Positions 1-64,000 of a stretch of DNA of 64,000 nt are shown here, one piece after another (position 1 is the first letter of the stretch; every line of letters begins with the position of its first letter). The notes under the pieces were generated by a model. That model worked only from the letters and a program-made list of their open reading frames with translations. It did not search any database and was not told where the DNA came from. Source of the stretch: Alphaproteobacteria bacterium (GTDB lineage Bacteria; Pseudomonadota; Alphaproteobacteria; Rs-D84); assembly GCA_017630405.1 (NCBI GenBank), contig JAGBVH010000007.1, forward strand, positions 6,506-70,505, given 5' to 3'. The position numbers and the translations under genes were made by a program.

Positions 1-564
1 ATTTCGGCGCATCCATTGGACCAGTATAAGCATTTAATTCAGCGTGCCAATCTGGCAACAAGTGCTACGCTTGTCACTATGGGCGACCGTAAACCAGTTC
101 AGATTGCCGCGACCGTAAATTCATTTGGCCGTCGTCGTACCAAGACTGGCAAGGAAATGATAACCATTAATGCATCGGATAGTTTTGGCAATATCGATGC
201 TGTTGCATTTGGGGATGCGTCAATTGAATTTGCCCAGACTTTGTCCACAGAAAATGTTGTCTTGATTTCGGGCAAAACCTCTAATCGCGATGACAGGGTT
301 TCGATATTTGTTGACTCGATTATACCGCTGGCACAATGGGTGGCCAAAATTACCAAAAAAATGACCTTGGATATTCGAAATCAAGAAGTTCTGGCGGATG
401 TAAAGAAGGCACTGATTGCATTGCCGCGTGGATTTACCAAGGTGGTTCTGAATCTGCATGGTGCGGACAAGGTTGCAACATTGGCACTGCCGGGGGGTGT
501 TGAGTTGGGTAATACAACGATTACAGACTTTGCGGGTTTGGGTATCAAGGTGGAGATTGAATAA
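1..564 (+). CDS. dnaE: DNA polymerase III alpha subunit, C-terminal end (5' part lies upstream of the window)
   Basis: The frame is open from nt 1 (ISAHPLDQYKHLI...). This matches the SGHP(L/I)..Y motif and the OB-fold/C-terminal tail of DnaE. Stop TAA is at 562-564. Confidence 0.8.
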   Translation: MSAHPLDQYKHLIQRANLATSATLVTMGDRKPVQIAATVNSFGRRRTKTGKEMITINASDSFGNIDAVAFGDASIEFAQTLSTENVVLISGKTSNRDDRVSIFVDSIIPLAQWVAKITKKMTLDIRNQEVLADVKKALIALPRGFTKVVLNLHGADKVATLALPGGVELGNTTITDFAGLGIKVEIE

Positions 565-565
565 C

Positions 566-1411
566 ATGAAGCATATTCCTGTTTTGTTAAGTGCGGTTTT
601 GGATGCTTTGGGCGATATTTCCGGCAAGCATATTGTGGATTGTACTTTTGGTGCGGGCGGATATACTCGTGCGTTTCTTGAACGCGGGGCGGCTGTGACA
701 GCATTTGACCGCGATCCAAATGTTTTAGTGGACGTGGAAAAGTTCAAGACAGAATTTGGTGATAGGTTCAATTTTATACCAAAACCGTTTTCAAATCTGG
801 CGGAAATTTCGGGGCCGTTTGATGCGATTGTGTTTGATTTGGGAATTTCTTCGATGCAGATTGATATCCCAGAACGCGGCTTTTCTTTTCGTGCGGATGC
901 GCCACTTGATATGCGTATGTCTGAACAAGGCACAACTGCTGCTCAGTTAATTGCTGAAAGTGATGTGAACGATTTGGCAAATATATTGCGTGAATATGGG
1001 GATGTGCGCAAGGCGACAATTTTGGCGCGTGCTATGAAGGATACCCTGCCCCAGACAACCTTTGAGTTGCGCGACCTGATTCATAACCCAAAGGATATCG
1101 CACCGGTATTTCAGGCGTTGCGTATTGCCGTTAATGATGAAATGGGCGAAGTGCGCAGCGCGTTGGAAGCGGTGCCTGATTTATTAAATGCTGGTGGCAA
1201 ATGTATATGTGTGACATTTCATTCGCTGGAAGACAGAATTGTTAAGAATACTTTCCGCAATTGGACGACTGTCCCTGGCGACCCACGATTGCCGACAGTG
1301 GGGACAGCACCGTTTGTCGCAATAAAGATGGCCCTGCCTACCCAACAAGAACTGGATGAAAACCCACGTGCGCGATCGGCCCATATGCGCGGCGTGATAA
1401 AATCATATTGA
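566..1411 (+). CDS. rsmH: 16S rRNA (cytosine1402-N4)-methyltransferase
   Basis: MKHIPVLLSAVLDAL..DCTFGAGGYTRAFLE..GISSMQID..FHSLEDRIVK are RsmH/MraW signatures. ATG 566 lies 1 nt after the dnaE stop. The track start at 458 overlaps dnaE and reads as nonsense. Confidence 0.9.
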   Translation: MKHIPVLLSAVLDALGDISGKHIVDCTFGAGGYTRAFLERGAAVTAFDRDPNVLVDVEKFKTEFGDRFNFIPKPFSNLAEISGPFDAIVFDLGISSMQIDIPERGFSFRADAPLDMRMSEQGTTAAQLIAESDVNDLANILREYGDVRKATILARAMKDTLPQTTFELRDLIHNPKDIAPVFQALRIAVNDEMGEVRSALEAVPDLLNAGGKCICVTFHSLEDRIVKNTFRNWTTVPGDPRLPTVGTAPFVAIKMALPTQQELDENPRARSAHMRGVIKSY

Positions 1412-1470
1412 CCCACCCCCGTAATTTTTTGTAGCATTAGTAAAACGAGAAGGAAAAAGGAAGAAATATC

Positions 1471-2007
1471 ATGAAAAAATTATTATTCGCAATGTTGGCT
1501 TTTATTGCTGCGATGCCTGTGGCGAACGCGGTTTGTCCTGTTTGTACAATCGCTGTTGGGGCGGGACTTGAAGGTGCACGCCTGATTGGGGTTGAAGATA
1601 TTATTACTGGCATTTGGGCGGGTGGTTTGACTCTGTCTTTGGTGGGTTGGACCGCAAACTATATGCGCAAGCGCGGGGTCAAGGCGCGTATTTGGTATGC
1701 ATTGAACTTTGTTGTATATTACGCGTTGTTGGCGATGGTTTATTTTGTGCCATCTGGCAATCCAATTGTTGTATTTAATGAGTTTTGTATTTGGGGAATT
1801 GACCAGTTTATGTTGGGTGCAATTGTGGGTACTGTTGTGTTCTTTGCTATGCAGGTTTGGTATGAAAGAATCAAAAAAAACAATGGCGGGCATGCCTTGT
1901 TCCCATTCCAGAAGGTTGTTATGCCATTTGGCGGTCTGTTGATTGCTACTTTGATTTTCTGGGCGATTATCAGATGGCTGCCAGAAATCGGTATTGTTTT
2001 GTGCTAA
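1471..2007 (+). CDS. Integral membrane protein of unknown function
   Basis: N-terminal signal/TM segment (MKKLLFAMLAFIAAMPVANA) followed by a CPVC motif and several further hydrophobic segments. An RBS-like aggaaaaaggaag lies upstream. Confidence 0.6.
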   Translation: MKKLLFAMLAFIAAMPVANAVCPVCTIAVGAGLEGARLIGVEDIITGIWAGGLTLSLVGWTANYMRKRGVKARIWYALNFVVYYALLAMVYFVPSGNPIVVFNEFCIWGIDQFMLGAIVGTVVFFAMQVWYERIKKNNGGHALFPFQKVVMPFGGLLIATLIFWAIIRWLPEIGIVLC

Positions 2008-2032
2008 GTTTTTAAGAAAAGGAAGGTAAAAT

Positions 2033-2641
2033 ATGAAAAAAGCGAAAAAATTGTCATTAAACGAAATGATCGAACAGGTTGATGCTGCCAAGAAAGTAAA
2101 TCCGTTGGATTTGTCTTCGGACCAGGACTTGTCAATCGCATTGATGAACTTGATTTCATTGGAAGAACACTTCTTTTTCAGTGGGGCCAAGACACAAAAG
2201 ACAAGTTTTTATGACCTGATTAATGTTGTGCGCAATATGCGTAAAGAATTAATGGAACGCATTGTTCAGAAGTCAACCGCAGAAAACGGTGAAGTTTGGT
2301 GTATTTCTAAACATTTGTTGGCGGCTTCTATGCGTTTGATGGAAGTTGGCACCAAGGCTTTGGGCGCAGGTAATACCAAAGATGCGTATGATATGTTTAA
2401 TCGCGCATACGACTTGTATTCTCTGTTCTGGGGATTGAACATGAATCTGATTGATACCACAGGTGTTCAGAAAATCGCACCAGAAGCATATGATGCGGCG
2501 GCTCGTGATAAAGAGTGCAGCATTGATATGGCGCAGAAAACGACAAAGAAATCCAAGGCTGCCAAAGCAGATACAGAAAAATCAACAGTTAAGCGTTTGG
2601 GGGCTTGGGTTAAAAATGCCGTTAACTGCTGCATTGAATAA
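2033..2641 (+). CDS. Hypothetical protein (202 aa, helical, Lys-rich C-terminus)
   Basis: Long ORF with RBS aaggaagg 6-12 nt upstream. It has no competing same-strand ORF and no family I recognise. Confidence 0.55.
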   Translation: MKKAKKLSLNEMIEQVDAAKKVNPLDLSSDQDLSIALMNLISLEEHFFFSGAKTQKTSFYDLINVVRNMRKELMERIVQKSTAENGEVWCISKHLLAASMRLMEVGTKALGAGNTKDAYDMFNRAYDLYSLFWGLNMNLIDTTGVQKIAPEAYDAAARDKECSIDMAQKTTKKSKAAKADTEKSTVKRLGAWVKNAVNCCIE

Positions 2642-2648
2642 TTTGGTA

Positions 2649-2678
2649 TTGATTCCAATTGTTCGAAAATGCTATAAT
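2649..2678 (+). promoter_or_regulatory. Sigma70-like promoter for the Cys-rich protein operon
   Basis: TTGATT (2649-2654), an 18 nt spacer, then TATAAT (2673-2678), about 15 nt upstream of the GTG start at 2693. Confidence 0.5.
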
Positions 2679-2692
2679 GTCATAAAGAGAGA

Positions 2693-5110
2693 GTGAAATT
2701 GAAACATCGCATTATTGATTTTCGTTTGTTAACAGCACTTTTTGCTACGCTGATGGCTTCGTCAGCAGTGGTTGCAGACCAGATGCCTAATCCACGCGGT
2801 GGCACAAATACTGTGGCGCGCGGCAATGCTTCAAGCGAGAAAGAACGCGTTGTGTCACGTGTTGCGGATAACACTGTCCATCGTGTGTCGAATGATGCGA
2901 CTGCCCGTGTGGCAAAAACTGTAAAACCTTCTACGACACGTTCGGTTAAGCGTCAAATGACAGCTATATCTAATCGACCAGATGTTGTGACCGCTCGCGT
3001 TGGATCAATAGGTGTGGTGCGCAGTGCGAATCCTGTCCGTAGCACAACAAGTAATGTGGCGCGCAGCGCAACGAATGTTTCTAATGTGTCGCGTGCGGCA
3101 ACTTCACGCGCGACTGCTGTGTTTAGTGATATTTCAAAAATTGGTGGCGGGTACGCAACATGTCGTGATGCCTATGCTACCTGTATGGACCAATTCTGCG
3201 CAAATGCAAATGATACTTATCGCCGTTGCTATTGCAGTCAAAAGTTCACAGAATTTCGTGATACAGAATTGGTATTGGATGAAGCCAAGAGATTGCTTTT
3301 ACAATTCCAAGATAATAATTTGAACGCTGTTGACAAGACCGCGGCCGAGGTTAATGCAATGTATACAGCAACCGTTGGCGAAGCGGCAATTAAAACTGAT
3401 GTTAGTGGCGCACAGTCTGTATTAAATGAAATTGGCGATTTGCTGTCGGGTAAAAAGGCTGTGTCCAAAGAAACATCGGCATCTGCGTTGGGATTGTTGG
3501 ATGTTGATTTTGGTATGGATATGGAAGATATCTGGTCTGGGGGCTCATCGTCTTCATCGATATTTGGTGGTAATGCTACAACTAATATGGCGGATCTTGA
3601 AGGCGCGGCACTGTACAAGGCTGTAAACACTCAATGTCTTGAGGTTGTGGCATCTGCTTGTGAAAACGATGCCGTGTTAAGTATGGCGACCAATTCATAT
3701 AATATTATGATTACACAGGATTGTAATGCCTATGAAAAGAAGGTGAATACTCAGCGCAAGGCCGTTGAAGATTCTGTGCGTCAGGCAGAAAAATATTTGC
3801 GCGAAGCACGTTTGGACGAATATCGCACACATAACAGTGCCGATGTTAATGAATGTGTGGCCAAGGTTCGTAACGCAATTACACAAGATACAGCATGTGG
3901 CACAAACTATGCACGCTGTTTGGATTATTCAGGTGTTTATATAAACTCTACAACTGGTGAACCTATTTATAGCCCTCGCCTGTTTAAATTGGTTGAGTTG
4001 ATTAAACTGGATGGTTCGGCAGATGTTATGGGCCAGAACGCAGACTTTAATAAATTCTTGGATTCTAAACGCATGTTTGCGACAACAGCATTGGATACTT
4101 GTCGTGATCAGGCAGATATTGTTTGGAACGAATTTAAGCGTAGCGCATTGATTGAAATTGCGCAGGCACAAGATGAAAAAATTGAACAAGTAAAAAATAC
4201 CTGTGTGTCAACAATGGCTGAATGCTATGATACGCAATCTGGTGCTTTAAAGGACTTTAGTGACCAAACAGCGGTTGCGGCTGGTGCTGTATCTGCGTAT
4301 GCAGCACGCCAAATGTGCGCTGACAAGGTTTTGACCTGTGCTGCATTGTATGGCGATACTTCAAATTGCAGATTTGATAATAATGGCAAGTTTACAGGCA
4401 ATCAGGGGTCCTGTGGATTAACAGCGTTGTTGAACTTTGTTGATACAGTTGACACAATCAAGATTAATGACAGTTGTGTTGCTGCGTTACAAGAAAACGC
4501 AAATGAAATATGTACCCCAACATCGGGGGATGGCGTTTATCCTTCGGCGTGCTTTAATAAGTCACAAACGGATATTGAAGGAATGGTAACCAATCGTGCC
4601 GAGCTTGTATGTAATATAGCGGATTTTGGGATTTTGGGTAAAGATATGGAGGCAACTATTAGCAGCACCAAAGACGCGATTGTTCAAAACATTAAGGACG
4701 ATATCGAATCCGCATTGATGGCTGAGTGCGAGGCGCAAAATGGTATTTGGTTCAGCCGCGATGTGGTTGGCGGTGAATCAGAAGAAATTGGCCTGTCGAT
4801 TTTGGAGCCAGAGGCATTGTTCTATACCAAACTGTTTGGTGGCTCGGTGCCAAGTAAGTTTACCGCCAATTCATCTGATGTAAAGCAAGCTTATGGTATC
4901 TGTGCGGAAAATTCAATGCGCTATGCGTGTATGAATCAGGATACAATGACCGGTGGTCATGGATATGCTAAATACGATGCCGCAACAAATAGTTGTGTGT
5001 TCACCAGCGAGTGGTACAAATGGCAGTGTGAAAATGTATTGAACGGCTATTTCGAAAATGAAGTATGTTATTGGAACGCAGAAAATGTTGTCGATGGGGG
5101 TAATGAATAA
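2693..5110 (+). CDS. Large secreted cysteine-rich protein, family member A (805 aa), with an Arg/Ser/Thr-rich N-terminal tract
   Basis: GTG start with RBS aagagagag. Signal peptide LLTALFATLMASSAVVA. Low-complexity tract (VARSATNVSNVSRAATSRATAV). Many Cys residues in conserved motifs are shared with the 34473-36947 product. Confidence 0.8.
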   Translation: MKLKHRIIDFRLLTALFATLMASSAVVADQMPNPRGGTNTVARGNASSEKERVVSRVADNTVHRVSNDATARVAKTVKPSTTRSVKRQMTAISNRPDVVTARVGSIGVVRSANPVRSTTSNVARSATNVSNVSRAATSRATAVFSDISKIGGGYATCRDAYATCMDQFCANANDTYRRCYCSQKFTEFRDTELVLDEAKRLLLQFQDNNLNAVDKTAAEVNAMYTATVGEAAIKTDVSGAQSVLNEIGDLLSGKKAVSKETSASALGLLDVDFGMDMEDIWSGGSSSSSIFGGNATTNMADLEGAALYKAVNTQCLEVVASACENDAVLSMATNSYNIMITQDCNAYEKKVNTQRKAVEDSVRQAEKYLREARLDEYRTHNSADVNECVAKVRNAITQDTACGTNYARCLDYSGVYINSTTGEPIYSPRLFKLVELIKLDGSADVMGQNADFNKFLDSKRMFATTALDTCRDQADIVWNEFKRSALIEIAQAQDEKIEQVKNTCVSTMAECYDTQSGALKDFSDQTAVAAGAVSAYAARQMCADKVLTCAALYGDTSNCRFDNNGKFTGNQGSCGLTALLNFVDTVDTIKINDSCVAALQENANEICTPTSGDGVYPSACFNKSQTDIEGMVTNRAELVCNIADFGILGKDMEATISSTKDAIVQNIKDDIESALMAECEAQNGIWFSRDVVGGESEEIGLSILEPEALFYTKLFGGSVPSKFTANSSDVKQAYGICAENSMRYACMNQDTMTGGHGYAKYDAATNSCVFTSEWYKWQCENVLNGYFENEVCYWNAENVVDGGNE

Positions 5111-5112
5111 AA

Positions 5113-6396
5113 ATGTTGAATATTAATAAAATATTTTTATCAGTTTTTGTAATTGCTTCCTTGGGCGTTGCAGGTTCCGCAGATGCCACATGGCCATCGT
5201 CAGTTAAACAAGAAACATGTTTTGCTCATAGCGGTATTTCAGCGATGACAACGCCGACGGGCATGACTTTTGCGCTTGATAGTGATGCTGGCGATCAACT
5301 TGGTATAAATTTTTATCTGGCCCGTGAGCGCTCTGATAATGGGGCCAAGTTTTGCCCTACTCATGTGATGGCTTGGCGTAAAAATTTAAATGGAAGCAAC
5401 AGTCATCCAAGCCTAGAAAAGTGGAATTATTCCCAATGGGGTGAAGATGAATGTTTTTGGGTTTGTCACGAAGGTTATTTTGGGGAAAAATGTAAGGACT
5501 CGAGTACCAACAATACACCCAAAAGTTGTGCAACTAACACGATTGAACTTGTAAGTGGCGAAAATTTAAATAAGGTTGGAAACGATTCAAAATATACCGC
5601 TGTTAGTGATGGTGTTTGGACCAGAACTTGGGATGAAAATTGTAAAAAAACAGACAAGGCCGCACACAAGGAAGCAAAACATGCTGAAACTTGGGCGGTT
5701 AAGCGAGTGACTAAGGATGGCTTTGGCGTGGTCGTACAGAGTCTGCAGTTCTGGGCATATTGTAAACAAAGCACCAAACAGGAAAAGTGCCGTATCAGGG
5801 TACGGCCTGTTGGCGAAGAAATGGTTATGTGTCAAAATGGGTATACGGTCACAACTGACAAGCAGTCGTGTAAGCCTATTGATGTGCGCGCATGTGGACA
5901 GGCGGTAGTTTGTGATGGATGGGATATTTTTGATGATGCGGACCCACAATATAAACGATATCTGGTGGATGGGGACGATTGCTATAAATATCGTTGTGCG
6001 GAATCGGGTTATGGTTTTGCTGGGACTGCTGTTTTGTCATTGGCAGAGAACCGTAAATGTATCGAATGTCCGACTACATATAAGCAAGGCATTTCCGCAG
6101 ATGGCGTTTGTGAAGTTGCAGAGGCTGGCGAGATTTTCTCGAACGGTGAAGTTGGTACAGCGACTGCAACCAATTCGTCTGAAATGTTACAGTGTTGGAA
6201 TGCTGATGATTTTAAGGCCTGTTTGATAACAGGTGCAACGGATACAACATCAACAACAACCGTTGAAAAAGGTTCTGTGGTTAGCCCAATCATAGCCACT
6301 CCTGTTTTAGGGGGTGCGGGATTGCCTAAAAAGGATATCTTGCTTGATTCTGGGAAACAGATTATCAAGGAACCTATTAATAAGATAACGCTGTGA
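5113..6396 (+). CDS. Secreted cysteine-rich protein (427 aa) with EGF-like Cys spacing and a Thr-rich C-terminal tract
   Basis: ATG lies 2 nt after the preceding stop. Signal peptide FLSVFVIASLGVAGSADA. Motif CFWVCHEGYFGEKC. Tract TDTTSTTTV near the C-terminus. Confidence 0.75.
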   Translation: MLNINKIFLSVFVIASLGVAGSADATWPSSVKQETCFAHSGISAMTTPTGMTFALDSDAGDQLGINFYLARERSDNGAKFCPTHVMAWRKNLNGSNSHPSLEKWNYSQWGEDECFWVCHEGYFGEKCKDSSTNNTPKSCATNTIELVSGENLNKVGNDSKYTAVSDGVWTRTWDENCKKTDKAAHKEAKHAETWAVKRVTKDGFGVVVQSLQFWAYCKQSTKQEKCRIRVRPVGEEMVMCQNGYTVTTDKQSCKPIDVRACGQAVVCDGWDIFDDADPQYKRYLVDGDDCYKYRCAESGYGFAGTAVLSLAENRKCIECPTTYKQGISADGVCEVAEAGEIFSNGEVGTATATNSSEMLQCWNADDFKACLITGATDTTSTTTVEKGSVVSPIIATPVLGGAGLPKKDILLDSGKQIIKEPINKITL

Positions 6397-6403
6397 TTAT
6401 ATT

Positions 6404-6425
6404 GGGCGCCAAGTGCGCCCTTTTT
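6404..6425 (+). terminator. Intrinsic terminator after the Cys-rich operon
   Basis: Stem gggcgc (6404-6409) pairs with gcgccc (6415-6420), followed by TTTTT. Confidence 0.7.
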
Positions 6426-6509
6426 ATTGCGTGATTTTCTTAAACTTTCGTTTTTGTTTAGTTTTAATTAATTCATTAGAGTTTATTTAAGAAAATGTGT
6501 CTATTGCCA

Positions 6510-6537
6510 CTTGAAAACATTTTTTGCATAACTATAT
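6510..6537 (+). promoter_or_regulatory. RpoH (sigma32)-type heat-shock promoter of dnaK
   Basis: CTTG (6510-6513), a 17 nt spacer, then aCTATAT (6531-6537). This fits the alphaproteobacterial CTTG-N17-CYTATNT consensus with one mismatch. Confidence 0.55.
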
Positions 6538-6570
6538 GGTGGGTAAGCAAAATTTTTAAGGAGTAAAAAT

Positions 6571-8469
6571 ATGGGAAAAGTATTAGGTATTGACTTAGGT
6601 ACAACTAATTCCGCTATGGCTTTTATGGATGGCGGCGATCCAAAAATTATTGAAAATTCAGAAGGTCAGCGCACTACCCCTTCGGTCGTTGCTTTGACAA
6701 GTGGTGGTGAACAGTTGGTGGGTATTACTGCCAAGAATCAGGCTGTTACAAATCCAGAAAATACAATTTATGAAATCAAACGCTTGATGGGATTGCGCTT
6801 TGACAGCCCCGCGGTTAAAGAAATCGCAGCACGCGTGCCATATAAAATCGTTGCAGGCGAAAATGGCGATGCTTGGGTTGAAATGGACGGCAAGAAATAT
6901 GCGCCTTCTCAGATTTCAGCTATGATTTTGGCTAAATTGAAAAAAGATGCCGAATCCTATTTGGGTGAAACCGTGACCGATGCAGTTATTACAGTACCGG
7001 CATACTTTAATGATTCCCAGCGTCAGGCAACAAAAGACGCAGGTCGTATTGCGGGATTGAATGTTTTGCGTATTGTTAATGAACCAACAGCCGCAGCATT
7101 GGCATACGGCTTGGATAAAGGCAAAGACGGCGTTATCGCGGTTTATGACCTTGGTGGTGGTACATTTGACGTGTCTATCTTGGAAATTGTTGATGGCGTG
7201 TTCGAAGTAAAATCTACAAACGGTGATACAGCATTGGGTGGTTCGGACTTTGATGCACGTATCTTGGAACACCTGATTGCCGAATTCAAGGCCCAGACAG
7301 GTATCGATTTGTCCGGTGACAAGTTGGCGTTGCAGCGTTTGAAAGAAGCGGCAGAAAAGGCAAAAATCGAATTGTCTTCCAAGACAACAACCGATATCAA
7401 CCTGCCTTTCTTGACAGCAGATGCCACAGGTCCAAAGCACTTTAATACAACATTGACACGCGCAAAGTTGGAATCTTTGGTTGCGGACTTGATTGAACGC
7501 ACAATCGAACCTTGCAAAAAAGCATTGAAAGATGCTGGTCTGGATAAATCACAGATTAACGAAGTTATCTTGGTTGGTGGTCAGACACGTATGCCAAAGG
7601 TTGCAGAAACAGTTAAAGAATTCTTTGGTCGCGAACCGCACAAGGGCGTAAACCCAGACGAAGTTGTTGGTATGGGTGCCGCAATTCAGGGTGGTGTTCT
7701 GAAAGGCGAAGTCAAAGATGTTTTGTTGTTGGATGTGACACCTTTGTCTTTGGGTATTGAAACATTGGGTGGTGTATTTACGCGCCTGATTGACCGCAAT
7801 ACAACAATTCCTACCAAGAAGTCACAAGTATTTAGTACTGCAGAAGACAATCAGTCTGCTGTGACTATCCGTGTATTCCAAGGCGAACGCGATATGGCAG
7901 CTGATAACAAACTGTTGGGTCAGTTTAATCTGGAAGGTATTGCGCCTGCCCCACGTGGCATGCCACAGATTGAAGTGTCTTTTGATATTGATGCGAACGG
8001 TATTGTACATGTATCTGCCAAGGATAAAGGTACGGGCAAAGAACAGGCGATTTCTATTAAATCCGATGGCGGGTTGTCAGAAGATGAAATCAAACGCATG
8101 GTTGATGAAGCGGCTGAAAATGCTGAAGCAGACAAGAAAAAGCGCGCGTTGGCAGAAGCCAAGAATACAGCCGAAACTGCTATCTTTAGCATTGAAAAGT
8201 CACTGAAGGAACATGGTGATAAAATCAGCGAAGATGAAAAGAAAGCAATTGAAGCTGCGAAACAGGAACTGGCCGACGAATTGGCCAAGGCTGATGCGAC
8301 CGCTGAATCTTTGAAGGAAAAGACAGATGCGTTAAGCGAAAAAGCCATGAAGTTGGGTGAAGCCGTCTATAAAGCGGCACAGGCCGAACAGCAGGCAAAC
8401 GCAGGTGCCGGCGAAGAAAAGAAAAACGAAGACGGCACAGTCGATGCAGACTTTTCTGAAAAGAAATAA
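6571..8469 (+). CDS. dnaK: Molecular chaperone DnaK (Hsp70)
   Basis: [28 protein letters not shown] and a full-length Hsp70 body. RBS aaggag. Confidence 0.98.
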
Positions 8470-8500
8470 AAAATAAGTCCCCCATTTGGGGGATTTTTTT
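8470..8500. terminator. Bidirectional intrinsic terminator between convergent dnaK and pfk
   Basis: Hairpin tccccc-attt-ggggga, with an A-run on the 5' side and a T-run on the 3' side. Confidence 0.75.
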
Positions 8501-9578
8501 ACTTATAAATTCCAATATATATTCCCATATCGCGCGCAACTTCCAATAATGGGTCGTCAGGGGCGACATAGGCATTTGATGTCATAAGTTCTGGGATCTT
8601 TGGATCACGCAGAAACTCGCCACCCGCGACAAAATCTGATAATGTGACAGTGTGGACATCGTTACATTCCAATGCGGTCATAACATATGTTTCGTTGTTT
8701 TCAATCGCGTCCAATGCGCAATCCGCAAAGCGTGTGGCAAGAATTCTGTCAGATGCTGTTGTGTCGCCTGCGCGTTGAATGTGTTCTGGGAATGCGGTGC
8801 GGTTCACTATACCAGCTGCTGTTAATTTGCGTGCAATCATATCTGCTGGACGACCCGAATGGCCGCGCAGCGAAATGCCTTCGGATACCATAATGATACC
8901 ATAGTCGTTTTGACTGTTTTTAATGTGCGCAACAACATCATCGTCATCGAATTTGATTTCTGGGATAAGAATTACTTCGGCCCCCGCCGCAATGCCAGCA
9001 TGTAATGCCAGATTGCCACAGTCGCGCCCCATTGCCTGAACCACAAACCAACGGTGGTGACTGCGTGCGGTTAACATTAACTGGTCACAATAACAGGTTA
9101 ATTGCTGAACCGCGGTATCAAAACCGATTGTTCTGTCCGTCAATGGCATATCCATATCAATCGTTTTTGGGATGCATATCAATTGGACATCTTGGTATAT
9201 TTCACGATTTGCCCAGGCCAAGGATAAACTGCCGTTGCCACCAACCAAAATCAGTGCGTCTAGATTTAGTGTCTTGATTGCAGCGCGCAGTTTTTTGTTA
9301 AACTGAGCCAGTTTTCCCTGCTCTATGGCGGTTTCAAAGTTTAATGCGCCGGCGTGCCCATTGTGCAGAAAACTGCCCGCCAGACGCGCGTTCTCAATCG
9401 GCAACATTGTTTCACAAAGACGAACCGCCGCAGGTGGGTTTACACACAAACCGTCTGTGCCATCCATTATCCCCCAAACGCGCCAGCCACGCAGTGTTGC
9501 ACCGCGCACAATGCGATGAATTACTGTGTTCAAACCACTGCAATCACCACCAGTCGTTATAATGCCTATGTTTTTCAT
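8499..9578 (-). CDS. pfkA: 6-phosphofructokinase (PfkA family; ATP versus PPi specificity not resolved)
   Basis: MKNIGIITTGGDCSGLN, LILVGGNGS, PKTIDMD and MGRDCGNLALHAG motifs. Confidence 0.85.
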   Translation of the reverse strand: MKNIGIITTGGDCSGLNTVIHRIVRGATLRGWRVWGIMDGTDGLCVNPPAAVRLCETMLPIENARLAGSFLHNGHAGALNFETAIEQGKLAQFNKKLRAAIKTLNLDALILVGGNGSLSLAWANREIYQDVQLICIPKTIDMDMPLTDRTIGFDTAVQQLTCYCDQLMLTARSHHRWFVVQAMGRDCGNLALHAGIAAGAEVILIPEIKFDDDDVVAHIKNSQNDYGIIMVSEGISLRGHSGRPADMIARKLTAAGIVNRTAFPEHIQRAGDTTASDRILATRFADCALDAIENNETYVMTALECNDVHTVTLSDFVAGGEFLRDPKIPELMTSNAYVAPDDPLLEVARDMGIYIGIYK

Positions 9579-9692
9579 AATCTCTTCCCTTCTTTTTTCT
9601 TTGTAATTATATCATAAATAAGTTGACAAAGAAATATTATTTGCAATAATTTGTCCATAATCAGAAATAATTTAACCATACAGAGGTATCAC

Positions 9693-10832
9693 ATGACCAA
9701 AAAAGCAAACATGGGTAAAATCAAACGCTCGACAGACGATATGATTGACGATGCAATCGCACAGCAGAATGATTGGCAGGAAAATCGCAGAACCTATACA
9801 CGCGGATTTTTGAAATCCCTTAATATGTTCGCTCGTCCTTCGGCAAAAAAAGTAGAAAGTCAATCTGAGGCAAAAATAGAAGTTAAAGAAGCGCGTAACA
9901 ACAAGACCGGTGTAAAGGCATACTGGTTCCCTATTATGTGCGCACTGTTTGTTATCTTTATGGTCATTTGGTTGGTGTTTATCGGTGTTCATCGCGAACC
10001 ACGCGTGTTGGCGGTGCCAAATATTCCAGAACCAACCGTTCAGCAGATAAAAAAATATGAAACACCAAGTTTTGATATCGTTCGTATCCAGCATGATGGC
10101 AGCATTGTTGTTGCAGGTCGCTGGAAAGCGAATACTAATGTTTCTGTATTGGTTAATAATAAAGTTGTATCAACACAACGCACAGATGAAAATGGCGAAT
10201 TTGTATATGCGCCAACCACACCTTTTGCGGCGGGCAACTATACATTTGCCTTGTTGGGTACTGACCCAGAAGTAAAATCTGATGACAAGGTGTTTGTTTA
10301 TGTTTCCGAACATGGATATAAAAACTCGTTGTCTTTGTTGATGACCAAAGATGGCAGCACTTTGTTGCAGGGTCCATACTTGTTAAAAGATGGTGATTTG
10401 ACAGTATCAAAAATCGACTATCTGGATTCGGGTCGTATGATTGTCACAGGTACTGCGTTGCCAAGATTGCGTGTATCAATGATTTTGAATCATAAATATT
10501 TGGGCTTTGCACGCGTGTCCGATTACAGAAACTTTGGACTGGGTGCGGATATTGGCGATTTGGAGCCAGGCAAAGAATATGAATTAATTGTTCGTCTGCA
10601 CGATGGTGCCGGTCGCACAGTTGCAAATATCATACACAAATTTACAGCACCTGAAATGACTGGTGATGACGACACATTTTATACTGTTCGTCGTGGCGAC
10701 TGTTTGTGGGTAATTGCACGCAACTTTATGCGCCGCGGCATCTTGTTCAGCATCATCGCAGAACGCAATAATATTGAAAATCCTGATTTGATTTTCCCAA
10801 AACAGAAATTACAAATTCCAGTAATAAAATAA
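9693..10832 (+). CDS. Membrane-anchored LysM peptidoglycan-binding protein
   Basis: ATG 9693 has RBS agagg 6 nt upstream. One TM segment (AYWFPIMCALFVIFMVIWLVFIGV). C-terminal LysM (YTVRRGDCLWVIARNF...LIFPKQKLQIP). Confidence 0.8.
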   Translation: MTKKANMGKIKRSTDDMIDDAIAQQNDWQENRRTYTRGFLKSLNMFARPSAKKVESQSEAKIEVKEARNNKTGVKAYWFPIMCALFVIFMVIWLVFIGVHREPRVLAVPNIPEPTVQQIKKYETPSFDIVRIQHDGSIVVAGRWKANTNVSVLVNNKVVSTQRTDENGEFVYAPTTPFAAGNYTFALLGTDPEVKSDDKVFVYVSEHGYKNSLSLLMTKDGSTLLQGPYLLKDGDLTVSKIDYLDSGRMIVTGTALPRLRVSMILNHKYLGFARVSDYRNFGLGADIGDLEPGKEYELIVRLHDGAGRTVANIIHKFTAPEMTGDDDTFYTVRRGDCLWVIARNFMRRGILFSIIAERNNIENPDLIFPKQKLQIPVIK

Positions 10833-10853
10833 ACAACAGCAAAGGTAATAAAC

Positions 10854-11480
10854 ATGCCATATAAGAATATAGAATTGCGTCGTCAGCGTGGTCGCGAAAG
10901 ATATCTGCGTCAACGCGAAGAACGTCTGAAATATGCACATGAGTATTACATGAAAAATATCGATGAAATGCGTGAAAAGAATCGCGTTCGCGCACATGAA
11001 AGTCGCGACAAATACAAGGCAAGAATACAAGCGTATCTTGAAAAGAATAAAGAAACAAGAAACGCAAAATGTCGCGCATATTATCACGAGCACAAAGATC
11101 GTTTGGCCGCACGCGTCAAAGAATATCATATTGAACATCATGATGAAATTGCTTTGAAACGCGCCCAGGCAAAAGCAGAATTGCGCAACGCACGCCAAAT
11201 GTGCCCTGCTTTCAAGTTTGTTGATAAGATACGTTTGGCCAATCCAGAACTGTACATGACCAAATATCGCATTGGTTCTAATTTGGCACATAAGGCCGCC
11301 AAGACATGCGTAGCAATTGTGGCGGGCGATTATACATTGTGCCCGATTTGTAGCAACTGCACTATGTCTGGCAAAGAAATGGAATGTAAATGTCCAATGC
11401 CAAATGTATTTGAATTCGAAAACGCTGTATCTGAAATCCGTCAGCGCGCTGCAGATATCGTTATGGCTAATCAGAAATAA
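10854..11480 (+). CDS. Basic repeat protein with Cys-rich C-terminal domain (paralogue of 11914-12915)
   Basis: Reiterated basic R/K..Y..(E/H)(H/N) units (RERYLRQREERLKYAHEYYMKN...RAYYHEHKDRL...KEYHIEHHDEI). The C-terminal MCPAFKF..LY(M/L)TKY..C.. block is shared with the downstream paralogue. Confidence 0.65.
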   Translation: MPYKNIELRRQRGRERYLRQREERLKYAHEYYMKNIDEMREKNRVRAHESRDKYKARIQAYLEKNKETRNAKCRAYYHEHKDRLAARVKEYHIEHHDEIALKRAQAKAELRNARQMCPAFKFVDKIRLANPELYMTKYRIGSNLAHKAAKTCVAIVAGDYTLCPICSNCTMSGKEMECKCPMPNVFEFENAVSEIRQRAADIVMANQK

Positions 11481-11484
11481 AATC

Positions 11485-11904
11485 ATGACACCAAAAGAAA
11501 TAACTTCGTTATTGGCATCGCTTGAGAAAAACTCTGGGCAGTTAACTAAAAAGCATTTGAAAAAGATTTACGCCCTGTTGATTGCAAGCGGTCAATTTCC
11601 GGTCTGTCCTTGGTGCCTTGAGTATATTTATAACATTAACGATTTTACATGGGATCATATAGTTCCCAAATCCTGTGGTGGCACAGACGACCTTTCAAAT
11701 CTGCAACCAATGCACAAATCGTGTAATAACGAGATGAAACAACATTTTGTTTATACTACTGAATATAAGTATGATATTTGTGAGGCATTGGAACAAGATA
11801 TCAAAAAAGAGCGTGCTAGTTCCTGTAAGAAACAGGTTGACGAAACCAACAAAAAACATACTAAAGAGCGTTATAAAAACACTAAACGCGGCAAATGCCG
11901 ATAG
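11485..11904 (+). CDS. HNH endonuclease
   Basis: CPWCLEY...FTWDHIVPKSCGGTDDLSNLQPMHKSCNNEMK, a CxxC plus DH..N..N HNH core. ATG 11485 lies 5 nt after the preceding stop. Confidence 0.8.
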   Translation: MTPKEITSLLASLEKNSGQLTKKHLKKIYALLIASGQFPVCPWCLEYIYNINDFTWDHIVPKSCGGTDDLSNLQPMHKSCNNEMKQHFVYTTEYKYDICEALEQDIKKERASSCKKQVDETNKKHTKERYKNTKRGKCR

Positions 11905-11913
11905 TTTATTAAC

Positions 11914-12915
11914 ATGAAATCTTCTGATTTAAAATCATGGTTGAACAGTGGGGCGCACATTATTTATGCGACCACTGGCAGACCATCCAAACATGTGAGC
12001 ACACTGGCGGAAGTGTTTCTGGAATATTATCTGTTTGATGCGGACACACCAAAAACAATCGAAGATTTCTTAACCACCGAAGAACTAAACGATGTTTTTA
12101 CAGCAGACCAGATTATGAATCTGATGTGTGGGCGCGCATGTTTACACAACGATTTAGTCAGCCTGATTCATACTAAGTTGCCGTTTGAAATAAGCCTTGG
12201 GCGACTGTACAAATTAAATGCCAATGCATTCTTGATGGGGGCGGCCGAAATATCCCCCGCCGAGATGGTAAATCTGTCCAAGAAAGAAACTGAAGAAAAA
12301 CAGAAAAAGAAACGAGAAACCAAAGCTGAATACAATCGTAGATATCGTGAAAAACACGCCGATAAAATTAAACAGCAACAGAAAGAATATTATCAGGCCA
12401 ATCGCGAACAACGATTGGCGCGTGCGCGTGCGCGTTATGCTGAAAATCCCGAAACTTTTAGTGCCAGATTACATACATACTATGTGACACATACCGAAAA
12501 ATGTCTGGCGCGTGACAGAAAATATCGACAAGAAAATCATGAGCACATTTTACGCCGTAATCGCGCCTATCGTATCGCCCATCCAGATTCTAATAAAGAA
12601 AACTATCAAAGAATTAAAGCGCGTAAAGAATTAGCCAAAACAATGTGTCCGGTCTTTATGTATATTTGTGAATTGCGCGCCACGAACTTGGAAAAATATC
12701 TGACCAAATATAAAAAAGTTCAGGATATCGCGGGTCAAGCAATCCGCGCTGGCTGTGTGGCACTGGGCAATCAGGACATAACACAATGCCCGATTGTAAT
12801 GGGTGGTGTTTCAAAGCGCACACAATGTCAAATGCAATTGGCGTTTGAATTTCGTGGAGCGGTCGGTCGTGTGGCACAAATCGCCCAAGAAATTAAAGCA
12901 AATCAAAAACACTAA
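11914..12915 (+). CDS. Basic repeat protein with Cys-containing C-terminal domain (paralogue of 10854-11480) plus a unique N-terminal domain
   Basis: RRYREKHADKIKQQQKEYYQANREQRLARARARYAENPE...YYVTHTEK...; MCPVFMYICELRATNLEKYLTKYKK aligns with MCPAFKFVDKIRLANPELYMTKYRI of the first paralogue. Confidence 0.65.
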   Translation: MKSSDLKSWLNSGAHIIYATTGRPSKHVSTLAEVFLEYYLFDADTPKTIEDFLTTEELNDVFTADQIMNLMCGRACLHNDLVSLIHTKLPFEISLGRLYKLNANAFLMGAAEISPAEMVNLSKKETEEKQKKKRETKAEYNRRYREKHADKIKQQQKEYYQANREQRLARARARYAENPETFSARLHTYYVTHTEKCLARDRKYRQENHEHILRRNRAYRIAHPDSNKENYQRIKARKELAKTMCPVFMYICELRATNLEKYLTKYKKVQDIAGQAIRAGCVALGNQDITQCPIVMGGVSKRTQCQMQLAFEFRGAVGRVAQIAQEIKANQKH

Positions 12916-12975
12916 AAGTCACGCCCGAATTTATTCTGGACATTTGTTTTTGTTTTATATAGAATCACACTCATC

Positions 12976-13049
12976 GCGGGCGTAGTATAATGGTAGAACG
13001 AAAGCTTCCCAAGCTTTAGGCGAGGGTTCGATTCCCTTCGCCCGCACCA
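12976..13049 (+). tRNA. tRNA-Gly (anticodon CCC)
   Basis: Acceptor gcgggcg pairs with cgcccgc. Anticodon stem aaagc/gcttt with loop ttCCCaa. T-arm gggttcgattccc. Encoded CCA. Confidence 0.9.
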
Positions 13050-13056
13050 AGAATTC

Positions 13057-13079
13057 AACCGGCATCTCGCCGGTTTTTT
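13057..13079. terminator. Intrinsic terminator after tRNA-Gly (also abuts the stop of the convergent 13078-13680 gene)
   Basis: Stem ccggc, loop atctc, stem gccgg, followed by TTTTTT. Confidence 0.7.
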
Positions 13080-13680
13080 AATACTTCTGTCGTTGATGAC
13101 GACGGTTCATTTCCAATTGCTGGACGGCATTTTTATACTTGCTCACAAGTTTTTGCATTTTGGGTTCGCCGTACAAGGATTTCCAGTCGATAGTATAATA
13201 CTGTTTGTCATAGGGATAAGGATTATGACGAACCAAATAATCCTCGCCGTGATATTTCACAAAGCGATTAATGCGGCTGGCATATCGGACAGAATCACGC
13301 TTAGCTGTTTCTGGTTGTATCAATTCGTAATCTGCTAGATTCAATGAATTTGTGGTTTTTATAGCATCTGCATATGCTGCGGTTAAAATTTCTTTGGTTG
13401 CCTTTGGTGTTGCATCTCGAACTTTCTTGGGCACATAAAGTAAAGTTCCATACAAACCAATCATAGAAACGATAATAAAAGCAGCCAGAACCGCCATTGT
13501 TTCCATTCGTTCTTCGGCTTTGCGCTTTTCTTTCAATTCCTGTACAAATCTGCCGTCACAATCAGAAGACGTTTTTCTTAAACCCCTAAAACGGCGACTG
13601 TGTTTTGGTTCGTTTATTTCTTTATAATGTCGCATCGCCATTATGGCTGCGACCTTTCGTCCCGTATTCATTACCACCAT
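13078..13680 (-). CDS. Hypothetical single-pass membrane protein (200 aa)
   Basis: One TM segment (MAVLAAFIIVSMIGLYGTLLYV). Basic N- and C-termini. No recognisable family. Confidence 0.5.
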   Translation of the reverse strand: MVVMNTGRKVAAIMAMRHYKEINEPKHSRRFRGLRKTSSDCDGRFVQELKEKRKAEERMETMAVLAAFIIVSMIGLYGTLLYVPKKVRDATPKATKEILTAAYADAIKTTNSLNLADYELIQPETAKRDSVRYASRINRFVKYHGEDYLVRHNPYPYDKQYYTIDWKSLYGEPKMQKLVSKYKNAVQQLEMNRRHQRQKY

Positions 13681-13751
13681 TTCTTTTCCTTTGACTTTAA
13701 TTTTTTATTTATTCCTAGTATAGTACGCCATGGATTTTTTGCAATAAACAT

Positions 13752-13780
13752 TTGACTTTTTTGATTTTTTGGGTCATAAT
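13752..13780 (+). promoter_or_regulatory. Sigma70-like promoter upstream of rpsP
   Basis: TTGACT (13752-13757), a 17 nt spacer, then CATAAT (13775-13780). This implies a leader of about 130 nt. Confidence 0.4.
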
Positions 13781-13916
13781 GGGGTCGCAAATCCCAAAGA
13801 TTGCCATTATTATAAAACCAGTTCGCAGTATGCGTGTGGTACATCAACCGGCGAGTTTCGCTCTTGATGGCGGTTTTCTTTGTGGTTAAAACAGTTAATA
13901 AAAAAGGAGCAAAATT

Positions 13917-14366
13917 ATGGCAACTGTTATTCGTTTGGCACGTCATGGTGCAAAAAAACGCCCATACTATCACATTGTTGTGACAGATTCACGCAACGCA
14001 CGTAATTCGGGCAATGTTTTGGAAGTCGTTGGTAAATATGATCCAATGCAGGCAAAAGACAGCGATAAACGCGTAATCTTGAAAATGGATGAAGTCAAAG
14101 CTTGGTTGGCAAAAGGGGCCCAGCCTTCTGACCGCGTGTACAAGTTCTTGGCAAAAGCTGGCTTGGTAAAAGCAAAGGCTATCCCAGTTCAGACAAAGAA
14201 ACACTTGCAGTCTGAAAAGACTTTGATGAAAATCAAGGACAAAGCTGACAAATTAGCTAAAATCGCAGAAGAAAAAGCCGCCGCAGAAGCAGCAGCCAAG
14301 GCTGCAGCAGAAGCTGAAGCAGCCGCACCTGCAGAAGAAGCACCAGCAGCAGAAGTTGCAGAATAA
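13917..14366 (+). CDS. rpsP: 30S ribosomal protein S16 with Ala/Glu-rich C-terminal extension
   Basis: MATVIRLARHGAKKRPYYHIVVTDSRNARNSG..., then the tail AAAEAAAKAAAEAEAAAPAEEAPAAEVAE. RBS aaggag. Confidence 0.95.
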   Translation: MATVIRLARHGAKKRPYYHIVVTDSRNARNSGNVLEVVGKYDPMQAKDSDKRVILKMDEVKAWLAKGAQPSDRVYKFLAKAGLVKAKAIPVQTKKHLQSEKTLMKIKDKADKLAKIAEEKAAAEAAAKAAAEAEAAAPAEEAPAAEVAE

Positions 14367-14382
14367 TATATAATTTTGCCCT

Positions 14383-14427
14383 GCCCGATATGCTGGATTG
14401 GTATAATTTCGGCATGTCGGGCTTTTT
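14383..14427 (+). terminator. Long hairpin plus T-run after rpsP (terminator or attenuator inside the S16 operon)
   Basis: gcccgatatgc (14383-14393) pairs with gcatgtcgggc (14412-14422) with one G-U, followed by TTTTT. Confidence 0.55.
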
Positions 14428-14449
14428 GCAACTGATAAAGGAATTGAAC

Positions 14450-14785
14450 ATGGCGATTACCGACAAGTATTTGATAAATCCTGATGTGGAATTATATGCG
14501 GTTGATAACAAAATGGTTACAACTGCACCATGCGTACATAAGGATGGCGCACCTGACGCAGATTTAGACTGCCCATATGATGGCACATATTGCAGACAAA
14601 AAGAATGTCGATTAATCAAGTGGAAAAAGTCTGTAGAATATCACGCAACACATAAAATAGATAATCTGATAGTTACAAGTGCGAACATGTTCGAAGGTTG
14701 CCCTTTGGGTTCACGCGAACGCTATTGTATTCGCAAGATTCGCTATGAAAAAATGATTCAGGAATTAAGACACCATGTTAAATAA
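14450..14785 (+). CDS. Hypothetical Cys-containing protein (111 aa) between rpsP and rimM
   Basis: ATG 14450 has RBS aaaggaa upstream. The ORF overlaps the rimM start by 11 nt. Six Cys residues. No KH-domain similarity. Confidence 0.5.
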   Translation: MAITDKYLINPDVELYAVDNKMVTTAPCVHKDGAPDADLDCPYDGTYCRQKECRLIKWKKSVEYHATHKIDNLIVTSANMFEGCPLGSRERYCIRKIRYEKMIQELRHHVK

Positions 14786-15236
14786 TAAAATCTTGGTTGG
14801 GAAAATTGTCGCGCCACAGGGAATCCGTGGCGAGGTTCGTATTCAGACATATTCTGATGCGCCAAGCGACTTTAAAAAGTTCAAGATAATCAGCGACAAG
14901 TTTGTATCTGACGACTTTAAGTTTGTGCGCACGGTGCCAAATTCTACTGTTATAATCGCAAAAATTCGCGGTGTTGATGACAGAAATACAGCAGAAATGT
15001 TGCGCGGAACACAACTGTTTATTGGGCGCGGCGATTTGCCGGAATTAAAAGAAAACGAATATTACCAGACTGATTTAATCGGAATGAGTGTCAATCAGCG
15101 TGGCAATATCATAGGACGCGTTTCCTGTGTCCAGAACTATGGCGCGGGAGATATCTTGGAACTGGAAAATGGTGACATGGTGTCGTTTGTCGGCGCAAAG
15201 GTTGATTTTGATACAGGTGTTATCTATATAAACTAG
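14775..15236 (+). CDS. rimM: 16S rRNA processing protein RimM
   Basis: KILVGKIVAPQGIRGEVRIQTYSD...YYQTDLIGM, a RimM N-terminal domain plus a PRC barrel. Lies in the canonical operon position. Confidence 0.85.
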   Translation: MLNNKILVGKIVAPQGIRGEVRIQTYSDAPSDFKKFKIISDKFVSDDFKFVRTVPNSTVIIAKIRGVDDRNTAEMLRGTQLFIGRGDLPELKENEYYQTDLIGMSVNQRGNIIGRVSCVQNYGAGDILELENGDMVSFVGAKVDFDTGVIYIN

Positions 15237-15278
15237 TGCGGGCAATGGGGAACGCAGATAAAAAAGGATAAAAAGATT

Positions 15279-15566
15279 ATGAAAAAAGATAAGAAGGTTG
15301 TTTTTAAATTTGAAGGTACTAGCAAGGGCTTTTCAACAGCATGCACAGCCAAATTTGACGCACCAACTGTTCCTTGTTCTACATTAAAAATGTATAAAAA
15401 TGGTGTGGACAGCAAAGTTGTTGTCGCTGTCAAAGAAGATACGGAAGTAAGCATACTTATGCCGGATTACGCACGCAGCGCAGAAACAATTGAAACTATG
15501 TGCGGTTTGGGCCAGGCTTTCTGTGGCCTGTGTCAGTTCAAGGCAATTAAAGGTCGTCAAAAATAA
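15279..15566 (+). CDS. Small Cys-motif protein, array member 1 (95 aa)
   Basis: RBS aaaaggataaaaag. Motifs C-x10-C (ACTAKFDAPTVPC) and C-x6-C-x2-C (MCGLGQAFCGLCQF) are shared with the next two ORFs. Confidence 0.6.
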   Translation: MKKDKKVVFKFEGTSKGFSTACTAKFDAPTVPCSTLKMYKNGVDSKVVVAVKEDTEVSILMPDYARSAETIETMCGLGQAFCGLCQFKAIKGRQK

Positions 15567-15580
15567 GCGCGAGGTAACAA

Positions 15581-15865
15581 ATGGCGACAACAAATGTAAT
15601 TATCAGTACAATCAATCACGATAAAGTGCGTGTTTGCAAGTTGCCGAACACATCAGAAGAACTTCGGAATTGCCCTTTGCGCAGATTCCAGGGGCTGAAC
15701 GGTATCACATATCGTGAAACGACACAGGAAGGCAGCGGATTGCGTAAGGTACATATTGGCGCAGATATGAGTTCGGACAACGCTTGGTTGACTGTGGACT
15801 GTTTGTACTCGGTTGCTAAATACATATGTAAACACTGTGAATACAACAAAGAAAAACAGAGATAA
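15581..15865 (+). CDS. Small Cys-motif protein, array member 2 (94 aa)
   Basis: RBS gaggtaac. VCKLPNTSEELRNC, then DCLYSVAKYICKHCEY. The Cys spacing matches members 1 and 3. Confidence 0.6.
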   Translation: MATTNVIISTINHDKVRVCKLPNTSEELRNCPLRRFQGLNGITYRETTQEGSGLRKVHIGADMSSDNAWLTVDCLYSVAKYICKHCEYNKEKQR

Positions 15866-15867
15866 CT

Positions 15868-16158
15868 ATGGCAAACAGCACAGAAATAACTTTTCGTTTC
15901 CAAAGAACACCACTGACATTAAAAGTGAACTGCTGTGCTGATTTTGACACACGAATTAAAGATTGTTGTGTGATACGCACTTGTGCAAACTGTGGCACAA
16001 AGGTTGCTCTTTATCAGAATGCGCCAAATTTGGTCGATATTGATACGGGACAAATTTTTAACCTGGAAGATTGTGTTAATATCGAGCATTTTCAGAAAGC
16101 TTGCAGTGCAATGTGTAAAATCTGTCAGTTTAACGCGTGTAATACCAAGGTAAAATAA
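15868..16158 (+). CDS. Small Cys-motif protein, array member 3 (96 aa)
   Basis: ATG lies 2 nt after the previous stop. NCCADFDTRIKDCC, then ACSAMCKICQFNAC. The stop lies 3 nt before trmD. Confidence 0.6.
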   Translation: MANSTEITFRFQRTPLTLKVNCCADFDTRIKDCCVIRTCANCGTKVALYQNAPNLVDIDTGQIFNLEDCVNIEHFQKACSAMCKICQFNACNTKVK

Positions 16159-16161
16159 CAA

Positions 16162-16848
16162 ATGCATTTTAACATATTGACCATTTTTCCAGAAATGTTC
16201 CCTGGCACCCTGTCAGGTGGCGTGGTTGGACGCGCACTGGATAAAAAGATTTGGTCGTATGATGTTATTAATATTCGCGACTTTGCCATAAATAACTATG
16301 GCAGTGTTGATGATACTCAATTCGGTGGTGGCGCAGGTATGGTTATGCGACCAGACGCACTAGGTGACGCATTGGATTCTATCAAAAACAAGGGCAAGAT
16401 TATCTATTTTTCACCACGCGGACCACGCCTTGACCAGAAAATGGTGCGCGATTTTGTGGTCGATAATGATGCGACATACACCCTGCTCTGTGGTCGATAC
16501 GAAGGAATTGACGAGCGAATCATCGAAGAATATGATATAATGGAACTTTCCATTGGTGATTACATACTGTCAGGTGGCGAAATCGCCGCGCAAGTTTTTG
16601 TTGACAGTTGCGTTCGTCTGATGGATAATGTGGTCCACGGTGGGACTGAGACCACCAATAACGAAAGTTTCGAAATCGGCGGGTTGGAATGGCCGTTATA
16701 TACCCGTCCGTCAGTATGGCGTGGACGAAGCGTCCCAGAAGTCCTGCTGTCCGGTCACCACGGCAATATCGAACGGTGGCGGAAACAACAATCGGTTGAC
16801 ATAACAAAAGAACGTCGACCGGACTTAATAAAGGAAAATGAAAAATGA
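16162..16848 (+). CDS. trmD: tRNA (guanine37-N1)-methyltransferase
   Basis: [15 protein letters not shown]...[11 protein letters not shown]...[11 protein letters not shown]...[11 protein letters not shown], the TrmD SPOUT signatures. Confidence 0.95.
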
Positions 16849-17237
16849 GCATTATTAAAAAAATCGAAGCAGCCCAGGTTGCTAAACTGCAGGGCGACAA
16901 AAAAATCCCAAACTTCAAAGCTGGGGATACATTGAAAGTTCACGTTAAAATTAAAGACGGTGACAAATTCCGTATCCAGATGTTTGAAGGTGTTGTTATC
17001 GCACGCGATGGCGGCATGGGAAATAATGCATCCTTTACAGTACGTCGTGAATCTTATGGTGTTGGTGTAGAACGCAAGTTCCCACTGTACAGCCCAGCAA
17101 TCGAAAAGATTGAAAAGGTTCGTATCGGTAAAGTACGTCGTGCTAAATTGTTCTTCCTGCGTGGTCTGTCAGGTAAAAAGGCGCGTATCGTCGAAGACTT
17201 GGCTGCTACATCTGCAGAAAAGAGCGCAAACAAATAA
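16845..17237 (+). CDS. rplS: 50S ribosomal protein L19
   Basis: [36 protein letters not shown]...SFTVRR...[15 protein letters not shown] overlap with trmD. Confidence 0.95.
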
Positions 17238-17240
17238 TAA

Positions 17241-17262
17241 ATCCGCTTCGGCGGATTTTTTT
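17241..17262 (+). terminator. Intrinsic terminator after rplS
   Basis: Stem atccgc, loop ttcg, stem gcggat, followed by TTTTTT. Confidence 0.8.
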
Positions 17263-17298
17263 ATTGTGTTTATTAAATATGATTGTAAAATAATCGGT

Positions 17299-17646
17299 AT
17301 GAAAAAGATACTTTTGTTATTATCGATTATGTTTTCGATGTCCGCAAATGCCGTGGAATATGTTAATCGCAGCAATGCCGTTGTTCGCGTTATGGACAAG
17401 GCCGCCGGCAAGGTTCAAATGGTGACAATTCCTGTTAACAGCGAAACACAGGTTGAAAAACTGTATATCAATGTTCGCACCTGTAAACAAACAGACCCAT
17501 TTCAGGCCGAAGACTATTTCGCGTTTATTGAAATATCCAAGATTGACGAAGGTACTATATTCAGTGGCTGGATGAGCCGTAATGAACCTGGGGATAATCC
17601 GTTGCAGAATGCGGACTATGATGTTTGGTTAGTTAAGTGCGAGTAA
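17299..17646 (+). CDS. Secreted DUF2155-family protein
   Basis: Signal peptide MKKILLLLSIMFSMSANA. VVRVMDKAAGKV...INVRTCKQTDPFQAEDYFAFIEI resembles the alphaproteobacterial DUF2155 pattern (recalled from memory). Confidence 0.6.
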   Translation: MKKILLLLSIMFSMSANAVEYVNRSNAVVRVMDKAAGKVQMVTIPVNSETQVEKLYINVRTCKQTDPFQAEDYFAFIEISKIDEGTIFSGWMSRNEPGDNPLQNADYDVWLVKCE

Positions 17647-17653
17647 GTAAAAA

Positions 17654-18025
17654 ATGATTATCGAAAATTTAGACGGTTTTGTTTTGGGGAAAGCTTCTTT
17701 GAGTGCACAATCCGGTCAACCATGGCCCTTTCACGGTGCACCTATTGCAATTTACACAGATTTAAACCTTGCTAAAAAAGCAGTGATTGAATCTCAGACA
17801 AACTTTTCAAAACCGCACCCTGTGTGGACATCTGTTTATGCGGTTTCGGCATCTAATATTGACTGTGTGGAACTACATGGTGACGGAACATTTGTAACCG
17901 TACAGGCGCATAAGATTATTACTAAAAATCCTGTATTCTATAGCGCAAGCACCACCGTCAGCAACAATGCCCTGTCTTTTGCGCGCGCACGCAAAATACA
18001 AAATTTTATGAACAAGCTTAAATAG
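17654..18025 (+). CDS. Hypothetical protein (123 aa)
   Basis: ORF tightly packed 7 nt after the previous stop. No recognisable motif. Confidence 0.45.
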   Translation: MIIENLDGFVLGKASLSAQSGQPWPFHGAPIAIYTDLNLAKKAVIESQTNFSKPHPVWTSVYAVSASNIDCVELHGDGTFVTVQAHKIITKNPVFYSASTTVSNNALSFARARKIQNFMNKLK

Positions 18026-18035
18026 GAGGGAGCAA

Positions 18036-18341
18036 ATGGATTTTATTAAAAAATATTTCAAGATTTTTATCGGCGTTGCCGCACTTATTATGGTTGTTGT
18101 GGTGTTTTTCTTTTCACAGCGCAGTAACGATTTGGAAACTGGAACACTAAAAGACTGGCCGGCAGCCACATCCGAACGGCGTATTTCTGCTGCGCAAATT
18201 TTGACCGGCGCAGACAAAGATATCGATTTGCTGGTCGCGTGTATCGACAAAATGGCAACCCTGCCCGACAGTGGCGAAATGGCAATTCGTGACGCAGCAT
18301 CGTTATGCTATACAGGGATTCAACTGAAAGAAAATCTGTGA
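18036..18341 (+). CDS. Hypothetical membrane-anchored protein (101 aa)
   Basis: RBS aggaggg. N-terminal TM segment IFIGVAALIMVVVVFFF. Confidence 0.5.
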   Translation: MDFIKKYFKIFIGVAALIMVVVVFFFSQRSNDLETGTLKDWPAATSERRISAAQILTGADKDIDLLVACIDKMATLPDSGEMAIRDAASLCYTGIQLKENL

Positions 18342-19027
18342 TGAGATTTTTATTATTTGCTTTTATCTTGGCCGGTTGCAGTTGTGGCGCGCCACAATAT
18401 GCCGGCCATAATTATTTGGGTGCAAAATATATCAATTCGCCATTGGGCGAAGGTGTATTGCCCGATACAGACCCACTAATTCGTTTTGATGCATTTGACT
18501 GTACCACTTTTGTTGAAACAGTATTGGCGGACGGCGATGTAAAAAAACTTAATCAAATCAGATATAAAAACGGCACGATTGATTTTGTTTCACGCAATCA
18601 CTTCATAGAATCAGACTGGTTGGTCAATAATTCAAATCTGGTAGAAAATATTAGTTCTGAATTTGGCAAAACGGCTGTTCGGTATGTGAAAATAGACAAA
18701 AAGTCTTGGTTCAAAAAAACGCACAATATCGATACAGACTTTGAAACGCAAGATATTGCACTGGAGTATTTGCCCTATAATGCGTTTGATGATATCTCTG
18801 TATCCGAACCTATGATTGTGTTATTTGTTACTGACAACACAAAAATACATGATAAAATAGGCACAGACTTAGCCGTTGTGCATATGGGATTTCTGATGCC
18901 GAATGGTGTTTTGCGACATGCGTCTTCGGCACAAGGACGGGTTGTGGACGTGAACTTTAAGGAATACATAACACAGCGCAAACAAAACAAAAACAACATC
19001 GGTATCGCATTGGTGAAAATAAAATGA
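18341..19027 (+). CDS. Lipoprotein, DUF1460 / amidase-like family
   Basis: Lipobox MRFLLFAFILAGC. PLIRFDAFDCTTFVETVLA matches the DUF1460 core as I recall it. TGATG overlap with the upstream ORF. Confidence 0.55.
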   Translation: MRFLLFAFILAGCSCGAPQYAGHNYLGAKYINSPLGEGVLPDTDPLIRFDAFDCTTFVETVLADGDVKKLNQIRYKNGTIDFVSRNHFIESDWLVNNSNLVENISSEFGKTAVRYVKIDKKSWFKKTHNIDTDFETQDIALEYLPYNAFDDISVSEPMIVLFVTDNTKIHDKIGTDLAVVHMGFLMPNGVLRHASSAQGRVVDVNFKEYITQRKQNKNNIGIALVKIK

Positions 19028-20145
19028 ACGAAGAAAAAATTATTGTAATGGATATGGGTAATTTAAAGGGGGACGAATCTTTGGAACGCCCTACTTTGTG
19101 TCTTGGGATTGAATCTTCGTGCGATGAAACATCCGCAGCAATTGTTGATTCTAATCGCAACATATTGTCACATATCATTTATTCCCAGATTCCAGAACAT
19201 CAGAAATTTGGTGGCGTGGTTCCAGAATTGGCGGCGCGCGCACATATTTTGGCGATTGATGAAGTTATTAAACAAACCCTTGAACGCGCCGGTAAGACTA
19301 TTGTTGATATTGATGTTGTTGCTGCCACTGCTGGGCCTGGGTTAATAGGCGGTGTTTTGGTTGGCTGGATGGCCGCCACAGGTATCGCACACGCAACAGG
19401 CAAACCATTGGTCGCCGTTAATCATCTGGAAGGTCACGCACTTGTGCCGCGTCTTTGCGCGACGGTTGCTGACGGCACCAACGGTTCAACCGCTGTTGAG
19501 TTTCCATATTTATTGATGCTAGCATCGGGCGGACATTGTCAGATTCTGCTGGTGCGCGGAGTTGGTCAATACGAATTGATTGGTCAAACACTTGATGACA
19601 GTGCTGGCGAAGCATTTGATAAAGTTGCAAAAATGCTGGGACTTGGGTATCCTGGTGGCCCTGTTGTGGACAAGCGCGCCCAAGGCGGCAACCCAAAGGC
19701 ATTTAAGTTCCCGCGTCCATTATGCGACAAACCAGGGTGCGATTTTTCATTCAGCGGTATCAAGACCGCGGCCCGTACATTTTTAGATAAAAACCCTGCC
19801 CCACACAGCGAAGAATTTATAAACGACTTTTGCGCTTCGTTCCAATCATCGGTTGTAGACTGTATAATTAATCGCTTGGGCAACGCTATGCAGGACCAGC
19901 GCGTTATCAACGCTGCACCAAAAACATTAGTTGTTGCGGGTGGTGTGGCCAAAAACAGCGCGATACGCAGTGCGATGGAAAAACTGGCCGCTGATAACGG
20001 AATGATTTTTGCAGCACCGCCAATGAATCTGTGTACCGATAATGGTGCGATGATTGCGTGGGCAGGACTGGAAAATTATAAAATCGGCAATATTGTTAAG
20101 GAACCTATTGCACCACGCCCAAGATGGCCACTGACAGAATTATGA
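19024..20145 (+). CDS. tsaD: tRNA N6-adenosine threonylcarbamoyltransferase TsaD
   Basis: LGIESSCDETSAAIV...VNHLEGH...ASGGH...GYPGGP...GGVAKN. The conserved core starts about 25 aa after the ATGA-overlapped ATG, so the true start may be 19048 or 19054. Confidence 0.9.
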   Translation: MNEEKIIVMDMGNLKGDESLERPTLCLGIESSCDETSAAIVDSNRNILSHIIYSQIPEHQKFGGVVPELAARAHILAIDEVIKQTLERAGKTIVDIDVVAATAGPGLIGGVLVGWMAATGIAHATGKPLVAVNHLEGHALVPRLCATVADGTNGSTAVEFPYLLMLASGGHCQILLVRGVGQYELIGQTLDDSAGEAFDKVAKMLGLGYPGGPVVDKRAQGGNPKAFKFPRPLCDKPGCDFSFSGIKTAARTFLDKNPAPHSEEFINDFCASFQSSVVDCIINRLGNAMQDQRVINAAPKTLVVAGGVAKNSAIRSAMEKLAADNGMIFAAPPMNLCTDNGAMIAWAGLENYKIGNIVKEPIAPRPRWPLTEL

Positions 20146-20180
20146 TTGAACTGATTGCCCAGATATGATACTGTTATAGT

Positions 20181-20669
20181 ATGATACAGTCAAAGGATGA
20201 TTTTTATCGCGCTGCGACCAGCAAATTGCTGAAGCAGATTGACAGTATGAATATGACGGATGTCGATCGCCATCAGGCAAAGAAACTGGTTATGCTGTTC
20301 AGGAATCGTTTCAAGGATCCTGAAGTAAAAATGGCCACATTTGGGCCAGATTTGAATAATAATATATCTGCCTTCACTTATGATTCAGATGGTTTTTGTA
20401 AGGCATCTAGTTGTACATTTAGTGATATGTTGGGACCAAAAGATTGGCAACTGATGTACATAAACGATTTGTGGACCTTTGGACCACATCATTATTTGAT
20501 GCATATTCCAAGCAAGCAGGTATTTGATTTAACGGCCGACCAATACACCCATTCTGGCATAGAAATTCCTTATTATATGGGATATCCAGTGCGTCTTGAC
20601 CAAAACGAACGCAAAAGTGCAGAAAGATTTGCCGCAGTATTAAATATTAACAAGAAACAAAACGATTAA
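20181..20669 (+). CDS. Hypothetical protein (162 aa)
   Basis: Long ORF on the operon strand. No recognisable family. Confidence 0.45.
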   Translation: MIQSKDDFYRAATSKLLKQIDSMNMTDVDRHQAKKLVMLFRNRFKDPEVKMATFGPDLNNNISAFTYDSDGFCKASSCTFSDMLGPKDWQLMYINDLWTFGPHHYLMHIPSKQVFDLTADQYTHSGIEIPYYMGYPVRLDQNERKSAERFAAVLNINKKQND

Positions 20670-20673
20670 GATT

Positions 20674-21909
20674 ATGCAAAAACCAGAGCCTGCCGTAAAA
20701 CCAGATACTATTTTTAGTGTGACCGATGCATCTGCATTACTTAAGGGCGTTGTTGAGACCGCTTTCCCACGCATAAAAATTCGTGGTGAATTATCACAAA
20801 TTACACGCGCCACTTCTGGGCATATGTATATGACCATCAAAGATTCTGGGGCCGCTATTTCGGTTATAGTATGGCGTGGTACACCGATAAGTTTTAAACT
20901 TGAAGAAGGTATGGAAGTTGTTGTCACAGGTAAATTTACGACCTATCCAGCACGCAGCAACTATCAAATTATTGTCAGCGAAATTGAAATGGCCGGCGTT
21001 GGCGCAATATTGAAAATGCTGGAGGAACGCAAACAAAAACTGGCTGCCGAAGGATTATTTGACACTTCGCGTAAAAAGCCCCTGCCACGCTTGCCACAAA
21101 CAATCGGTGTGGTGACCAGCCCGACAGGCGCAGCGTTTCAGGATATTCAAAACCGTTTGCGCGAAAGATTTCCAGTGCGTGTGTTGCTTTATCCTGCAAC
21201 TGTTCAAGGTGCGACTGCAGCGACAGAAGTTGCGGCAGGTATCGAATACTTTAACAAAATGCGCAATGTGGATGTAATTATTGTTGCGCGTGGTGGTGGC
21301 TCGCTGGAAGACCTGTTGCCTTTTTCCGAAGAAGTGGTTGTGCGCGCCGCTGCGGCCAGTCAAATACCACTTATATCCGGTGTAGGACATGAACCCGACT
21401 GGATGCTGATTGATTTTGCAGCGGACTATCGTGCGCCAACACCAACCGGTGCCGCCGAAGCCGTTGTGCCAACTAAATTAGCATTGTCACAGGAATTGGA
21501 TAATATGTGGGTGCGAATTTCGGGCAATTTTATGACACGCTTGAACAACGCAAAACAGCGCATAGAATCAATCGATATCAAAAGCCCGAAACAGATGGTC
21601 ATGGAACAGGCGCAAAGACTGGACGATCTGGGCAGAACACTTGGCATAATCATTGGCGCAAAATTGATGAGCGCACATCAGAAAATCGATGCGATTTCTG
21701 GGTTCCCAAATATATTACAAAATCGTATGGGGCAACTTAATCAATCGGTTGCTCATATGGGGCAAATGCTGCAATCGTTAAGTTACAAAAATGTCTTGGC
21801 ACGCGGATACGCAATTGTGCGTGACAAGGATAACAAAATCATAAGTCGTGCCGATGATGGGCGCCCTGCGTCAATCGAATTTGCAGATAGGGTCATTGAT
21901 TTGACTTGA
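20674..21909 (+). CDS. xseA: Exodeoxyribonuclease VII large subunit
   Basis: N-terminal OB fold (SVTDASALLKGVVETAFPRIKIRGELSQ...GHMYMTIKD), then IGVVTSPTGAAFQDI and ARGGGSLEDL. Confidence 0.9.
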   Translation: MQKPEPAVKPDTIFSVTDASALLKGVVETAFPRIKIRGELSQITRATSGHMYMTIKDSGAAISVIVWRGTPISFKLEEGMEVVVTGKFTTYPARSNYQIIVSEIEMAGVGAILKMLEERKQKLAAEGLFDTSRKKPLPRLPQTIGVVTSPTGAAFQDIQNRLRERFPVRVLLYPATVQGATAATEVAAGIEYFNKMRNVDVIIVARGGGSLEDLLPFSEEVVVRAAAASQIPLISGVGHEPDWMLIDFAADYRAPTPTGAAEAVVPTKLALSQELDNMWVRISGNFMTRLNNAKQRIESIDIKSPKQMVMEQAQRLDDLGRTLGIIIGAKLMSAHQKIDAISGFPNILQNRMGQLNQSVAHMGQMLQSLSYKNVLARGYAIVRDKDNKIISRADDGRPASIEFADRVIDLT

Positions 21910-21968
21910 AAAACAGCCCTGTTTGCACTATAATAAAATGTGAAGCAAAAAACAAAAAGGATAAGCAT

Positions 21969-22346
21969 ATGACAATGAATTTGAACCCAATGATTGCGGG
22001 TCAGTTGAAATTGATTCTGAAACGCAATGATATTAGTATCGAAATAAACCGCCAACCAGGCGTGGACACGTACAGTGTTTTGGACCCTAAGGGCGAAGCG
22101 TTGATTGTTTACTCGAATGGTTGGGACTATGGTATGTACTCTATCACGGCGCTGGGCGAAACGGTTGCTGATATTCAGTGGAGTGAAAATGAAAACAAAA
22201 CTACACCGGAACAAAAAGCCGTTTTTGAAATCGGTGACTTAATCGGTGATAAGATGCGCGAATTGAAACAAAAAGCAAAAATGTCTGAAGCCGAAAAAAG
22301 CACATTCGAAAAACTGGCAGAATACACAAAAGAAATCTCTAAATAA
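21969..22346 (+). CDS. Hypothetical protein (125 aa)
   Basis: ATG 21969 has aaggat upstream. The track start at 21906 is a TTG overlapping the xseA stop. Confidence 0.45.
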   Translation: MTMNLNPMIAGQLKLILKRNDISIEINRQPGVDTYSVLDPKGEALIVYSNGWDYGMYSITALGETVADIQWSENENKTTPEQKAVFEIGDLIGDKMRELKQKAKMSEAEKSTFEKLAEYTKEISK

Positions 22347-22357
22347 AACAACTAATC

Positions 22358-22386
22358 AAAAGCCCCATAATTATGGGGCTTTATTT
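22358..22386. terminator. Bidirectional terminator between convergent genes
   Basis: Stem agccccat, loop aatt, stem atggggct, flanked by A-rich sequence on the 5' side and T-rich sequence on the 3' side. Confidence 0.7.
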
Positions 22387-22387
22387 A

Positions 22388-24079
22388 TTAAATATTTTTT
22401 ATCAATGTTTTTGCCATTGTTATTGATTCCTGAGTAATTTCGGCACCGCTTATTATTCGTGCGATTTCGTTTAACCTGTCATCCACGCCTATTTCCGCAA
22501 CAGATGTTATTGTTTTTTCATCCACAACCGATTTGGATATCTTGAAGTGACGGTCCGCATAACCCGCAACCTGCGCCGAATGAGTGATAACAAGTGCCTG
22601 TGATTCATTGGCCAGCTTGTTCAGGCGCAATCCAACCGCAGCAGCGGTCGCACCACTGATACCTGTATCGATTTCATCAAATACAAAGGTTAGCAAATCT
22701 TCGCTGGCAGCCAGAACCACACGCATAGCCAACATAAGGCGTGCCAGTTCACCCCCAGATGCCGCGCGATGTAATGGTGCAAAAGGCGACCCTGGGTTGG
22801 TTTTTATCATAAATGTAATGTCATCCGCCCCCAGACCACATGCCGGACATTCGTCCATTTGCACCATAAAATCAGCCGATCCAAGTTTTAAATCAGGCAA
22901 TTCATGCAACAACTGTGCCCGCAGATTATCGGCCGCCACTTTGCGCGCCGCGCTTAACGCAGATGCGGCCGCATCAAATTCCGATTTATATTGTGATACA
23001 AGAGTTGTTAACTTCTTTAACTCAGCATCCGAATTATCTATGGTCGCCAATTGCCGTGACATTTCGGCCAAGCGCACGGGCAGTTCATCCGCAGAAACAC
23101 GATGCTTGCGCGCGGCTGCACGAATTGCAAACAGACGCTCTTCCAAGGAATCAATATCGACCGCGTCTGTATTTTCAGGGGTCAAGCTTTGCGTTATGTT
23201 CGCAACGGACTCTGCCAAGTCATAAAGTTTATCTATCTGTTCCTGATATGGATTTTCATCACCACGAACGCGTTGCAAAATATGCGCAACCGCAAACAAT
23301 TGAGAATCCAACGAATTGCCACGCGGATTAAGTGCTTCTAGGGCCTCGCCCAGAATTGCGGCGTTCTTTTCTGCGTTCATCATAGTGGCGCGTTGGGTTG
23401 TTAATTCTTGCTCTTCCCCAGGCTGAACATTAAGAGATTTTAATTCCGCAACATTATGTTCAAGGAATTCTCGTTCAGCCTCGGCACGATTAAGCAATTC
23501 GCGCAATTCACCTAATCTGTTTTGCGCATCATGGTATTTAGTGTATGCCACCTTGGTCGCTGCCAAAAGGTTCGAAAAATTATCAATATTATTCTTGGCA
23601 AATAAATCCAAAGTATGACGATGCGTTGACTGATTCAGTAATGTATGATTTGCGAACTGACCATGAATCTCGACCAGGGCATCGCCAACCGCCTTGAGCG
23701 TTTTTACCGATACGGGCGTGTCGTTTATCCATGCGCGGCTTTTCCCATCCACAGATAATGTTCTGCGCAAGATTACACCGTCCGCGCAATCTATATCAAA
23801 ATCCGCCAGTAATTCACGCACGACCAAAGGCGCACTGTCGAATTCTGCGATTACAGATGCCATATCACACCCATGACGAACCAAACCAACATCAGAACGC
23901 GCCCCCAATGCCAACGACAGCGCATCCATCAAGATACTTTTACCTGCGCCCGTTTCACCGGTTAATATGTTTAAACCACGTCCGAATTCCAGATTCAGTT
24001 TTTCAATCAACACAATATTTGATATATTTAATCCAACTAACATGCTGGGATTATAACGAAAAAAGCCCCCAAGGTTCAA
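22388..24079 (-). CDS. recN: DNA repair protein RecN
   Basis: NILTGETGAGKSILMDAL (Walker A), a long coiled coil, then SGGELARLMLA and FVFDEIDTGISG. The conserved N-terminus (MLVGLNISNIVLIEKL) begins at ATG 24043. The track start at 24079 is a TTG. Confidence 0.95.
   Translation of the reverse strand: MNLGGFFRYNPSMLVGLNISNIVLIEKLNLEFGRGLNILTGETGAGKSILMDALSLALGARSDVGLVRHGCDMASVIAEFDSAPLVVRELLADFDIDCADGVILRRTLSVDGKSRAWINDTPVSVKTLKAVGDALVEIHGQFANHTLLNQSTHRHTLDLFAKNNIDNFSNLLAATKVAYTKYHDAQNRLGELRELLNRAEAEREFLEHNVAELKSLNVQPGEEQELTTQRATMMNAEKNAAILGEALEALNPRGNSLDSQLFAVAHILQRVRGDENPYQEQIDKLYDLAESVANITQSLTPENTDAVDIDSLEERLFAIRAAARKHRVSADELPVRLAEMSRQLATIDNSDAELKKLTTLVSQYKSEFDAAASALSAARKVAADNLRAQLLHELPDLKLGSADFMVQMDECPACGLGADDITFMIKTNPGSPFAPLHRAASGGELARLMLAMRVVLAASEDLLTFVFDEIDTGISGATAAAVGLRLNKLANESQALVITHSAQVAGYADRHFKISKSVVDEKTITSVAEIGVDDRLNEIARIISGAEITQESITMAKTLIKNI
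24050..24079 (-). promoter_or_regulatory. Possible sigma70 promoter immediately upstream of the recN ATG (24043)
   Basis: On the minus strand: TTGAAC (24079-24074), an 18 nt spacer, then TATAAT (24055-24050). The ATG lies 7 nt downstream of the -10 box. Confidence 0.35.
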
Positions 24080-24084
24080 GGACT

Positions 24085-24528
24085 TTATGCGACCTGCTCT
24101 AATTCAAAATCATGCGTCCACAGAATATATCCACGCACACGATATTTTGGATATATGCGTTTAAGCAATTCGATATATTCACGTACCTGCGCCATATATT
24201 TATCATAAAAAACTGTTTTATCCGTATCTGTTTTATAATCCAAAATATCAATAGTCTGTGATGCTTCATCTATACGCAAGCGATCAATGCGGCGGCTTAC
24301 AAAACGACCAAACACAGTACCAGCAACAGGAACTTCGGCACGCGACAATGAATCAAACAGACAGCACAACTCTGGTCGCGACATAATTCTAGCCACCAAT
24401 GTTTCATCACCCACCAGAACACCATCCACTGTTGATATATGTTGCAATCTGCGATGAACAGTTTTGCCTACTTCTGTTGCACGCTTGATTTGATCTGCTG
24501 ATTTCAAGATATTATTTAATGTCGTCAT
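24085..24528 (-). CDS. PD-(D/E)XK nuclease domain protein (AddA/RecB C-terminal nuclease module encoded as a separate ORF)
   Basis: GKTVHRRLQHI...AEVPVAG...GFVSRRIDRLRID...IDILDYKTD...YMAQVREYIELL, a RecB-family nuclease motif set. ATG 24528 overlaps the helicase stop (ATGACGACATTAAATAA). Track residues upstream of this ATG look like out-of-frame noise. Confidence 0.75.
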   Translation of the reverse strand: MTTLNNILKSADQIKRATEVGKTVHRRLQHISTVDGVLVGDETLVARIMSRPELCCLFDSLSRAEVPVAGTVFGRFVSRRIDRLRIDEASQTIDILDYKTDTDKTVFYDKYMAQVREYIELLKRIYPKYRVRGYILWTHDFELEQVA

Positions 24529-27127
24529 TTGTAATCCTGATATATTCTTGTTCGCTGTCCGATGCCAATACGCGCCACAATTGATTATGCCACGACAATT
24601 CGCCCGATGTTTTGTTTGGTGTGAATCCATAGATATACAATTCGTCACGCGCACGCGTCATCGCCACATACAACAAACGATAATATTCCGCGATTCTGAT
24701 TTTCATTAAAGCATCGGCCGCATCGGCCCTTGATGCACTACTGTCTTCGCGCGGCGACCATAGCCATACAGGATATTTGCTGTTTTCGATTGGCAAAATC
24801 TTTTCTGGTTTTGGTGTGCGCACTGTGTCGATTAAGAATACGACCGGCGCTTCCAAACCTTTACTGCCATGAACTGTAACAATACGCACCCCACTTGATG
24901 CATCCATATCGCGTTTAATTTCGCTGCCACCTGTGATGAACCATTTCAAAAAGTGACGAAGTGTGCCGGTCTGTGTTCTTTCGTATGCCAAACAAATTGT
25001 CATAAATTCTTCCAGTGGGTCTATAACCTGTTCGCCCAATGCCGAAATCATACTTTTGCGAACCGAATTATTATTTAGCACACTATCAAAAAATGAATAT
25101 GGCGCCATTTGAGCGGACCAAATTAGATACTGACTAAGCTGTTCATAAACATCCATATGATGCTGGGCCAGCACTTCAAAAACCGTCATCTTTGGCGCGT
25201 TTGGATCTTCACAATGGCGTGCATAATTTGTATCATTTTTAATTTTACAAACATTAAAAATATCAAGTTGATTCATACGGAATATAGGACTTCTTAATAC
25301 GCAACATAAACTATAATCATCAGCCGTATCAAGACACCAACGAATAAGATTTAGCAAGTCTGCAACCGCAGGAAATTGTGGCAAAATAATACGGTCGCTG
25401 CCCGCCACTTCTATACCCCGCCGCTTTAATGAAGCGACCAAAGGCACCGCCAATGGATTGCGTTGTTGAACCAAAACCATTATATCGGATGCTTTATGTT
25501 TTCCAGAATCAATCAATGATTTTATTCTATCCGATATTTCAGAAATATAATCTTGAATCGTTTTTTCGGTTTCTTGTTTTGAACACAGTTTATGTAATTC
25601 AACAGCGCCAGAATCATTTTTTCTGAAACACTTATGCGTATTGTTAACAAAGCCAGTTTGCGCAACTATATCAGCATCAGAGAAGAACCTGTCAACGGTA
25701 GCAAGTATTGGCGCAGTTGAGCGAAAACTTTGCGTCAGTGGCACTTCACGCAAGCTGCGCATATTGTGTTCAATTTGGCTAGCAATATCTGCACGACTGG
25801 TCGCAAAAGCCGCAGGATCCGCACCTTGGAATCCATAGATAGACTGTTTTGTGTCGCCTACAACAAACATAGAGTGTGGCATTTGTGTAGTATCGCCATC
25901 CGTAAAGAAATCGCCAGACATCATTCGCAGAATATCCCACTGCAGCGGAGAAGTATCCTGCGCTTCGTCCACCAGGATGTGCGCCAATGACAAATCAAGT
26001 TGATTTAAAACCCAGCCCATTGTGTCTGGAGACGAAAACAACTTACGCGTATATAAAATCAAATCTTCAAAATCAAGAAGGTTTCTGGACTGTTTTATTT
26101 CGCGATAGATTCTTGTAAATGCCGCCGACAAATCGAACAAAGCAACTGTATCATCGAACAGCATTTTGTTCACATAGTATTGGTTAAGTTCATAAACGCG
26201 TTCTTGTTCAGCAACCAAATAATCCTTTTTCGACACTATGGATTTTTTGCCGCCATCCGCCTTTAAATACGCACCTTTGTATTTTTGAAAATCTATAGTC
26301 GTATCAATATACTGTTTCGTTAAGCTAATAATTTGATTTATGTACTGTGCCGGCTTTTTTGCGCCATTTTGCTCAATTTCGGCCAATTCGACTATTTTTT
26401 CCAGTTTTTTGCGATCGAATCCCGTATCAGTGACCGAATCAAGTTTTAAGAATTTCTTAATCGTTTCAATAAAGTATTCGCGATAGCTAATAAAGTCGTC
26501 TATCTGAAAAAACTGTTTATATTGGGAACTTAAAATCCCCATCAGGTCTGTTAAATATGTTTCCGACACCCGCCCCACGATATGTTCAAAAGCAGCATAT
26601 ATGTTTGATGAATTGTCCGGCCTTTTTATCAGTTTATCAAACGCATCTTGTAATAACACACGCTGTGCTGAATCAGACACCAATGTCCACGATGGAGACA
26701 AGCCAGCCTCGAGCGGGAAACGATGTAAAATCTCTTCACAAAAACCATGAATGGTTTTTATTTTCATAATATCTGGATTGTCGATGTACTTAAAAAAGAT
26801 TTCACGCGCATGCGCAATATCTTTATCCGTTGCAGGCTTGTTTATGGCGATACCATCAAGCAAATCACGCAAAGCTTCATCAGATGCCATTGCCCATTTA
26901 CGCAACGCAGCCAATATACGATTACGCATTTCGCCCGCACCGGCATTAGTATAAGTTAAACATAATATCCCAGAACGGCCACAATCATCACTGCGGAACA
27001 ATATTCGCAATAAACGCTGGACCAAAACACTGGTTTTACCAGTTCCTGCGTTCGCCTGAACCCAAACATTTTCAAGCGGATTTGCCGCTATATCTTGCTC
27101 TGGTGAAAGAGTGTGTTTTTTTGCCAT
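24512..27127 (-). CDS. addA: UvrD/AddA-type ATP-dependent helicase (871 aa, no nuclease domain in frame)
   Basis: NVWVQANAGTGKTSVLVQRLLRIL (AddA-type Walker A), ILVDEAQDTSPLQW, FVVGDTKQSIYGFQGA, TVHGSKGLEAPVVFL and LLYVAMTRARDELYI. Confidence 0.85.
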   Translation of the reverse strand: MAKKHTLSPEQDIAANPLENVWVQANAGTGKTSVLVQRLLRILFRSDDCGRSGILCLTYTNAGAGEMRNRILAALRKWAMASDEALRDLLDGIAINKPATDKDIAHAREIFFKYIDNPDIMKIKTIHGFCEEILHRFPLEAGLSPSWTLVSDSAQRVLLQDAFDKLIKRPDNSSNIYAAFEHIVGRVSETYLTDLMGILSSQYKQFFQIDDFISYREYFIETIKKFLKLDSVTDTGFDRKKLEKIVELAEIEQNGAKKPAQYINQIISLTKQYIDTTIDFQKYKGAYLKADGGKKSIVSKKDYLVAEQERVYELNQYYVNKMLFDDTVALFDLSAAFTRIYREIKQSRNLLDFEDLILYTRKLFSSPDTMGWVLNQLDLSLAHILVDEAQDTSPLQWDILRMMSGDFFTDGDTTQMPHSMFVVGDTKQSIYGFQGADPAAFATSRADIASQIEHNMRSLREVPLTQSFRSTAPILATVDRFFSDADIVAQTGFVNNTHKCFRKNDSGAVELHKLCSKQETEKTIQDYISEISDRIKSLIDSGKHKASDIMVLVQQRNPLAVPLVASLKRRGIEVAGSDRIILPQFPAVADLLNLIRWCLDTADDYSLCCVLRSPIFRMNQLDIFNVCKIKNDTNYARHCEDPNAPKMTVFEVLAQHHMDVYEQLSQYLIWSAQMAPYSFFDSVLNNNSVRKSMISALGEQVIDPLEEFMTICLAYERTQTGTLRHFLKWFITGGSEIKRDMDASSGVRIVTVHGSKGLEAPVVFLIDTVRTPKPEKILPIENSKYPVWLWSPREDSSASRADAADALMKIRIAEYYRLLYVAMTRARDELYIYGFTPNKTSGELSWHNQLWRVLASDSEQEYIRITNDDIK

Positions 27128-27216
27128 TTCTGCCCTTGCTTTATCAATAGGATTTTAGTATAAATCCAAAAGAACTGCAAGATATATCAAGCACTGAAAG
27201 GACTAGGGGGAAAATA

Positions 27217-29145
27217 ATGGATATTACACAAGTATTGTTGTTTGGTGGTGCGACTTTGGGCGGCCTATTATTTATCACATTGATAGTATTGTTTTTTGTG
27301 TCGCGCAAATCTCAAAAAATTATGAATTCGTTGCTGAATATTATGCTACAACCCCAGCGTGTTAAAGTAGAAGATGCCAAGCGCGTACTGTCCTCCGTGC
27401 TGGCAGATGAAATCAATAAAATTGAACAATCCTTTCAAACAATGCGCGATACACTTAATGCACAAATCGCACAAGCAAATGAACTTAAGCATTCGTTAAC
27501 GGTTCAAAATGACAGGTTAATTGCCTTGGCAGACGAGGCAACCAAGAAAATCGCTGTTATGTCAGGCCGATTGGACAATACTGTTGGCGGTCTGGGCGCA
27601 GTTGTAAGTTCTGACGCTTGGCAGGATGTAGAAAACTCAACCGACAGATTCAGCAATACCGTTAACGACTTAATGGCGCACATAACTGAAACCGCAAACA
27701 ATACCACACAGCAAACAGCACAAATTCAATCACAAATCGATTCTTGGCTGGAAAGCAGCAAGAACTTGTCCGAAGGATTAAGTGGTGAATTTGATAAAAA
27801 CAAAGAACATATGCAGAATATAACAACAGAATCCGAGACTATGCAGAACAAACTGTCAGAACTGGCCAAGTCTGTAAATGATGGGTTTGATAAAATAAAA
27901 TCGACCGCATCCGATTATGAATCTATTATGACAAACAATAACAAGCAGTTGGATAATCATTTAAACAAACTGGACGCGTTCTCGAAACAGTCCAAGAAGC
28001 AATTAACCAGCCAAATGAACACATTGACCAATACAGCCAATGTTGTTGGCGGCCAGATTCGCTTGGCAGAAACTTCTGTTGACAAACAATTACGCAAACT
28101 GACCGAGGTTGTTGAAAAACTGATGTCAACCGCCACAACCACGGAATCTTCGGTGCGCGGAATTTCTGGGGAACTGGCAGCATTGACCAACAGTTTTGAT
28201 AATGAAATCAAAGAATTTGCAACCGGTGTTGTATCAGAACTTAAGACAGTATCAGGCGTTGCCAATGTGACACTTGAAAACACCAAGACCGCAGCAAACG
28301 CATTTTCGGATTCAGTAAAGACTATGGCGACCAGCGTGCGTGAAACACTGATCGAAATGAACACAGCGCACACACAATTGTCTGGCCAATCAGCAAACCT
28401 GATTAAAATGTCAAACGAAACAACCGCACAACTGCAGCCACTGTCTGTATTAATCGAAAAATACTATTCGGCCCTGCCCGATTTGTCACGCGGTAGCATC
28501 GAAGCCAGTGAAACACTTGAGAAAATCGTAGCAAGCCTGAATGAAAAACTTAATCTGATGAAGAGCACTGTTGCAGAATCTACAACCGCTGTATCTGAAT
28601 CTGCTATCAAATTGGAGGACTTGGCCGGTACATCACGTCAGCAGATGATTGACCTGATGTCTGATTATGCCAAGGCTGTTAACACTATGCAGACACTAAA
28701 CAAACAAATGATGGTTGCACGCGCAACAGCACCGATGGATGCGATTAAGACCGCGCCTGCGGAATCGTTTGGTCGCATCAGCAGTCAGGACTTTGTTGCA
28801 CAAAGCGAACGCATGTTCGAAAAACTGCATGAACAGTCCATGGATTTGACACGCGCAACGGGCGCAGAAATTCCAGATATTGTTTGGAAGAAACATCACG
28901 CGGGCGACAGCAAAATCTTTTCTAAATGGCTAGCAAAAATGCTAAAAGCCGCTGATAAAAAACAAATCCATAATATGGTTAAATCAGACACCGTATTCCG
29001 CAACCAAGCAACACAGTTTGTGCGCGGATTTGACAAGGTTCTGACAACCGCACAACAGGCAGATAACGCCGACAAGTTGGCGGCCGCGCTTATTAAAACG
29101 GATTTGGGCCAGATTTATTCGGCACTTAAACCAAACATTCAATAA
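27217..29145 (+). CDS. Membrane-anchored long coiled-coil protein (642 aa)
   Basis: RBS aggggga. N-terminal TM segment (VLLFGGATLGGLLFITLIVLFFV). About 450 aa of Q/N/T/S/E-rich helical sequence. A distinct C-terminal domain (DIVWKKHHAGDSKIFSKWLAKML...). Confidence 0.7.
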   Translation: MDITQVLLFGGATLGGLLFITLIVLFFVSRKSQKIMNSLLNIMLQPQRVKVEDAKRVLSSVLADEINKIEQSFQTMRDTLNAQIAQANELKHSLTVQNDRLIALADEATKKIAVMSGRLDNTVGGLGAVVSSDAWQDVENSTDRFSNTVNDLMAHITETANNTTQQTAQIQSQIDSWLESSKNLSEGLSGEFDKNKEHMQNITTESETMQNKLSELAKSVNDGFDKIKSTASDYESIMTNNNKQLDNHLNKLDAFSKQSKKQLTSQMNTLTNTANVVGGQIRLAETSVDKQLRKLTEVVEKLMSTATTTESSVRGISGELAALTNSFDNEIKEFATGVVSELKTVSGVANVTLENTKTAANAFSDSVKTMATSVRETLIEMNTAHTQLSGQSANLIKMSNETTAQLQPLSVLIEKYYSALPDLSRGSIEASETLEKIVASLNEKLNLMKSTVAESTTAVSESAIKLEDLAGTSRQQMIDLMSDYAKAVNTMQTLNKQMMVARATAPMDAIKTAPAESFGRISSQDFVAQSERMFEKLHEQSMDLTRATGAEIPDIVWKKHHAGDSKIFSKWLAKMLKAADKKQIHNMVKSDTVFRNQATQFVRGFDKVLTTAQQADNADKLAAALIKTDLGQIYSALKPNIQ

Positions 29146-29146
29146 A

Positions 29147-29175
29147 GAAACCGCCAAATGGCGGTTTTCTTTTAT
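29147..29175. terminator. Bidirectional terminator between 27217-29145 and tmk
   Basis: Stem accgcc, loop aaat, stem ggcggt, followed by TTTTCTTTT and preceded by an A-run. Confidence 0.7.
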
Positions 29176-29855
29176 CTTTTCTTTTGTATCATACTATCAA
29201 TTATTGGTCGGATTTCATTAAACACCTGTTCCTTGGTCATACGCGTACCATTTGGCAGCATCTCGTCCACTATGGTCCAATTATTTGGATTTCTGGCAGC
29301 AACATGACGATACACATTTGACACATCATACAACAGCTGAAAATCAGATTCGTGTATATCTGGCTTGCCGTTCTGGTATTCTTTCAGCCCAGTATTGCGC
29401 ATTTCATAAGCAACCTTGGGATCAAGGTACAAATAGATATTATAATCTGGACGCAAAATTCCCATCTGGGTAAATTCCAGATTTTCCAGATAATCTATCT
29501 TGGAATCCCACTGTTCACGCGGTGTCTTGGCCACAGAAAATACATTACTGTATGAATAGCGGTCCAAAATAACCCAATGCCCTGTTTCCAACCAATGTTT
29601 TATGATCGGTGTGTGCTGCTGACGATCAAGCGCATATGGCAGCATAGTGTATTCGGCAGGTAAATCGCGTATGCCACCGAATTTACCGTTCAGGTAATCT
29701 CGTACCAACTGACCAAAGAACGCTTTGTACTGCGGGAAATCAAGCGTTTTAACAGGTATGCCCAATGATGTTAGATATTCAACGATATTCATCACCTGTG
29801 TATGTTTTCCGGCCTTATCAGCACCTTCGACCGCAATCAAACGACCTTGTTTCAT
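29172..29855 (-). CDS. tmk: Thymidylate kinase family protein
   Basis: RLIAVEGADKAGKHTQ (P-loop), LDFPQY, and YALDRQQH...VILDRYSYSN (a DR(Y/H)-type motif). Confidence 0.65.
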   Translation of the reverse strand: MKQGRLIAVEGADKAGKHTQVMNIVEYLTSLGIPVKTLDFPQYKAFFGQLVRDYLNGKFGGIRDLPAEYTMLPYALDRQQHTPIIKHWLETGHWVILDRYSYSNVFSVAKTPREQWDSKIDYLENLEFTQMGILRPDYNIYLYLDPKVAYEMRNTGLKEYQNGKPDIHESDFQLLYDVSNVYRHVAARNPNNWTIVDEMLPNGTRMTKEQVFNEIRPIIDSMIQKKR

Positions 29856-29877
29856 ATTTTCCCCTTTTGTTTTTATG

Positions 29878-29903
29878 TATAAAAACCCGCATAAAGCGGG
29901 TTG
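29878..29903 (-). terminator. Intrinsic terminator after rpoD
   Basis: On the minus strand: stem acccgc, loop tttat, stem gcgggt, followed by TTTTT. Confidence 0.7.
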
Positions 29904-29908
29904 TGTTA

Positions 29909-31996
29909 TTAATCTTCCAAGAAGCTGCGCAATTTACGCGCGCGTGTTGGATGTTTTAATTTATTAAGAGCCTTTTGCTCAATCTGACGGATACGTTCGC
30001 GAGTCACGCCAATATATTCACCAACCTCTTCCAATGTGCTGGTTTTATTGGTGGACATACCAAAACGCTGGCGCAGAACTGTTTCTTCTTTGGGATCCAA
30101 TTCAGACAGAATCTGGGTGACAATTTTACGAAGATTCTTTTGCGCTGCAGATGTAAATGGATTCTTGGCTGTTTCGTCAGCGATAATCTCGATACGAGAA
30201 CTATCATCTTCTGTACCAACCGGCGCTTCCAAGGAAATTGGTTTAAGATTAACCTTCATAGCCTTGTGGATTTTATCAACCGGCAGATAAATTATCTTGG
30301 ACAATTCTTCGGCTGTTGGTTGACGGCCGTATTTATGCATAAACTGACGCGACGCACGCTGAATCTTGTGGATATTGTCAATCATATGCACAGGGATGCG
30401 AATTGTACGCGCCTGATCCGCAATACTGCGTGAAATACCCTGCTGAATCCAGTTAGTCGCATAGGTCGAGAATTTATTACCCAAGCGATAATCAAACTTG
30501 TCAACAGCCTTCATCAAACCAATATTTCCGTCCTGAACCAAGTCCGAGAAATCCAATCCAAGACCACGGTTGCTGGACTTTTTAGCAAACTTGATAACCA
30601 AGCGCAAGTTGGCTTCTATCATTTCGCGTTTGGCGCGGGCCGCTTCGGCCTGACCACGACGAACCAGTTCCACAACCTTTTTATATTCTGCAGTTGGTTG
30701 ACCTGTTTCGTTCGCAATAGCGGTAATGTCTTCTTGGATTTTAAGAATGTCTTTTTCGTGTTTCTTGGCAAAGTTCGCCCAAACAGGATTCTTGTGCTTG
30801 GCCAACTTTTTAACCCAATTGCGGTTTAATTCGTTGCCCACATATTCCGCCAAGAAATCTTCGCGCTTAATCTTGTTTGCCAACGCCAAGCGCAACAGTT
30901 TACCTTCTAGTCCCATCAACAACTGGTCGCGTTTAGTCAACTGTTCAAGAATTTCAGCATTGCGGTCATCGTTAAGGCGAATCTTGCTGACATGTTCAAA
31001 CAATTCCAGACGCTGTTTTGCGTATTTCTTTTCCAACGCTTCATCAGGTTTGTTCGAAGTCAACAGATTTTCCAAACGCTTGGCTTGTAATTTCTGCATG
31101 CTGTTAAAGATGCGTTTAATTTTCGAGAATAATTCGGTCACCATTGGCATCAAGGCTTCTTCCATAACTGGAATTGGCACGCCAGATGTTCCGCGCGGTG
31201 TATCTTCTTTCTTTACACCATCTTCATCGTCCATGTCTTCATCTTCGTCATCTTCTTCGTCATCAACAGCAGCGTCCGCCAAATCGTCCAAATCTTCGTC
31301 ATCCAGTTCATCAACGTGCTCTACACCCTTGGATTTAAGCGCTTCGGACAAAGCGGCCAAAGATTTTTGTTCAGAATCACTGGAATACATCACTTCAAGA
31401 TTAACGATATAACGCAAACGAACATCTTCGTCCAGCAACTGTTGATACCAATCCAGCATAGCCTTGATTGTCATCGGGCTTTCGCACAGGCCATAGACCA
31501 TAAGGCGAGACGCTGCCTCTATACGCTGGGCAATTGCGACTTCGCCTGCGGCTGTCAACAACTGAACCGTACCAATCTGTTTCAGATACGATTGAACTGA
31601 ATCCTGAACGCCCAAAACCAGCGAACCTGTCTGACTGCGTTCCAACTGTTTGGCATAGTGTTCATAGTCATCATCGTTGACATCTACCTGCTCTGCATCT
31701 GCGTTTAAAACATTACGCGTTTTATCGTGCGGGCCATCAGAGTCATCTTCATCATAATATTTACCCAAATCCTGAGGATAATTATCAGATTCCAGAATTT
31801 CTAGCCCCAAATCCTGTTGAAAGAAGTCCAAGACTTCATCATGTTCTTCCGTTGGAACTTCGTCCGCTTCAGTTGCGGCCTGAAAGTCCATGCGTGACAT
31901 ATAACCAACCTCTACCGCGCTGGTCGCAAGTCTTTGTAAGTTTTCTGGCAAGGAATCAATCAGCAGTCTTGTTGCTTCGTCTAACTTCTTGTTCAT
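29909..31996 (-). CDS. rpoD: RNA polymerase primary sigma factor RpoD
   Basis: Regions 1.1 to 4.2 are present (EANLRLVIKFAKK, DLVQDGNIGLMKAVDKFDY, YATNWIQQGISRSIADQARTIRIPVHM, TLEEVGEYIGVTRERIRQIE). There is a long acidic insert (DELDDEDLDDLADAAVDDEEDDEDEDMDDED). Confidence 0.98.
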   Translation of the reverse strand: MNKKLDEATRLLIDSLPENLQRLATSAVEVGYMSRMDFQAATEADEVPTEEHDEVLDFFQQDLGLEILESDNYPQDLGKYYDEDDSDGPHDKTRNVLNADAEQVDVNDDDYEHYAKQLERSQTGSLVLGVQDSVQSYLKQIGTVQLLTAAGEVAIAQRIEAASRLMVYGLCESPMTIKAMLDWYQQLLDEDVRLRYIVNLEVMYSSDSEQKSLAALSEALKSKGVEHVDELDDEDLDDLADAAVDDEEDDEDEDMDDEDGVKKEDTPRGTSGVPIPVMEEALMPMVTELFSKIKRIFNSMQKLQAKRLENLLTSNKPDEALEKKYAKQRLELFEHVSKIRLNDDRNAEILEQLTKRDQLLMGLEGKLLRLALANKIKREDFLAEYVGNELNRNWVKKLAKHKNPVWANFAKKHEKDILKIQEDITAIANETGQPTAEYKKVVELVRRGQAEAARAKREMIEANLRLVIKFAKKSSNRGLGLDFSDLVQDGNIGLMKAVDKFDYRLGNKFSTYATNWIQQGISRSIADQARTIRIPVHMIDNIHKIQRASRQFMHKYGRQPTAEELSKIIYLPVDKIHKAMKVNLKPISLEAPVGTEDDSSRIEIIADETAKNPFTSAAQKNLRKIVTQILSELDPKEETVLRQRFGMSTNKTSTLEEVGEYIGVTRERIRQIEQKALNKLKHPTRARKLRSFLED

Positions 31997-32031
31997 TCAC
32001 TAACCCTTGTGCGTTATTTAAGGTTTAACGA

Positions 32032-32574
32032 TTATTTCTTTTTCTTGTTGTTTGCCTGTTTTTGTGCCTTGGCAACCGCTTCGTGGATTGCAGATTCAGA
32101 CACCAGACCCAAAACAATCGGGCTTTGAATTTGAATGATAGAATATGATTTATGTGTTTTGTTGCGAATAGAAGCAACAGTTGGATTTGTGCTGCGCATC
32201 AGGCGTGCAACCTGGCCGTCTGACAGTTCTGGATAGTTTTTCAAAATCCACAACACACCACCCAAGCGATTCTGGCGATGCAATTTTGGTGTATAGCCAA
32301 CGCCACGCTTGTTCTGTTTCTTTTGTGCCTCGACAATTTCTTCGCGCAAAGTCAGGCGCGCAGTTGTATCTGCTTCGCACTTTTCGATATCTTCGCGCGT
32401 AACCTGACCCGTCAAAATTGGATTCAAAGGTTGAATTTTATATGTTTCTGCATCGGCAATATTTTTCACTTCAAGTTCATGCATGCCGCAGAAATCCGCG
32501 ATTTGTTCAAAAGTCAACGCTGTGTTTTCAATCAACCACAGTGCTGTAGATTTAGGCATATATGGATAGTTCAT
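32032..32574 (-). CDS. DUF1013 domain protein (alphaproteobacteria-specific)
   Basis: MNYPYMPKSTALWLIENTALTFEQIADFCGMHELEVKNIAD matches the DUF1013 N-terminus as recalled. The track start at 32604 adds 10 aa. Confidence 0.65.
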   Translation of the reverse strand: MNYPYMPKSTALWLIENTALTFEQIADFCGMHELEVKNIADAETYKIQPLNPILTGQVTREDIEKCEADTTARLTLREEIVEAQKKQNKRGVGYTPKLHRQNRLGGVLWILKNYPELSDGQVARLMRSTNPTVASIRNKTHKSYSIIQIQSPIVLGLVSESAIHEAVAKAQKQANNKKKK

Positions 32575-32661
32575 GGAAATTTCCTCTATTGTTAACGGGG
32601 GCAATATACACTAATATTGCCCCAATTTCAACCTATTTTTATTATTTTTTGTGTTTTTTGT

Positions 32662-34080
32662 TTAGGCTTTTTTAACTATTTTATAGCCATCTTTGCCATC
32701 CAATACGGTCCAACCGGCCGCATCGATTTGCGCGCGCAAGGCATCGGCCGTTGTCCAATCCTTGTTGGCCTTGGCCGTGGCGCGTTGGTCTGCCAACGCA
32801 ATAATATTCGCAGGTGCAGATTCATGTTCTAAATCAACCTGTTTTTGTGCCCTGTCCATAAATTGCAAGCCCAGCAATCTGTCAACAAATTCAAATAATG
32901 CTAATTTTGTTGCAGGATTTACAGATGTATCTTTTAACAATTCTTGAACCACAACCAATGATTCTGCAGTTTTCATATTATCAGACGCTGGTGCCAATAT
33001 CTTATCGTGCCATTCGTTATAAATCACAGAATTTAATTCACCCACATTATCACTATTCATTAAATCTGCAATTTTACGAACAATATTTTTATATCCTGTT
33101 GCAGCAGCATCTAATGAATCAAACGAAAATTCCAGTGGCTGACGATAATGACCTTGAAGCAACAGATACCGAAACGCCATTGGATCATAACCACGTGCAA
33201 TTAAATCACGTACAGTATACGCAGTCCCTTCTGACTTTGACATTTTGCCATCTTTCAGCATTAACCAAGCAAAATGCATCCAATACGAAACCCAAGGCGC
33301 CCCAACAATTGGTTCAGACTGTGCGATTTCGTTTGAATGATGAACCTTGGCGTGTTCTTGACCGCCAACATGTAAATCAAAATGCTGTCCCAGATATTTC
33401 ATGCTCATTGCACTGCATTCACTGTGCCATCCAGGAAATCCAACACCCCATGGGCTGTCCCATTCCATCTGACGCTTTACATCGGTTGGTGAAAATTTCC
33501 ATAATGCAAAGTCAGTAGAATTACGTTTGCCTGTATCATCAATACGTGCACCGCCACGCAATTCAGACAAATTTTGTCCGCCCAATGCACCATAGTTCGC
33601 AAATTTAGACGTATCATAATATATACCATCGCCCGGTATTTCATATGTATAACCAAGTGCTTCTAACTTTTTTACTTGCTCTATTTGTTCTGCAATATGA
33701 TCTGTTGCACGTGGCAAGTATGTTGGGCGAATTATGTTTAATAATTCCGCATCGTGTAAAAATCCATCAATATATTTTTGTGCAACATCCCAAACAGACA
33801 TATTTTCACGTGCTGCACCCTTTTCCATTTTATCATCACCACTGTCTGCATCACTTGTCAAATGTCCAACGTCTGTAATGTTTGTAACATGCGTAACATC
33901 ATATCCATTTTCAATAAACACACGTTTGATAATATCACTGTTTACAAAAGTACGCATATTTCCAATATGTGCATCCCAGTATACAGTTGGACCGCATGTA
34001 TAGAAACCCATTTTTCCGGGCGTTAATGGTTTGAATTCTTCCAGTTTTCTGCTCATTGTGTTATAAAGTCTTATCGTCAT
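32662..34080 (-). CDS. cysS: Cysteine--tRNA ligase
   Basis: [18 protein letters not shown] (HIGH), [12 protein letters not shown], and KMSKSEG (KMSKS). Confidence 0.97.
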
Positions 34081-34283
34081 AATGCGTTCCTTTTCGGTTT
34101 AAGTTCTTTGAAATTTTAGTAATTGTGTGATTGAAATGCAAACAAAATCAGTTTGCGAAAGTGCGATTCTAGCGACAACAGTAAAAATTAATAAAGCGAA
34201 CTGTCATGTTTGTATTATGACACCGCGACACCGCGAAAGTCAAGATACAACTATTAAATTCTGGGCATAGAATTGATAAACAA

Positions 34284-34311
34284 CAAAAATTAAACCCACC
34301 GTTTGGTGGGT
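34284..34311 (-). terminator. Intrinsic terminator after tRNA-Ser(GCU)
   Basis: On the minus strand: stem acccacc, loop aaac, stem ggtgggt, followed by TTTAATTTTT. Confidence 0.65.
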
Positions 34312-34321
34312 TGAATTTTTA

Positions 34322-34410
34322 TGGCGGAGCGTATAGGACTCGAACCTATGGACCAAAAAATCTCGGTCACAGATTAGCAATCTGCTGCATTACCACTCTG
34401 CCAACGCTCC
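34322..34410 (-). tRNA. tRNA-Ser (anticodon GCU)
   Basis: The reverse complement reads ggagcgt..gcaga-ttGCTaa-tctgt, a long variable arm, then ggttcgagtcc..acgctcc-g-cca. Confidence 0.9.
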
Positions 34411-34472
34411 GTGTGAGGGTCATTATATAGAATCATACAAATAAATGCAAGCGCGAATTTTGATATTTTTGA

Positions 34473-36947
34473 TTAAATGCCCTCAGGTACCAATATCAAA
34501 TCTATCACACTGCCATCTGAGCCTTGTTTAGAACAATAATTGGTTATATCATTGTTTGTCCAGCCATCTGGGCAGACCTGACTTCTGTCTGAAATATTGT
34601 CTGTTACAAGCCAAACCGACTCGCTGGTCGCCGGAGCCTCTTTTGGGTACGCCGCCACACACTTGGCAGAATACCCCCACTGACTGCGACGCGCACCATT
34701 TTCCCAACAAGAGCAAATGCCCCATGAAGCAATATCTGTACCCAGTGCATAATCCTTGGGGCACATATTTTCTTTTTCGCCTATGCCATACAAGGACTCA
34801 ATTGTATCACCACCATATGAAGTATTGTCGTTTTCAGTATATAAACATAAATTATCGCTGTCATAGCCAGACTTAATGAACTGCGTTTCAACAAAACGCC
34901 CCTGCAAGTCCATGCATTGTGTGGACAATATGTCAACAATCTGATTGTAAACTTCGGTTGCAACACCCGTTGAACGAATTGCACGATGAGTAACCGTTGT
35001 GCCGTCATCGTGCAACAAGCCATAAAGCAGTTTTGCTTCATTTGCTGTCGATTGCGCCAAATGATATATCGTCTCATTATTATTTGTGTCACTTGTGACA
35101 TACATATAATCCAGACCGCCAAAGGCCGCCTCGACCATTTCTGGGGCACTGCACGCTTCAATTTCTGCCAGATGTTTGGCGCATTCTGATTTGTATGTTT
35201 TTAACTGTGTCCCGTCTTCATTTAGCATCACTTCGTACAGCGTAAACCAATCCGGTGCTTGCCCTGTTCTGAACAGGCCGCTGTACGGATAATAGAAGTT
35301 TTCATAGTTGGTTCCGCCATAACTGTCAAAGCATTGCTTTACAATTGCGCGACACGCCGCCAATGTATCCGCTTCTTGTCTTTCCTGAATATACATAGCA
35401 ATAATGTCGCCATCGAACATATTGTTACAAGATTCGACATAATCCGTACACATTTTGCCAGTCAATGCGATTTTGTCTGGCTGTAATGCCACACTGCCCG
35501 AACCTGACAAACCAGACATAGCAGAAGTTATTGCACCATCGCCATTGATATAACAGGAAGAAACATAGTCAAAACAACCCTGCTTGATTTCATCGACCTT
35601 GGACCGTTGCGCATAGTAAATATCCAGCAATGCCTTGTCCAAATATTCCTGCCATACTATATCCGCATTTTCCACGCACTTGTCCAGCGCATCAGCAGCA
35701 AATTTTTTGGTGCGCGCCTCAAAATTATTTACAAATGTGCGATTATTGGAATTTGATGACAACTTTTGATCGGCGGCTTCAACACCGTCTTTGAACACCA
35801 GCATTTCTTGTAGTTTATAAAAGTCAACCACGCCAGCAATCGGTTTGCCTGTTGATATGTCTATGTATTCGCCATTATCAAGACACTTGTGATAATTTGC
35901 CCCACAAACTTGTTCGCTTAATATTGCCGATTCTACTTCGCTGATACATGTGGCAACATTAGAAGAATTGTGTTTCTGACGGTTTTCTATACGCGCCAAA
36001 TCCAGCATTGCACTACCTTCGCGGACAGCAGCCTTCATTTGTTTTTGAGTATTTTCAATCGCGGTTTGAACTGTATTACAATCCTGTTCTACCGCCATAA
36101 GGTATGCAGTTATGGCCCGTTGAAGCGCAGCATCCGTGCAATCGTTTTTGACCGCCTGACGACATTGAGGATAAACAGCGCTGTAAAGATTTTTACCGTT
36201 ATAAGCCGCGATTGCCTGACCCGCGTCGGTCATTCCAAACGCATTTGCTGTATCAAACGCAATATTTATACTGTTCAAATCCGAGAATTTACCCCCGACA
36301 GTACTGTCTTCACCACGGATAGAGTTCATAATCGCCTGAAGCAGCGCCTTGGATGCAGACTTATCATCAGTTAAGGCATTTTCGCCCTCGGACGCGGTTT
36401 TCATTGCCGCCGCCTGTGCCGCGGTCATACCGACAACATCAAGATTTTCCGTAAAGACCGTTAACTGTTCGCCCGCCTGTTGCAAAACATCGCGCTTGGC
36501 CGCCAAGTCATACACCCTGTCATTACAAGAACAGCGGCGATAATCATCATTTTTTAATGTGCAAAACTGATCCATACATGAAAAGTAAGCATCTTTACAC
36601 TGTTCATATGCCGCACCTGTACGCGTATCAATCGTTGATGTGTCTGTCGCCGCGCGAGATACAGTGCGCGATGTACCCGAGGCACGCAACGCAACAGATG
36701 TACGGGTTGGTGCGGATGGTGTGCGGGTCGCAGCACGGGATACAGTTGTCTGTTTTGTCGCAGCGCGTGGCACAACGACCGTTCCGCGAGCGGTATTTGT
36801 ACGCTTGGTTGTTGTAGAAACACGACTTTGCGTTGTGCGGGAATCATTATTTTTTGTCCTTTGAACCGTTGTCCCATCACGAACAGCAGCGTTGGCAAAA
36901 CCAACGCAAAGCAGTAAATTTGCGGCAAAAAACAGAATTTTCTTCAT
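34473..36947 (-). CDS. Large secreted cysteine-rich protein, family member B (824 aa), paralogue of 2693-5110
   Basis: ATG 36947 (MKKILFFAANLLLCVGFANA signal). R/S/T-rich tract (TVSRAATRTPSAPTRTSVALRASGTSRTVSRAAT). Shared motifs CKDAYFSCMDQFC..YRRCSC, QDCN, CGANYHKCLD and ENADIVWQEY. Confidence 0.8.
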   Translation of the reverse strand: MKKILFFAANLLLCVGFANAAVRDGTTVQRTKNNDSRTTQSRVSTTTKRTNTARGTVVVPRAATKQTTVSRAATRTPSAPTRTSVALRASGTSRTVSRAATDTSTIDTRTGAAYEQCKDAYFSCMDQFCTLKNDDYRRCSCNDRVYDLAAKRDVLQQAGEQLTVFTENLDVVGMTAAQAAAMKTASEGENALTDDKSASKALLQAIMNSIRGEDSTVGGKFSDLNSINIAFDTANAFGMTDAGQAIAAYNGKNLYSAVYPQCRQAVKNDCTDAALQRAITAYLMAVEQDCNTVQTAIENTQKQMKAAVREGSAMLDLARIENRQKHNSSNVATCISEVESAILSEQVCGANYHKCLDNGEYIDISTGKPIAGVVDFYKLQEMLVFKDGVEAADQKLSSNSNNRTFVNNFEARTKKFAADALDKCVENADIVWQEYLDKALLDIYYAQRSKVDEIKQGCFDYVSSCYINGDGAITSAMSGLSGSGSVALQPDKIALTGKMCTDYVESCNNMFDGDIIAMYIQERQEADTLAACRAIVKQCFDSYGGTNYENFYYPYSGLFRTGQAPDWFTLYEVMLNEDGTQLKTYKSECAKHLAEIEACSAPEMVEAAFGGLDYMYVTSDTNNNETIYHLAQSTANEAKLLYGLLHDDGTTVTHRAIRSTGVATEVYNQIVDILSTQCMDLQGRFVETQFIKSGYDSDNLCLYTENDNTSYGGDTIESLYGIGEKENMCPKDYALGTDIASWGICSCWENGARRSQWGYSAKCVAAYPKEAPATSESVWLVTDNISDRSQVCPDGWTNNDITNYCSKQGSDGSVIDLILVPEGI

Positions 36948-37023
36948 CTCTGATAGAAATATTAGCAAATTTGTAAAAATCAGTGCAAGTGAATAATAAA
37001 GTTTTGAAATTTATTTTTTCTTG

Positions 37024-37052
37024 TTGCATTGATTATAAATTTAATATATTAT
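37024..37052 (+). promoter_or_regulatory. Sigma70-like promoter of the tRNA cluster
   Basis: TTGCAT (37024-37029), a 17 nt spacer, then TATTAT (37047-37052), 11 nt before the first tRNA. Confidence 0.45.
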
Positions 37053-37063
37053 ATCTGACGCCT

Positions 37064-37150
37064 GCGGATATGGCGAAATTGGTAGACGCGCTAGTTTCAG
37101 GTACTAGTGGTAGCAATACCTTGGAAGTTCGAGTCTTCTTATCCGCACCA
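37064..37150 (+). tRNA. tRNA-Leu (anticodon CAG)
   Basis: Acceptor gcggata pairs with tatccgc. Anticodon loop ttCAGgt. Long variable arm. Encoded CCA. Confidence 0.9.
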
Positions 37151-37155
37151 GTTTT

Positions 37156-37231
37156 GGGGTTGTAGCTCAGTTGATAGAGCGCTACGTTCGCATCGTAGAG
37201 GTCGTGGGTTTGAGTCCCATCAGCTCCACCA
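37156..37231 (+). tRNA. tRNA-Ala (anticodon CGC)
   Basis: Acceptor ggggttg pairs with cagctcc, including G3-U70. Anticodon loop ttCGCat. Encoded CCA. Confidence 0.9.
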
Positions 37232-37237
37232 AGTTTT

Positions 37238-37258
37238 GCCGCGAAACGCGGCTTTATT
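37238..37258 (+). terminator. GC-rich hairpin plus TTTATT between tRNA-Ala and tRNA-Leu(UAA) (weak terminator or processing element)
   Basis: Stem gccgcg, loop aaa, stem cgcggc, followed by tttatt. Confidence 0.35.
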
Positions 37259-37268
37259 AAAAGTCTTC

Positions 37269-37355
37269 GGGGATATGGCGGAATGGTAGACGCTGAGGAC
37301 TTAAAATCCTTTGGTCATTGCGACCGTGTGGGTTCGAGTCCCACTATCCCCACCA
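37269..37355 (+). tRNA. tRNA-Leu (anticodon UAA)
   Basis: Acceptor ggggata pairs with tatcccc. Anticodon loop ctTAAaa. Long variable arm. Encoded CCA. Confidence 0.9.
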
Positions 37356-37374
37356 CACAATTATCTGTATTCTT

Positions 37375-37451
37375 GGATGTGTAGCTCAGCTGGTTAGAGC
37401 GCTTCGTTCACATCGAAGAGGTCGTTGGTTCGAGTCCAATCACATCCACCA
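37375..37451 (+). tRNA. tRNA-Val (anticodon CAC)
   Basis: Acceptor ggatgtg pairs with cacatcc. Anticodon loop ttCACat. T-arm gttggttcgagtccaat. Encoded CCA. Confidence 0.9.
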
Positions 37452-37457
37452 TAAATT

Positions 37458-37485
37458 AAACCCCGCAAATGCGGGGATTTTCTTT
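37458..37485. terminator. Bidirectional terminator (tRNA cluster / accD-accA)
   Basis: Stem ccccgc, loop aaat, stem gcgggg, followed by ATTTTCTTT and preceded by an A-rich run. Confidence 0.7.
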
Positions 37486-39232
37486 ATATATGCTCGTCCG
37501 AGACATGTTCGGGCTGATATATTTCAACATCACGAGTCATGGCAAAAAACTTGTCATTTCTGCGCGGCTGAATTTCTTCAATCGGAATTTGTTGTAATTC
37601 TGTAATATGTTTTGCCACAGAATTTGCCAATAATTCCATTGTTGTCTGCCAATCAGTATGTGCACCACCCGCAGGCTCTGGGATGATTTCATCTATGACA
37701 TTAAGATTCGCCATGTCGCGCGCTGTCAACTTCATCGCTTTAGCAGCCACAGCCTTGAACTTGTTGTCTTTCCATAAAATGCTGGCACAAGATTCAGGCG
37801 CAATCACCGAATAAATTGCGTTTTCCAGCATCAAAATACGGTCTGCAGTACCAATTGCAATAGCACCACCAGAACCACCCTGCCCCACATTAACGGCGAC
37901 ATATGGAGTCTTGATACCCAAACCGACCGCCATGGAAGCCGCCACAGCCTGAGACTGCCCACGCTCTTCACCTTCGCGGCCTGCGAATGCACCGGCAGTA
38001 TCAAACAATGATATCAATGGTAATTCAAACTTTTCAGCCAATTTCATCATACGCTGCGCCTTGCGATAGCCGTCTGGATTCGGCATACCAAAGCGATGTT
38101 TTTGACGTGTTTCAATTGTGCGGCCCTGTTCCTGACCGATTATAACAGCTGGAATGCCGCGCCAGAATCCGATACCCGACCCCATAGCAGCATCTTCGGC
38201 ATACAGTCTGTCACCAGCCAGATATGTCCAATCATCAACGATGCCATTGATATAGTCCAAGAAGTGCGGACGATTTTCATGACGCGCAAGCAAAACCTTG
38301 TCATAGGCTTCGTTTTCGCCCATACCACGCAACTTTTTAGAAGAATCGTGCACAGGTGTTGTGACGCTAATCTGTTTAGGTTCGCGTGTCTGCTTGGTCA
38401 AAACCGCCAAAATCTTGGCCAATCTCGCTGGCAAGTCTGGACGCGCGACAACCATATCAACCATGCCGTGTTCGTATAAATAATCAGCGGTCTGGAAATT
38501 TGATGGTAATTTTTCGCGAATATTTTGTTCGATAACACGACGACCCGCGAATCCAATACGCGCGCCCTTTTCCGCGATATGAATATCGCCCAGCATCGCA
38601 AACGATGCCGTCACACCACCAAATGTTGGATCAGTTAACAGAACAATATAAGGTATTTTATTCGCATGTAAACGATTAACAGCAGCCGTTGTACGCGCCA
38701 TCTGCATAAGCGACAAGATGTTTTCCTGCATGCGGGCACCACCACTGGATGTGACCATAATAAATGGATGCTTGGTTTCAATTGCGTGTTCCATCGCCGC
38801 AATAATAGCATCACCCGCTGCACGCCCCATAGACCCCATCATAAACAACCCGTTCAAGATACAAACAGTCGCTGGGATTCCACCTATTTCGCCATCAGCA
38901 GAAGTGACCGCATCAAAGCAACCCGTTTCATCACGGGCCGCCGCCAATCTGTCACGATATGCCAATCTGTCTTCGAATTCCAATGGGTCATCAGAAACTG
39001 TCGGCGGGGTTAACTTTTCCCATGTATTATCATCAAACAACAAATCAAATCGCTGTTTTGGGGTCATAATAAAGGCACGACCACAGCGTGGGCAAATGTA
39101 ATGATTTTCTTTGTAATCCTTGGAATAAACCAATCTGCCACAGGATTCACACTTAATCCACATCAGGCGGCGAACGCGGTCATAGCGTTCACGATTGCGA
39201 TTTTTTATTCCAGATTTTTTACCAAACAACAT
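37484..39232 (-). CDS. accD/accA: Acetyl-CoA carboxylase carboxyltransferase, fused beta (AccD) plus alpha (AccA) subunits
   Basis: The N-terminal half has the AccD Zn ribbon (CESCGRLVY...CPRCG) and GGARMQE. The C-terminal half has AccA motifs (ARHENRPHFLDYI, GMPNPDGYRKAQRMMKLAEKF, GQGGSGGA) in one frame. Confidence 0.9.
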   Translation of the reverse strand: MLFGKKSGIKNRNRERYDRVRRLMWIKCESCGRLVYSKDYKENHYICPRCGRAFIMTPKQRFDLLFDDNTWEKLTPPTVSDDPLEFEDRLAYRDRLAAARDETGCFDAVTSADGEIGGIPATVCILNGLFMMGSMGRAAGDAIIAAMEHAIETKHPFIMVTSSGGARMQENILSLMQMARTTAAVNRLHANKIPYIVLLTDPTFGGVTASFAMLGDIHIAEKGARIGFAGRRVIEQNIREKLPSNFQTADYLYEHGMVDMVVARPDLPARLAKILAVLTKQTREPKQISVTTPVHDSSKKLRGMGENEAYDKVLLARHENRPHFLDYINGIVDDWTYLAGDRLYAEDAAMGSGIGFWRGIPAVIIGQEQGRTIETRQKHRFGMPNPDGYRKAQRMMKLAEKFELPLISLFDTAGAFAGREGEERGQSQAVAASMAVGLGIKTPYVAVNVGQGGSGGAIAIGTADRILMLENAIYSVIAPESCASILWKDNKFKAVAAKAMKLTARDMANLNVIDEIIPEPAGGAHTDWQTTMELLANSVAKHITELQQIPIEEIQPRRNDKFFAMTRDVEIYQPEHVSDEHI

Positions 39233-39235
39233 TTA

Positions 39236-39514
39236 TTATCCATTCATCTTTTTTGTTAATTCACGACTTGGTTTGAACAAAATCGTTGTGCTGGCCGGCA
39301 GCGGCATAGGCCGACCCGTGCAAGGATTATAACCAATCTTGGTTGCGCGTGCGCGTGGCTGAAAAGTGCCAAAACCACGAACTTCTATTCTGTCACCGTT
39401 GGCAACCGCTTCTATCATATGATCCGAAACAGTATCCAAAATAGCGGACGCATCGGATGCGCGCATATGTTTAAACTGAACCTGCATAGAGCGAACTATA
39501 TCTGAACGTTTCAT
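39236..39514 (-). CDS. ihfB: Integration host factor beta subunit
   Basis: GDRIEVRGFGTF...GYNPCTGRPMPLP...ILFKPSRELTKKM resembles the IHF-beta RIEIRGFGSF..GRNPKTG..FKPGKEL pattern. Confidence 0.75.
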   Translation of the reverse strand: MKRSDIVRSMQVQFKHMRASDASAILDTVSDHMIEAVANGDRIEVRGFGTFQPRARATKIGYNPCTGRPMPLPASTTILFKPSRELTKKMNG

Positions 39515-39658
39515 GTTTTTATATCCTTTATCTTGCCTTCCATTATTTACATCTTAACACATTTTATCAAGAATAAAGTTTTTTTATCTTTGGAATAGGT
39601 TCCTGTGCCGAAAATCCGCACTTTGTGATAGCCTTGTATTTATAAACGGAGAGAAAAA

Positions 39659-40360
39659 ATGACAGATTTATTTGCATCACACACAAATACAGACAGACAA
39701 AATCAAGATAGAATGCCTTTGATTGGGGATTTTGCTCCAAATTTTCGCGCAACAACAACCAACGGGGATATTATTTTCCCAGACGATTTCGCTGGCAAGT
39801 GGGTTGTGTTCTTTTCGCACCCTTCGGACTTTACGCCTGTGTGCACATCCGAATTTATAGTGTTCCAAGAAACATATGATGAATTCAAAAAGATGAATAC
39901 AGAACTGCTGGGGCTGTCGATTGGGTCGATTCCTTCCCATTTGGCATGGATTCGCGCCATCCAAGAAATAAGTAATGTAAAAATCACTTTCCCTGTAATC
40001 GCAGATGTAAATATGAGCATCGCAAAAAAGTATGGGATGGTTGCGCCCGCAGTATCAAATACTATGGCAGTTCGCGCGGTATTTATTATCGACCCAAGTG
40101 GCACAATCCGCGCAATTTTATACTATCCCGCTATACTTGGCAGATGTATCGATGAAATCAAGCGCGCGGTCATAGGACTGCAAACGGCGGACAAATTTGG
40201 AATCGCCATACCTGCCGATTGGACACCAGGGCGTGATGTACTGGTCAGCGCACCTGCGACCACAGAAGAACTTCGAAAAACTAATAATCAAAGACCTTGG
40301 TTTTTAGCATATAAAAAATTACCCGAGAGTGAAATCTATGCAAAAATTTATAAAAAATAA
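39659..40360 (+). CDS. Peroxiredoxin (1-Cys / Prx6-like)
   Basis: WVVFFSHPSDFTPVCTSE active-site motif. RBS ggagag. Confidence 0.85.
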   Translation: MTDLFASHTNTDRQNQDRMPLIGDFAPNFRATTTNGDIIFPDDFAGKWVVFFSHPSDFTPVCTSEFIVFQETYDEFKKMNTELLGLSIGSIPSHLAWIRAIQEISNVKITFPVIADVNMSIAKKYGMVAPAVSNTMAVRAVFIIDPSGTIRAILYYPAILGRCIDEIKRAVIGLQTADKFGIAIPADWTPGRDVLVSAPATTEELRKTNNQRPWFLAYKKLPESEIYAKIYKK

Positions 40361-40398
40361 ACAGATAAACCCCACGCCAAAATGCGTTTCGTTCTGGT

Positions 40399-40743
40399 TC
40401 AGAATACCAAAGGAAAATCCCGAATATCAAGTGGCACGCCGTCACGTTCAGGATCCCACTGATAAATAGACATAACGACTGTTCGGTCTGGATTAAATTT
40501 TACACCCTCGGCCCGCAAGGCACGATATTGACTGTCTGGCATACCAGGGTTTAAAACACCGTCTTTGAAAACCACGCGATGCCATGGCAGATGCCAATAC
40601 GCCTTGTTATTAGATGCATATCCAACAAAGCGCGCACACCGTGGCCGACCAATCATTTGGGCAATCTGGCCAAATGTCGCAACCCGCCCATAGGGGATGC
40701 GCGCAACGACTTCGTAAACTTTTTCATTGAATGTTTTTTCCAT
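40399..40743 (-). CDS. atl: Alkyltransferase-like (ATL) protein: MGMT DNA-binding domain with Trp replacing the acceptor Cys
   Basis: VYEVVARIPYGRVATFGQIA...LPWHRVV. The canonical PCHRV is replaced by PWHRV. Confidence 0.75.
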   Translation of the reverse strand: MEKTFNEKVYEVVARIPYGRVATFGQIAQMIGRPRCARFVGYASNNKAYWHLPWHRVVFKDGVLNPGMPDSQYRALRAEGVKFNPDRTVVMSIYQWDPERDGVPLDIRDFPLVF

Positions 40744-40788
40744 AATTTTCAGTTTATCAACCGGTATAAAAAAGTCAAATATTTACCC

Positions 40789-40817
40789 TTGCAAAATAAT
40801 CACATGCTGTATATAAT
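40789..40817 (+). promoter_or_regulatory. Sigma70 promoter of tRNA-Ser(CGA)
   Basis: TTGCAA (40789-40794), a 17 nt spacer, then TATAAT (40812-40817), 10 nt before the tRNA. Confidence 0.6.
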
Positions 40818-40827
40818 GACCCGCACA

Positions 40828-40917
40828 GGAGCAGTGGCAGAGTGGTTGAATGCGCACGACTCGAAATCGTGTATAGGGGCAACTCTATCAAGGGTTCAAA
40901 TCCCTTCTGCTCCGCCA
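40828..40917 (+). tRNA. tRNA-Ser (anticodon CGA)
   Basis: Acceptor ggagcag pairs with ctgctcc. Anticodon stem cacga/tcgtg with loop ctCGAaa. Long variable arm. Encoded CCA. Confidence 0.9.
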
Positions 40918-40924
40918 GAATTAA

Positions 40925-40951
40925 AGAACCGCCGATTGGCGGTTTTTTTTT
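40925..40951. terminator. Bidirectional terminator (tRNA-Ser / amiC)
   Basis: Stem aaccgcc, loop gatt, stem ggcggtt, followed by a T-run. Confidence 0.75.
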
Positions 40952-42122
40952 AAACTTCAAAGTTATAATTTTTAACCGAGCGCACAATTGCATCAACCAA
41001 CTTATCCTGATGCGCGGCGGTTTTAAGCAATTTTTCTTCGGATGCATTGGACAGGTGCCCCAATTCCAACAACGCCCCCGGCACAGTTGAACGCAATACA
41101 GCAAATGGCGCATGGCGAACATCAGGCCCTGCCTGTTGTGTAATGGATGCACGCTTGAACGCTTTGGCACAGCCATTGGCGTATTCTTCACTCATTTCCG
41201 CGACCGCATGCTGTTGTAATGAAGACAATGCGATACGGATATTTTCTTCGAATTCAGTAAAGCCCTCTACCCCGATTTTGTCCGCGGCATTTTCAGCCTC
41301 GGCTAGTTTTTTAGCCTCTTCGTCAGATGCTTTTTCAGATAATGTGTATATCGAGAAACCTTTCATCGCGCGACTTGGGTTCGCGTTAGCGTGCAGCGAT
41401 ATGAACAGGTCTGCCTTGCGCTTCTCGGCAATAGCGGCACGATCCGCAAGTTTAAGATAGCGATCATCACTGCGCGTTAGGTGTGTTTTAAAGCCGTTTG
41501 CATCAAGCTTTGTCTTTAACTTGCGCGCAACAGACAAAACAATATCTTTTTCACGAGTTCCGCCCTTGCCTATACAGCCAGGGTCCTTGCCACCATGCCC
41601 CGCGTCCACAACAATTACATATTTGCGCGCCGCAGTTATTGCAGTGGTTGTTGATGCAGTCGAAGTTGTGTATGACGATGAAGCAGTCGATGCATTGTTC
41701 GCACCAGCAACAAAATCCAAAACTAATCGATAGTCATTGTCGCCATTTGGTTCAAGAACCATAATCTGGGACTTTGGAATTTGGGCAATTGATTGTTTTA
41801 AATTCGCTGTAATCTTTAATGTATCGCCGCTCTGTGCCTGTGTCACAGATTTGACCAATCCAGATGAGGCCAGCGATGCTGAAATTCCATTGTTCGCACC
41901 AGTATTTGCCAATGATATAATCAGCTGATTTGGTAAATAGGTCAGATTATATGATGGACGCAAAGCCGTTTCTATAACAAGGCGCGTTTTATTACCAGGC
42001 TGAACACCTGTACGCATACTGCGCAAAGTATTACGCGCAGCAAATGCAACACGTGGCATAGCGGCGAACGCCATAACACCAAATCCTGTGACTTTTAATA
42101 ATGAACGTCTGCTGATTTTCAT
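40950..42122 (-). CDS. amiC: N-acetylmuramoyl-L-alanine amidase (AmiC-like, Tat-exported, AMIN domain)
   Basis: ATG 42122 gives MKISRRSLLKVTGFGVMAFAAMP (twin-arginine signal). VVDAGHGGKDPG...SLHANA...LLELGHLSN are amidase_3 motifs. Confidence 0.85.
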   Translation of the reverse strand: MKISRRSLLKVTGFGVMAFAAMPRVAFAARNTLRSMRTGVQPGNKTRLVIETALRPSYNLTYLPNQLIISLANTGANNGISASLASSGLVKSVTQAQSGDTLKITANLKQSIAQIPKSQIMVLEPNGDNDYRLVLDFVAGANNASTASSSYTTSTASTTTAITAARKYVIVVDAGHGGKDPGCIGKGGTREKDIVLSVARKLKTKLDANGFKTHLTRSDDRYLKLADRAAIAEKRKADLFISLHANANPSRAMKGFSIYTLSEKASDEEAKKLAEAENAADKIGVEGFTEFEENIRIALSSLQQHAVAEMSEEYANGCAKAFKRASITQQAGPDVRHAPFAVLRSTVPGALLELGHLSNASEEKLLKTAAHQDKLVDAIVRSVKNYNFEV

Positions 42123-42171
42123 GGAATATATTATATCAAAAACTGATAATCGGTTCAAGTGCCTTTCAGGA

Positions 42172-42200
42172 ATAAAAATCCGCCAATCGGCGGATCTTTT
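42172..42200 (-). terminator. Intrinsic terminator after 42202-43452
   Basis: On the minus strand: stem atccgcc, loop gatt, stem ggcggat, followed by TTTTT. Confidence 0.7.
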
Positions 42201-42201
42201 A

Positions 42202-43452
42202 TTATTTACTTACACAGTTTGCAAATCCCTGCGCGACCAATGATTGCTCGGCCGGAGTCAATTCTGCAACCGGAATCATATAACAGCGTGCGCTATCGCG
42301 AATCACAAAAACTTTGGTCCCGCGAATATATGCCTGTTGCATATCATCTATCTGGGCACTGTTCAAAAATGCGTTAGGCGTTGTGGATTCTTGGACCATG
42401 GCGGCATTAACAACCTGATACGCCATATCATAATTGTACAACTCTGAACGAGATGTGACCTCCATCGCGATACTCTGGTTCGCATATGGATTTTCAACCT
42501 GTTGTTGAGTGTTGGTTGGGTAAGCCGAACCTAACGCCAAAGCAGCAACTGTCTGCAACGCAGTTGAACCATTATTACCTGTTGGATGAGATACTGTATT
42601 CATCTGCTGGTTATCACCACAAGCAAGATTCATACGATTTGTATAACTGGCCAAGACAGCATCAACCGCAGCTTGCCAATCATCGCCCTTGGAATTTAAA
42701 TCAAGCGACACAATCTTGTCCGCCCAACCCCAAATATTTGCACCAACATTACCGGCATTGGCAAAACGGGTCACCATTTCAGCACTGCCCCCTGGGACAC
42801 CAGCGCCACAGGCATCGGTCAACAATGTTTTTAACATACTGTCGGTTTGTGTACCATATGACAACGCAATCGTATGGCACGCCATAGCCGCTTCTAGTTC
42901 GCGACGACGGCTGATACACAAATCAGAACTTGATTTCGCCAACTGATCCGCCATATTCATCATAGACAGATAGGATGTCATTTCCTGTTGGATATACTGT
43001 GGACACAAACGCGCAGCAGTATTCATACCGCCCGTTGCCACATGTGTATTTGTATTATACTGAGGCAGCAGAATATCCGTATCACGCTGCAAACACAGCA
43101 AAGCATAATTATACAATTCGTTTGGTGATGCATATGTACATTTTGGCGCGCTTACCCCCGGAACAACCGCCGTATCACCACAATATTCCGCAAAGCATTG
43201 AAACAATTTCTGACGGCACGCTGTATCAACATCCAACTGGGTCACCATATAGTATGTGTTACGTTGATTTGCCTTGTATGCCTGGGCCAGACCGGCATTA
43301 CCGCGCAAATTTGTACCCGCAGTTGTATTTGTAACCAACGATACGCCGCGCGAAGAGCCATCAGCACCAACAGTACCAGCAGACACCGCGACCGCAGAAT
43401 TACCCAATAAACATGCGCCTATTACACCAAATATACTAAGAAAATGTTTCAT
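42202..43452 (-). CDS. Secreted Cys-containing protein (416 aa), possible distant member of the Cys-rich family
   Basis: Signal peptide MKHFLSIFGVIGACLLGNSAVA. DTACRQKLFQCFAEYCGD resembles CRDAYATCMDQFC of the large paralogues. Confidence 0.65.
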   Translation of the reverse strand: MKHFLSIFGVIGACLLGNSAVAVSAGTVGADGSSRGVSLVTNTTAGTNLRGNAGLAQAYKANQRNTYYMVTQLDVDTACRQKLFQCFAEYCGDTAVVPGVSAPKCTYASPNELYNYALLCLQRDTDILLPQYNTNTHVATGGMNTAARLCPQYIQQEMTSYLSMMNMADQLAKSSSDLCISRRRELEAAMACHTIALSYGTQTDSMLKTLLTDACGAGVPGGSAEMVTRFANAGNVGANIWGWADKIVSLDLNSKGDDWQAAVDAVLASYTNRMNLACGDNQQMNTVSHPTGNNGSTALQTVAALALGSAYPTNTQQQVENPYANQSIAMEVTSRSELYNYDMAYQVVNAAMVQESTTPNAFLNSAQIDDMQQAYIRGTKVFVIRDSARCYMIPVAELTPAEQSLVAQGFANCVSK

Positions 43453-43547
43453 AAAATCCCTCTCGTTGTCATGATTTTATCATATTCTAAAAAAAAAGGC
43501 AAACATTCATTTGCTTTCCTGTTTCTGTTTGATATCATAAGAGCATT

Positions 43548-44622
43548 ATGATTATGCCAAATGAATTTTTCACACAAATCGCCGACGACATTTCTGCCGT
43601 AAGGGGGTTTCTTTGACCCGGAAAAACTAAAATCCGAAATTGATGAACTTAATACCAAGGTTAATGATGAAAACCTGTGGGATAATCCCGATAATGCGCG
43701 GGTGATTTTACAGAAAAAATCCAGCCTTGAAAAATCCTTAAACGAATTACTGGATTTAGAAGCGGAATACAAAAACCTGGTTGATTTGTATGAAATCGCA
43801 CCCGAAGATGCCGAGGTTTTGGCCGCGATTGAGCAGTTAGCCCACAAAGCGCACAGTGCGAAATTCATTACCCTGTTCCGCGAACCTGCGGATAACAACG
43901 GGGCATTTCTGTTTATTCAAGCGGGCGCAGGCGGGACTGAAGCTCAAGACTGGGCACAGATGATGTCACGCATGTATGCCCGCTGGGCTGAACGCCATGG
44001 TTTTGTCTGCGAAGTTATCGAAGAACACGAAGGCGACACAGCCGGGATAAAAAACATAACATATCGCATATCTGGCGAACGCGCATATGGCTGGCTAAAA
44101 AATGAAATCGGTGTGCACAGATTGGTGCGCATATCGCCTTTTAATGCTAATGGCAAACGCCAAACCAGCTTTGCGTCGGTTGATGTGTGGCCGGATATCG
44201 ATGATACAATTGAAATTGAAATCAACGATAAAGATTTACGCATTGATACATACCGTTCTTCGGGTGCAGGTGGCCAACATGTTAATAAAACTGACAGCGC
44301 GGTTCGTATTACACATATTCCTACGAATACGGTTGTCACATGTCAAAATGAACGCAGCCAGATTCAAAATCGCGAAATGGCCATGAAGATGTTGCGCAGT
44401 AAACTTTATGAACTTGAAATGCAAAAGCGTGCTGCTGAAGAAGACAGCACACGCGCCGCACAAAAGAAAATCGAATGGGGCAGCCAGATACGAAACTATG
44501 TGCTGTATCCATATCAACTGGTCAAAGATGTGCGCACTAATGTGGAAAAAACGGACTCGGGTGCTGTTTTGGATGGGGATTTAGATGAATTTATGCTGGC
44601 ATCCCTGCAACAATCCGCCTAA
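43548..44622 (+). CDS. prfB: Peptide chain release factor 2, made by programmed +1 frameshift (join 43548..43613, 43615..44622)
   Basis: Frame 0 reads MIMPNEFFTQIADDISAVRGFL, then TGA. Frame +1 continues DPEKLKSEIDELN... with SPF (RISPFNANGKRQTSF) and GGQ (SGAGGQHVN). Confidence 0.95.
43602..43617 (+). promoter_or_regulatory. RF2 autoregulatory +1 frameshift site
   Basis: AGGGGG (internal SD), then ttt, then CTT TGA C. This is the canonical shifty site. Confidence 0.9.
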
Positions 44623-44663
44623 TATCTTGACTTTTGTGTTTTTTACAGTAGGATTCCTGCCCC

Positions 44664-45476
44664 ATGTTAAATAACAACGAAAAATTTTATTACGACATAA
44701 TTGTTAATTCCTGTCCACAGGCAACAAACATTCGTCATCCAGATATCAAGGGCGCAGTATGTCCTGTATTTTTAGCAGACACACGCGAAGGCACCAAGGT
44801 ATTTAGATTTAATGAAGCGTCCGTCGCTTTTCGGAATCGTAGCATTGGGAACTTATTAGTCGACAACGGAATTCTGACACCGGCCATAACAACTCATGGT
44901 TACAGAAGTACTTGGTACGAAAAATACAACTATTGCCCAGACAAAACTTTGTATGAACACCTGACAGCGAAAGAGTTTGACGACAAACAAATTGAATCTG
45001 TTTATAAACAGGCGCTAACACAAATGGCCGAAATGGCAAAAGTCAAACCTATATCGTTTTCCCATAACAACCTAATGAATTATCAAGAAGTGTTCGTTGC
45101 TTCTATGAAACAAAGACTTCATCCGGCATTGGTGGAATTTTATGGATATTTTGTTCGCGTATTGGCAGGTGGGGATGCCCCCAAACTGGTTCACAATGAC
45201 CTGAATCAAAAAAACATACTAACCACCGAAGATGGAACACTTACACGCATTCTTGATTTGGACGCTGTTGCGTTGGCAAATGAAAGCTTTGCCGTTATGA
45301 TGGCACTGCGGTATTATCCACTTAATAATCATCACGAAATGATCGAATTTTATCAGGATATTACAGGCCATAAACTAAACGAAAAAGCAATTATGCTGGG
45401 GATACAGTTTCTGAATACAATACGCAGCACACGCCACAGATTTGACAGACTGTTTTTACACAGCCCGCAACGCTAA
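44664..45476 (+). CDS. Phosphotransferase-family (APH/choline-kinase-like) protein
   Basis: LVHNDLNQKNIL....ILDLD (HxDxxxxN ... D catalytic/Mg motif). Confidence 0.6.
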   Translation: MLNNNEKFYYDIIVNSCPQATNIRHPDIKGAVCPVFLADTREGTKVFRFNEASVAFRNRSIGNLLVDNGILTPAITTHGYRSTWYEKYNYCPDKTLYEHLTAKEFDDKQIESVYKQALTQMAEMAKVKPISFSHNNLMNYQEVFVASMKQRLHPALVEFYGYFVRVLAGGDAPKLVHNDLNQKNILTTEDGTLTRILDLDAVALANESFAVMMALRYYPLNNHHEMIEFYQDITGHKLNEKAIMLGIQFLNTIRSTRHRFDRLFLHSPQR

Positions 45477-45490
45477 TATTCTATGCACGC

Positions 45491-45519
45491 TTGATTTCAA
45501 CCTCAAAAGGGGTTATAAT
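45491..45519 (+). promoter_or_regulatory. Sigma70 promoter of tRNA-Arg
   Basis: TTGATT (45491-45496), a 17 nt spacer, then TATAAT (45514-45519). Confidence 0.6.
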
Positions 45520-45529
45520 ACCTTGCGCT

Positions 45530-45606
45530 GTGCCCATAGCACAACTGGATAATGCGCCACCCTCCGAAGGTGGAGATTGTGGGTTCGAATCCCGCTGGGC
45601 ACGCCA
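45530..45606 (+). tRNA. tRNA-Arg (anticodon CCG)
   Basis: Acceptor gtgccca pairs with tgggcac. Anticodon stem ccacc/ggtgg with loop ctCCGaa. T-arm gtgggttcgaatcccgc. Encoded CCA. Confidence 0.9.
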
Positions 45607-45611
45607 AAATT

Positions 45612-45637
45612 AAACCGCCAATTCGGCGGTGTTTTTT
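45612..45637. terminator. Bidirectional terminator (tRNA-Arg / glycosyltransferase genes)
   Basis: Stem accgcc, loop aattc, stem ggcggt, followed by gTTTTTT. Confidence 0.7.
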
Positions 45638-46451
45638 ATCGTGTTATCGGTAGTTTTTCTGGAATTGGCGCACCCGACACTTCATTCGCATAGCAATTTG
45701 GCAAATGACCGATATCTATGGCCTGATAGCCAAGCGCGGCCAAGTCATACGCAAACACAGTCGCCGCAGGGCCACACGCAATCAAAAACAAGCAATCCTT
45801 CGGATAAGATTTGGCCTGTGCCATGACCGCATCATATTCTTCAAACGCATTTTTCGACCCAACCTCGATATGATAATGCTTTTTAATACTTGAAAAAATT
45901 TCTGGTGTAATTTCAAATCGGCCCGCGGACGAATATATAAACACAACTGTACGATCCGCCCATATCTTGCGATATTCCGGAATGCCAGACACTAGAAAAT
46001 CAGAATGTCTTGATATATTTGCATTGGCATAAGTCTCGCGCAGGCGCATCATTGTCAAAATGCTGGGATATCTGGTAAAGTATTCACGAAAGAATCCTGC
46101 CGTTGTTGGACGCGGCGGAATCCCAACCAGACATTTACCGTTTGGATTTTTCAAAATTTGTCGCATGCGGCGTTGCAATTCTGGCGAATTATCCTGATAA
46201 CAAATCTTCTTTTTGCCCAACGCTAAATTAAATTCTCCATCGCCAAGACGCGCCAACGAGGCCCCATTTTGTAATAATTTGACAGTATCTGGGATGCTTA
46301 GCACATTTGGATATGGAAATGGTTTAGAGTATAAAAACCGTTCACGAACCGCACGCCGACCATTGCCCGATGGACAGAACAAAGATGCGACTAATGATAC
46401 CGGCTTCCAAAAATATTTAAGCATAAAAATTTGAAAATTCATTTCAATCAC
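45636..46451 (-). CDS. GT-D type glycosyltransferase (DUF1792 family)
   Basis: SLARLGDGEFNLALGKK is the DUF1792 GDGE motif region. Size is about 270 aa. Confidence 0.65.
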   Translation of the reverse strand: MIEMNFQIFMLKYFWKPVSLVASLFCPSGNGRRAVRERFLYSKPFPYPNVLSIPDTVKLLQNGASLARLGDGEFNLALGKKKICYQDNSPELQRRMRQILKNPNGKCLVGIPPRPTTAGFFREYFTRYPSILTMMRLRETYANANISRHSDFLVSGIPEYRKIWADRTVVFIYSSAGRFEITPEIFSSIKKHYHIEVGSKNAFEEYDAVMAQAKSYPKDCLFLIACGPAATVFAYDLAALGYQAIDIGHLPNCYANEVSGAPIPEKLPITR

Positions 46452-46453
46452 CT

Positions 46454-47359
46454 TTAATAATTTTCTATGATTGCGTTGTAATATTTGCGATATAAATCAA
46501 ATGTAAAGAATCTTTTGACTGTCATATCCCAAGGCTTAATTTTCCCAGCATAATGCAACATCACCGGATAACGCATATCACGATATTGTGTCGCATTCAT
46601 TGTTTTCAAGAAACTGTATCCACCACCAACAATCGCGTTAAACTTTCGCGACATTGATTTAATGCGATTTTTACAGATTGTGTTCAGCATATCTTGGTCC
46701 GGATATCTGGTCTGATTATTTTCCGCCCACTCTATCATTTTTGGATAGATATTATCCTGACGAAACTGTGCAATATTCATAACAAGAAATCCGCTATTGA
46801 TGTATGTAGGGCTGTCAAAGCAACCTGCTAACAAATTCGTTCCAATATCAAACTCATTCGCATCACGCAAATCACGCACGAACAAAGTATCCACATCGGC
46901 ATAGATTATTCTGTCCACCGTTTCAGGCAGCATTTTTGGCAACATACAACGCCACCATATCGCGTGCGACCAGCGACCACAATGCGCGCCGTCATAATCA
47001 TGATTAGGCTTAAGAAATATTATATTTCCATTTGTATGGCGCGCCGATATAAATTTCTTGATTTTATTTTGATGTGTTTTTGTGATATCGGTCACGCAAT
47101 AAATATCGTATTCGCATTCCGGTGAGTTTCCCAATAAAGATGTTATTGCCGTCAATGCCAACGGTATATACTTTTCATTGAAACAGAACGCAACATTTAT
47201 GCGCTTGTTATAATTTGTTGTGTTTGGCGTATAGTTAAACCGCGGGAAAGTAGCCCAGGAAACAAAGTTCTTTTTCGCAACCTTGGTTGGGATAAACAAA
47301 TCGATTATATGTAGTAATCCGCGCTTAATTTTGAAGTAAAATACAGCCAATTTTTCCAT
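46454..47359 (-). CDS. Glycosyltransferase family 8
   Basis: NVAFCFNEKYIPLALTAITSLL, IYADVDTLFVRDL (DxD) and INSGFLVMNI. ATG 47359 has ggggg upstream. The track start at 47395 is a GTG inside the structured region. Confidence 0.8.
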   Translation of the reverse strand: MEKLAVFYFKIKRGLLHIIDLFIPTKVAKKNFVSWATFPRFNYTPNTTNYNKRINVAFCFNEKYIPLALTAITSLLGNSPECEYDIYCVTDITKTHQNKIKKFISARHTNGNIIFLKPNHDYDGAHCGRWSHAIWWRCMLPKMLPETVDRIIYADVDTLFVRDLRDANEFDIGTNLLAGCFDSPTYINSGFLVMNIAQFRQDNIYPKMIEWAENNQTRYPDQDMLNTICKNRIKSMSRKFNAIVGGGYSFLKTMNATQYRDMRYPVMLHYAGKIKPWDMTVKRFFTFDLYRKYYNAIIENY

Positions 47360-47399
47360 ATCTTGCCCCCGTTTTTTGTATAAAATAAAGACCACAAGA

Positions 47400-47640
47400 T
47401 AGTGGTCGGGGAGTTAAGAAAATCATACGAAAGAATGACCCTGTTGGTTTTCGGGAAGCCCCTGTTGTATAACCAACAGCCCCCCGACATAGCGGGGAGC
47501 GCGGCAGTCATATGGACCGCCACACCAGCGGATTCCGGTGCCAACACAGCACCGCTTTCGTAAGGGATTTCTTAAGTCCCTGACACCTGTTCCCACAGGC
47601 ATCACTACTATCGTACAAGAACGAATTCCTAAAGGCAACT
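47400..47640. ncRNA. Candidate structured RNA / riboswitch-like leader of unknown class (strand unresolved)
   Basis: Visibly GC-richer than its flanks. Nested perfect helices: 47405-47411/47482-47488, 47441-47449/47471-47479, 47536-47541/47549-47554, 47563-47567/47577-47581 and 47586-47590/47595-47599. Only implausible ORFs cover it. Confidence 0.4.
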
Positions 47641-47724
47641 GTTTTTAACAATTAGTATGTCGATACATTTTTCTTGCCCGCGGGGATTGGTTGGTCTAGA
47701 CTTAAACAAAAGGACGAATAGGAA

Positions 47725-48186
47725 ATGTTTCGCAATTTTATAATCTTGGCTGCTGCCCTGCCCGCGCTTTGCGCATGCAACAGCATACATATGAAACCAG
47801 ACAGTTTGGATACTGGGACCACTATATATGCGGACCGTGGTGGGCACTCTATGCTTCATAACATAAAGCATCAACTGGAAAATCGCGGATTTGATATCGT
47901 GGTCGGTAAAGCAAAATCCGCGGAAGATATCGGCGATGATTCAAGCAGTATCAAAATCGACAAAAGCGTTGTTCCAAATAATGTACAGTACATAGTCAAA
48001 GTTTCTGAAAGCGAAGAAAAATTTCGCCCTATTTGGTGTGCGCTGAACGGATTCTGGTGGTGGAATTTTAGCGTATCAATTGCGGATCAACGCAATGGAC
48101 AAGAGATTCTTAGTTGGCGAGGTCGTGGGTGCGCGAACAGTTCACTTAGAAAACTAAATGCAATTTTGGATAAAATGGAACAATAA
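47725..48186 (+). CDS. Lipoprotein of unknown function
   Basis: MFRNFIILAAALPALCAC lipobox-like signal. RBS aggacgaatagga. Confidence 0.6.
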   Translation: MFRNFIILAAALPALCACNSIHMKPDSLDTGTTIYADRGGHSMLHNIKHQLENRGFDIVVGKAKSAEDIGDDSSSIKIDKSVVPNNVQYIVKVSESEEKFRPIWCALNGFWWWNFSVSIADQRNGQEILSWRGRGCANSSLRKLNAILDKMEQ

Positions 48187-48187
48187 T

Positions 48188-49399
48188 ATGAAAGTAAAAA
48201 TCTATGCCAGAAACAAAATCAGTAAAGAAATTCAAGAAAGTATCGCAAATACCCATATTATAGCCAACAAGGAATTACAGATAATAACACTGCCCCGGGG
48301 ATTTATATCTGTAGATAATGAACATCGAAACTATGGCGCGTTTGACAGCGATGGACAATTCTGTACAGCAAGCACCTTCTGGCGTTTTGGCAAAAAGAAA
48401 CGCACGCCTAGGTCACCCATGGATATTGTCGATTACATTGATTGTGATGCAGTATATTGTGGGTGGGGCATGACATTTCATTTTGGACATTTCCTGACCG
48501 AGGGACTGGGGCGCGTGTGGCCGGTGCTGGATAAAAAATATGCAAATTGTAAATATGTTTTTATTCAAAAGCCGGATATACCATTCCCAAAATATGCACG
48601 AAAAATTTTGAACTTGATTGGTATACCGGACGAAAATATTATCGTGCTTGATAAAACAACACAGTTTAGAAATCTGATTGTGCCAACACAATGCTTTGAT
48701 TTTAGAACCGCAATATCAAAACGCATGAAGAAAATGTATGACACGATTGCAAGCAATGTTACCCCAGAAAATCACGACACATATGAAAAAATATATTTTT
48801 CCAGGTCTAAACTGGGTGCCAATCGAACATTTGGGGAAGTTAATGTTCAAACCATTTTTGAAAATAATGGGTTCAAAGTCATTTGGCCGGAACAATTGAC
48901 ACTGGATGACCAAATATACCTGGCCAAGAATGCGCGCGTTATTGCCGGTGTTGCGGGGACCGCGTTGCACCTGGGCGTATTTATGAAACCGAACGGTCAA
49001 ATCATTCAACTAAAACGAAACTTGATTCCAGAAGATTGTTCCGATGTACAATATTTGCTGGCATGGTTGCAAAATGCAGATATTACTTTTATTGATGCAA
49101 GCGTCGAAATGAAACGGACAGAACATTCGACCGCCCTGCCACAAATTATTGGTGACACAAAATATCTTGAACAATTCTTGAACGATGCTGGTTTTATATG
49201 GCAAAAAAATGACTTTAAGCGTTATAATGAACGCAAGGAATATTCAAAAGAATTAGTCAAAGCAATATTGGCAAAAGTCCTTAGACGAGTATCTAAGCCA
49301 TTTATTCGTATCATTGCTTTATTTGGAAAAGACAAGCAGAGACGAAAAGAGATTAGAACGCGTCTGGAAGATAAAATCAAAAATATATTTGCTAAATAA
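48188..49399 (+). CDS. Glycosyltransferase, GT61/DUF563-like
   Basis: FHFGHFLTEGLGRVWP and IAGVAGTALHLGVF resemble the DUF563 pattern as recalled. ATG 48188 lies 1 nt after the upstream stop. Confidence 0.5.
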   Translation: MKVKIYARNKISKEIQESIANTHIIANKELQIITLPRGFISVDNEHRNYGAFDSDGQFCTASTFWRFGKKKRTPRSPMDIVDYIDCDAVYCGWGMTFHFGHFLTEGLGRVWPVLDKKYANCKYVFIQKPDIPFPKYARKILNLIGIPDENIIVLDKTTQFRNLIVPTQCFDFRTAISKRMKKMYDTIASNVTPENHDTYEKIYFSRSKLGANRTFGEVNVQTIFENNGFKVIWPEQLTLDDQIYLAKNARVIAGVAGTALHLGVFMKPNGQIIQLKRNLIPEDCSDVQYLLAWLQNADITFIDASVEMKRTEHSTALPQIIGDTKYLEQFLNDAGFIWQKNDFKRYNERKEYSKELVKAILAKVLRRVSKPFIRIIALFGKDKQRRKEIRTRLEDKIKNIFAK

Positions 49400-49427
49400 A
49401 AAATCCCCCAAACGGGGGATTTTTTTA
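49399..49427. terminator. Bidirectional terminator (GT61 / rubrerythrin)
   Basis: Stem atccccc, loop aaac, stem gggggat, with an A-run on the 5' side and a T-run on the 3' side. Confidence 0.8.
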
Positions 49428-50045
49428 ATCGATAACGCTGTATTCACAGAAGCCTTCGTTTGTGTCACAACGGGATGTTGTGCCTTCGCTGATGAAGTAC
49501 CCCTGGTCGTGCAAGCACGCTGGGCATACAGATGGTGCCTCGGTCCCAATGTGCCACATACCACAGTTTGTGCAACGCCACATAACAATTTTATCCTGTT
49601 TGAACAATGTACCGTTTTCAATTGCTTCGACCAATGCACGGAAGCGTGATTCATGATAGCGTTCCGCATAACCAATGTTTTTCAAAATTTCCGCAATTGC
49701 CGGAAAGCCTTCTTGGGCCGCAATCTGAGCAAATTTTGGATACATTTCTGTGTTTTCTTCGTGTTCGCCATATGCTGCAGCCTGCAGGTTTTCCAATGTT
49801 GTGCCTACTTTGCCCGCTGGGAAAGATGCTGTGATTTCCAAATCGCCACCTTCCAAGAATTTGAACAAACGAGATGCGTGTTCTTTTTCTTGATCAGCGG
49901 TTTCTAAAAAGATTTTGGAAATTGCCTGATAGCCTTCCTTTTTAGCGGCATTGGCAAAAAATGTGTAACGATTACGCGCCTGAGATTCGCCCGCGAACGC
50001 AATTAACAGATTTTTTTCTGTCTGAGTGCCTTTTAATGATACCAT
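49425..50045 (-). CDS. rbr: Rubrerythrin
   Basis: Ferritin-like diiron motifs (GESQARNRY, EKEHA, EHEE). C-terminal rubredoxin-like CTNCG...CPAC. Confidence 0.9.
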   Translation of the reverse strand: MVSLKGTQTEKNLLIAFAGESQARNRYTFFANAAKKEGYQAISKIFLETADQEKEHASRLFKFLEGGDLEITASFPAGKVGTTLENLQAAAYGEHEENTEMYPKFAQIAAQEGFPAIAEILKNIGYAERYHESRFRALVEAIENGTLFKQDKIVMWRCTNCGMWHIGTEAPSVCPACLHDQGYFISEGTTSRCDTNEGFCEYSVID

Positions 50046-50117
50046 TGTGTACTTCTCCTTTATGTTTTAGTGTTTCTGATTGGGATTTTACCAGAGAAAA
50101 TACACAAAATCAAAAAA

Positions 50118-51627
<1,510 letters not shown>

Positions 51628-51660
51628 TTATAACCTTTGTGCCTATTATAACTTAAAAAC

Positions 51661-51689
51661 TTGCAATTTCCAGTCTAAAAGAGTATAAT
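51661..51689 (+). promoter_or_regulatory. Consensus sigma70 promoter of ssrA
   Basis: TTGCAA (51661-51666), a 17 nt spacer, then TATAAT (51684-51689). Confidence 0.7.
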
Positions 51690-51695
51690 TGATGG

Positions 51696-52037
51696 GCCAC
51701 GCGAGTGGTGATGATTCTGAAGCCTTTGTGCAATAGTCATTTTGGACTGGGGGGCGGTACCCCACAGCTCCACCATTATTTGATATGATTTTTGGTCGTA
51801 TTTGATTATGGGGCTGACATAGATTCGACAGATGATGAAAGACAAAATGGTTGAATCCGACATGGTGTCGTTAAAAACCAACTAAAAACTGAATGGCGAT
51901 AGAATCGCTGCGAACGACAATGTTCGCCTTGCAATGGCTGCCTAATATGGCGTTGAATACGGTTGGCGATTGTTAGCCGTGTTCGTTTAAGCAATTGCGG
52001 GGTTTGCCGGTACCTGGCACCAGAAATCCGGCGTTTT
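51696..52037 (+). ncRNA. ssrA: Circularly permuted (two-piece) tmRNA gene: acceptor piece to 51775 (..CAGCTCCACCA), spacer, then coding piece from 51810 (GGGGCTGA..)
   Basis: The 3' acceptor strand cagctcc-a-cca (51765-51775) lies upstream of the 5' strand ggggctg (51810-51816). Together they form a 7 bp acceptor with G3-U70. agattcgac D-analogue. Tag ORF GCG AAC GAC AAT GTT CGC CTT GCA ATG GCT GCC TAA (51910-51945) encodes ANDNVRLAMAA. Terminator hairpin at 52006-52037. Confidence 0.85.
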
Positions 52038-52067
52038 ATTATTTATTAAACAAGGAAAGGCATAAAA

Positions 52068-52289
52068 ATGTTTGGAAAAATTAAAAAAGTATTCTTTACG
52101 GGTGTATTCGGTGTTTTGTACATCACTTTTATCGCACAGTTGGTTTATGTTTTAGGCTGGGTTGATGGTGAAACAAAGCTGATTGCGATGGGTGCATTGA
52201 TGTTGGAATGGTTAGTTCTGATTGCAGCACGCTATCTGTCAAAGCGTTCAAGCAACAGCGCGCAACATAACAACTTCCGCCGCCGTTAA
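52068..52289 (+). CDS. Small two-TM membrane protein (73 aa)
   Basis: RBS aaggaaagg. Two hydrophobic segments. Followed by a strong terminator. Confidence 0.5.
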   Translation: MFGKIKKVFFTGVFGVLYITFIAQLVYVLGWVDGETKLIAMGALMLEWLVLIAARYLSKRSSNSAQHNNFRRR

Positions 52290-52297
52290 AAAAATCA

Positions 52298-52322
52298 ATC
52301 CCCCAAATTGGGGGATTTTTTT
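52298..52322 (+). terminator. Intrinsic terminator
   Basis: Stem atccccc, loop aaatt, stem gggggat, followed by TTTTTT. Confidence 0.8.
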
Positions 52323-52382
52323 CAAGACATAGGTTTTCATAGTTCTTGAAAATTATATTATTTATATTATATTTACTGGGCT

Positions 52383-54143
52383 ATGAAACAATATATTTTA
52401 CCACTTCGCGATTTAGTCGTACATCCGTCACTGACAGTGCCGGTGTATATTGATAATCCTGTATCTGTCGCCTGTATCGAGGCTGCCATGAACGCGGACC
52501 GCCGTGTGGTGCTGGTTCCACAGCACAGTTGGGCGTATCCTGCGACCGTTGAAGACATATACTACATTGGAACAATTGGCGATATTGTTCAGGTTCTGCG
52601 TATGCCTGATGGGGCCGTACATGCGATTGTAAAAACGACTGGCGTTGTGGCACTTAATGACACGACTGTTCAAAACGGAATCTTTACCGCAGATATCAAC
52701 CCGATTGAAATCGCAGACGACATGGAAAGCGAGACAACCATTGCTTTGCGCGATAAAATCGCAGACTGCCTGCAGACAATTGCTGCTAGTATTCGCAAGT
52801 TCAAAATGGAAAAACTGCGTAATGTTATCCAGAACTATCCCCTGCCCGCGTTTGTGGATTCTGTAGTTGAAATGGCCGACATCGACACAGACAATGCACT
52901 TAAGATTTTGTGTGCCCCTTCGTGGCAGGACAAAATGATTCTGTTGCTGGAACAGGTAAAATTACTTAGCGAAACATTTAAAATCGAAGATTCTATTAAC
53001 CGCCGTATTCATCAGCAAATGGAAAACGGCCGGCGCGAGGCTATATTACAAGAAAAAATGCGCGCCATCCAAAAGGAAATGGGCGAAGATTCTGAAGAAA
53101 TGGATTCGGAAAATATGCGAAAAAAGATTCAGAAGTCCGCTATGCCAACCGAGGCTAAAGAAAAAGCAATGAGCGAGTGGAAGCGTATGCGCTCTATGTC
53201 ACCTATGTCCAACGAAGGTGGATTGCTTAAAACATATTTGGACGAATTGCTGTCTATGCCTTGGGACAAATCTGATAATACGCCGATTGATTTGAATAAT
53301 GCGCGTGAAATTTTGGATTCCCAACATTCTGGGATGCGTGGGGTCAAAGAACGCATACTGGAACATATTGCGGTGATGAAAAAGACTGGCGGCAATCAGG
53401 GCACTATTCTGTGCTTTGTTGGTGCGCCAGGTGTTGGGAAAACATCGCTGGGTAAATCAATCGCTGCGGCATTGGGCCGAAAATATCAACGCATTTCATT
53501 GGGTGGCATATCAGACGAGGCGCACTTCCGCGGCCATCGCAAAACATATATCGGCGCACAAACTGGGCGTATTATGGATGCGCTTAAACGCTGTAAGTCA
53601 AACAATCCCGTCATTGTTCTTGATGAAATTGATAAAATGGGACGTGATTGGCGCGGAGACCCTGAATCTGCGCTGTTGGAAATTTTGGATCCAGAACAGA
53701 ACAAGACTTTCCGCGATCATTATCTGGAAGTGGATTTTGACCTGTCCAAGGTTATGTTTATCGCGACCGCAAACAGCCTTAACCTGTCTAACGCTTTAAA
53801 AGACCGTATGGAAATTATCGAAATTCCTGGTTATTCTATGGACGACAAAGTTCAAATTGCACGCGAACATTTGATTGGACGCGCAGCACGCGACACGGGC
53901 TGGAATACTGACGACATTATTATTTCCGATGATGCGTTGCGACACATTATTCAAAAATATACCTCGGAACAAGGTGTGCGCGAAGTTCAGCGCGAACTGA
54001 CTGCTATTTTGCGCCGCGCTTTGTTGGAAAATAACTGCGTGGACACAAAAACAGAATTTACAAATGAAAAAATTGACCAGTTGTTGTCTGTGCGTCAATC
54101 TGCTGGATTTTCCAAAAAAATAGGATTTGGGGTGCACGCATAA
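52383..54143 (+). CDS. lon: Lon N-terminal plus AAA+ domains without the proteolytic domain (586 aa)
   Basis: ILPLRDLVVHPSLTVPVYI (Lon N-domain), GAPGVGKTS (Walker A), VIVLDEIDKM (Walker B) and EQGVREVQRE (sensor 2). The ORF stops at ..SKKIGFGVHA, where the Ser-Lys protease domain would begin. Confidence 0.85.
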   Translation: MKQYILPLRDLVVHPSLTVPVYIDNPVSVACIEAAMNADRRVVLVPQHSWAYPATVEDIYYIGTIGDIVQVLRMPDGAVHAIVKTTGVVALNDTTVQNGIFTADINPIEIADDMESETTIALRDKIADCLQTIAASIRKFKMEKLRNVIQNYPLPAFVDSVVEMADIDTDNALKILCAPSWQDKMILLLEQVKLLSETFKIEDSINRRIHQQMENGRREAILQEKMRAIQKEMGEDSEEMDSENMRKKIQKSAMPTEAKEKAMSEWKRMRSMSPMSNEGGLLKTYLDELLSMPWDKSDNTPIDLNNAREILDSQHSGMRGVKERILEHIAVMKKTGGNQGTILCFVGAPGVGKTSLGKSIAAALGRKYQRISLGGISDEAHFRGHRKTYIGAQTGRIMDALKRCKSNNPVIVLDEIDKMGRDWRGDPESALLEILDPEQNKTFRDHYLEVDFDLSKVMFIATANSLNLSNALKDRMEIIEIPGYSMDDKVQIAREHLIGRAARDTGWNTDDIIISDDALRHIIQKYTSEQGVREVQRELTAILRRALLENNCVDTKTEFTNEKIDQLLSVRQSAGFSKKIGFGVHA

Positions 54144-54520
54144 TGGTAAAAACAAAAAACTTTGTTTTGAACGGTAAAAATGTTGCGATTCCAAACGACA
54201 AGAAATTGTTGGAACAAATCGAACGATTCCAAAAGATTGAACAATATGCGCGCGCACAGGAAAAACTGACCATAAAAACAGCCGAACAACAATCAAGAAA
54301 CCATCCAGATAAACGCGATTTTATTATCCAAGCAGATACTGACAAATATCAAATAACTGCTATTAACTCTGCGGTTCCAACTTCACTGTTGCTGCTGCGC
54401 GGGGATTCTTGGGATACTATGATACAGGACAAAGCTGATAATTCTGTTGTGATAGAAGATGGTGCAGTTGCTGGATTGTACTTTGAACTGTTGAATCAAT
54501 TAAAGGAAATACATAAATGA
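54143..54520 (+). CDS. Hypothetical protein (125 aa) occupying the position of the missing Lon protease domain
   Basis: TAATG overlap with the lon stop and ATGA overlap with tsaB. No similarity to the Lon protease domain. Confidence 0.5.
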   Translation: MVKTKNFVLNGKNVAIPNDKKLLEQIERFQKIEQYARAQEKLTIKTAEQQSRNHPDKRDFIIQADTDKYQITAINSAVPTSLLLLRGDSWDTMIQDKADNSVVIEDGAVAGLYFELLNQLKEIHK

Positions 54521-55056
54521 TTCTGATTATCAATACTTCGGGCGGGAATTTGGAATTTGTATTGGATGGACAATACAAATCTGTTGCTGTGGAAAAACAG
54601 TCTGTTGCCCTGCCTGCAGAATGTGAAAAGTTTATTACCGAGTGCGGCACAAAATGGTCCGACATTGATGCAATTGGTGTGGTTGTAGGACCAGGTAGTT
54701 TTACTGGCATTCGCCTTGGCATCGCATATGCCAAAGGAATTGCAATGGGGCTGAATATACCTGTGGTTGGAATTAGTTTGTTTGATTTATATTTGGCCGC
54801 CACACCAGATGCTTTTGTTGCGATTGATTCTGGTCGCGGCGATTTCTTTGTAGCCGCAAATGGATTAGCACCACAAACAATGGAAATAGAAGAATTAGAG
54901 ACAAAACAAATGGAATGGCCACGCACCGTTGGGCACAGACCTTTTGATTTGAGGCTGGGGGTAAATATCGTAAAAGAAAAAATAGCATCTGGGGATTTGG
55001 CGCCTGTTGTGCCAATGTATTTACGCCCCAGTTATGCCGAGCAAAACAAAAAATAA
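54517..55056 (+). CDS. tsaB: tRNA threonylcarbamoyladenosine biosynthesis protein TsaB
   Basis: ILIINTSGG...IDAIGVVVGPGSFTGIRLGIAYAKGIAMGLNIPVVGIS. Confidence 0.85.
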   Translation: MILIINTSGGNLEFVLDGQYKSVAVEKQSVALPAECEKFITECGTKWSDIDAIGVVVGPGSFTGIRLGIAYAKGIAMGLNIPVVGISLFDLYLAATPDAFVAIDSGRGDFFVAANGLAPQTMEIEELETKQMEWPRTVGHRPFDLRLGVNIVKEKIASGDLAPVVPMYLRPSYAEQNKK

Positions 55057-55068
55057 AGAGAAAATAAT

Positions 55069-55440
55069 ATGACTAAAGAATTTTATACAAAACACAAAGA
55101 TGAGATTGAAAAAGCCATTAAAAACGCGACTGTGTCATATAATATGAATTCCAGTAAAAATGGAAAAGTTGCTGTACATGTTTATGACATCGCAACCAAG
55201 AAAGTTTGTATTTCTGTGTTAGCGGTTAAAAATCGTGAAAACCACATAACATCTAAATATATTCTTAAAATCACCGTTGCCCATGACACAAAGGCAAAAA
55301 AAGAATTCGCAATCACCAAAGATACCGGACATTACGCATGCAGGTTGTTTAATACTTTATCAGCAAAACATGACGCGCAAATCGCAAAAACACAGCTGAA
55401 AAAGAACTTTGACAATCAAGCATTTAAAATGAAACGCTAA
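55069..55440 (+). CDS. Small protein, array member 0 (123 aa; divergent relative of the next three ORFs)
   Basis: RBS aagagaaaa. Similar size to the next three ORFs. The C-terminal pattern GHYACRLFNTLSAKHD parallels DTDFAYRVYEKMMREHE. Confidence 0.5.
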   Translation: MTKEFYTKHKDEIEKAIKNATVSYNMNSSKNGKVAVHVYDIATKKVCISVLAVKNRENHITSKYILKITVAHDTKAKKEFAITKDTGHYACRLFNTLSAKHDAQIAKTQLKKNFDNQAFKMKR

Positions 55441-55462
55441 CTTGTGAGCAAGAGGTTTGATA

Positions 55463-55864
55463 ATGGCAAATATTTTTCAGAAGATTTTTTTGCCGGAATA
55501 TAAATGGCGAGCATTGGATGCGATATCGCACCATACAATCACACATGTGTTTACGCGCTGGACCAAGCCAGGCAAAAACGGGACAGAAGATTATAAATGT
55601 TCCAAAAGAAGTTTCTTGATTAATGCGAGGGATATATCGATTATCTCGTCCCAGCATTATGACGAACAACTGGCGCGTCCTGATAACCCATATGTACCAA
55701 TTGAAAGTCCAGTACATGTGTCACTGGATGTCGCTGCAAATTGTGATGGCGCGCAACAGGAGCTGCATGAATATGACACTGATTTTGCGTACCGCGTTTA
55801 CGAAAAAATGATGCGTGAACACGAAAAAAGAAACGAACAAAACAACACAACAAAGGTCAGATAA
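55463..55864 (+). CDS. Small protein, array member 1 (133 aa, starts MANIFQKIF)
   Basis: ATG 55463 has RBS agagg. MANIFQKIFLPEYKWRALD...DTDFAYRVYEKMMREHEK. Confidence 0.6.
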   Translation: MANIFQKIFLPEYKWRALDAISHHTITHVFTRWTKPGKNGTEDYKCSKRSFLINARDISIISSQHYDEQLARPDNPYVPIESPVHVSLDVAANCDGAQQELHEYDTDFAYRVYEKMMREHEKRNEQNNTTKVR

Positions 55865-55865
55865 T

Positions 55866-56240
55866 ATGGCAAATTTTTTTCAGAAGTTTTTCAGACCGGA
55901 ATATCAATGGCAACTGATGGACCTGGTCAAGGAATGCGATATAAAAGAAGAATTTTGTAGTTTTGATACAGACCACATCACCCCATGCGGTCATCCAGTG
56001 TTCGGCAAGGGTTCAACGTGGAAGTACAGTCTGCACACCGAAGACACATATATGGTCGCGACACGCTTTTGCGACACAGCCCTCAGTCGCCCTATATCCG
56101 TTAGTTTGTATGTACATCGCAAACGCAAAAATGGGGACAAGCGCAATTCTGAGCACAGAGAAAAAGATACCGAGTTCGCGTATAAAATGTATGCACTGAT
56201 GCGCGACAAATACATCACAGAACGCGAATTTACATGGTAA
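55866..56240 (+). CDS. Small protein, array member 2 (124 aa, starts MANFFQKFF)
   Basis: ATG lies 1 nt after the previous stop. MANFFQKFFRPEYQWQLMD...DTEFAYKMYALMRDKY. Confidence 0.6.
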   Translation: MANFFQKFFRPEYQWQLMDLVKECDIKEEFCSFDTDHITPCGHPVFGKGSTWKYSLHTEDTYMVATRFCDTALSRPISVSLYVHRKRKNGDKRNSEHREKDTEFAYKMYALMRDKYITEREFTW

Positions 56241-56252
56241 AGGAACAATAGC

Positions 56253-56606
56253 ATGGCTAATATCTTTCAAAAGATTTTTTACAAAGATTATCAATGTCAG
56301 ATTATCGATATGATACGCGACTATGATGTGCACTACAGATATGACGAATGGATAAAACTTGGTGCAAAGGGTGACACTAAATGTTCTGAACGCGCATACT
56401 CTATTCGCGATAAAAAATTCTTTATCATCGTGACATGCAGATACGATGAAACTGCGTTACCCAAAACTTCGTATCGTCTGTACATGGAAGACTATAGACC
56501 GAATACACTTATCCCGGCGCAGGCAACACAGCAAAACACTAAATTTGCTGAAGCAATCTATAACAAAATGTTAGATAAATACGCAGCAACACACAATGTT
56601 AGATGA
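56253..56606 (+). CDS. Small protein, array member 3 (117 aa, starts MANIFQKIF)
   Basis: RBS aaaggaac. MANIFQKIFYKDYQCQIID...NTKFAEAIYNKMLDKY. Overlaps the rimI start by 11 nt. Confidence 0.6.
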   Translation: MANIFQKIFYKDYQCQIIDMIRDYDVHYRYDEWIKLGAKGDTKCSERAYSIRDKKFFIIVTCRYDETALPKTSYRLYMEDYRPNTLIPAQATQQNTKFAEAIYNKMLDKYAATHNVR

Positions 56607-56982
56607 ACTGGCAAATCTTCATAAATTATGCTTTCCGCATAAACCGTGGGGTGCGGATGATTTTGCCGACCTGAAAAAATCAGGTTGCGAAATTATCGCA
56701 AGCCAAAACGGTTTTATAGTATATCGCGCAACACTGGACGAAGCAGAAATTATCACAATTGGCGTACATCCCGATGCGCGCCGCACTGGCATTGCTGCTG
56801 CCATGTTGGGGATTGCAGAGGCAGACTTGAAAAAACAAGGTATAAAACATATATTTCTAGAGGTGGCGGCGGATAACGCCCCTGCCCGCGCGCTGTATGA
56901 ACAGAATGGGTTTGTTCAAATCGGTGTGCGCCCAAAATACTATGACGGCACTGATGCCATAATGATGCGAAAGGATATATAA
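56596..56982 (+). CDS. rimI: Ribosomal-protein-alanine N-acetyltransferase (GNAT)
   Basis: IITIGVHPDARRTGIAAAMLGIAE...IFLEVAADNAPARALYEQNGF. Usual partner of tsaB. Confidence 0.8.
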   Translation: MLDELANLHKLCFPHKPWGADDFADLKKSGCEIIASQNGFIVYRATLDEAEIITIGVHPDARRTGIAAAMLGIAEADLKKQGIKHIFLEVAADNAPARALYEQNGFVQIGVRPKYYDGTDAIMMRKDI

Positions 56983-58050
56983 ATGTCTGAATACAAGGTC
57001 AGTAATGCATATGTCTTGAAATCCGTGCCAAAGTCGGATGATGCACCATATGGTGTGATTCCGGCCGATACGATTGATACTAACCGCCCAACAATAATCG
57101 CGCTTAGTGGTGAACTGACCGATAATCCACGCTTTGCAAATCATTATATCAAGCAATTGAAACAAGTTCTGGCGAATGGCGGTGTTGATAATGCGACAAT
57201 ATATTCCGTATATTATGACTTTGGTTCACGCGACACAACCAGCGAACGCGTACAGTTATTTCAACGCGCATGTCACAGAATCCGCAACATGAGTCAGGAT
57301 ATCAACACAATAAACGCCAAAATCAAGATGATGGACGAAAATGAACCCAGTCCGAAATACATTGAACGACTTTACAACATATTGCTGGCACCGATACTTG
57401 CGACCGATGATTCGGGTATGCGACCAGATATCAACACCGTTGCACAGCGCGCATCATACATTCGTTTCTATGCACATTCGCACGGGGCGGCGGTGGCAAC
57501 TATGCTGGGCAAGATTATGGCGCAAAAAATGTCCAAAATGGGATATAAGATAAGCGAAATTCGCGATGCACAGAAAAACATTATTGTTATTCAGCATGGT
57601 CCTATTACACCACTGGAAAGACCTAACTTTACAACTCTTTCTTTTGCATCTGCTTCGGACACCAAAGCGAACCTGCACAACAGGCTGTACGAATACGCAT
57701 TTGATAATTCATTTGATTTATATCCTTCATATTTTGGTCGTGCGGGTGCACATGTATTTACCGCTGGCACATTAAGCACTTCTTTGACCAAGGAACATGA
57801 TAATGATGGTCTGTTGAACAACGATATACTTACCGAAGATGGGCGCATTATCTTTGCCACCCAGCGCAACGCGATTATAAATTCAATTCAATATGCTGGC
57901 CAGCCAGTTCCACCTATTCGTGAACTGGTATCTGGCGAAGGTGTTGATTTCGATGAAATGGCAACCAATGGCGCGTGGTTCTGCAAACTAATGATGAGCG
58001 AAATCAAAAATCAGATTCCACAAATTCCAGCACACGATTATCAAATATAA
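56983..58050 (+). CDS. Putative alpha/beta-hydrolase-like protein (355 aa) with a GxSxG-like elbow
   Basis: IRFYAHSHGAAVATML (A-H-S-H-G nucleophile-elbow-like). No signal peptide. Starts immediately after the rimI stop. Confidence 0.5.
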   Translation: MSEYKVSNAYVLKSVPKSDDAPYGVIPADTIDTNRPTIIALSGELTDNPRFANHYIKQLKQVLANGGVDNATIYSVYYDFGSRDTTSERVQLFQRACHRIRNMSQDINTINAKIKMMDENEPSPKYIERLYNILLAPILATDDSGMRPDINTVAQRASYIRFYAHSHGAAVATMLGKIMAQKMSKMGYKISEIRDAQKNIIVIQHGPITPLERPNFTTLSFASASDTKANLHNRLYEYAFDNSFDLYPSYFGRAGAHVFTAGTLSTSLTKEHDNDGLLNNDILTEDGRIIFATQRNAIINSIQYAGQPVPPIRELVSGEGVDFDEMATNGAWFCKLMMSEIKNQIPQIPAHDYQI

Positions 58051-59278
58051 CATCGCGCGAACGCAGTGGTGATTCCAAGTGCATATCCGCAGCATGGCGG
58101 GTGCGCGACAGTGCGACATAAGTTTGTCCATGCGCAAATGCACCACGAGATATATCAACCACAACCGCATCAAGTGTCTTGCCCTGCGCCTTGTGTATCG
58201 TCATGGCATATCCAAGGTTTAGTGGGAACTGTTTATAGGACCCTACTTCGTTTTCAACCAACCTGTCGTTTTCATCACGACTGTATTCTATCTTTTCCCA
58301 CTTGTCTGGTTTTACAGCAACCAAATCGCGCGAGTCTGATAATAACTGCACAATTATTTCACGCGCGCCAAGACTTCTGACTATTCCCATAGAGCCGTTA
58401 TGCCATTTATCCGAATTTTTAACAAATACGACCAATGCGCCGACCTTTAATGTCAGATTTAATGGTGCAGGCACATCGCGTTCAGCAAAAGTGCCAGACA
58501 AGATACCATTATAAGAAACTTCGGGTTCTGGTATTTGTGCCAAACGGTCTGCATTTATACGCTCGGCCACAGCACGAAACGGCGTGATAATAACCGCATT
58601 GGAACGACGCTCGGTATTATCTATACGACAAGAGTTAAAAAATTCCAACGCCCCAGTATCATTATTACGCAACCGCACCAGATTTTCCAACAGTGGCATA
58701 TCGTGTTGACGATACACTAAATCAAAGTTGTACTTTATAAAGTTGGCGCGCTTGTAAACATTACTATCAAAGAAGTACGCATTTGGATGACCATATTCCG
58801 ATGTATAGTATTGGGTTGCTTCGCGCGTGATAACAGGTGGCAATTGAAACAAGTCGCCAATGGCAACAACCTGAATTCCACCAAATGGTTCATTGTTACG
58901 ACGAGCATAGCGCGCCAAAATATCAATCGCATCCAATAAATCAGGCGCAACCATTGATATTTCATCAATTACCAGAATATCTGTGGCCGTTAAAATATTT
59001 CTTGGCTTTGCCTTTAGTTTCAATAATTCCGGCAGAATAAAATCACGAGGCTGGATTTGAAACAAAGAATGAATAGTTTGGCCGCCAACATTAAGAGCCG
59101 AAACCGCGGTTGGGCACGCACAAACCACGCGCTTTTTGGTTGCAGACTTAAGATAATTTACAAAAGTTGATTTGCCAGTACCCGCAGGCCCCAGAATAAG
59201 TATGTTCGAATTTGTCCGCTCGATAGCATTAAAGGCGGCCATTTGGGTTTCGTTTAATATTTGAGGTAATACGGTCAT
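58004..59278 (-). CDS. Pif1/RecD-family (AAA_30) DNA helicase
   Basis: ILILGPAGTGKSTFV (Walker A), ILVIDEISMV (Walker B), and HKAQGKTLDAVVVDI...YVALSRTR (UvrD_C_2-like end). Confidence 0.8.
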   Translation of the reverse strand: MTVLPQILNETQMAAFNAIERTNSNILILGPAGTGKSTFVNYLKSATKKRVVCACPTAVSALNVGGQTIHSLFQIQPRDFILPELLKLKAKPRNILTATDILVIDEISMVAPDLLDAIDILARYARRNNEPFGGIQVVAIGDLFQLPPVITREATQYYTSEYGHPNAYFFDSNVYKRANFIKYNFDLVYRQHDMPLLENLVRLRNNDTGALEFFNSCRIDNTERRSNAVIITPFRAVAERINADRLAQIPEPEVSYNGILSGTFAERDVPAPLNLTLKVGALVVFVKNSDKWHNGSMGIVRSLGAREIIVQLLSDSRDLVAVKPDKWEKIEYSRDENDRLVENEVGSYKQFPLNLGYAMTIHKAQGKTLDAVVVDISRGAFAHGQTYVALSRTRHAADMHLESPLRSRDVIFDNRVLEFVESDF

Positions 59279-59330
59279 TGGCTTAATAGTGCCACAATTC
59301 TATAAAAAGTAAAATTAAATAATTTTTGGC

Positions 59331-59358
59331 TTGCATGATTTTATAAAATATATATAAT
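59331..59358 (+). promoter_or_regulatory. Sigma70-like promoter of tRNA(CAU)
   Basis: TTGCAT (59331-59336), a 16 nt spacer, then TATAAT (59353-59358). Confidence 0.5.
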
Positions 59359-59367
59359 GTCCGCCGT

Positions 59368-59444
59368 GGGTTAGTAGCTCAGTTGGTTAGAGCGGAGCGC
59401 TCATAACGCTTTGGTCGTGGGTTCAAGTCCTACCTAACCCACCA
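59368..59444 (+). tRNA. tRNA with CAU anticodon, more likely tRNA-Ile2 (lysidine) than elongator Met; not an initiator
   Basis: Acceptor gggttag pairs with ctaaccc (1-72 paired, so not fMet). Anticodon loop ctCATaa. The ttggtcgtgggttcaagtcc segment resembles E. coli ileX as recalled. Confidence 0.85.
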
Positions 59445-59452
59445 AAGTTTAA

Positions 59453-59479
59453 ATCCCTGTCGTATGATGGGGATTTTTT
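59453..59479 (+). terminator. Intrinsic terminator after tRNA(CAU)
   Basis: atccc...gggat hairpin followed by TTTTTT. Confidence 0.55.
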
Positions 59480-59603
59480 GATTAAAATTAAATTGCAAAC
59501 ACTATTTTTTATGTTAAACAAAAAAAATTCTTGATTTTGTGTTTTTTTACCTTGCGCTGGTGGCGGTAAATTTTCTACCATAAAGTATAAAAGAGAGGAA
59601 GAA

Positions 59604-62600
59604 ATGGGGAAAATTCGCAGTTTTCTGGGCTTTTTTGTATTTTTGACAGGACTGATTTTTGCGACAAATTCGTTTGCGACCGGCTATTCGTGCCCTGCGT
59701 ACGCTAAGTATTCAAGTTGTAATCCTGGATTTTTCTTGTCCAAAAATGGCGCCTTCCAAGCCTCTCCGGAAGCAGGTAACGCGTGTACAAAATGTCCAGA
59801 CAATGCGGTTGTCTGCCATGGTGGAACCGAAGCCCCTGTTTACGATATTGAATTGAACTCTAATGGATTGGCGGCAACAGAAGTAGTCGCGACCCTTTAC
59901 CGTAGTGCTACCGCTGGCTTCTGTACAGATGCCGAAAACTGTGTGGCAGACGGCAGCAGTGTTATTGAACCAGGCGCAAAGATTGATACATCTATATTTC
60001 CAACAGATTTAAATGGCGTGATGTTCTTGGATGGGTATTATGCATCACCAACCAGTTCAGCGAATCGTCTTATCGATGGCAACGGAAATTTAGCAACCAA
60101 TATCAGCGGCACCTTATCGAATACAGTCGAGGGGCCATTGGTCGTTTATCTGCACTCTTCTCTGGATTTAGAGCTGAATCCAAATGGCGGTACTGGTGGT
60201 ATCATCTTGCACCGTGTTCAATATAAACAGGCTGCAACAAAAGTTTTAACATTACCGACACGTTCGGGTTATACGCTTTTGGGTTATTATGACAATCCAG
60301 AAGGAGCTGGTAAACCATACTTTAACGGCTCTGGTCAGCCAACTTTTGCAACCTGGGAATCCGCACAACCCAAGACATTGTATGCTATCTGGGGCGAAGC
60401 AACCTATACTGTAACATATAACGCTAATGGTGGCGCGGGCACAATAGCCGACAGCACATTCCAATACGATATCGATTCGACACTGTCAGAAAACTCTTTC
60501 ACACGCGAAGGTTATACTTTCGCAGGTTGGAACAGCGATTTGACCGCTGCTAATAATGGCGAAGTACAATATGTGAACAATGCCACAATCAGCATAAGCG
60601 AAGCTGATTTGCCAAGTGGTGTTTATTCGCTGTATGCGGTATGGGCTGCAAACAAGTACACCATTACATATGATGTAAATGGCGGCACAAACACAGTCGA
60701 ATCTACAGAATGCACATATGACAAGGATTGCACATTATCTGCAACCATACCAACACGCGTAGGATATGCGTTTGGCGGCTGGACATATAACGGCAACACA
60801 TATGCCTCGGCCGATACCGTCAGGAACCTGACCGCAACAAACAACGGTTCTATCACAATGACAGCCGTTTGGAACGCAAACCAGTACACAGTATCGTTTA
60901 ATCCAAATGGTGGTACCGGCGGTCAAAGCGCAGATATCACTGTGACATACGATGCTACAATGCCTGCAATCGACACAACTGCACCTTATAAGTCAGGCGC
61001 GATATTCGCGGGCTGGGCATATAACGGCACAAAGTACTATGAAGCTGATGGCAGCAGCACAGTTAAATGGAATGTAGCGAGTAACACAACATTGACCGCT
61101 GTTTGGACAGCAAGAACAGAATATACTGTTATCTATAACGCGAACGGTGGCAATGGCAGCATGGCCAGCAAGACATGCACATATGGTGCAGACTGCGTAC
61201 TGGATACGGCAAGTGCTTTGTCTATGGCACACTATGCGTTTAATGGCTGGGCAACAAGTACAGATGGTGCTCCAATATATACAGACGGCCAGACAATCAA
61301 TGTGTCTGTTTCAGATTGGCCAGATGGCGTATTGAACCTGTATGCGACATGGACACCATATACCCTTACAATCAAGTATAATGCCAATGGCGGTAATGGT
61401 CAGATGAGCGATAGTGTATTTGATAACAATGCCCAGAGCGCAATCTTGAGCAAGAACACATTTGTCCGCGAACACTATACATTTGGTGGTTGGGCAACAA
61501 GCGCAAATGGTGCAAAGGTCTATGACGATGCACAAGATGCCAAGACAGAATTGGCCGCTGCGCAGAATAACTTTGCGACCAAGACTCTGTACGCTGTATG
61601 GAACGGTGACAATTATACTGTAACATATGACGCAAATGGTGGTACCGGCACAACAGCTGCAACAACAGTAACATATCCAACACAGGCAACATTGTCCAAC
61701 AATGGATTCAGTCGCATTGGATATTACTTCGCTGGCTGGGCTGCGAACAGCACCGCAGCAACCGCACAGTATCAAGCGGGCGACAAGATGTCTGTAACAG
61801 GTGACACCACACTGTATGCGGTATGGGCTGCAAACAAGTACACCATTACATATGATGTAAATGGTGGCACAAGCACAGTCGAATCTACAGAATGCACATA
61901 TGACAAGGATTGCACATTATCTGCAACCATACCAACACGCGTAGGATATGCGTTTGGCGGCTGGACATATGACGGCAACACATATGCCTCGGCCGATACC
62001 GTCAGGAACCTGACCGCAACAAACAACGGTTCTATCACTATGACAGCCGTTTGGAACGCAAATGAATATACATTGTCATTTGATTTGAACGGTGGCACAG
62101 GAACTGTACCTGCTGCAATCAAGGTAAAGTATAACAACAAGCCTTCGAATATCGCTGGCAACATGCCAACCAAGGCCGAAATGATATTCGCTGGATACGA
62201 ATACAACGGCAAGTTGTACTTTAACGCAAGCGGTGTGGCAACACGCATCTGGGATGTTGCAAGCGATGCTACATTGACAGCCAGCTGGACAACCAGAACG
62301 CAATTCACAGTTGTCTTTAATAAGAACGGCGGTACATTTACACTGTCAGACCAGACCTGTGAATACGGCGACACATGTACGCTGACAAAACTGGGAACTA
62401 ACTATACCATGACAGGCCATACATTTGGTGGTTGGGCATTGGGCGCAGATGAAGCAGCCGTATATGCTGACGGTGCTGTGATAAGCATATCGGGCTCGGA
62501 TGCACCAGACGGTATATTGAACCTGTATGCCGTGTGGGTACCAAACACCATGACATATAAGTATAACGCCAATGGTGGTGCAGGACAGATGACAGATAGC

Positions 62601-64000
62601 GTGTTCACATTTGATGCCGCAACCGCAAATCTGGCTACAAACAAGTTCACACGCGACCACTATACATTCGGTGGATGGGCGACAAGTGCAAATGGCGCAA
62701 AGGTCTATGACGATGCCCAGGACGTTAAGTCCGAAGTAGCAGGCACCCAAAGCGGTTCCAAGACACAAACTCTGTACGCAGTATGGAATGGCAACAACTA
62801 TACCGTAACATATAGTGCCAATGGTGGTACCGGCACAACAGCCGCGACAACAGTAACATATCCAACACAGGCAACATTGTCCAACAATGGATTCAGCCGC
62901 ATTGGATATCACTTTGTTGGCTGGGCTGCGAACAGTGACGCAACAACCGCACAGTATCAAGCGGGCGACAAGATGACTGTAACAGGTGACATCACTCTGT
63001 ACGCGGTATGGTCAATGAACAAGTATGACATTGCCTTTAACGGCACAGATGGCACAGGAACTGGCCCTGAAATAATCAGCGCGACTTATGGTCAGACTTA
63101 CACCCTGCCCGACTGCACATTTGTCAGAACAGGATATAGTTGTGCCGGCTGGAAATATGGCGAAACAACCTATAAGGCTGGCGACAGCGTCAAGAACCTG
63201 ACAGACAAAGACGGTGAAACTGTCATGATGACTGCGGTTTGGACACCAAACACATATACAGTGACATTGGTGACAACCAACCCTGTGGATGTGTCACAAA
63301 AGACAACCAAGGATGTATATCTGGTCTATGACACAGGCTGGTATTCCGATCAAGGCGCAAACAATGCGATTACCAATGTCGAAGTACCAACATATGATGG
63401 TTATGGGTTTGGTGGGTATATCACTGACAGCGGTGTTACAGTTGTGAATACAGACGGCAGTCTGACAAGCAACAAGACATTTACGACCATAAATGTCAGT
63501 GCAACATCCAAGTGGACAGCAGGTCAAGTAACTTGCGCAGCAGGAACATACTATCTGGGAACAGGCACACAGTGCAGCACTGAATGTCAAGAAAACCACT
63601 ACTGCCCAGGTGTGACAGTATCGGTTGACAGCGGTGTAGCGGGTCTGGAAACATGTCCAACAGGCTATCCGTACGCAGACAATAATGCTGTACGCGAAGG
63701 TCAGTGCTACACAACCGAATGTAAGCCAGTCGCAAATGGCACAACAGACGGCCGTGACTACTTCGACAACTCGCTGGATACATGTAAGGTAGTATCTTGT
63801 GAAAATGGTTATTACTTGAACGACGGCGTATGTAGCATATGCGAGGCAGGCAAGTACTGTAACGGCGGAACAAGCACACCAATACTGTGTCCAAAAGAAT
63901 ATCCAAACACTGATGCAGGCGCACAATCGATAGAAGCGTGCTATAGCGAATGTGAAAACACAGCTAACGCCGATAACATGACAGGACGTGCGTACTATGG
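59604..64000 (+). CDS. Giant secreted/surface protein with InlB-B / Listeria-Bacteroides (Flg_new) repeats between Cys-rich modules (3' end beyond the window)
   Basis: Not in the ORF track because it has no stop in the window. I translated the frame by hand from ATG 59604 (RBS agagagga) at several points up to 64000 and found no stop. Signal peptide MGKIRSFLGFFVFLTGLIFATNSFA. At least 13 units of the type YTVTYNANGG.G......Y......L..N.F.R.GY.F.GW.........Y........LYAVW. Confidence 0.9.
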   Translation, partial: MGKIRSFLGFFVFLTGLIFATNSFATGYSCPAYAKYSSCNPGFFLSKNGAFQASPEAGNACTKCPDNAVVCHGGTEAPVYDIELNSNGLAATEVVATLYRSATAGFCTDAENCVADGSSVIEPGAKIDTSIFPTDLNGVMFLDGYYASPTSSANRLIDGNGNLATNISGTLSNTVEGPLVVYLHSSLDLELNPNGGTGGIILHRVQYKQAATKVLTLPTRSGYTLLGYYDNPEGAGKPYFNGSGQPTFATWESAQPKTLYAIWGEATYTVTYNANGGAGTIADSTFQYDIDSTLSENSFTREGYTFAGWNSDLTAANNGEVQYVNNATISISEADLPSGVYSLYAVWAANKYTITYDVNGGTNTVESTECTYDKDCTLSATIPTRVGYAFGGWTYNGNTYASADTVRNLTATNNGSITMTAVWNANQYTVSFNPNGGTGGQSADITVTYDATMPAIDTTAPYKSGAIFAGWAYNGTKYYEADGSSTVKWNVASNTTLTAVWTARTEYTVIYNANGGNGSMASKTCTYGADCVLDTASALSMAHYAFNGWATSTDGAPIYTDGQTINVSVSDWPDGVLNLYATWTPYTLTIKYNANGGNGQMSDSVFDNNAQSAILSKNTFVREHYTFGGWATSANGAKVYDDAQDAKTELAAAQNNFATKTLYAVWNGDNYTVTYDANGGTGTTAATTVTYPTQATLSNNGFSRIGYYFAGWAANSTAATAQYQAGDKMSVTGDTTLYAVWAANKYTITYDVNGGTSTVESTECTYDKDCTLSATIPTRVGYAFGGWTYDGNTYASADTVRNLTATNNGSITMTAVWNANEYTLSFDLNGGTGTVPAAIKVKYNNKPSNIAGNMPTKAEMIFAGYEYNGKLYFNASGVATRIWDVASDATLTASWTTRTQFTVVFNKNGGTFTLSDQTCEYGDTCTLTKLGTNYTMTGHTFGGWALGADEAAVYADGAVISISGSDAPDGILNLYAVWVPNTMTYKYNANGGAGQMTDSVFTFDAATANLATNKFTRDHYTFGGWATSANGAKVYDDAQDVKSEVAGTQSGSKTQTLYAVWNGNNYTVTYSANGGTGTTAATTVTYPTQATLSNNGFSRIGYHFVGWAANSDATTAQYQAGDKMTVTGDITLYAVWSMNKYDIAFNGTDGTGTGPEIISATYGQTYTLPDCTFVRTGYSCAGWKYGETTYKAGDSVKNLTDKDGETVMMTAVWTPNTYTVTLVTTNPVDVSQKTTKDVYLVYDTGWYSDQGANNAITNVEVPTYDGYGFGGYITDSGVTVVNTDGSLTSNKTFTTINVSATSKWTAGQVTCAAGTYYLGTGTQCSTECQENHYCPGVTVSVDSGVAGLETCPTGYPYADNNAVREGQCYTTECKPVANGTTDGRDYFDNSLDTCKVVSCENGYYLNDGVCSICEAGKYCNGGTSTPILCPKEYPNTDAGAQSIEACYSECENTANADNMTGRAYY
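60630..61811 (+). repeat. Internal super-repeat copy 1 (five B-repeat modules, 1182 bp)
   Basis: 60630-60880 differs from 61812-62062 at only 4 positions that I can see. The 3' end (61585-61811) is also highly similar to 62770-62996. The middle is more diverged. Confidence 0.85.
61812..62996 (+). repeat. Internal super-repeat copy 2 (1185 bp)
   Basis: Tandem to copy 1 and in frame. Same order of five modules. Confidence 0.85.

Follow-up and report, generated by a model that had tools for sequence, protein, structure and literature searches.

What are the four small genes that separate tsaB from rimI in this alphaproteobacterial genome, and what keeps them at this site? The linkage of tsaB and rimI is conserved in the literature, and fusions of both genes are cited (PMC4926160). 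Among 77 related species, 29 have them abutting or overlapping, which upholds within this clade the usual adjacency assumed in the original prediction. In the window, i.e. the whole stretch of 64,000 nucleotides analysed here, the interval between them measures 1.5 kb and is filled by the genes M0–M3. The region contains the following features.

52297–52373, + strand: terminator-like hairpin (52297–52317), then a promoter-like site (52346–52373)
52383–54143, + strand: LonA-type AAA+ protein without a protease domain, 586 aa; first operon gene
54143–54520, + strand: U, ORF of 125 aa in the slot between lon and tsaB; its stop overlaps the tsaB start
54517–55056, + strand: tsaB, 179 aa, short form; conserved anchor between both slots
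55069–55440, + strand: M0, 123 aa; divergent cassette of the M0 subfamily; basic, pI 9.9
55463–55864, + strand: M1, 133 aa counted from the MAN start; M clade, 133-aa type
55866–56240, + strand: M2, 124 aa; M clade, 124-aa type; C-terminus EREFTW
56253–56606, + strand: M3, 117 aa; M clade, 113–117-aa type; C-terminus HNVR; pI 8.9
56596–56606, + strand: overlap of the M3 stop with the rimI start, 11 nt, AATGTTAGATGA
56596–56982, + strand: rimI, 128 aa; right-hand conserved anchor of the slot
56983–58050, + strand: alpha/beta-hydrolase-like protein, 355 aa; variable gene present in 0–2 copies

The segment 52297–52373 is the probable start of a transcription unit. No comparably strong terminator-like site was found on the + strand ahead of position 59451, and we infer that the region from lon to the hydrolase-like gene forms a single operon. 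Its first gene is present in all of the more than 80 related loci. The Lon-like protein gave matches to only three Pfam domains, LON_substr_bdg, AAA, and Lon_lid, and aligned with positions 2–566 of the 795 in the 'endopeptidase La' model TIGR00763 (541 bits; cutoff 608). The names of tsaB and rimI, initially assigned from the letters alone, were confirmed by family models above cutoff: TIGR03725 for TsaB (87.1 bits; cutoff 69.3), which aligned over the N-terminal domain alone, and TIGR01575 for RimI (88.9 bits; cutoff 86.4), which also gave GNAT matches in Pfam. TsaB identity across the clade is 73–89%. The hydrolase-like protein possesses a nucleophile-elbow-like motif, H-(S/C)-x-G, as well as an invariant Asp and His.

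The ORF coordinates agree with the initial description of four + strand genes of these sizes. The spacing is 12 nt between tsaB and M0, 22 nt between M0 and M1, 1 nt between M1 and M2, and 12 nt between M2 and M3. The 11-nt overlap of M3 with rimI indicates translational coupling, and genes of the M3 type are in every case the final ones ahead of rimI. Each of the four genes is preceded by its own ribosome-binding site of the AAAGG/AGGA type. The dN/dS values calculated against the orthologous array in locus L009 were 0.18 (M0), 0.21 (M1), 0.38 (M2), and 0.08 (M3). Values in this range argue for selected, translated genes and, along with the ribosome-binding sites, against untranslated ORFs; the codon comparison establishes M0–M3 as real, expressed-looking genes under purifying selection. 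The GC content is low in M0, M3, and U. Agreeing with the initial description, no transmembrane-like segment was found in M0–M3, the maximum Kyte–Doolittle mean over 19 residues being at most 1.28. A 17-nt repeat, in which the M3 segment coding for 'KMLDKY' resembles the rimI start 'MLDE', is attributed to chance, since about five such 15/17 matches are expected in 3.2 kb by a rough estimate.

M1, M2, and M3 share 27–31% pairwise identity (BLASTP E-values of 1e-13 to 1e-15), and the alignment contains the N- and C-terminal motifs by which they were initially recognised as paralogues. M0 displayed no BLAST similarity to M1–M3; even so, its placement as a divergent relative was borne out by hhalign comparison of the M and M0 family alignments (97.1% probability, E 7e-11, 109 columns) and by the same predicted topology. 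Comparisons of subfamily alignments linked M to C3 with 92% and M0 to C3 with 88% probability. The gene U, which scored 102 bits with the U-family HMM and has a dN/dS of 0.12, is a probable distant member of the M superfamily, with a U to M probability of 79% over 101 columns. The control comparisons of M, M0, U, and C3 with tsaB, rimI, lon, and the hydrolase-like gene all remained at or below 0.7%, and an origin of the family by duplication of a neighbouring gene was rejected on these values. The idea that U is a leftover of the lost Lon protease domain was also discarded: none of 22 U members matched Lon_C, and a PDB profile search with U returned no Lon chain.

The AlphaFold2 models of M3 (pLDDT 86) and M0 (pLDDT 80), both built from shallow alignments, consist of a helix, a five-strand sheet, and a helix. 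Profile comparisons and models place M0–M3 in one orphan superfamily of predicted soluble proteins of approximately 100–140 aa with the order helix 1, five-strand antiparallel sheet, helix 2. The positions conserved family-wide are mostly hydrophobic or aromatic and occur in both helices, while the strands and loops diverge strongly; variable loops and Cys-rich inserts mark some subfamilies. No polar constellation of a catalytic type or enzyme-like polar site was found among the conserved positions of the family. This pattern argues that the family proteins are probably non-enzymatic binding modules.

Searches of M0–M3 against Pfam, NCBIfam, PHROGs, PADLOC, and PDB sequence profiles revealed nothing significant, in line with the initial remark that the proteins belong to no recognised family. 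Namely, in Pfam, 36 M/M0 and 22 U members produced scattered sub-threshold matches only; PADLOC gave no match for M1–M3 or U and a single sub-threshold match to E2 for M0 (E 0.017, 13 bits); and the PHROGs matches were weak (E of at least 0.01). Among 1.84 billion protein representatives, searched exhaustively by profile, only 69 matched at E ≤1e-3, and 68 of these were small proteins of 49–141 aa. Foldseek searches with the M3 and M0 models against PDB and with M3 against BFVD returned no convincing neighbour; the best TM-score was 0.47, with an unnamed viral protein, and the best PDB E-value was 0.02. Weak matches to the CapZ subunit core, extended dsRBD-like proteins, and StARkin/START-like proteins recurred for both models. 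These are helix/antiparallel sheet/helix proteins with the same predicted order of elements, but the TM-scores of only 0.2–0.45 and E-values of at least 0.02 imply neither homology nor function. By all of these profile and structure searches, M0–M3 belong to a previously undescribed protein family without a recognisable structural neighbour.

All family contexts examined correspond to the lon/tsaB/rimI operon of Candidatus Enterousia and related gut Alphaproteobacteria, so the original prediction that the array may be lineage-specific proved correct. In the 64-kb window and 80 species loci, HMM matches flank tsaB only and are confined to its junctions. Loci L088 and L091 contain cassettes in the same context, and a metagenome scan with the M alignment yielded five loci, each consistent with it. 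The number of cassettes per junction is 0–2 upstream of tsaB and 0–5 downstream. Of the 77 species, about 30 have no gene at the lon–tsaB junction (overlap of −3) and 47 have one or two small genes there; 14 of the 77 have a cassette at neither junction.

Cassette content differs in 11 of 23 species pairs with a Lon identity of at least 93%. According to blastn comparisons of close species, flanks that are 89–97% identical enclose a precisely inserted or replaced cassette, and unrelated subfamilies substitute for each other in near-identical backgrounds. At every junction read, the gene ahead of rimI, be it a cassette or tsaB, stops within the first codons of rimI. Each cassette retains a ribosome-binding site of its own, and the stop/start overlap with rimI is preserved in the last. 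As these genomic comparisons demonstrate, both tsaB junctions act as cassette slots, at which one species has a whole gene where a close relative precisely lacks it or has another. The dS values against L009 are 0.37 for M1 and 0.14 for M2, far below those of the flanks (1.0–2.7), which indicates recombination between lineages at M1 and M2. M0 is 49% identical to its orthologue, whereas tsaB is 88% identical. Exchange would probably use the highly conserved tsaB and rimI as homology arms. Signals of mobile elements were absent: no DNA match to a phage collection, no integrase, no attC-like repeats, and no long inverted repeats were found.

This arrangement resembles variable accessory-gene hotspots, including orphan immunity arrays, in that a fixed site between conserved genes holds 0–5 small paralogues that are gained, lost, and swapped, with mosaic dS values. 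It is unlike them in that the slot lies within a housekeeping operon, at exact stop/start junctions with translational coupling preserved, in that no toxin, secretion, or mobile-element genes occur nearby, and in that the cargo is a single orphan superfamily.

The M-clade proteins begin with a characteristic peptide.

55463–55492, + strand: M1 codons 1–10, MANIFQKIFL
55866–55895, + strand: M2 codons 1–10, MANFFQKFFR
56253–56282, + strand: M3 codons 1–10, MANIFQKIFY

The M-clade consensus of the first ten residues is (M)A-N-[IF]-[FL]-Q-[KR]-[IL]-F, with Pro or Ser next in most cases. This N-terminal peptide is by far the best-conserved element of the M clade: its mean entropy is 1.11 bits, as compared to 2.2 bits in the helices and 2.7–3.4 bits in the sheet and loops. 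It is the main clue to function, a point absent from the original prediction, as are the probable membership of U in the superfamily, the second slot between lon and tsaB, and the missing protease domain of Lon. Ala2 occurs in 61 of 68 M-clade sequences, the remainder having Thr or Pro. In the M3 model, residues 1–10 have a pLDDT of 46 (76–95 in the other segments), and the peptide is not packed into the domain. Codons 2–9 vary synonymously, and CTG and TGG replace AT-rich codons with hydrophobicity kept; a DNA-level cause of the conserved N-terminus was rejected for this reason, and the constraint therefore acts on the protein. The M0, C3, and U subfamilies share the same slots but have no MAN motif. 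Subfamilies other than the M clade start with MT.. or MQ..., and C3 (MQ...) and parts of U have no small N-terminal residue.

The reading that we favour, tentatively and as one possibility among several, is that the cassettes are exchangeable, non-enzymatic, adaptor-like binding proteins, whose N-terminal peptide docks on, or is modified by, an operon partner, either RimI or the Lon-like ATPase. In this scheme the N-terminal 'handle', itself conserved, would meet a conserved partner, for which we favour a product of the same operon, and variable ligands would be bound by the fast-evolving body. One candidate partner is RimI, an N-terminal alanine acetyltransferase encoded by a gene in translational coupling with the last cassette; the other is the Lon AAA+ protein without a protease domain, through its substrate-binding N-domain. 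This handle idea applies to the M clade only.

Several published observations bear on RimI as the partner. The S18 N-terminus ARYFRR has been used as a RimI substrate peptide, and the M. tuberculosis enzyme is reported to acetylate, in vitro, peptides from the N-termini of proteins encoded by neighbouring genes (PMC4926160). The RimI substrates include S18, EF-Tu, and M. tuberculosis neighbouring gene products (PMC4926160, PMC9079301), and a weak TsaB–RimI interaction is cited along with the gene fusions (PMC4926160). Like these substrates, most M-clade proteins would expose an N-terminal Ala after Met removal, followed by the pattern A-x-hydrophobic-hydrophobic-x-basic, and M-clade genes are located directly upstream of rimI and coupled to it. 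The likeness of ANIFQK to ARYFRR is loose and confined to A1, F4, and the basic sixth residue, and the subfamilies starting with MT.. or MQ... in the same slots depart from it. The small residue, Ala or Ser, that RimI substrates expose after Met excision has its counterpart in the Ala2 of the M clade but not in C3 or parts of U. The gene rpsR was not found in the window or the related loci, and the S18 comparator is the Salmonella peptide from the literature.

Adaptors of AAA+ proteases combine a binding body with a short docking peptide, as in SspB for ClpX and in HspQ and LarA for Lon. The M-clade proteins resemble them in being small and non-enzymatic and in joining a variable folded body to a conserved terminal peptide that is set apart from it and has low model confidence; their operon also encodes a Lon-type AAA+ protein in which the substrate-binding N-domain is kept. 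In contrast to SspB, HspQ, and LarA, they show no Pfam sequence or fold similarity to described adaptor families, the Lon protein has no protease domain, and M0, C3, and U are devoid of the peptide. Binding of cassettes to the Lon N-domain via the terminal peptide is a candidate interaction, based on operon linkage and the conserved hydrophobic N-peptide.

A more specific version of the adaptor reading, which we consider decidedly unlikely in its full form, regards the junctions as a slot for genus-born adaptors. Their Ala-peptide would be acetylated by the co-translated RimI as an S18 mimic and/or docked on the protease-less Lon, and swaps via tsaB/rimI recombination would re-target a conserved machine to changing ligands. 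Against the adaptor reading as a whole stand the cassette-free species and the subfamily swaps, which would not obviously be expected if the cassettes served to regulate Lon, TsaB, or RimI specifically. The linkage could also reflect tandem duplication and recombination between conserved flanks and not function.

Among the other explanations, a role as stand-alone conflict proteins (orphan immunity proteins, antitoxin-like proteins, or anti-phage binders directed at variable toxins from outside or at phage proteins), parked in a constitutively expressed housekeeping operon without a functional tie to Lon, TsaB, or RimI, is on the unlikely side. A generic conflict or immunity-like role would fit the fast cassette turnover: the paralogues are small, non-enzymatic, arranged in tandem, and present in zero to at least five copies; they are gained, lost, and replaced very fast between close species, recombine between lineages, evolve much faster than their neighbours, and, in some subfamilies, have variable loops and Cys-rich inserts. 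However, no secretion-system or phage gene was seen in the flanks examined, and no toxin domain was found within approximately 5–8 kb in the window and in loci L001, L004, L005, and L088. Neither the Pfam immunity families nor PADLOC were matched, and PHROGs, phage DNA, and the integrase and repeat searches provided no defence or anti-defence context. A strongly conserved N-terminal linear motif is atypical of immunity proteins, and in the sequences analysed the family was never seen outside this operon. The narrower proposal, immunity directed specifically at the 355-aa hydrolase-like protein, is very unlikely, and the immunity or anti-defence role tied to that gene in the original prediction found no support. 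It would draw on the divergent alpha/beta-hydrolase look of the protein with its conserved motif residues, and on the variable copy number. The presence of the two genes is nearly independent, however, the hydrolase-like gene occurring in 24 of 48 occupied-slot loci versus 9–10 of 29 empty-slot loci. L088 has two cassettes without a hydrolase-like gene, several loci have that gene but no cassette, and rimI is always in between.

Lineage-specific accessory subunits of t6A synthesis, acting as TsaB/TsaD partners or tRNA recruiters that offset the short TsaB, are quite improbable; a t6A or ribosome-modification accessory was the alternative named in the original prediction. The exclusive linkage to tsaB on both sides, with stop/start overlaps, would suit such a role, as would the match of TsaB to its family model over the N-terminal domain alone and the basic character of some members, such as M0 and M3. 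TsaB, however, is equally short in cassette-free species, and no similarity to TsaE, TsaC, or the small KEOPS subunits was detected in Pfam or NCBIfam (hhalign against tsaB ≤0.2%). The absence of the family from 14 tsaB-bearing species and the free variation of subfamily and of copy number, from 0 to 5, argue against a core t6A subunit. A peripheral membrane protein or effector with the N-peptide as an amphipathic targeting helix is likewise improbable, though slightly less so. The N-termini of MinE and MreB are amphipathic membrane-targeting helices of this kind. The peptide has hydrophobic residues at i, i+1, i+4, and i+5 (I4, F5, I8, F9), together with K7 and R/K10, and precedes the Pro/Ser helix breaker, and its hydrophobic moment of 0.47–0.75 is within the range computed for MinE and MreB; but this moment is not significantly above that of shuffled sequences, and the near-invariant Ala2, Asn3, and Gln6 exceed what such a helix needs. 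That M0–M3 are ORFs without function that hitch-hike in an expanded intergenic region, or annotation artefacts there, is extremely unlikely. They have no known domain, are dispensable in many species, and are partly low in GC; yet dN/dS is well below 1 for all four, ribosome-binding sites are conserved, the AlphaFold2 models are confident, and orthologous subfamilies are kept in many species. Moreover, the Candidatus Enterousia-type genomes concerned are smaller than 1 Mb and tightly packed (PMC12306168).

If the favoured reading holds, M0–M3 would represent a protein family not described before, with no recognisable structural neighbour, and an uncommon layout of accessory genes, in which exchangeable cassettes occupy exact stop/start junctions in an essential-gene operon of a strongly reduced genome. 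The same operon also draws attention to a conserved LonA that lacks its protease domain. Should the role instead be generic and immunity-like, the value would be more modest: the cassettes would add an orphan family and serve as a marker of conflict at strain level in a gut lineage that is uncultured. The significance of the linkage of rimI to tsaB and t6A genes has been called 'not understood' (PMC4926160). If the adaptor reading is true, the cassettes would offer a concrete handle on the old puzzle of this persistent linkage, and the conserved N-terminal Ala peptide coupled to rimI makes the notion that RimI modifies its operon neighbours directly testable.

The tsaB and rimI genes of the window are separated by four small genes of the same strand, M0 to M3, as the original prediction had described; the names it gave to both flanking genes are also correct. 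The operon and its surroundings are as follows (M0–M3 from the ORF list):

51682-52036, + strand: tmRNA gene (ARAGORN, flagged tmRNA*, read here as denoting a permuted, two-piece tmRNA; tag peptide AANDNVRLAMAA), just 5' of the terminator and promoter preceding the Lon-like gene
52383-54143, + strand: Lon-like protein, LonA-type AAA+ (Pfam LON_substr_bdg, AAA and Lon_lid only)
54143-54520, + strand: U, 125 aa, overlapping lon and tsaB
54517-55056, + strand: tsaB, above the TIGR03725 cutoff
55069-55440, + strand: M0, 123 aa
55463-55864, + strand: M1, 133 aa from the MAN start
55866-56240, + strand: M2, 124 aa
56253-56606, + strand: M3, 117 aa
56596-56982, + strand: rimI, above the TIGR01575 cutoff
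56983-58050, + strand: hydrolase-like protein, 355 aa, after rimI
58004-59278, - strand: PIF1/RecD-like SF1B helicase, convergent with the operon, position conserved across related loci

The genes from tsaB through M3 are spaced by 12, 22, 1 and 12 nt, and the last of them, M3, shares 11 nt with rimI. M1, M2 and M3 share 27–31% pairwise identity (BLASTP E 1e-13 to 1e-15) as well as the N- and C-terminal motifs of the original prediction, which confirms them as tandem paralogues. M0 displays no similarity to M1–M3 by BLAST, but when the family alignments of M and M0 were compared profile to profile, the probability was 97.1% (E 7e-11, 109 columns); control comparisons with lon, tsaB, rimI and the hydrolase-like gene gave at most 0.7%. 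M0 is thus the more divergent relative it had been taken for, and all four proteins are members of a single superfamily. Transmembrane-like segments are absent from all of them, also as expected. Each gene is preceded, at a distance of 6–10 nt, by its own ribosome-binding site of the AAAGG/AGGA type. The related species L009 carries an orthologous array of four genes; compared with it, M0, M1, M2 and M3 have dN/dS values of 0.18, 0.21, 0.38 and 0.08, respectively, and tsaB and rimI a value of 0.07. Purifying selection acts on these genes. AlphaFold2 models, built from shallow alignments, reached pLDDT 86 and pTM 0.77 for M3, and pLDDT 80 and pTM 0.68 for M0. The predicted order of elements is identical in both, with five consecutive strands between a helix at the N-terminus and another at the C-terminus. 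Given these ribosome-binding sites, low dN/dS values and confident models, M0–M3 are translated, selected proteins.

The survey for a described family returned only noise from Pfam, NCBIfam, PHROGs, PADLOC and PDB sequence-profile searches, in agreement with the original prediction. The checks it had suggested (profile searches, structure prediction with Foldseek, and neighbourhoods of homologues) revealed no known family. Foldseek gave no convincing structural neighbour (best PDB E 0.02–0.08, TM ≤0.45), and the best BFVD match was an unnamed protein (TM 0.47). Recurrent weak matches to the CapZ core, START-like and dsRBD folds mirror the helix/sheet/helix layout only. Among 5.8 billion proteins, a word-indexed search recovered 26 M-type and 15 M0-type clusters, none of them named or containing a Pfam domain. 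When 1.84 billion representatives were searched exhaustively by HMMER with a combined profile (E ≤1e-3), 69 matches emerged, 68 of which are small proteins of 49–141 aa; the other one, of 5,096 aa, is a probable false positive. Homology tests for membership of immunity, defence, t6A or Lon-adaptor families were negative, as were those for toxin adjacency and for universal presence alongside tsaB; the proteins are therefore assigned to no known family. The membership features that were found are a variable tandem array, which is generic, and a small N-terminal residue as in RimI substrates. We are dealing with a genus-restricted orphan superfamily.

The loci recovered with TsaB carry titles of Candidatus Enterousia or of Alphaproteobacteria MAGs from ruminant, mouse and human guts. 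Enterousia (order Rs-D84) have genomes mostly below 1 Mb and lack the TCA cycle and respiration (PMC12306168). The order Lon-like gene, tsaB, rimI is present in every locus, and the PIF1-like helicase gene is usually convergent and downstream; in the window, its 3' end and that of the hydrolase-like gene have 47 nt in common. The Lon-like protein retains the substrate-binding N-domain and ends just short of the protease domain (TIGR00763 aligned over positions 2–566 of 795); all of the 80+ related loci keep this form of 585–586 aa. TsaB, with 179 aa, is a short protein that aligns to TsaB and TsaD models through its N-terminal domain alone; species with and without the small genes do not differ in its length. 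In one species (L052, 6001-6927), tsaB and rimI form one fused ORF; such fusions have been reported for Bordetella and M. leprae (PMC4926160). In the window, lon is preceded by a hairpin resembling a terminator and by a promoter-like site, and a comparably strong + strand terminator-like site appears after the lon start only at 59451. The genes lon-U-tsaB-M0-M1-M2-M3-rimI-hydrolase are probably carried on a single transcript.

Two slots for such small genes, hereafter cassettes, flank tsaB. Of 77 non-redundant species loci, 48 have small genes inserted between tsaB and rimI; in the other 29, the two genes abut or overlap. HMMs assigned the inserted genes to subfamilies M, M0 and a further one, C3, distinct by BLAST and related by profile. 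The arrays include M0, C3, M, M-M, M0-M0, M0-M, M-M-C3, and M-M-M-M; the M0-M-M-M order of the window recurs only in L009, and a Logan contig contains five consecutive cassettes before rimI. A second variable slot, with 0–2 genes, lies between lon and tsaB (the lon|tsaB junction): about 30 species show a 4-nt overlap and 47 have one or two small ORFs. U occupies this slot in the window. Its family matches M with 79% probability (hhalign), and certain members start with MNIIKQIKLY, resembling M; judged by sequence, U probably belongs to the superfamily as a distant member. Both junctions are empty in 14 of the 77 species. No family HMM matches were found outside the two junctions within the 64-kb window and the related loci (up to about 12 kb each). 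In the distant relatives L075–L084, the upstream slot is filled in six loci, four of which have an empty downstream slot; the family may therefore have originated at the lon|tsaB junction.

Cassette content differs in 11 of 23 close species pairs (Lon-like identity ≥93%). Nucleotide comparison of loci with 89–97% identical flanks revealed exact presence or absence of a cassette in L055/L065, L023/L025 and L067/L068, and replacement between L047 and L051, with breakpoints at gene boundaries. Cassettes are thus inserted, deleted or replaced precisely. The gene before rimI, be it tsaB or the last cassette, always stops within the first rimI codons (AATGTTARATGA), so that translational coupling to rimI is always kept. 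In the comparison of the window with L009, M1 and M2 (window 55463-56240, L009 3580-4355) have dS values of 0.37 and 0.14, respectively, versus 1.0–2.7 for M0, M3, U, tsaB and rimI. GC3 values of M1 (0.41) and M2 (0.50) are higher than those of M0, M3 and U (0.33–0.38). The mosaic dS pattern indicates recent cassette exchange between lineages, in which the M1-M2 block seems to have been swapped, likely by recombination in the conserved flanks. A 17-nt repeat (15/17 identical) links 56563-56579 in M3, encoding KMLDKY, with 56591-56607 at the rimI start (MLDE); about five such matches are expected by chance in the region searched, by rough estimate, and it was set aside as coincidence.

Conservation in 68 sequences of the M clade (M1–M3 type) is highest at M1, M106, A2, F98, F9, Y103, A99, N3, Y110, Q6, L76, D19, and K7. 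Beyond residue 10, conserved positions are mostly hydrophobic or aromatic, the majority in the C-terminal helix, and are probably core residues as judged from the alignment. Mean entropy is 1.11 bits for residues 1–10, about 2.2 for the two helices, and 2.7–3.4 for strands and loops; sequences were selected by a loose pattern at positions 4–5, and circularity touches those two positions only. The conserved peptide has the consensus (M)A-N-[IF]-[FL]-Q-[KR]-[IL]-F; the next residue is usually Pro or Ser, and Ala2 is retained in 61 of the 68 proteins. Its codons vary synonymously, with GC-containing codons sometimes used while hydrophobicity is kept; the constraint therefore acts on the protein. 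This peptide is the sole low-confidence part of the M3 model (pLDDT 46) and is probably exposed. No conserved polar constellation pointing to catalysis was detected in the 68 sequences. In certain M-clade subfamilies (P0076, P0085, P0087, P0100; L091 1602-2027), strands 4 and 5 are separated by a Cys-rich insert, e.g. CLKHEQCDKECCLKC, and the C-terminus carries an 'NGCP' motif; the variable face may have been elaborated in this way for metal binding or disulfide formation. We infer that these proteins are non-enzymatic binding modules, in which a conserved linear motif at the N-terminus is joined to a fast-evolving body.

As a tentative model, which we hold as possible rather than probable, cassettes would be adaptor-like proteins: the N-terminal handle would contact a conserved partner, and the fast-evolving body would bind variable ligands. 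Their architecture resembles AAA+ adaptors with a body and a short docking peptide. The most specific partner candidates encoded in the operon would be RimI, which recognizes N-terminal Ala and whose gene is coupled to the last cassette, and the Lon-like protein, with its substrate-binding N-domain and no protease domain. The RimI substrate peptide used in earlier work was ARYFRR of S18; in vitro, M. tuberculosis RimI acetylated peptides from the N-termini of proteins encoded by neighbouring genes, and tsaB-rimI fusions as well as a weak TsaB-RimI interaction were reported (PMC4926160). Against adaptors speak the lack of the motif in M0, C3 and U, the dispensability of the family in 14 of 77 species, and the substitution of subfamilies for one another; the linkage could also stem purely from local duplication and flank-mediated exchange. 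Cassettes behave similarly to accessory-gene hotspots between core genes and to orphan immunity arrays. Their rapid turnover and arrays would suit stand-alone conflict or immunity-like binders, a rather unlikely alternative given that toxin, phage or secretion context was not found and that a conserved N-motif is atypical of such proteins.

The other explanations are less probable still. A membrane-targeting helix would be compatible with the pattern of the N-peptide (hydrophobic moment 0.47–0.75), but these values are no better than those of shuffles, which leaves this option improbable. The exclusive linkage would also fit a t6A accessory subunit; a dispensable, variable family with no homology to known subunits makes this slightly more doubtful. 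The original prediction also considered immunity to the downstream product. The latter looks like a divergent alpha/beta hydrolase. Of 20 members, 8 match Obc1_C weakly (best 7e-6), and the nucleophile elbow matches a cinnamoyl esterase; H165, G168, D226 and H272 are invariant, and the putative nucleophile is either Ser or Cys (AHSHG, THCHG, THCQG). Roughly half the species lack the gene, and several have it in duplicate (further entries: L010, L016, L020, L043, L044, L058, L080). The near-independent distribution (24 of 48 occupied slots versus 9–10 of 29 empty ones) and the contradicting locus L088 render this tie very improbable. Junk ORFs are the least credible explanation, being contradicted by dN/dS, the structure models and conserved orthologue groups. 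The original observation stands as part of a larger phenomenon, and its interpretation is partly supported.

The novelty lies in the protein family and the locus organization. The cassettes represent a clean, well-delimited orphan system, limited to one uncultured lineage, whose link to rimI and to a Lon without protease domain is odd and can be tested.

Follow-up and report, generated by a model that had tools for sequence, protein, structure and literature searches.

The open frame that starts at position 59604 and continues past the end of the window (the whole stretch of 64,000 nucleotides analysed here) is a real gene, encoding a giant secreted repeat protein, and the window holds the first 1465 of its 1866 codons (59604..64000, + strand). 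Judged by its sequence, the protein belongs to a lineage-wide family without previous annotation, defined here as the Enterousia giant-protein family, in which the cysteine-rich ends are the conserved and so far undescribed signature, and the Flg_new (Listeria-Bacteroides / InlB B-repeat) units a dispensable and variable filler. We lean, with modest confidence, towards reading it as a fibrillar adhesin that is stiffened by disulfides, bears new terminal domains and would form an extracytoplasmic fibre.

The gene, its locus and its host

Translation of the forward strand from 59604 to 64000 gives 1465 codons with zero stops, in agreement with the preliminary description, which had given an open frame of more than 1460 codons from this ATG to the window end. 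It had also correctly stated that the gene is missing from the ORF list, which is solely because the frame overruns the window end. A Shine-Dalgarno sequence, AGAGAGGA, read directly from the DNA (59592..59599, + strand), lies 5 nt 5' of the ATG. An intrinsic-terminator-like hairpin (59451..59476, + strand), located 3' of a tRNA-Met gene (59368-59444), cuts the giant gene off from upstream transcription, so that its own promoter must be within 59480-59590; no match to the sigma-70 consensus was found in this putative promoter region. The region upstream of the gene is near-identical in a second strain, and its A8 and T7 tracts are equal in length in the two.

The complete length is given by the homologue of this second strain, P0001 (ENA contig L001), a protein of 1866 aa that is 98% identical to the window protein; along the 1465 aa available for both, 30 residues are substituted and indels are absent. 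The two genes differ by 35 synonymous and 31 non-synonymous changes, with a dN/dS of 0.26 (0.03-0.19 for the neighbouring genes in the same comparison), a value which indicates that the gene is functional and under purifying selection.

The window encodes a permuted tmRNA of alphaproteobacterial type, and the helicase adjacent to the giant gene shows 78-88% identity in 80 gut MAG loci assigned to Enterousia or to 'uncultured Alphaproteobacteria', among them a closed chromosome of 958 kb. These matches identify the host as a Candidatus Enterousia-like gut alphaproteobacterium of the order Rs-D84. Members of Rs-D84/Enterousia have genomes below 1 Mb, lack respiration and standard transporters, have an incomplete glycolysis, and have been inferred to live as obligate symbionts or parasites (PMC12306168).

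The order PIF1-like helicase–tRNA-Met–giant gene–HI0933 flavoprotein is conserved in about 26 Enterousia species/loci, where the syntenic giant genes encode 981 to >3277 aa. The helicase and tRNA-Met genes lie inside the window, and L001 and 15 further loci have HI0933 downstream. Three loci (L020, L036 and L037) have an empty site, and since the gene is thus missing from this locus in some Enterousia genomes it may be non-essential. Counted per locus and within the window, it appears to be a single-copy chromosomal gene; neither silent cassettes nor an array of paralogues were found within the window, and no secretion genes are present in the neighbourhood examined.

Conserved ends and a variable stalk

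The protein begins with a Sec-type signal peptide (aa 1-25; 59604..59678, + strand; consensus MGK.R.FLGFF..L....F..NAFA), consisting in the window strain of MGKIRSFLGFFVFLTGLIFATNSFA, cleaved before TGY; its n-region is basic, its h-region spans 14 aa, and its cleavage site is of the small-x-small type. This signal peptide is unusually conserved throughout the family, is the sole hydrophobic segment of the whole protein, and forms a conserved unit of ~80 aa together with the Cys N-module that follows it (aa 26-78; 59679..59837, + strand; GY.CP..K.YTSC..GYYL ... GN.C..CP.....C..GT). The N-module, on whose HMM the window protein scores 81 bits, has no known relatives, and co-occurs with the C-terminal domain described below in 62 of 63 matches. 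It is followed by a poorly conserved linker with two Cys (aa 79-186; 59838..60161, + strand), which, judged by eye, may be a degenerate Flg_new-like unit.

The Flg_new array (aa 187-1303; 60162..63512, + strand) is Thr-rich (16%) and comprises 12 canonical units of 75-84 aa (aa 268-1216) with a degenerate unit on each side. It was recognised by PF09479 in 13 stretches (354.3 bits versus a cut-off of 27, E = 3e-108) and by TIGR02543 (75.3 bits versus 20.95), and an HMM derived from the protein's own units delimits 13-14 of them, 75-84 aa each, over aa 187-1303. The unit alignment and this HMM share the signature Y.V.Y..NGG ... GY.F.GW ... LYA.W, and no Pfam family besides Flg_new was found in the giant protein at curated cut-offs. 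Five units of the array form a super-repeat with a period of about 1185 nt, present in two copies (60657..63023, + strand; u2-u6, aa 352-745, and u7-u11, aa 746-1140). The identity between paired units is uneven (96, 49, 45, 69 and 88% aa), and reaches 94% at the nucleotide level across 290 nt of the duplicated block. Units u2 and u7 show identical substitutions between the two strains, and such parallel changes in both copies point to concerted evolution; the nearest copies of each unit sit within the same protein, suggesting duplication in situ.

The Cys-rich C-terminal region starts inside the window (63513..64000, + strand) with a first unit of ~80 aa (aa 1304-1398) and part of a second; past the window end, P0001 has two further units and then a 26-Cys C-terminal domain. 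These observations bear out a Sec signal peptide, at least 13 InlB-B/Flg_new repeats of the Listeria-Bacteroides type, and an array framed by Cys-rich modules (aa 26-78 and aa 1304 onward), all of which had been proposed in the preliminary description.

The four ~80-aa units carried by this member of the family open with C..GYY...G.C..CP.G.YC.GG, a start reminiscent of the cysteine-rich domains (CRDs) of Eph and TNF receptors. The top 44 Foldseek PDB matches of a two-unit AF2 model (pLDDT 91) are all Eph or TNFR-superfamily CRDs, the foremost being those of EphA2/EphA4 (probability up to 0.99); on an absolute scale these matches are weak (best E = 3.7e-3, TM 0.3-0.4, query-normalised 0.27-0.37). 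Sub-threshold Pfam matches agree in direction: Ephrin_rec_like (PF07699) reaches 19.8 bits, under its gathering score of 23.1, and TNFR_ELAPOR1_6th (PF23091) reaches 19 bits on the window protein's own units, versus a cut-off of 33.2, with a best E of 8.5e-5 among the members of the Cys-rich alignment; each of the two is matched, also below threshold, by 4 of 10 unit pairs. Together, model and profiles point to a TNFR/Eph-receptor-CRD-like unit. In contrast to Eph and TNFR CRDs, the Enterousia units are bacterial and repeated up to 18 times, and they add a second half, CP..YP.SD.GA....CY..C ... GRDY...TC, that is missing from PF07699.

The C-terminal domain (~275 aa, aa about 1593-1866 of P0001, ending in GY..W-COOH) lies outside the window, and for the window strain it is deduced from the 98%-identical P0001, which scores 433 bits on the domain HMM. 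It always has 26 Cys, and is 44-56% identical among relatives in which the remainder is ~30% identical. An exhaustive HMMER search retrieved at least 250 representatives/clusters at E <= 1e-30, and the proteins bearing the domain range from 250 to 4444 aa. Among the matches listed, 132 of 151 have the domain running to their very end, and Trp is the final residue in 132 of the 141 proteins whose domain ends <=2 residues from the C-terminus. Neither Pfam, PDB nor Foldseek yields a match to the domain, and its model (pTM 0.52) shows hairpins of 3-9 residues and no barrel.

Between these ends, family proteins have 0-17 Flg_new units (none in 19 of 86 full-length relatives) and 1-18 Cys-rich units. 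The emphasis of the preliminary description is therefore inverted: the Flg_new body is present as it stated, but it is the variable part, whereas conservation lies in the cysteine-rich ends, to which the description had given the role of a frame. The Cys content of the family is 4-10%, with C..C motifs, and the number of Cys is even in 51 of 77 mature proteins (p = 0.006), from which the signal peptide had been removed by a crude fixed cut. The suggestion that the protein is extracytoplasmic and disulfide-bonded rests on this excess of even counts and on the signal peptide being the lone hydrophobic segment.

Known systems and alternative readings

The giant protein shares with other Flg_new proteins, whose prototype is the InlB B-repeat, a signal peptide followed by a long stretch of repeats, here 13-14 tandem units. 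In contrast to them, it has no LRR/internalin, LPXTG, GW, S-layer-homology or T9SS modules, its Cys N-module and 26-Cys C-terminal domain are found only in this lineage, and its Enterousia orthologues can be entirely free of Flg_new. The resemblance to fibrillar adhesins as described by Monzon and Bateman (PMC8286594, PMC9210967) extends to the great length, the Thr-rich composition, the signal peptide, a repeat stalk with a unit number variable among relatives, and the presence of a listed stalk domain, as Flg_new is recognised as such (PMC9210967); the 1866 aa include a stalk of 13-14 Flg_new and 4 Cys-rich units. The differences are that the giant protein has neither a known adhesive domain nor a known anchor, that half of the Enterousia stalk vocabulary consists of disulfide-ladder modules, and that the host is a reduced-genome alphaproteobacterium instead of a Firmicute or Actinobacterium. 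No adhesive or ligand-binding domain could be recognised in the giant protein. The periscope proteins (PMC9704523) are similar in their tandem-domain stalk, variable unit number and recent duplication, here of five domains (up to 94% nt), whereas the two Enterousia strains are equal in length and, at 45-69% aa identity, most of the copies have drifted too far apart to slip often.

Three established classes were considered and do not fit. Type V autotransporters have a C-terminal translocator formed by an essentially Cys-free beta-barrel of 12-16 strands, unlike the last 275 aa of the giant protein, which contain 26 Cys and short hairpins and give no autotransporter Pfam match. RTX adhesins of the Type I pathway have GG.G.D repeats, a C-terminal secretion signal and no N-terminal signal peptide; in the giant protein the signal peptide is present and GG.G.D motifs are absent. 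Variant surface proteins (VSPs) of the Giardia type carry a transmembrane helix and a conserved cytoplasmic tail at the C-terminus and come from large sets of paralogues; the giant protein is hydrophobic nowhere outside its signal peptide, and the window holds no paralogue of it.

A looser likeness to the last class deserves consideration. Like the giant protein, Giardia VSPs and ciliate Cys-rich surface antigens have a signal peptide and a high Cys content with C..C motifs, and combine a variable body with a C-terminal end that is conserved. The giant protein could be a Cys-rich, protease-resistant variable coat or antigen of this kind and not an adhesin, its fast-changing middle evading host immunity, phages or predators, and its conserved ends serving for export and anchoring only. 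Its Cys content and TNFR/Eph-like modules recall protist surface antigens, its middle differs extremely among species while the termini are conserved, and its dN/dS exceeds that of the neighbouring genes. We nevertheless regard this as unlikely, given that the dN/dS is far under 1, that each locus showed a single copy and the window neither silent cassettes nor an array of paralogues, and that the two strains show no difference in length or phase variation. Moreover, the VSP-type C-terminal transmembrane anchor and CRGKA tail are absent, and the protein is bacterial, Flg_new-bearing and apparently single-copy, whereas VSPs form a large switching family.

A rather small chance is left for a periplasmic envelope scaffold, or for a shed, soluble component of a matrix or biofilm, neither of which would be displayed on the cell. 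The giant protein has no LPXTG, lipobox, RTX, second hydrophobic segment, beta-barrel or T9SS-type C-terminal domain, and the full-length homologue, whose C-terminus was inspected for sorting, autotransporter and T1SS signals as the preliminary description had advised, has none of a known kind. As the host is presumably diderm, a protein with a Sec signal and no known anchor or outer-membrane signal might be retained in the periplasm or shed, and dedicated secretion genes are also absent from the neighbourhood. However, a rod of 1866-4444 aa would be hard to fit in the periplasm, the strictly terminal, invariant C-terminal domain resembles a recognition module, and Flg_new arrays elsewhere, both characterised and predicted, are extracellular stalks (PMC9210967).

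The preliminary description had suggested a surface protein for host-associated adhesion, possibly acquired horizontally; the host association is supported by the gut alphaproteobacterial host, surface display and adhesion are inferred, and horizontal acquisition is not supported. A Flg_new adhesin of Firmicutes/Bacteroidetes type recently picked up in the gut would be in keeping with a gene that adjoins a tRNA gene, with a locus empty in some species, and with the top Flg_new arrays outside the family, which occur in gut Firmicutes, Actinobacteria, Treponema, Fibrobacteria and methanogenic archaea. It is nonetheless very improbable. About 26 species and no fewer than 250 clusters share the locus and the N- and C-terminal frame, the GC3 of the gene (0.44) departs from the window background (0.406 +/- 0.037) by less than 1 SD, and neither N-module nor C-terminal domain occurs in any of the 119 best foreign Flg_new proteins. 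The Flg_new units are merely 40-55% identical to the best units anywhere, in or out of the family, and the best foreign identity (43-55%, in an outgroup set pre-selected for similarity to the query) is not above that within the family; the closest copies, being in the same protein, point to in-situ duplication instead. The lineage may have acquired the Flg_new domain anciently. Finally, a non-functional open frame or decaying pseudogene, as might be expected in a reduced genome with numerous orphan ORFs, is effectively refuted already by 1866 uninterrupted codons in two strains, the dN/dS of 0.26, hundreds of intact homologues with invariant Cys and Trp positions, and confident AF2 models.

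Proposed function of the family

In the fibrillar adhesin that we favour, the conserved signal peptide would direct passage through Sec, and outside the cytoplasm the 72 cysteines would form about 36 disulfides. The middle would then be a long and rigid stalk with two types of bead that can replace each other, the Flg_new units (13-14) and the TNFR/Eph-receptor-CRD-like disulfide ladders (4), and tandem duplication with gene conversion would allow a fast change in unit number, and with it in the length and surface of the fibre. The two invariant ends would have constant jobs, one gripping the bacterium's own envelope and the other contacting a conserved feature of a partner or host cell, as its putative ligand. 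From its position and conservation, we favour the Trp-terminated 26-Cys domain as the cell-proximal module for anchoring or sorting, and the opposite polarity is also possible.

The N- and C-terminal Cys domains described here are new, and are common to hundreds of proteins of tiny-genome gut bacteria (Candidatus Enterousia). The family is probably an Enterousia fibre for attachment to partner cells, and the partner or host cell would be the source of nutrients for a metabolically crippled bacterium.

The giant gene and its conserved locus

The giant gene at 59604-64000 (+) is open over 1465 codons, with no stop in its translation, and carries a ribosome-binding site (AGAGAGGA) on the + strand 5 nt before its ATG. 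At its N-terminus the protein has a canonical Sec signal peptide (MGKIRSFLGFFVFLTGLIFATNSFA|TGY), its sole hydrophobic segment. This bears out the preliminary description of an open frame of more than 1460 codons with such a peptide. That description also regarded the gene as missed by the ORF track; its absence from the ORF list is explained by the ORF tool, which skips frames running off the source. Upstream lies a tRNA-Met (59368-59444), with a terminator-like hairpin between the two genes (59451-59476). No sigma-70 consensus promoter was found upstream of the giant gene, and a comparison of two strains for differences in upstream homopolymer length gave no sign of phase variation.

The full gene, which was to be sought beyond the window, is supplied by a second strain. 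The best database match of the giant protein, P0001, has 1866 aa and 98% identity over the whole query, and is encoded on a 95.8-kb ENA metagenome contig (L001) that is collinear with the window. Over 1465 aa the two proteins have the same length, with 30 aa substitutions and 0 indels. The two strains differ in this gene by 35 synonymous and 31 non-synonymous changes, a dN/dS of 0.26 (Nei-Gojobori) against 0.03-0.19 for four neighbouring genes, so that the giant gene is under purifying selection, less strict than that on housekeeping genes. A Lon-like protein of only 586 aa (52383-54143, +) is strongly conserved between the same strains (dN/dS 0.03); Pfam LON_substr_bdg, AAA and Lon_lid are listed for it and the Lon_C protease domain is absent from the precomputed matches. 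It may be an AAA+ protein of the Lon type that lacks the protease.

The PIF1-like helicase adjoining the giant gene has 78-88% identity to its homologues in 80 GTDB species-representative loci, almost all of them labelled Candidatus Enterousia or uncultured Alphaproteobacteria/Rickettsiales, from ruminant, bird, rodent and human guts, and one of them a closed 958,618-bp chromosome. The consensus gene order is RimI-(orf355)-helicase-tRNA-Met-giant gene-HI0933 flavoprotein. Of the 38 loci that extend far enough for a judgement, about 26 have a giant ORF at this place and in this orientation. Clean empty sites, where the HI0933 flavoprotein gene abuts the helicase, occur in L020, L036 and L037 (about 8630-9790), and other loci have a rearranged neighbourhood. 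The syntenic orthologues vary in length, from 981 aa up to more than 3277 aa, and carry 0-15 Flg_new units (PF09479, the Listeria-Bacteroides repeat) and 57-199 Cys; conservation is found in their first ~65-115 residues (35-50% identity) and is highest in their last ~230-275 (44-56%, versus ~30% elsewhere).

Some loci deserve separate mention. That of the closed genome (L064, 1-3767) is rearranged, and contains Cys-rich ORFs of 871 aa (29 Cys) and 387 aa (22 Cys), both lacking the C-terminal domain of the giant protein. The MAG RGIG5353 has two helicase loci, L008 and L054 (87% and 81% identity to the window); the giant gene is present in L054 only, L008 has no match to any giant-gene module, and the double locus reflects either a helicase paralogue or a bin mixing two Enterousia strains. 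Past the window end, ~2.3 kb downstream of the giant gene, L001 encodes a 169-aa protein (17905-18414, +) with a Pfam match to Mtd_N, the N-terminal domain of the major tropism determinant of diversity-generating retroelements; a homologue is present in L021 too.

The window (~43% GC) otherwise carries housekeeping genes (DnaK, RpoD, CysRS, Obg, TsaD, RF, AccA/D, an AmiC-type amidase and a LysM protein) and several large orphan ORFs, and neither the window nor L001 yielded any envelope or secretion gene when searched, housekeeping genes and orphan ORFs being all that was present. No Pfam family was assigned to the ORFs at 27217-29145 (+, 642 aa), which has weak coiled-coil-type matches only, 34473-36968 (-, 831 aa) and 42202-43452 (-, 416 aa). 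Two adjacent orphan genes, at 2693-5110 (+, 805 aa, 28 Cys) and 5113-6396 (+, 427 aa, 20 Cys), are probably co-transcribed; both products have signal-peptide-like N-termini and no Pfam family save a weak cEGF match (E = 0.006), and neither matched the HMMs of the three giant-protein modules described below (N-module, Cys-rich unit, C-terminal domain). These two products may add to the secreted, Cys-containing proteins of this organism's envelope. The stretches 51657-52035 (+) and 37064-37451 (+) hold between them a permuted, two-piece tmRNA of alphaproteobacterial type, whose tag is AANDNVRLAMAA, and four clustered tRNA genes (Leu, Ala, Leu, Val).

A proposed stalk of Flg_new and Cys-rich units

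At least 13 Flg_new repeats had been claimed for the giant protein, and PF09479 indeed matches 13 stretches, with 354 bits against a cut-off of 27; the related model TIGR02543 passes too, and an HMM made from the protein's own units finds 13-14 of them at aa 187-1303. Cys-containing modules are present on both sides of this array, as also claimed. Judged at the level of sequence, the first finding is real and correctly described. The Flg_new component, known as one of the stalk domains found in fibrillar adhesins (PMC9210967), is ordinary, but its context and frame are not.

The 401 residues of P0001 beyond the window are Cys-rich, and aa 1291-1866 contain 9.5% Cys (55 Cys), regularly spaced. 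In P0001 the Flg_new array is separated from the C-terminal domain by four Cys-rich units of ~78-88 aa, with the consensus C..GYYL.DG.C..CP.G.FC.GG....P..CP..YP.SD.GA.....CY..C......G...GRDY......TC.VTS, and the corresponding HMM finds 1-18 copies in 133 family members. A profile of the unit gave 0 matches to PDB sequences at E <= 10. A confident two-unit AlphaFold model, made with a repeat alignment (pLDDT 91.1, pTM 0.71), retrieved by Foldseek one coherent class of PDB structures, namely the CRDs of EphA2, EphA4 and EphB (probability up to 0.99) and of the TNFR superfamily (CD40, RANK, OPG, DcR3, DR6 and 4-1BB), at E >=3.7e-3 and TM 0.3-0.4. In Pfam, pairs of units have matches below threshold to Ephrin_rec_like (19.8 bits for a cut-off of 23.1), TNFR_ELAPOR1_6th (best E 8.5e-5) and DUF7631, and Ephrin_rec_like is above threshold in two distant relatives. 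Given the weak E-values and TM-scores and the sub-threshold Pfam matches, we call the units TNFR/Eph-CRD-like and not certified members of these families. Their presence is evidence that bacteria mix Flg_new beads and TNFR/Eph-like disulfide ladders in one stalk.

The Flg_new array contains a duplicated block of five units (u2-u6 and u7-u11; 60657-63023, +), with a period of ~1185 nt. The copies have diverged very unevenly, with an aa identity of 96% for u2/u7, 49% for u3/u8, 45% for u4/u9, 69% for u5/u10 and 88% for u6/u11, a pattern that suggests local gene conversion near the edges of the block while its interior diversified. The same between-strain substitutions (A to G and R to K) are found in both u2 and u7, thus indicating concerted evolution by gene conversion.

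The repeats had also been taken as a sign of possible horizontal acquisition, a suggestion that the data do not sustain as regards recent transfer. The GC3 of the giant gene (0.44) is near that of 24 window genes (0.406 ± 0.037), and its higher overall GC is due to codon positions 1 and 2, i.e. to a Thr/Ala/Gly-rich composition. The best identities of its Flg_new units outside the giant protein are alike within the family (36-58%) and outside it (34-55%, in a set of units pre-selected for similarity to the query and so biased towards it), and thus point neither way. The named foreign matches belong to gut Firmicutes, Bifidobacterium, Treponema, Fibrobacteria and methanogens, with ~30-40% overall identity. 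Nothing indicates a recent transfer of the gene, and an ancient acquisition of Flg_new by the lineage is possible.

The terminal domains as a family frame

The C-terminal ~275 aa of P0001 and ten relatives align with 66% mean column identity, exactly 26 Cys in every sequence, an invariant terminal Trp and the conserved motifs GYHPNGQ.C, CDPGYTND and CEIASCMYQGE. No Pfam family covers this region, and its profile gave 0 matches to PDB sequences at E <= 10. Against 1.84 billion representatives, the same profile retrieved 641 proteins at E <= 1e-3, 250 of these at E <= 1e-30. In 132 of the 151 sequences examined the domain end is the last residue of the protein, and Trp is the final residue in 132 of the 141 in which the domain ends within 2 residues of the C-terminus. 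A signal-peptide-like start is present in 86 of the 151; these proteins have 253-4444 aa, 3.9-10.4% Cys and 0-17 Flg_new units, with none in 19 of them, and three members without Flg_new (951-1603 aa) have no Pfam family at all.

The N-terminal conservation in the family spans ~78 residues, signal peptide included (MGK.R.FLGFF..L....F..NAFA|AGY.CP..K.YTSC..GYYL...GN.C..CP.....C..GT.C). An HMM of this N-module, which was defined from the matches of the exhaustive C-terminal-domain search, had 63 matches among the proteins gathered, 62 of which also have the C-terminal domain, and 0 among the 119 best foreign Flg_new proteins. The two ends are therefore one coupled frame, in which Flg_new is an optional filler.

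The AlphaFold model of the C-terminal domain (pLDDT 86.8, pTM 0.52) is all-beta, with hairpins of 3-9 residues; this fits a chain of small modules knotted by disulfides and does not fit a beta-barrel. Foldseek searches of PDB and BFVD with this model gave nothing at E <= 1e-3, and since the best matches were scattered among beta-rich or EGF-like arrays with TM <=0.2, no fold was assigned. The hhalign match to the Cys-rich units is confined to 47 columns where the trimmed domain overlaps the last unit; as there is no Foldseek match either, ~230 aa are left without a detectable relative.

Proposed export, anchoring and role in Enterousia

An even number of Cys is found in 51 of 77 family proteins, above chance (p = 0.006, with a crude signal-peptide cut). 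Together with the Sec signal peptide, the single hydrophobic segment, the two kinds of bead-like module, the conserved termini, the purifying selection and the partner-dependent host, this leads us to infer export and oxidation of the protein and its display in the form of a stiff fibre. Turnover of the units would tune the length and surface of this fibre, and the constant ends would anchor it and contact a conserved target. By analogy, we prefer to see the C-terminal domain as the module for sorting or anchoring, close to the cell, because it is strictly terminal, has an invariant aromatic end and is the most conserved part of the protein. Modules that the cell's own machinery recognises typically have such properties. 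The reverse polarity, with an uncleaved signal anchor or the N-module proximal to the cell and the C-terminal domain as the tip, is equally compatible with the data.

A known C-terminal sorting, autotransporter or T1SS signal was looked for, as initially advised; a beta-barrel, LPXTG motif, lipobox, RTX and T9SS C-terminal domain are all absent. Anchoring of the autotransporter, RTX/T1SS, LPXTG, lipoprotein or VSP type was rejected. With known signals absent and no secretion genes nearby, the step of crossing or attaching to the envelope is the weakest link of the model; the Enterousia cell is presumably diderm.

Enterousia (order Rs-D84) occur widely in the guts of ruminants, birds, rodents and humans and have genomes below 1 Mb; none has ever been cultured, and an inability to live alone is predicted from these genomes (PMC12306168). 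They are without respiration, complete glycolysis, most biosynthesis, flagella and standard transporters, and keep the genes for rod shape and peptidoglycan; surface proteins are not discussed in that study (PMC12306168). Our literature search found no publication describing the giant-protein family.

The giant protein is a member of a large, unannotated and lineage-specific family, from an uncultured, partner-dependent gut lineage. Our analysis points to a fibrillar adhesin-like protein, in which the terminal domains would be new and the stalk a mixture of Flg_new and TNFR-like units. The gene takes up 0.6-1.5% of a genome below 1 Mb, and its fixed locus across the genus, the purifying selection and a build like that of an extracellular fibre make it the most obvious candidate for interaction with a partner. 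The unannotated and confidently modelled 26-Cys C-terminal domain might found a Pfam family of its own and serve as a lineage marker, and the N-module is a putative conserved N-terminal export module. Recombinant termini could serve as baits for the partner or ligand, making the ecological question of what Enterousia live on and how they attach directly testable.

More tentatively, and with the odds in our view against it, the family could be the principal cell-cell attachment organelle of Enterousia/Rs-D84, a disulfide-stiffened fibre in which the undescribed 26-Cys C-terminal domain and the conserved signal-peptide/N-module would together make up a novel means of exporting and anchoring giant proteins in a reduced alphaproteobacterial envelope. 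The eukaryote-type TNFR/Eph-CRD modules would then bind a partner that is a eukaryote, whether the gut epithelium or a protist of the gut. If this is true, the uncultured Enterousia would be epibionts or parasites, and their ligand-receptor handle could be identified.
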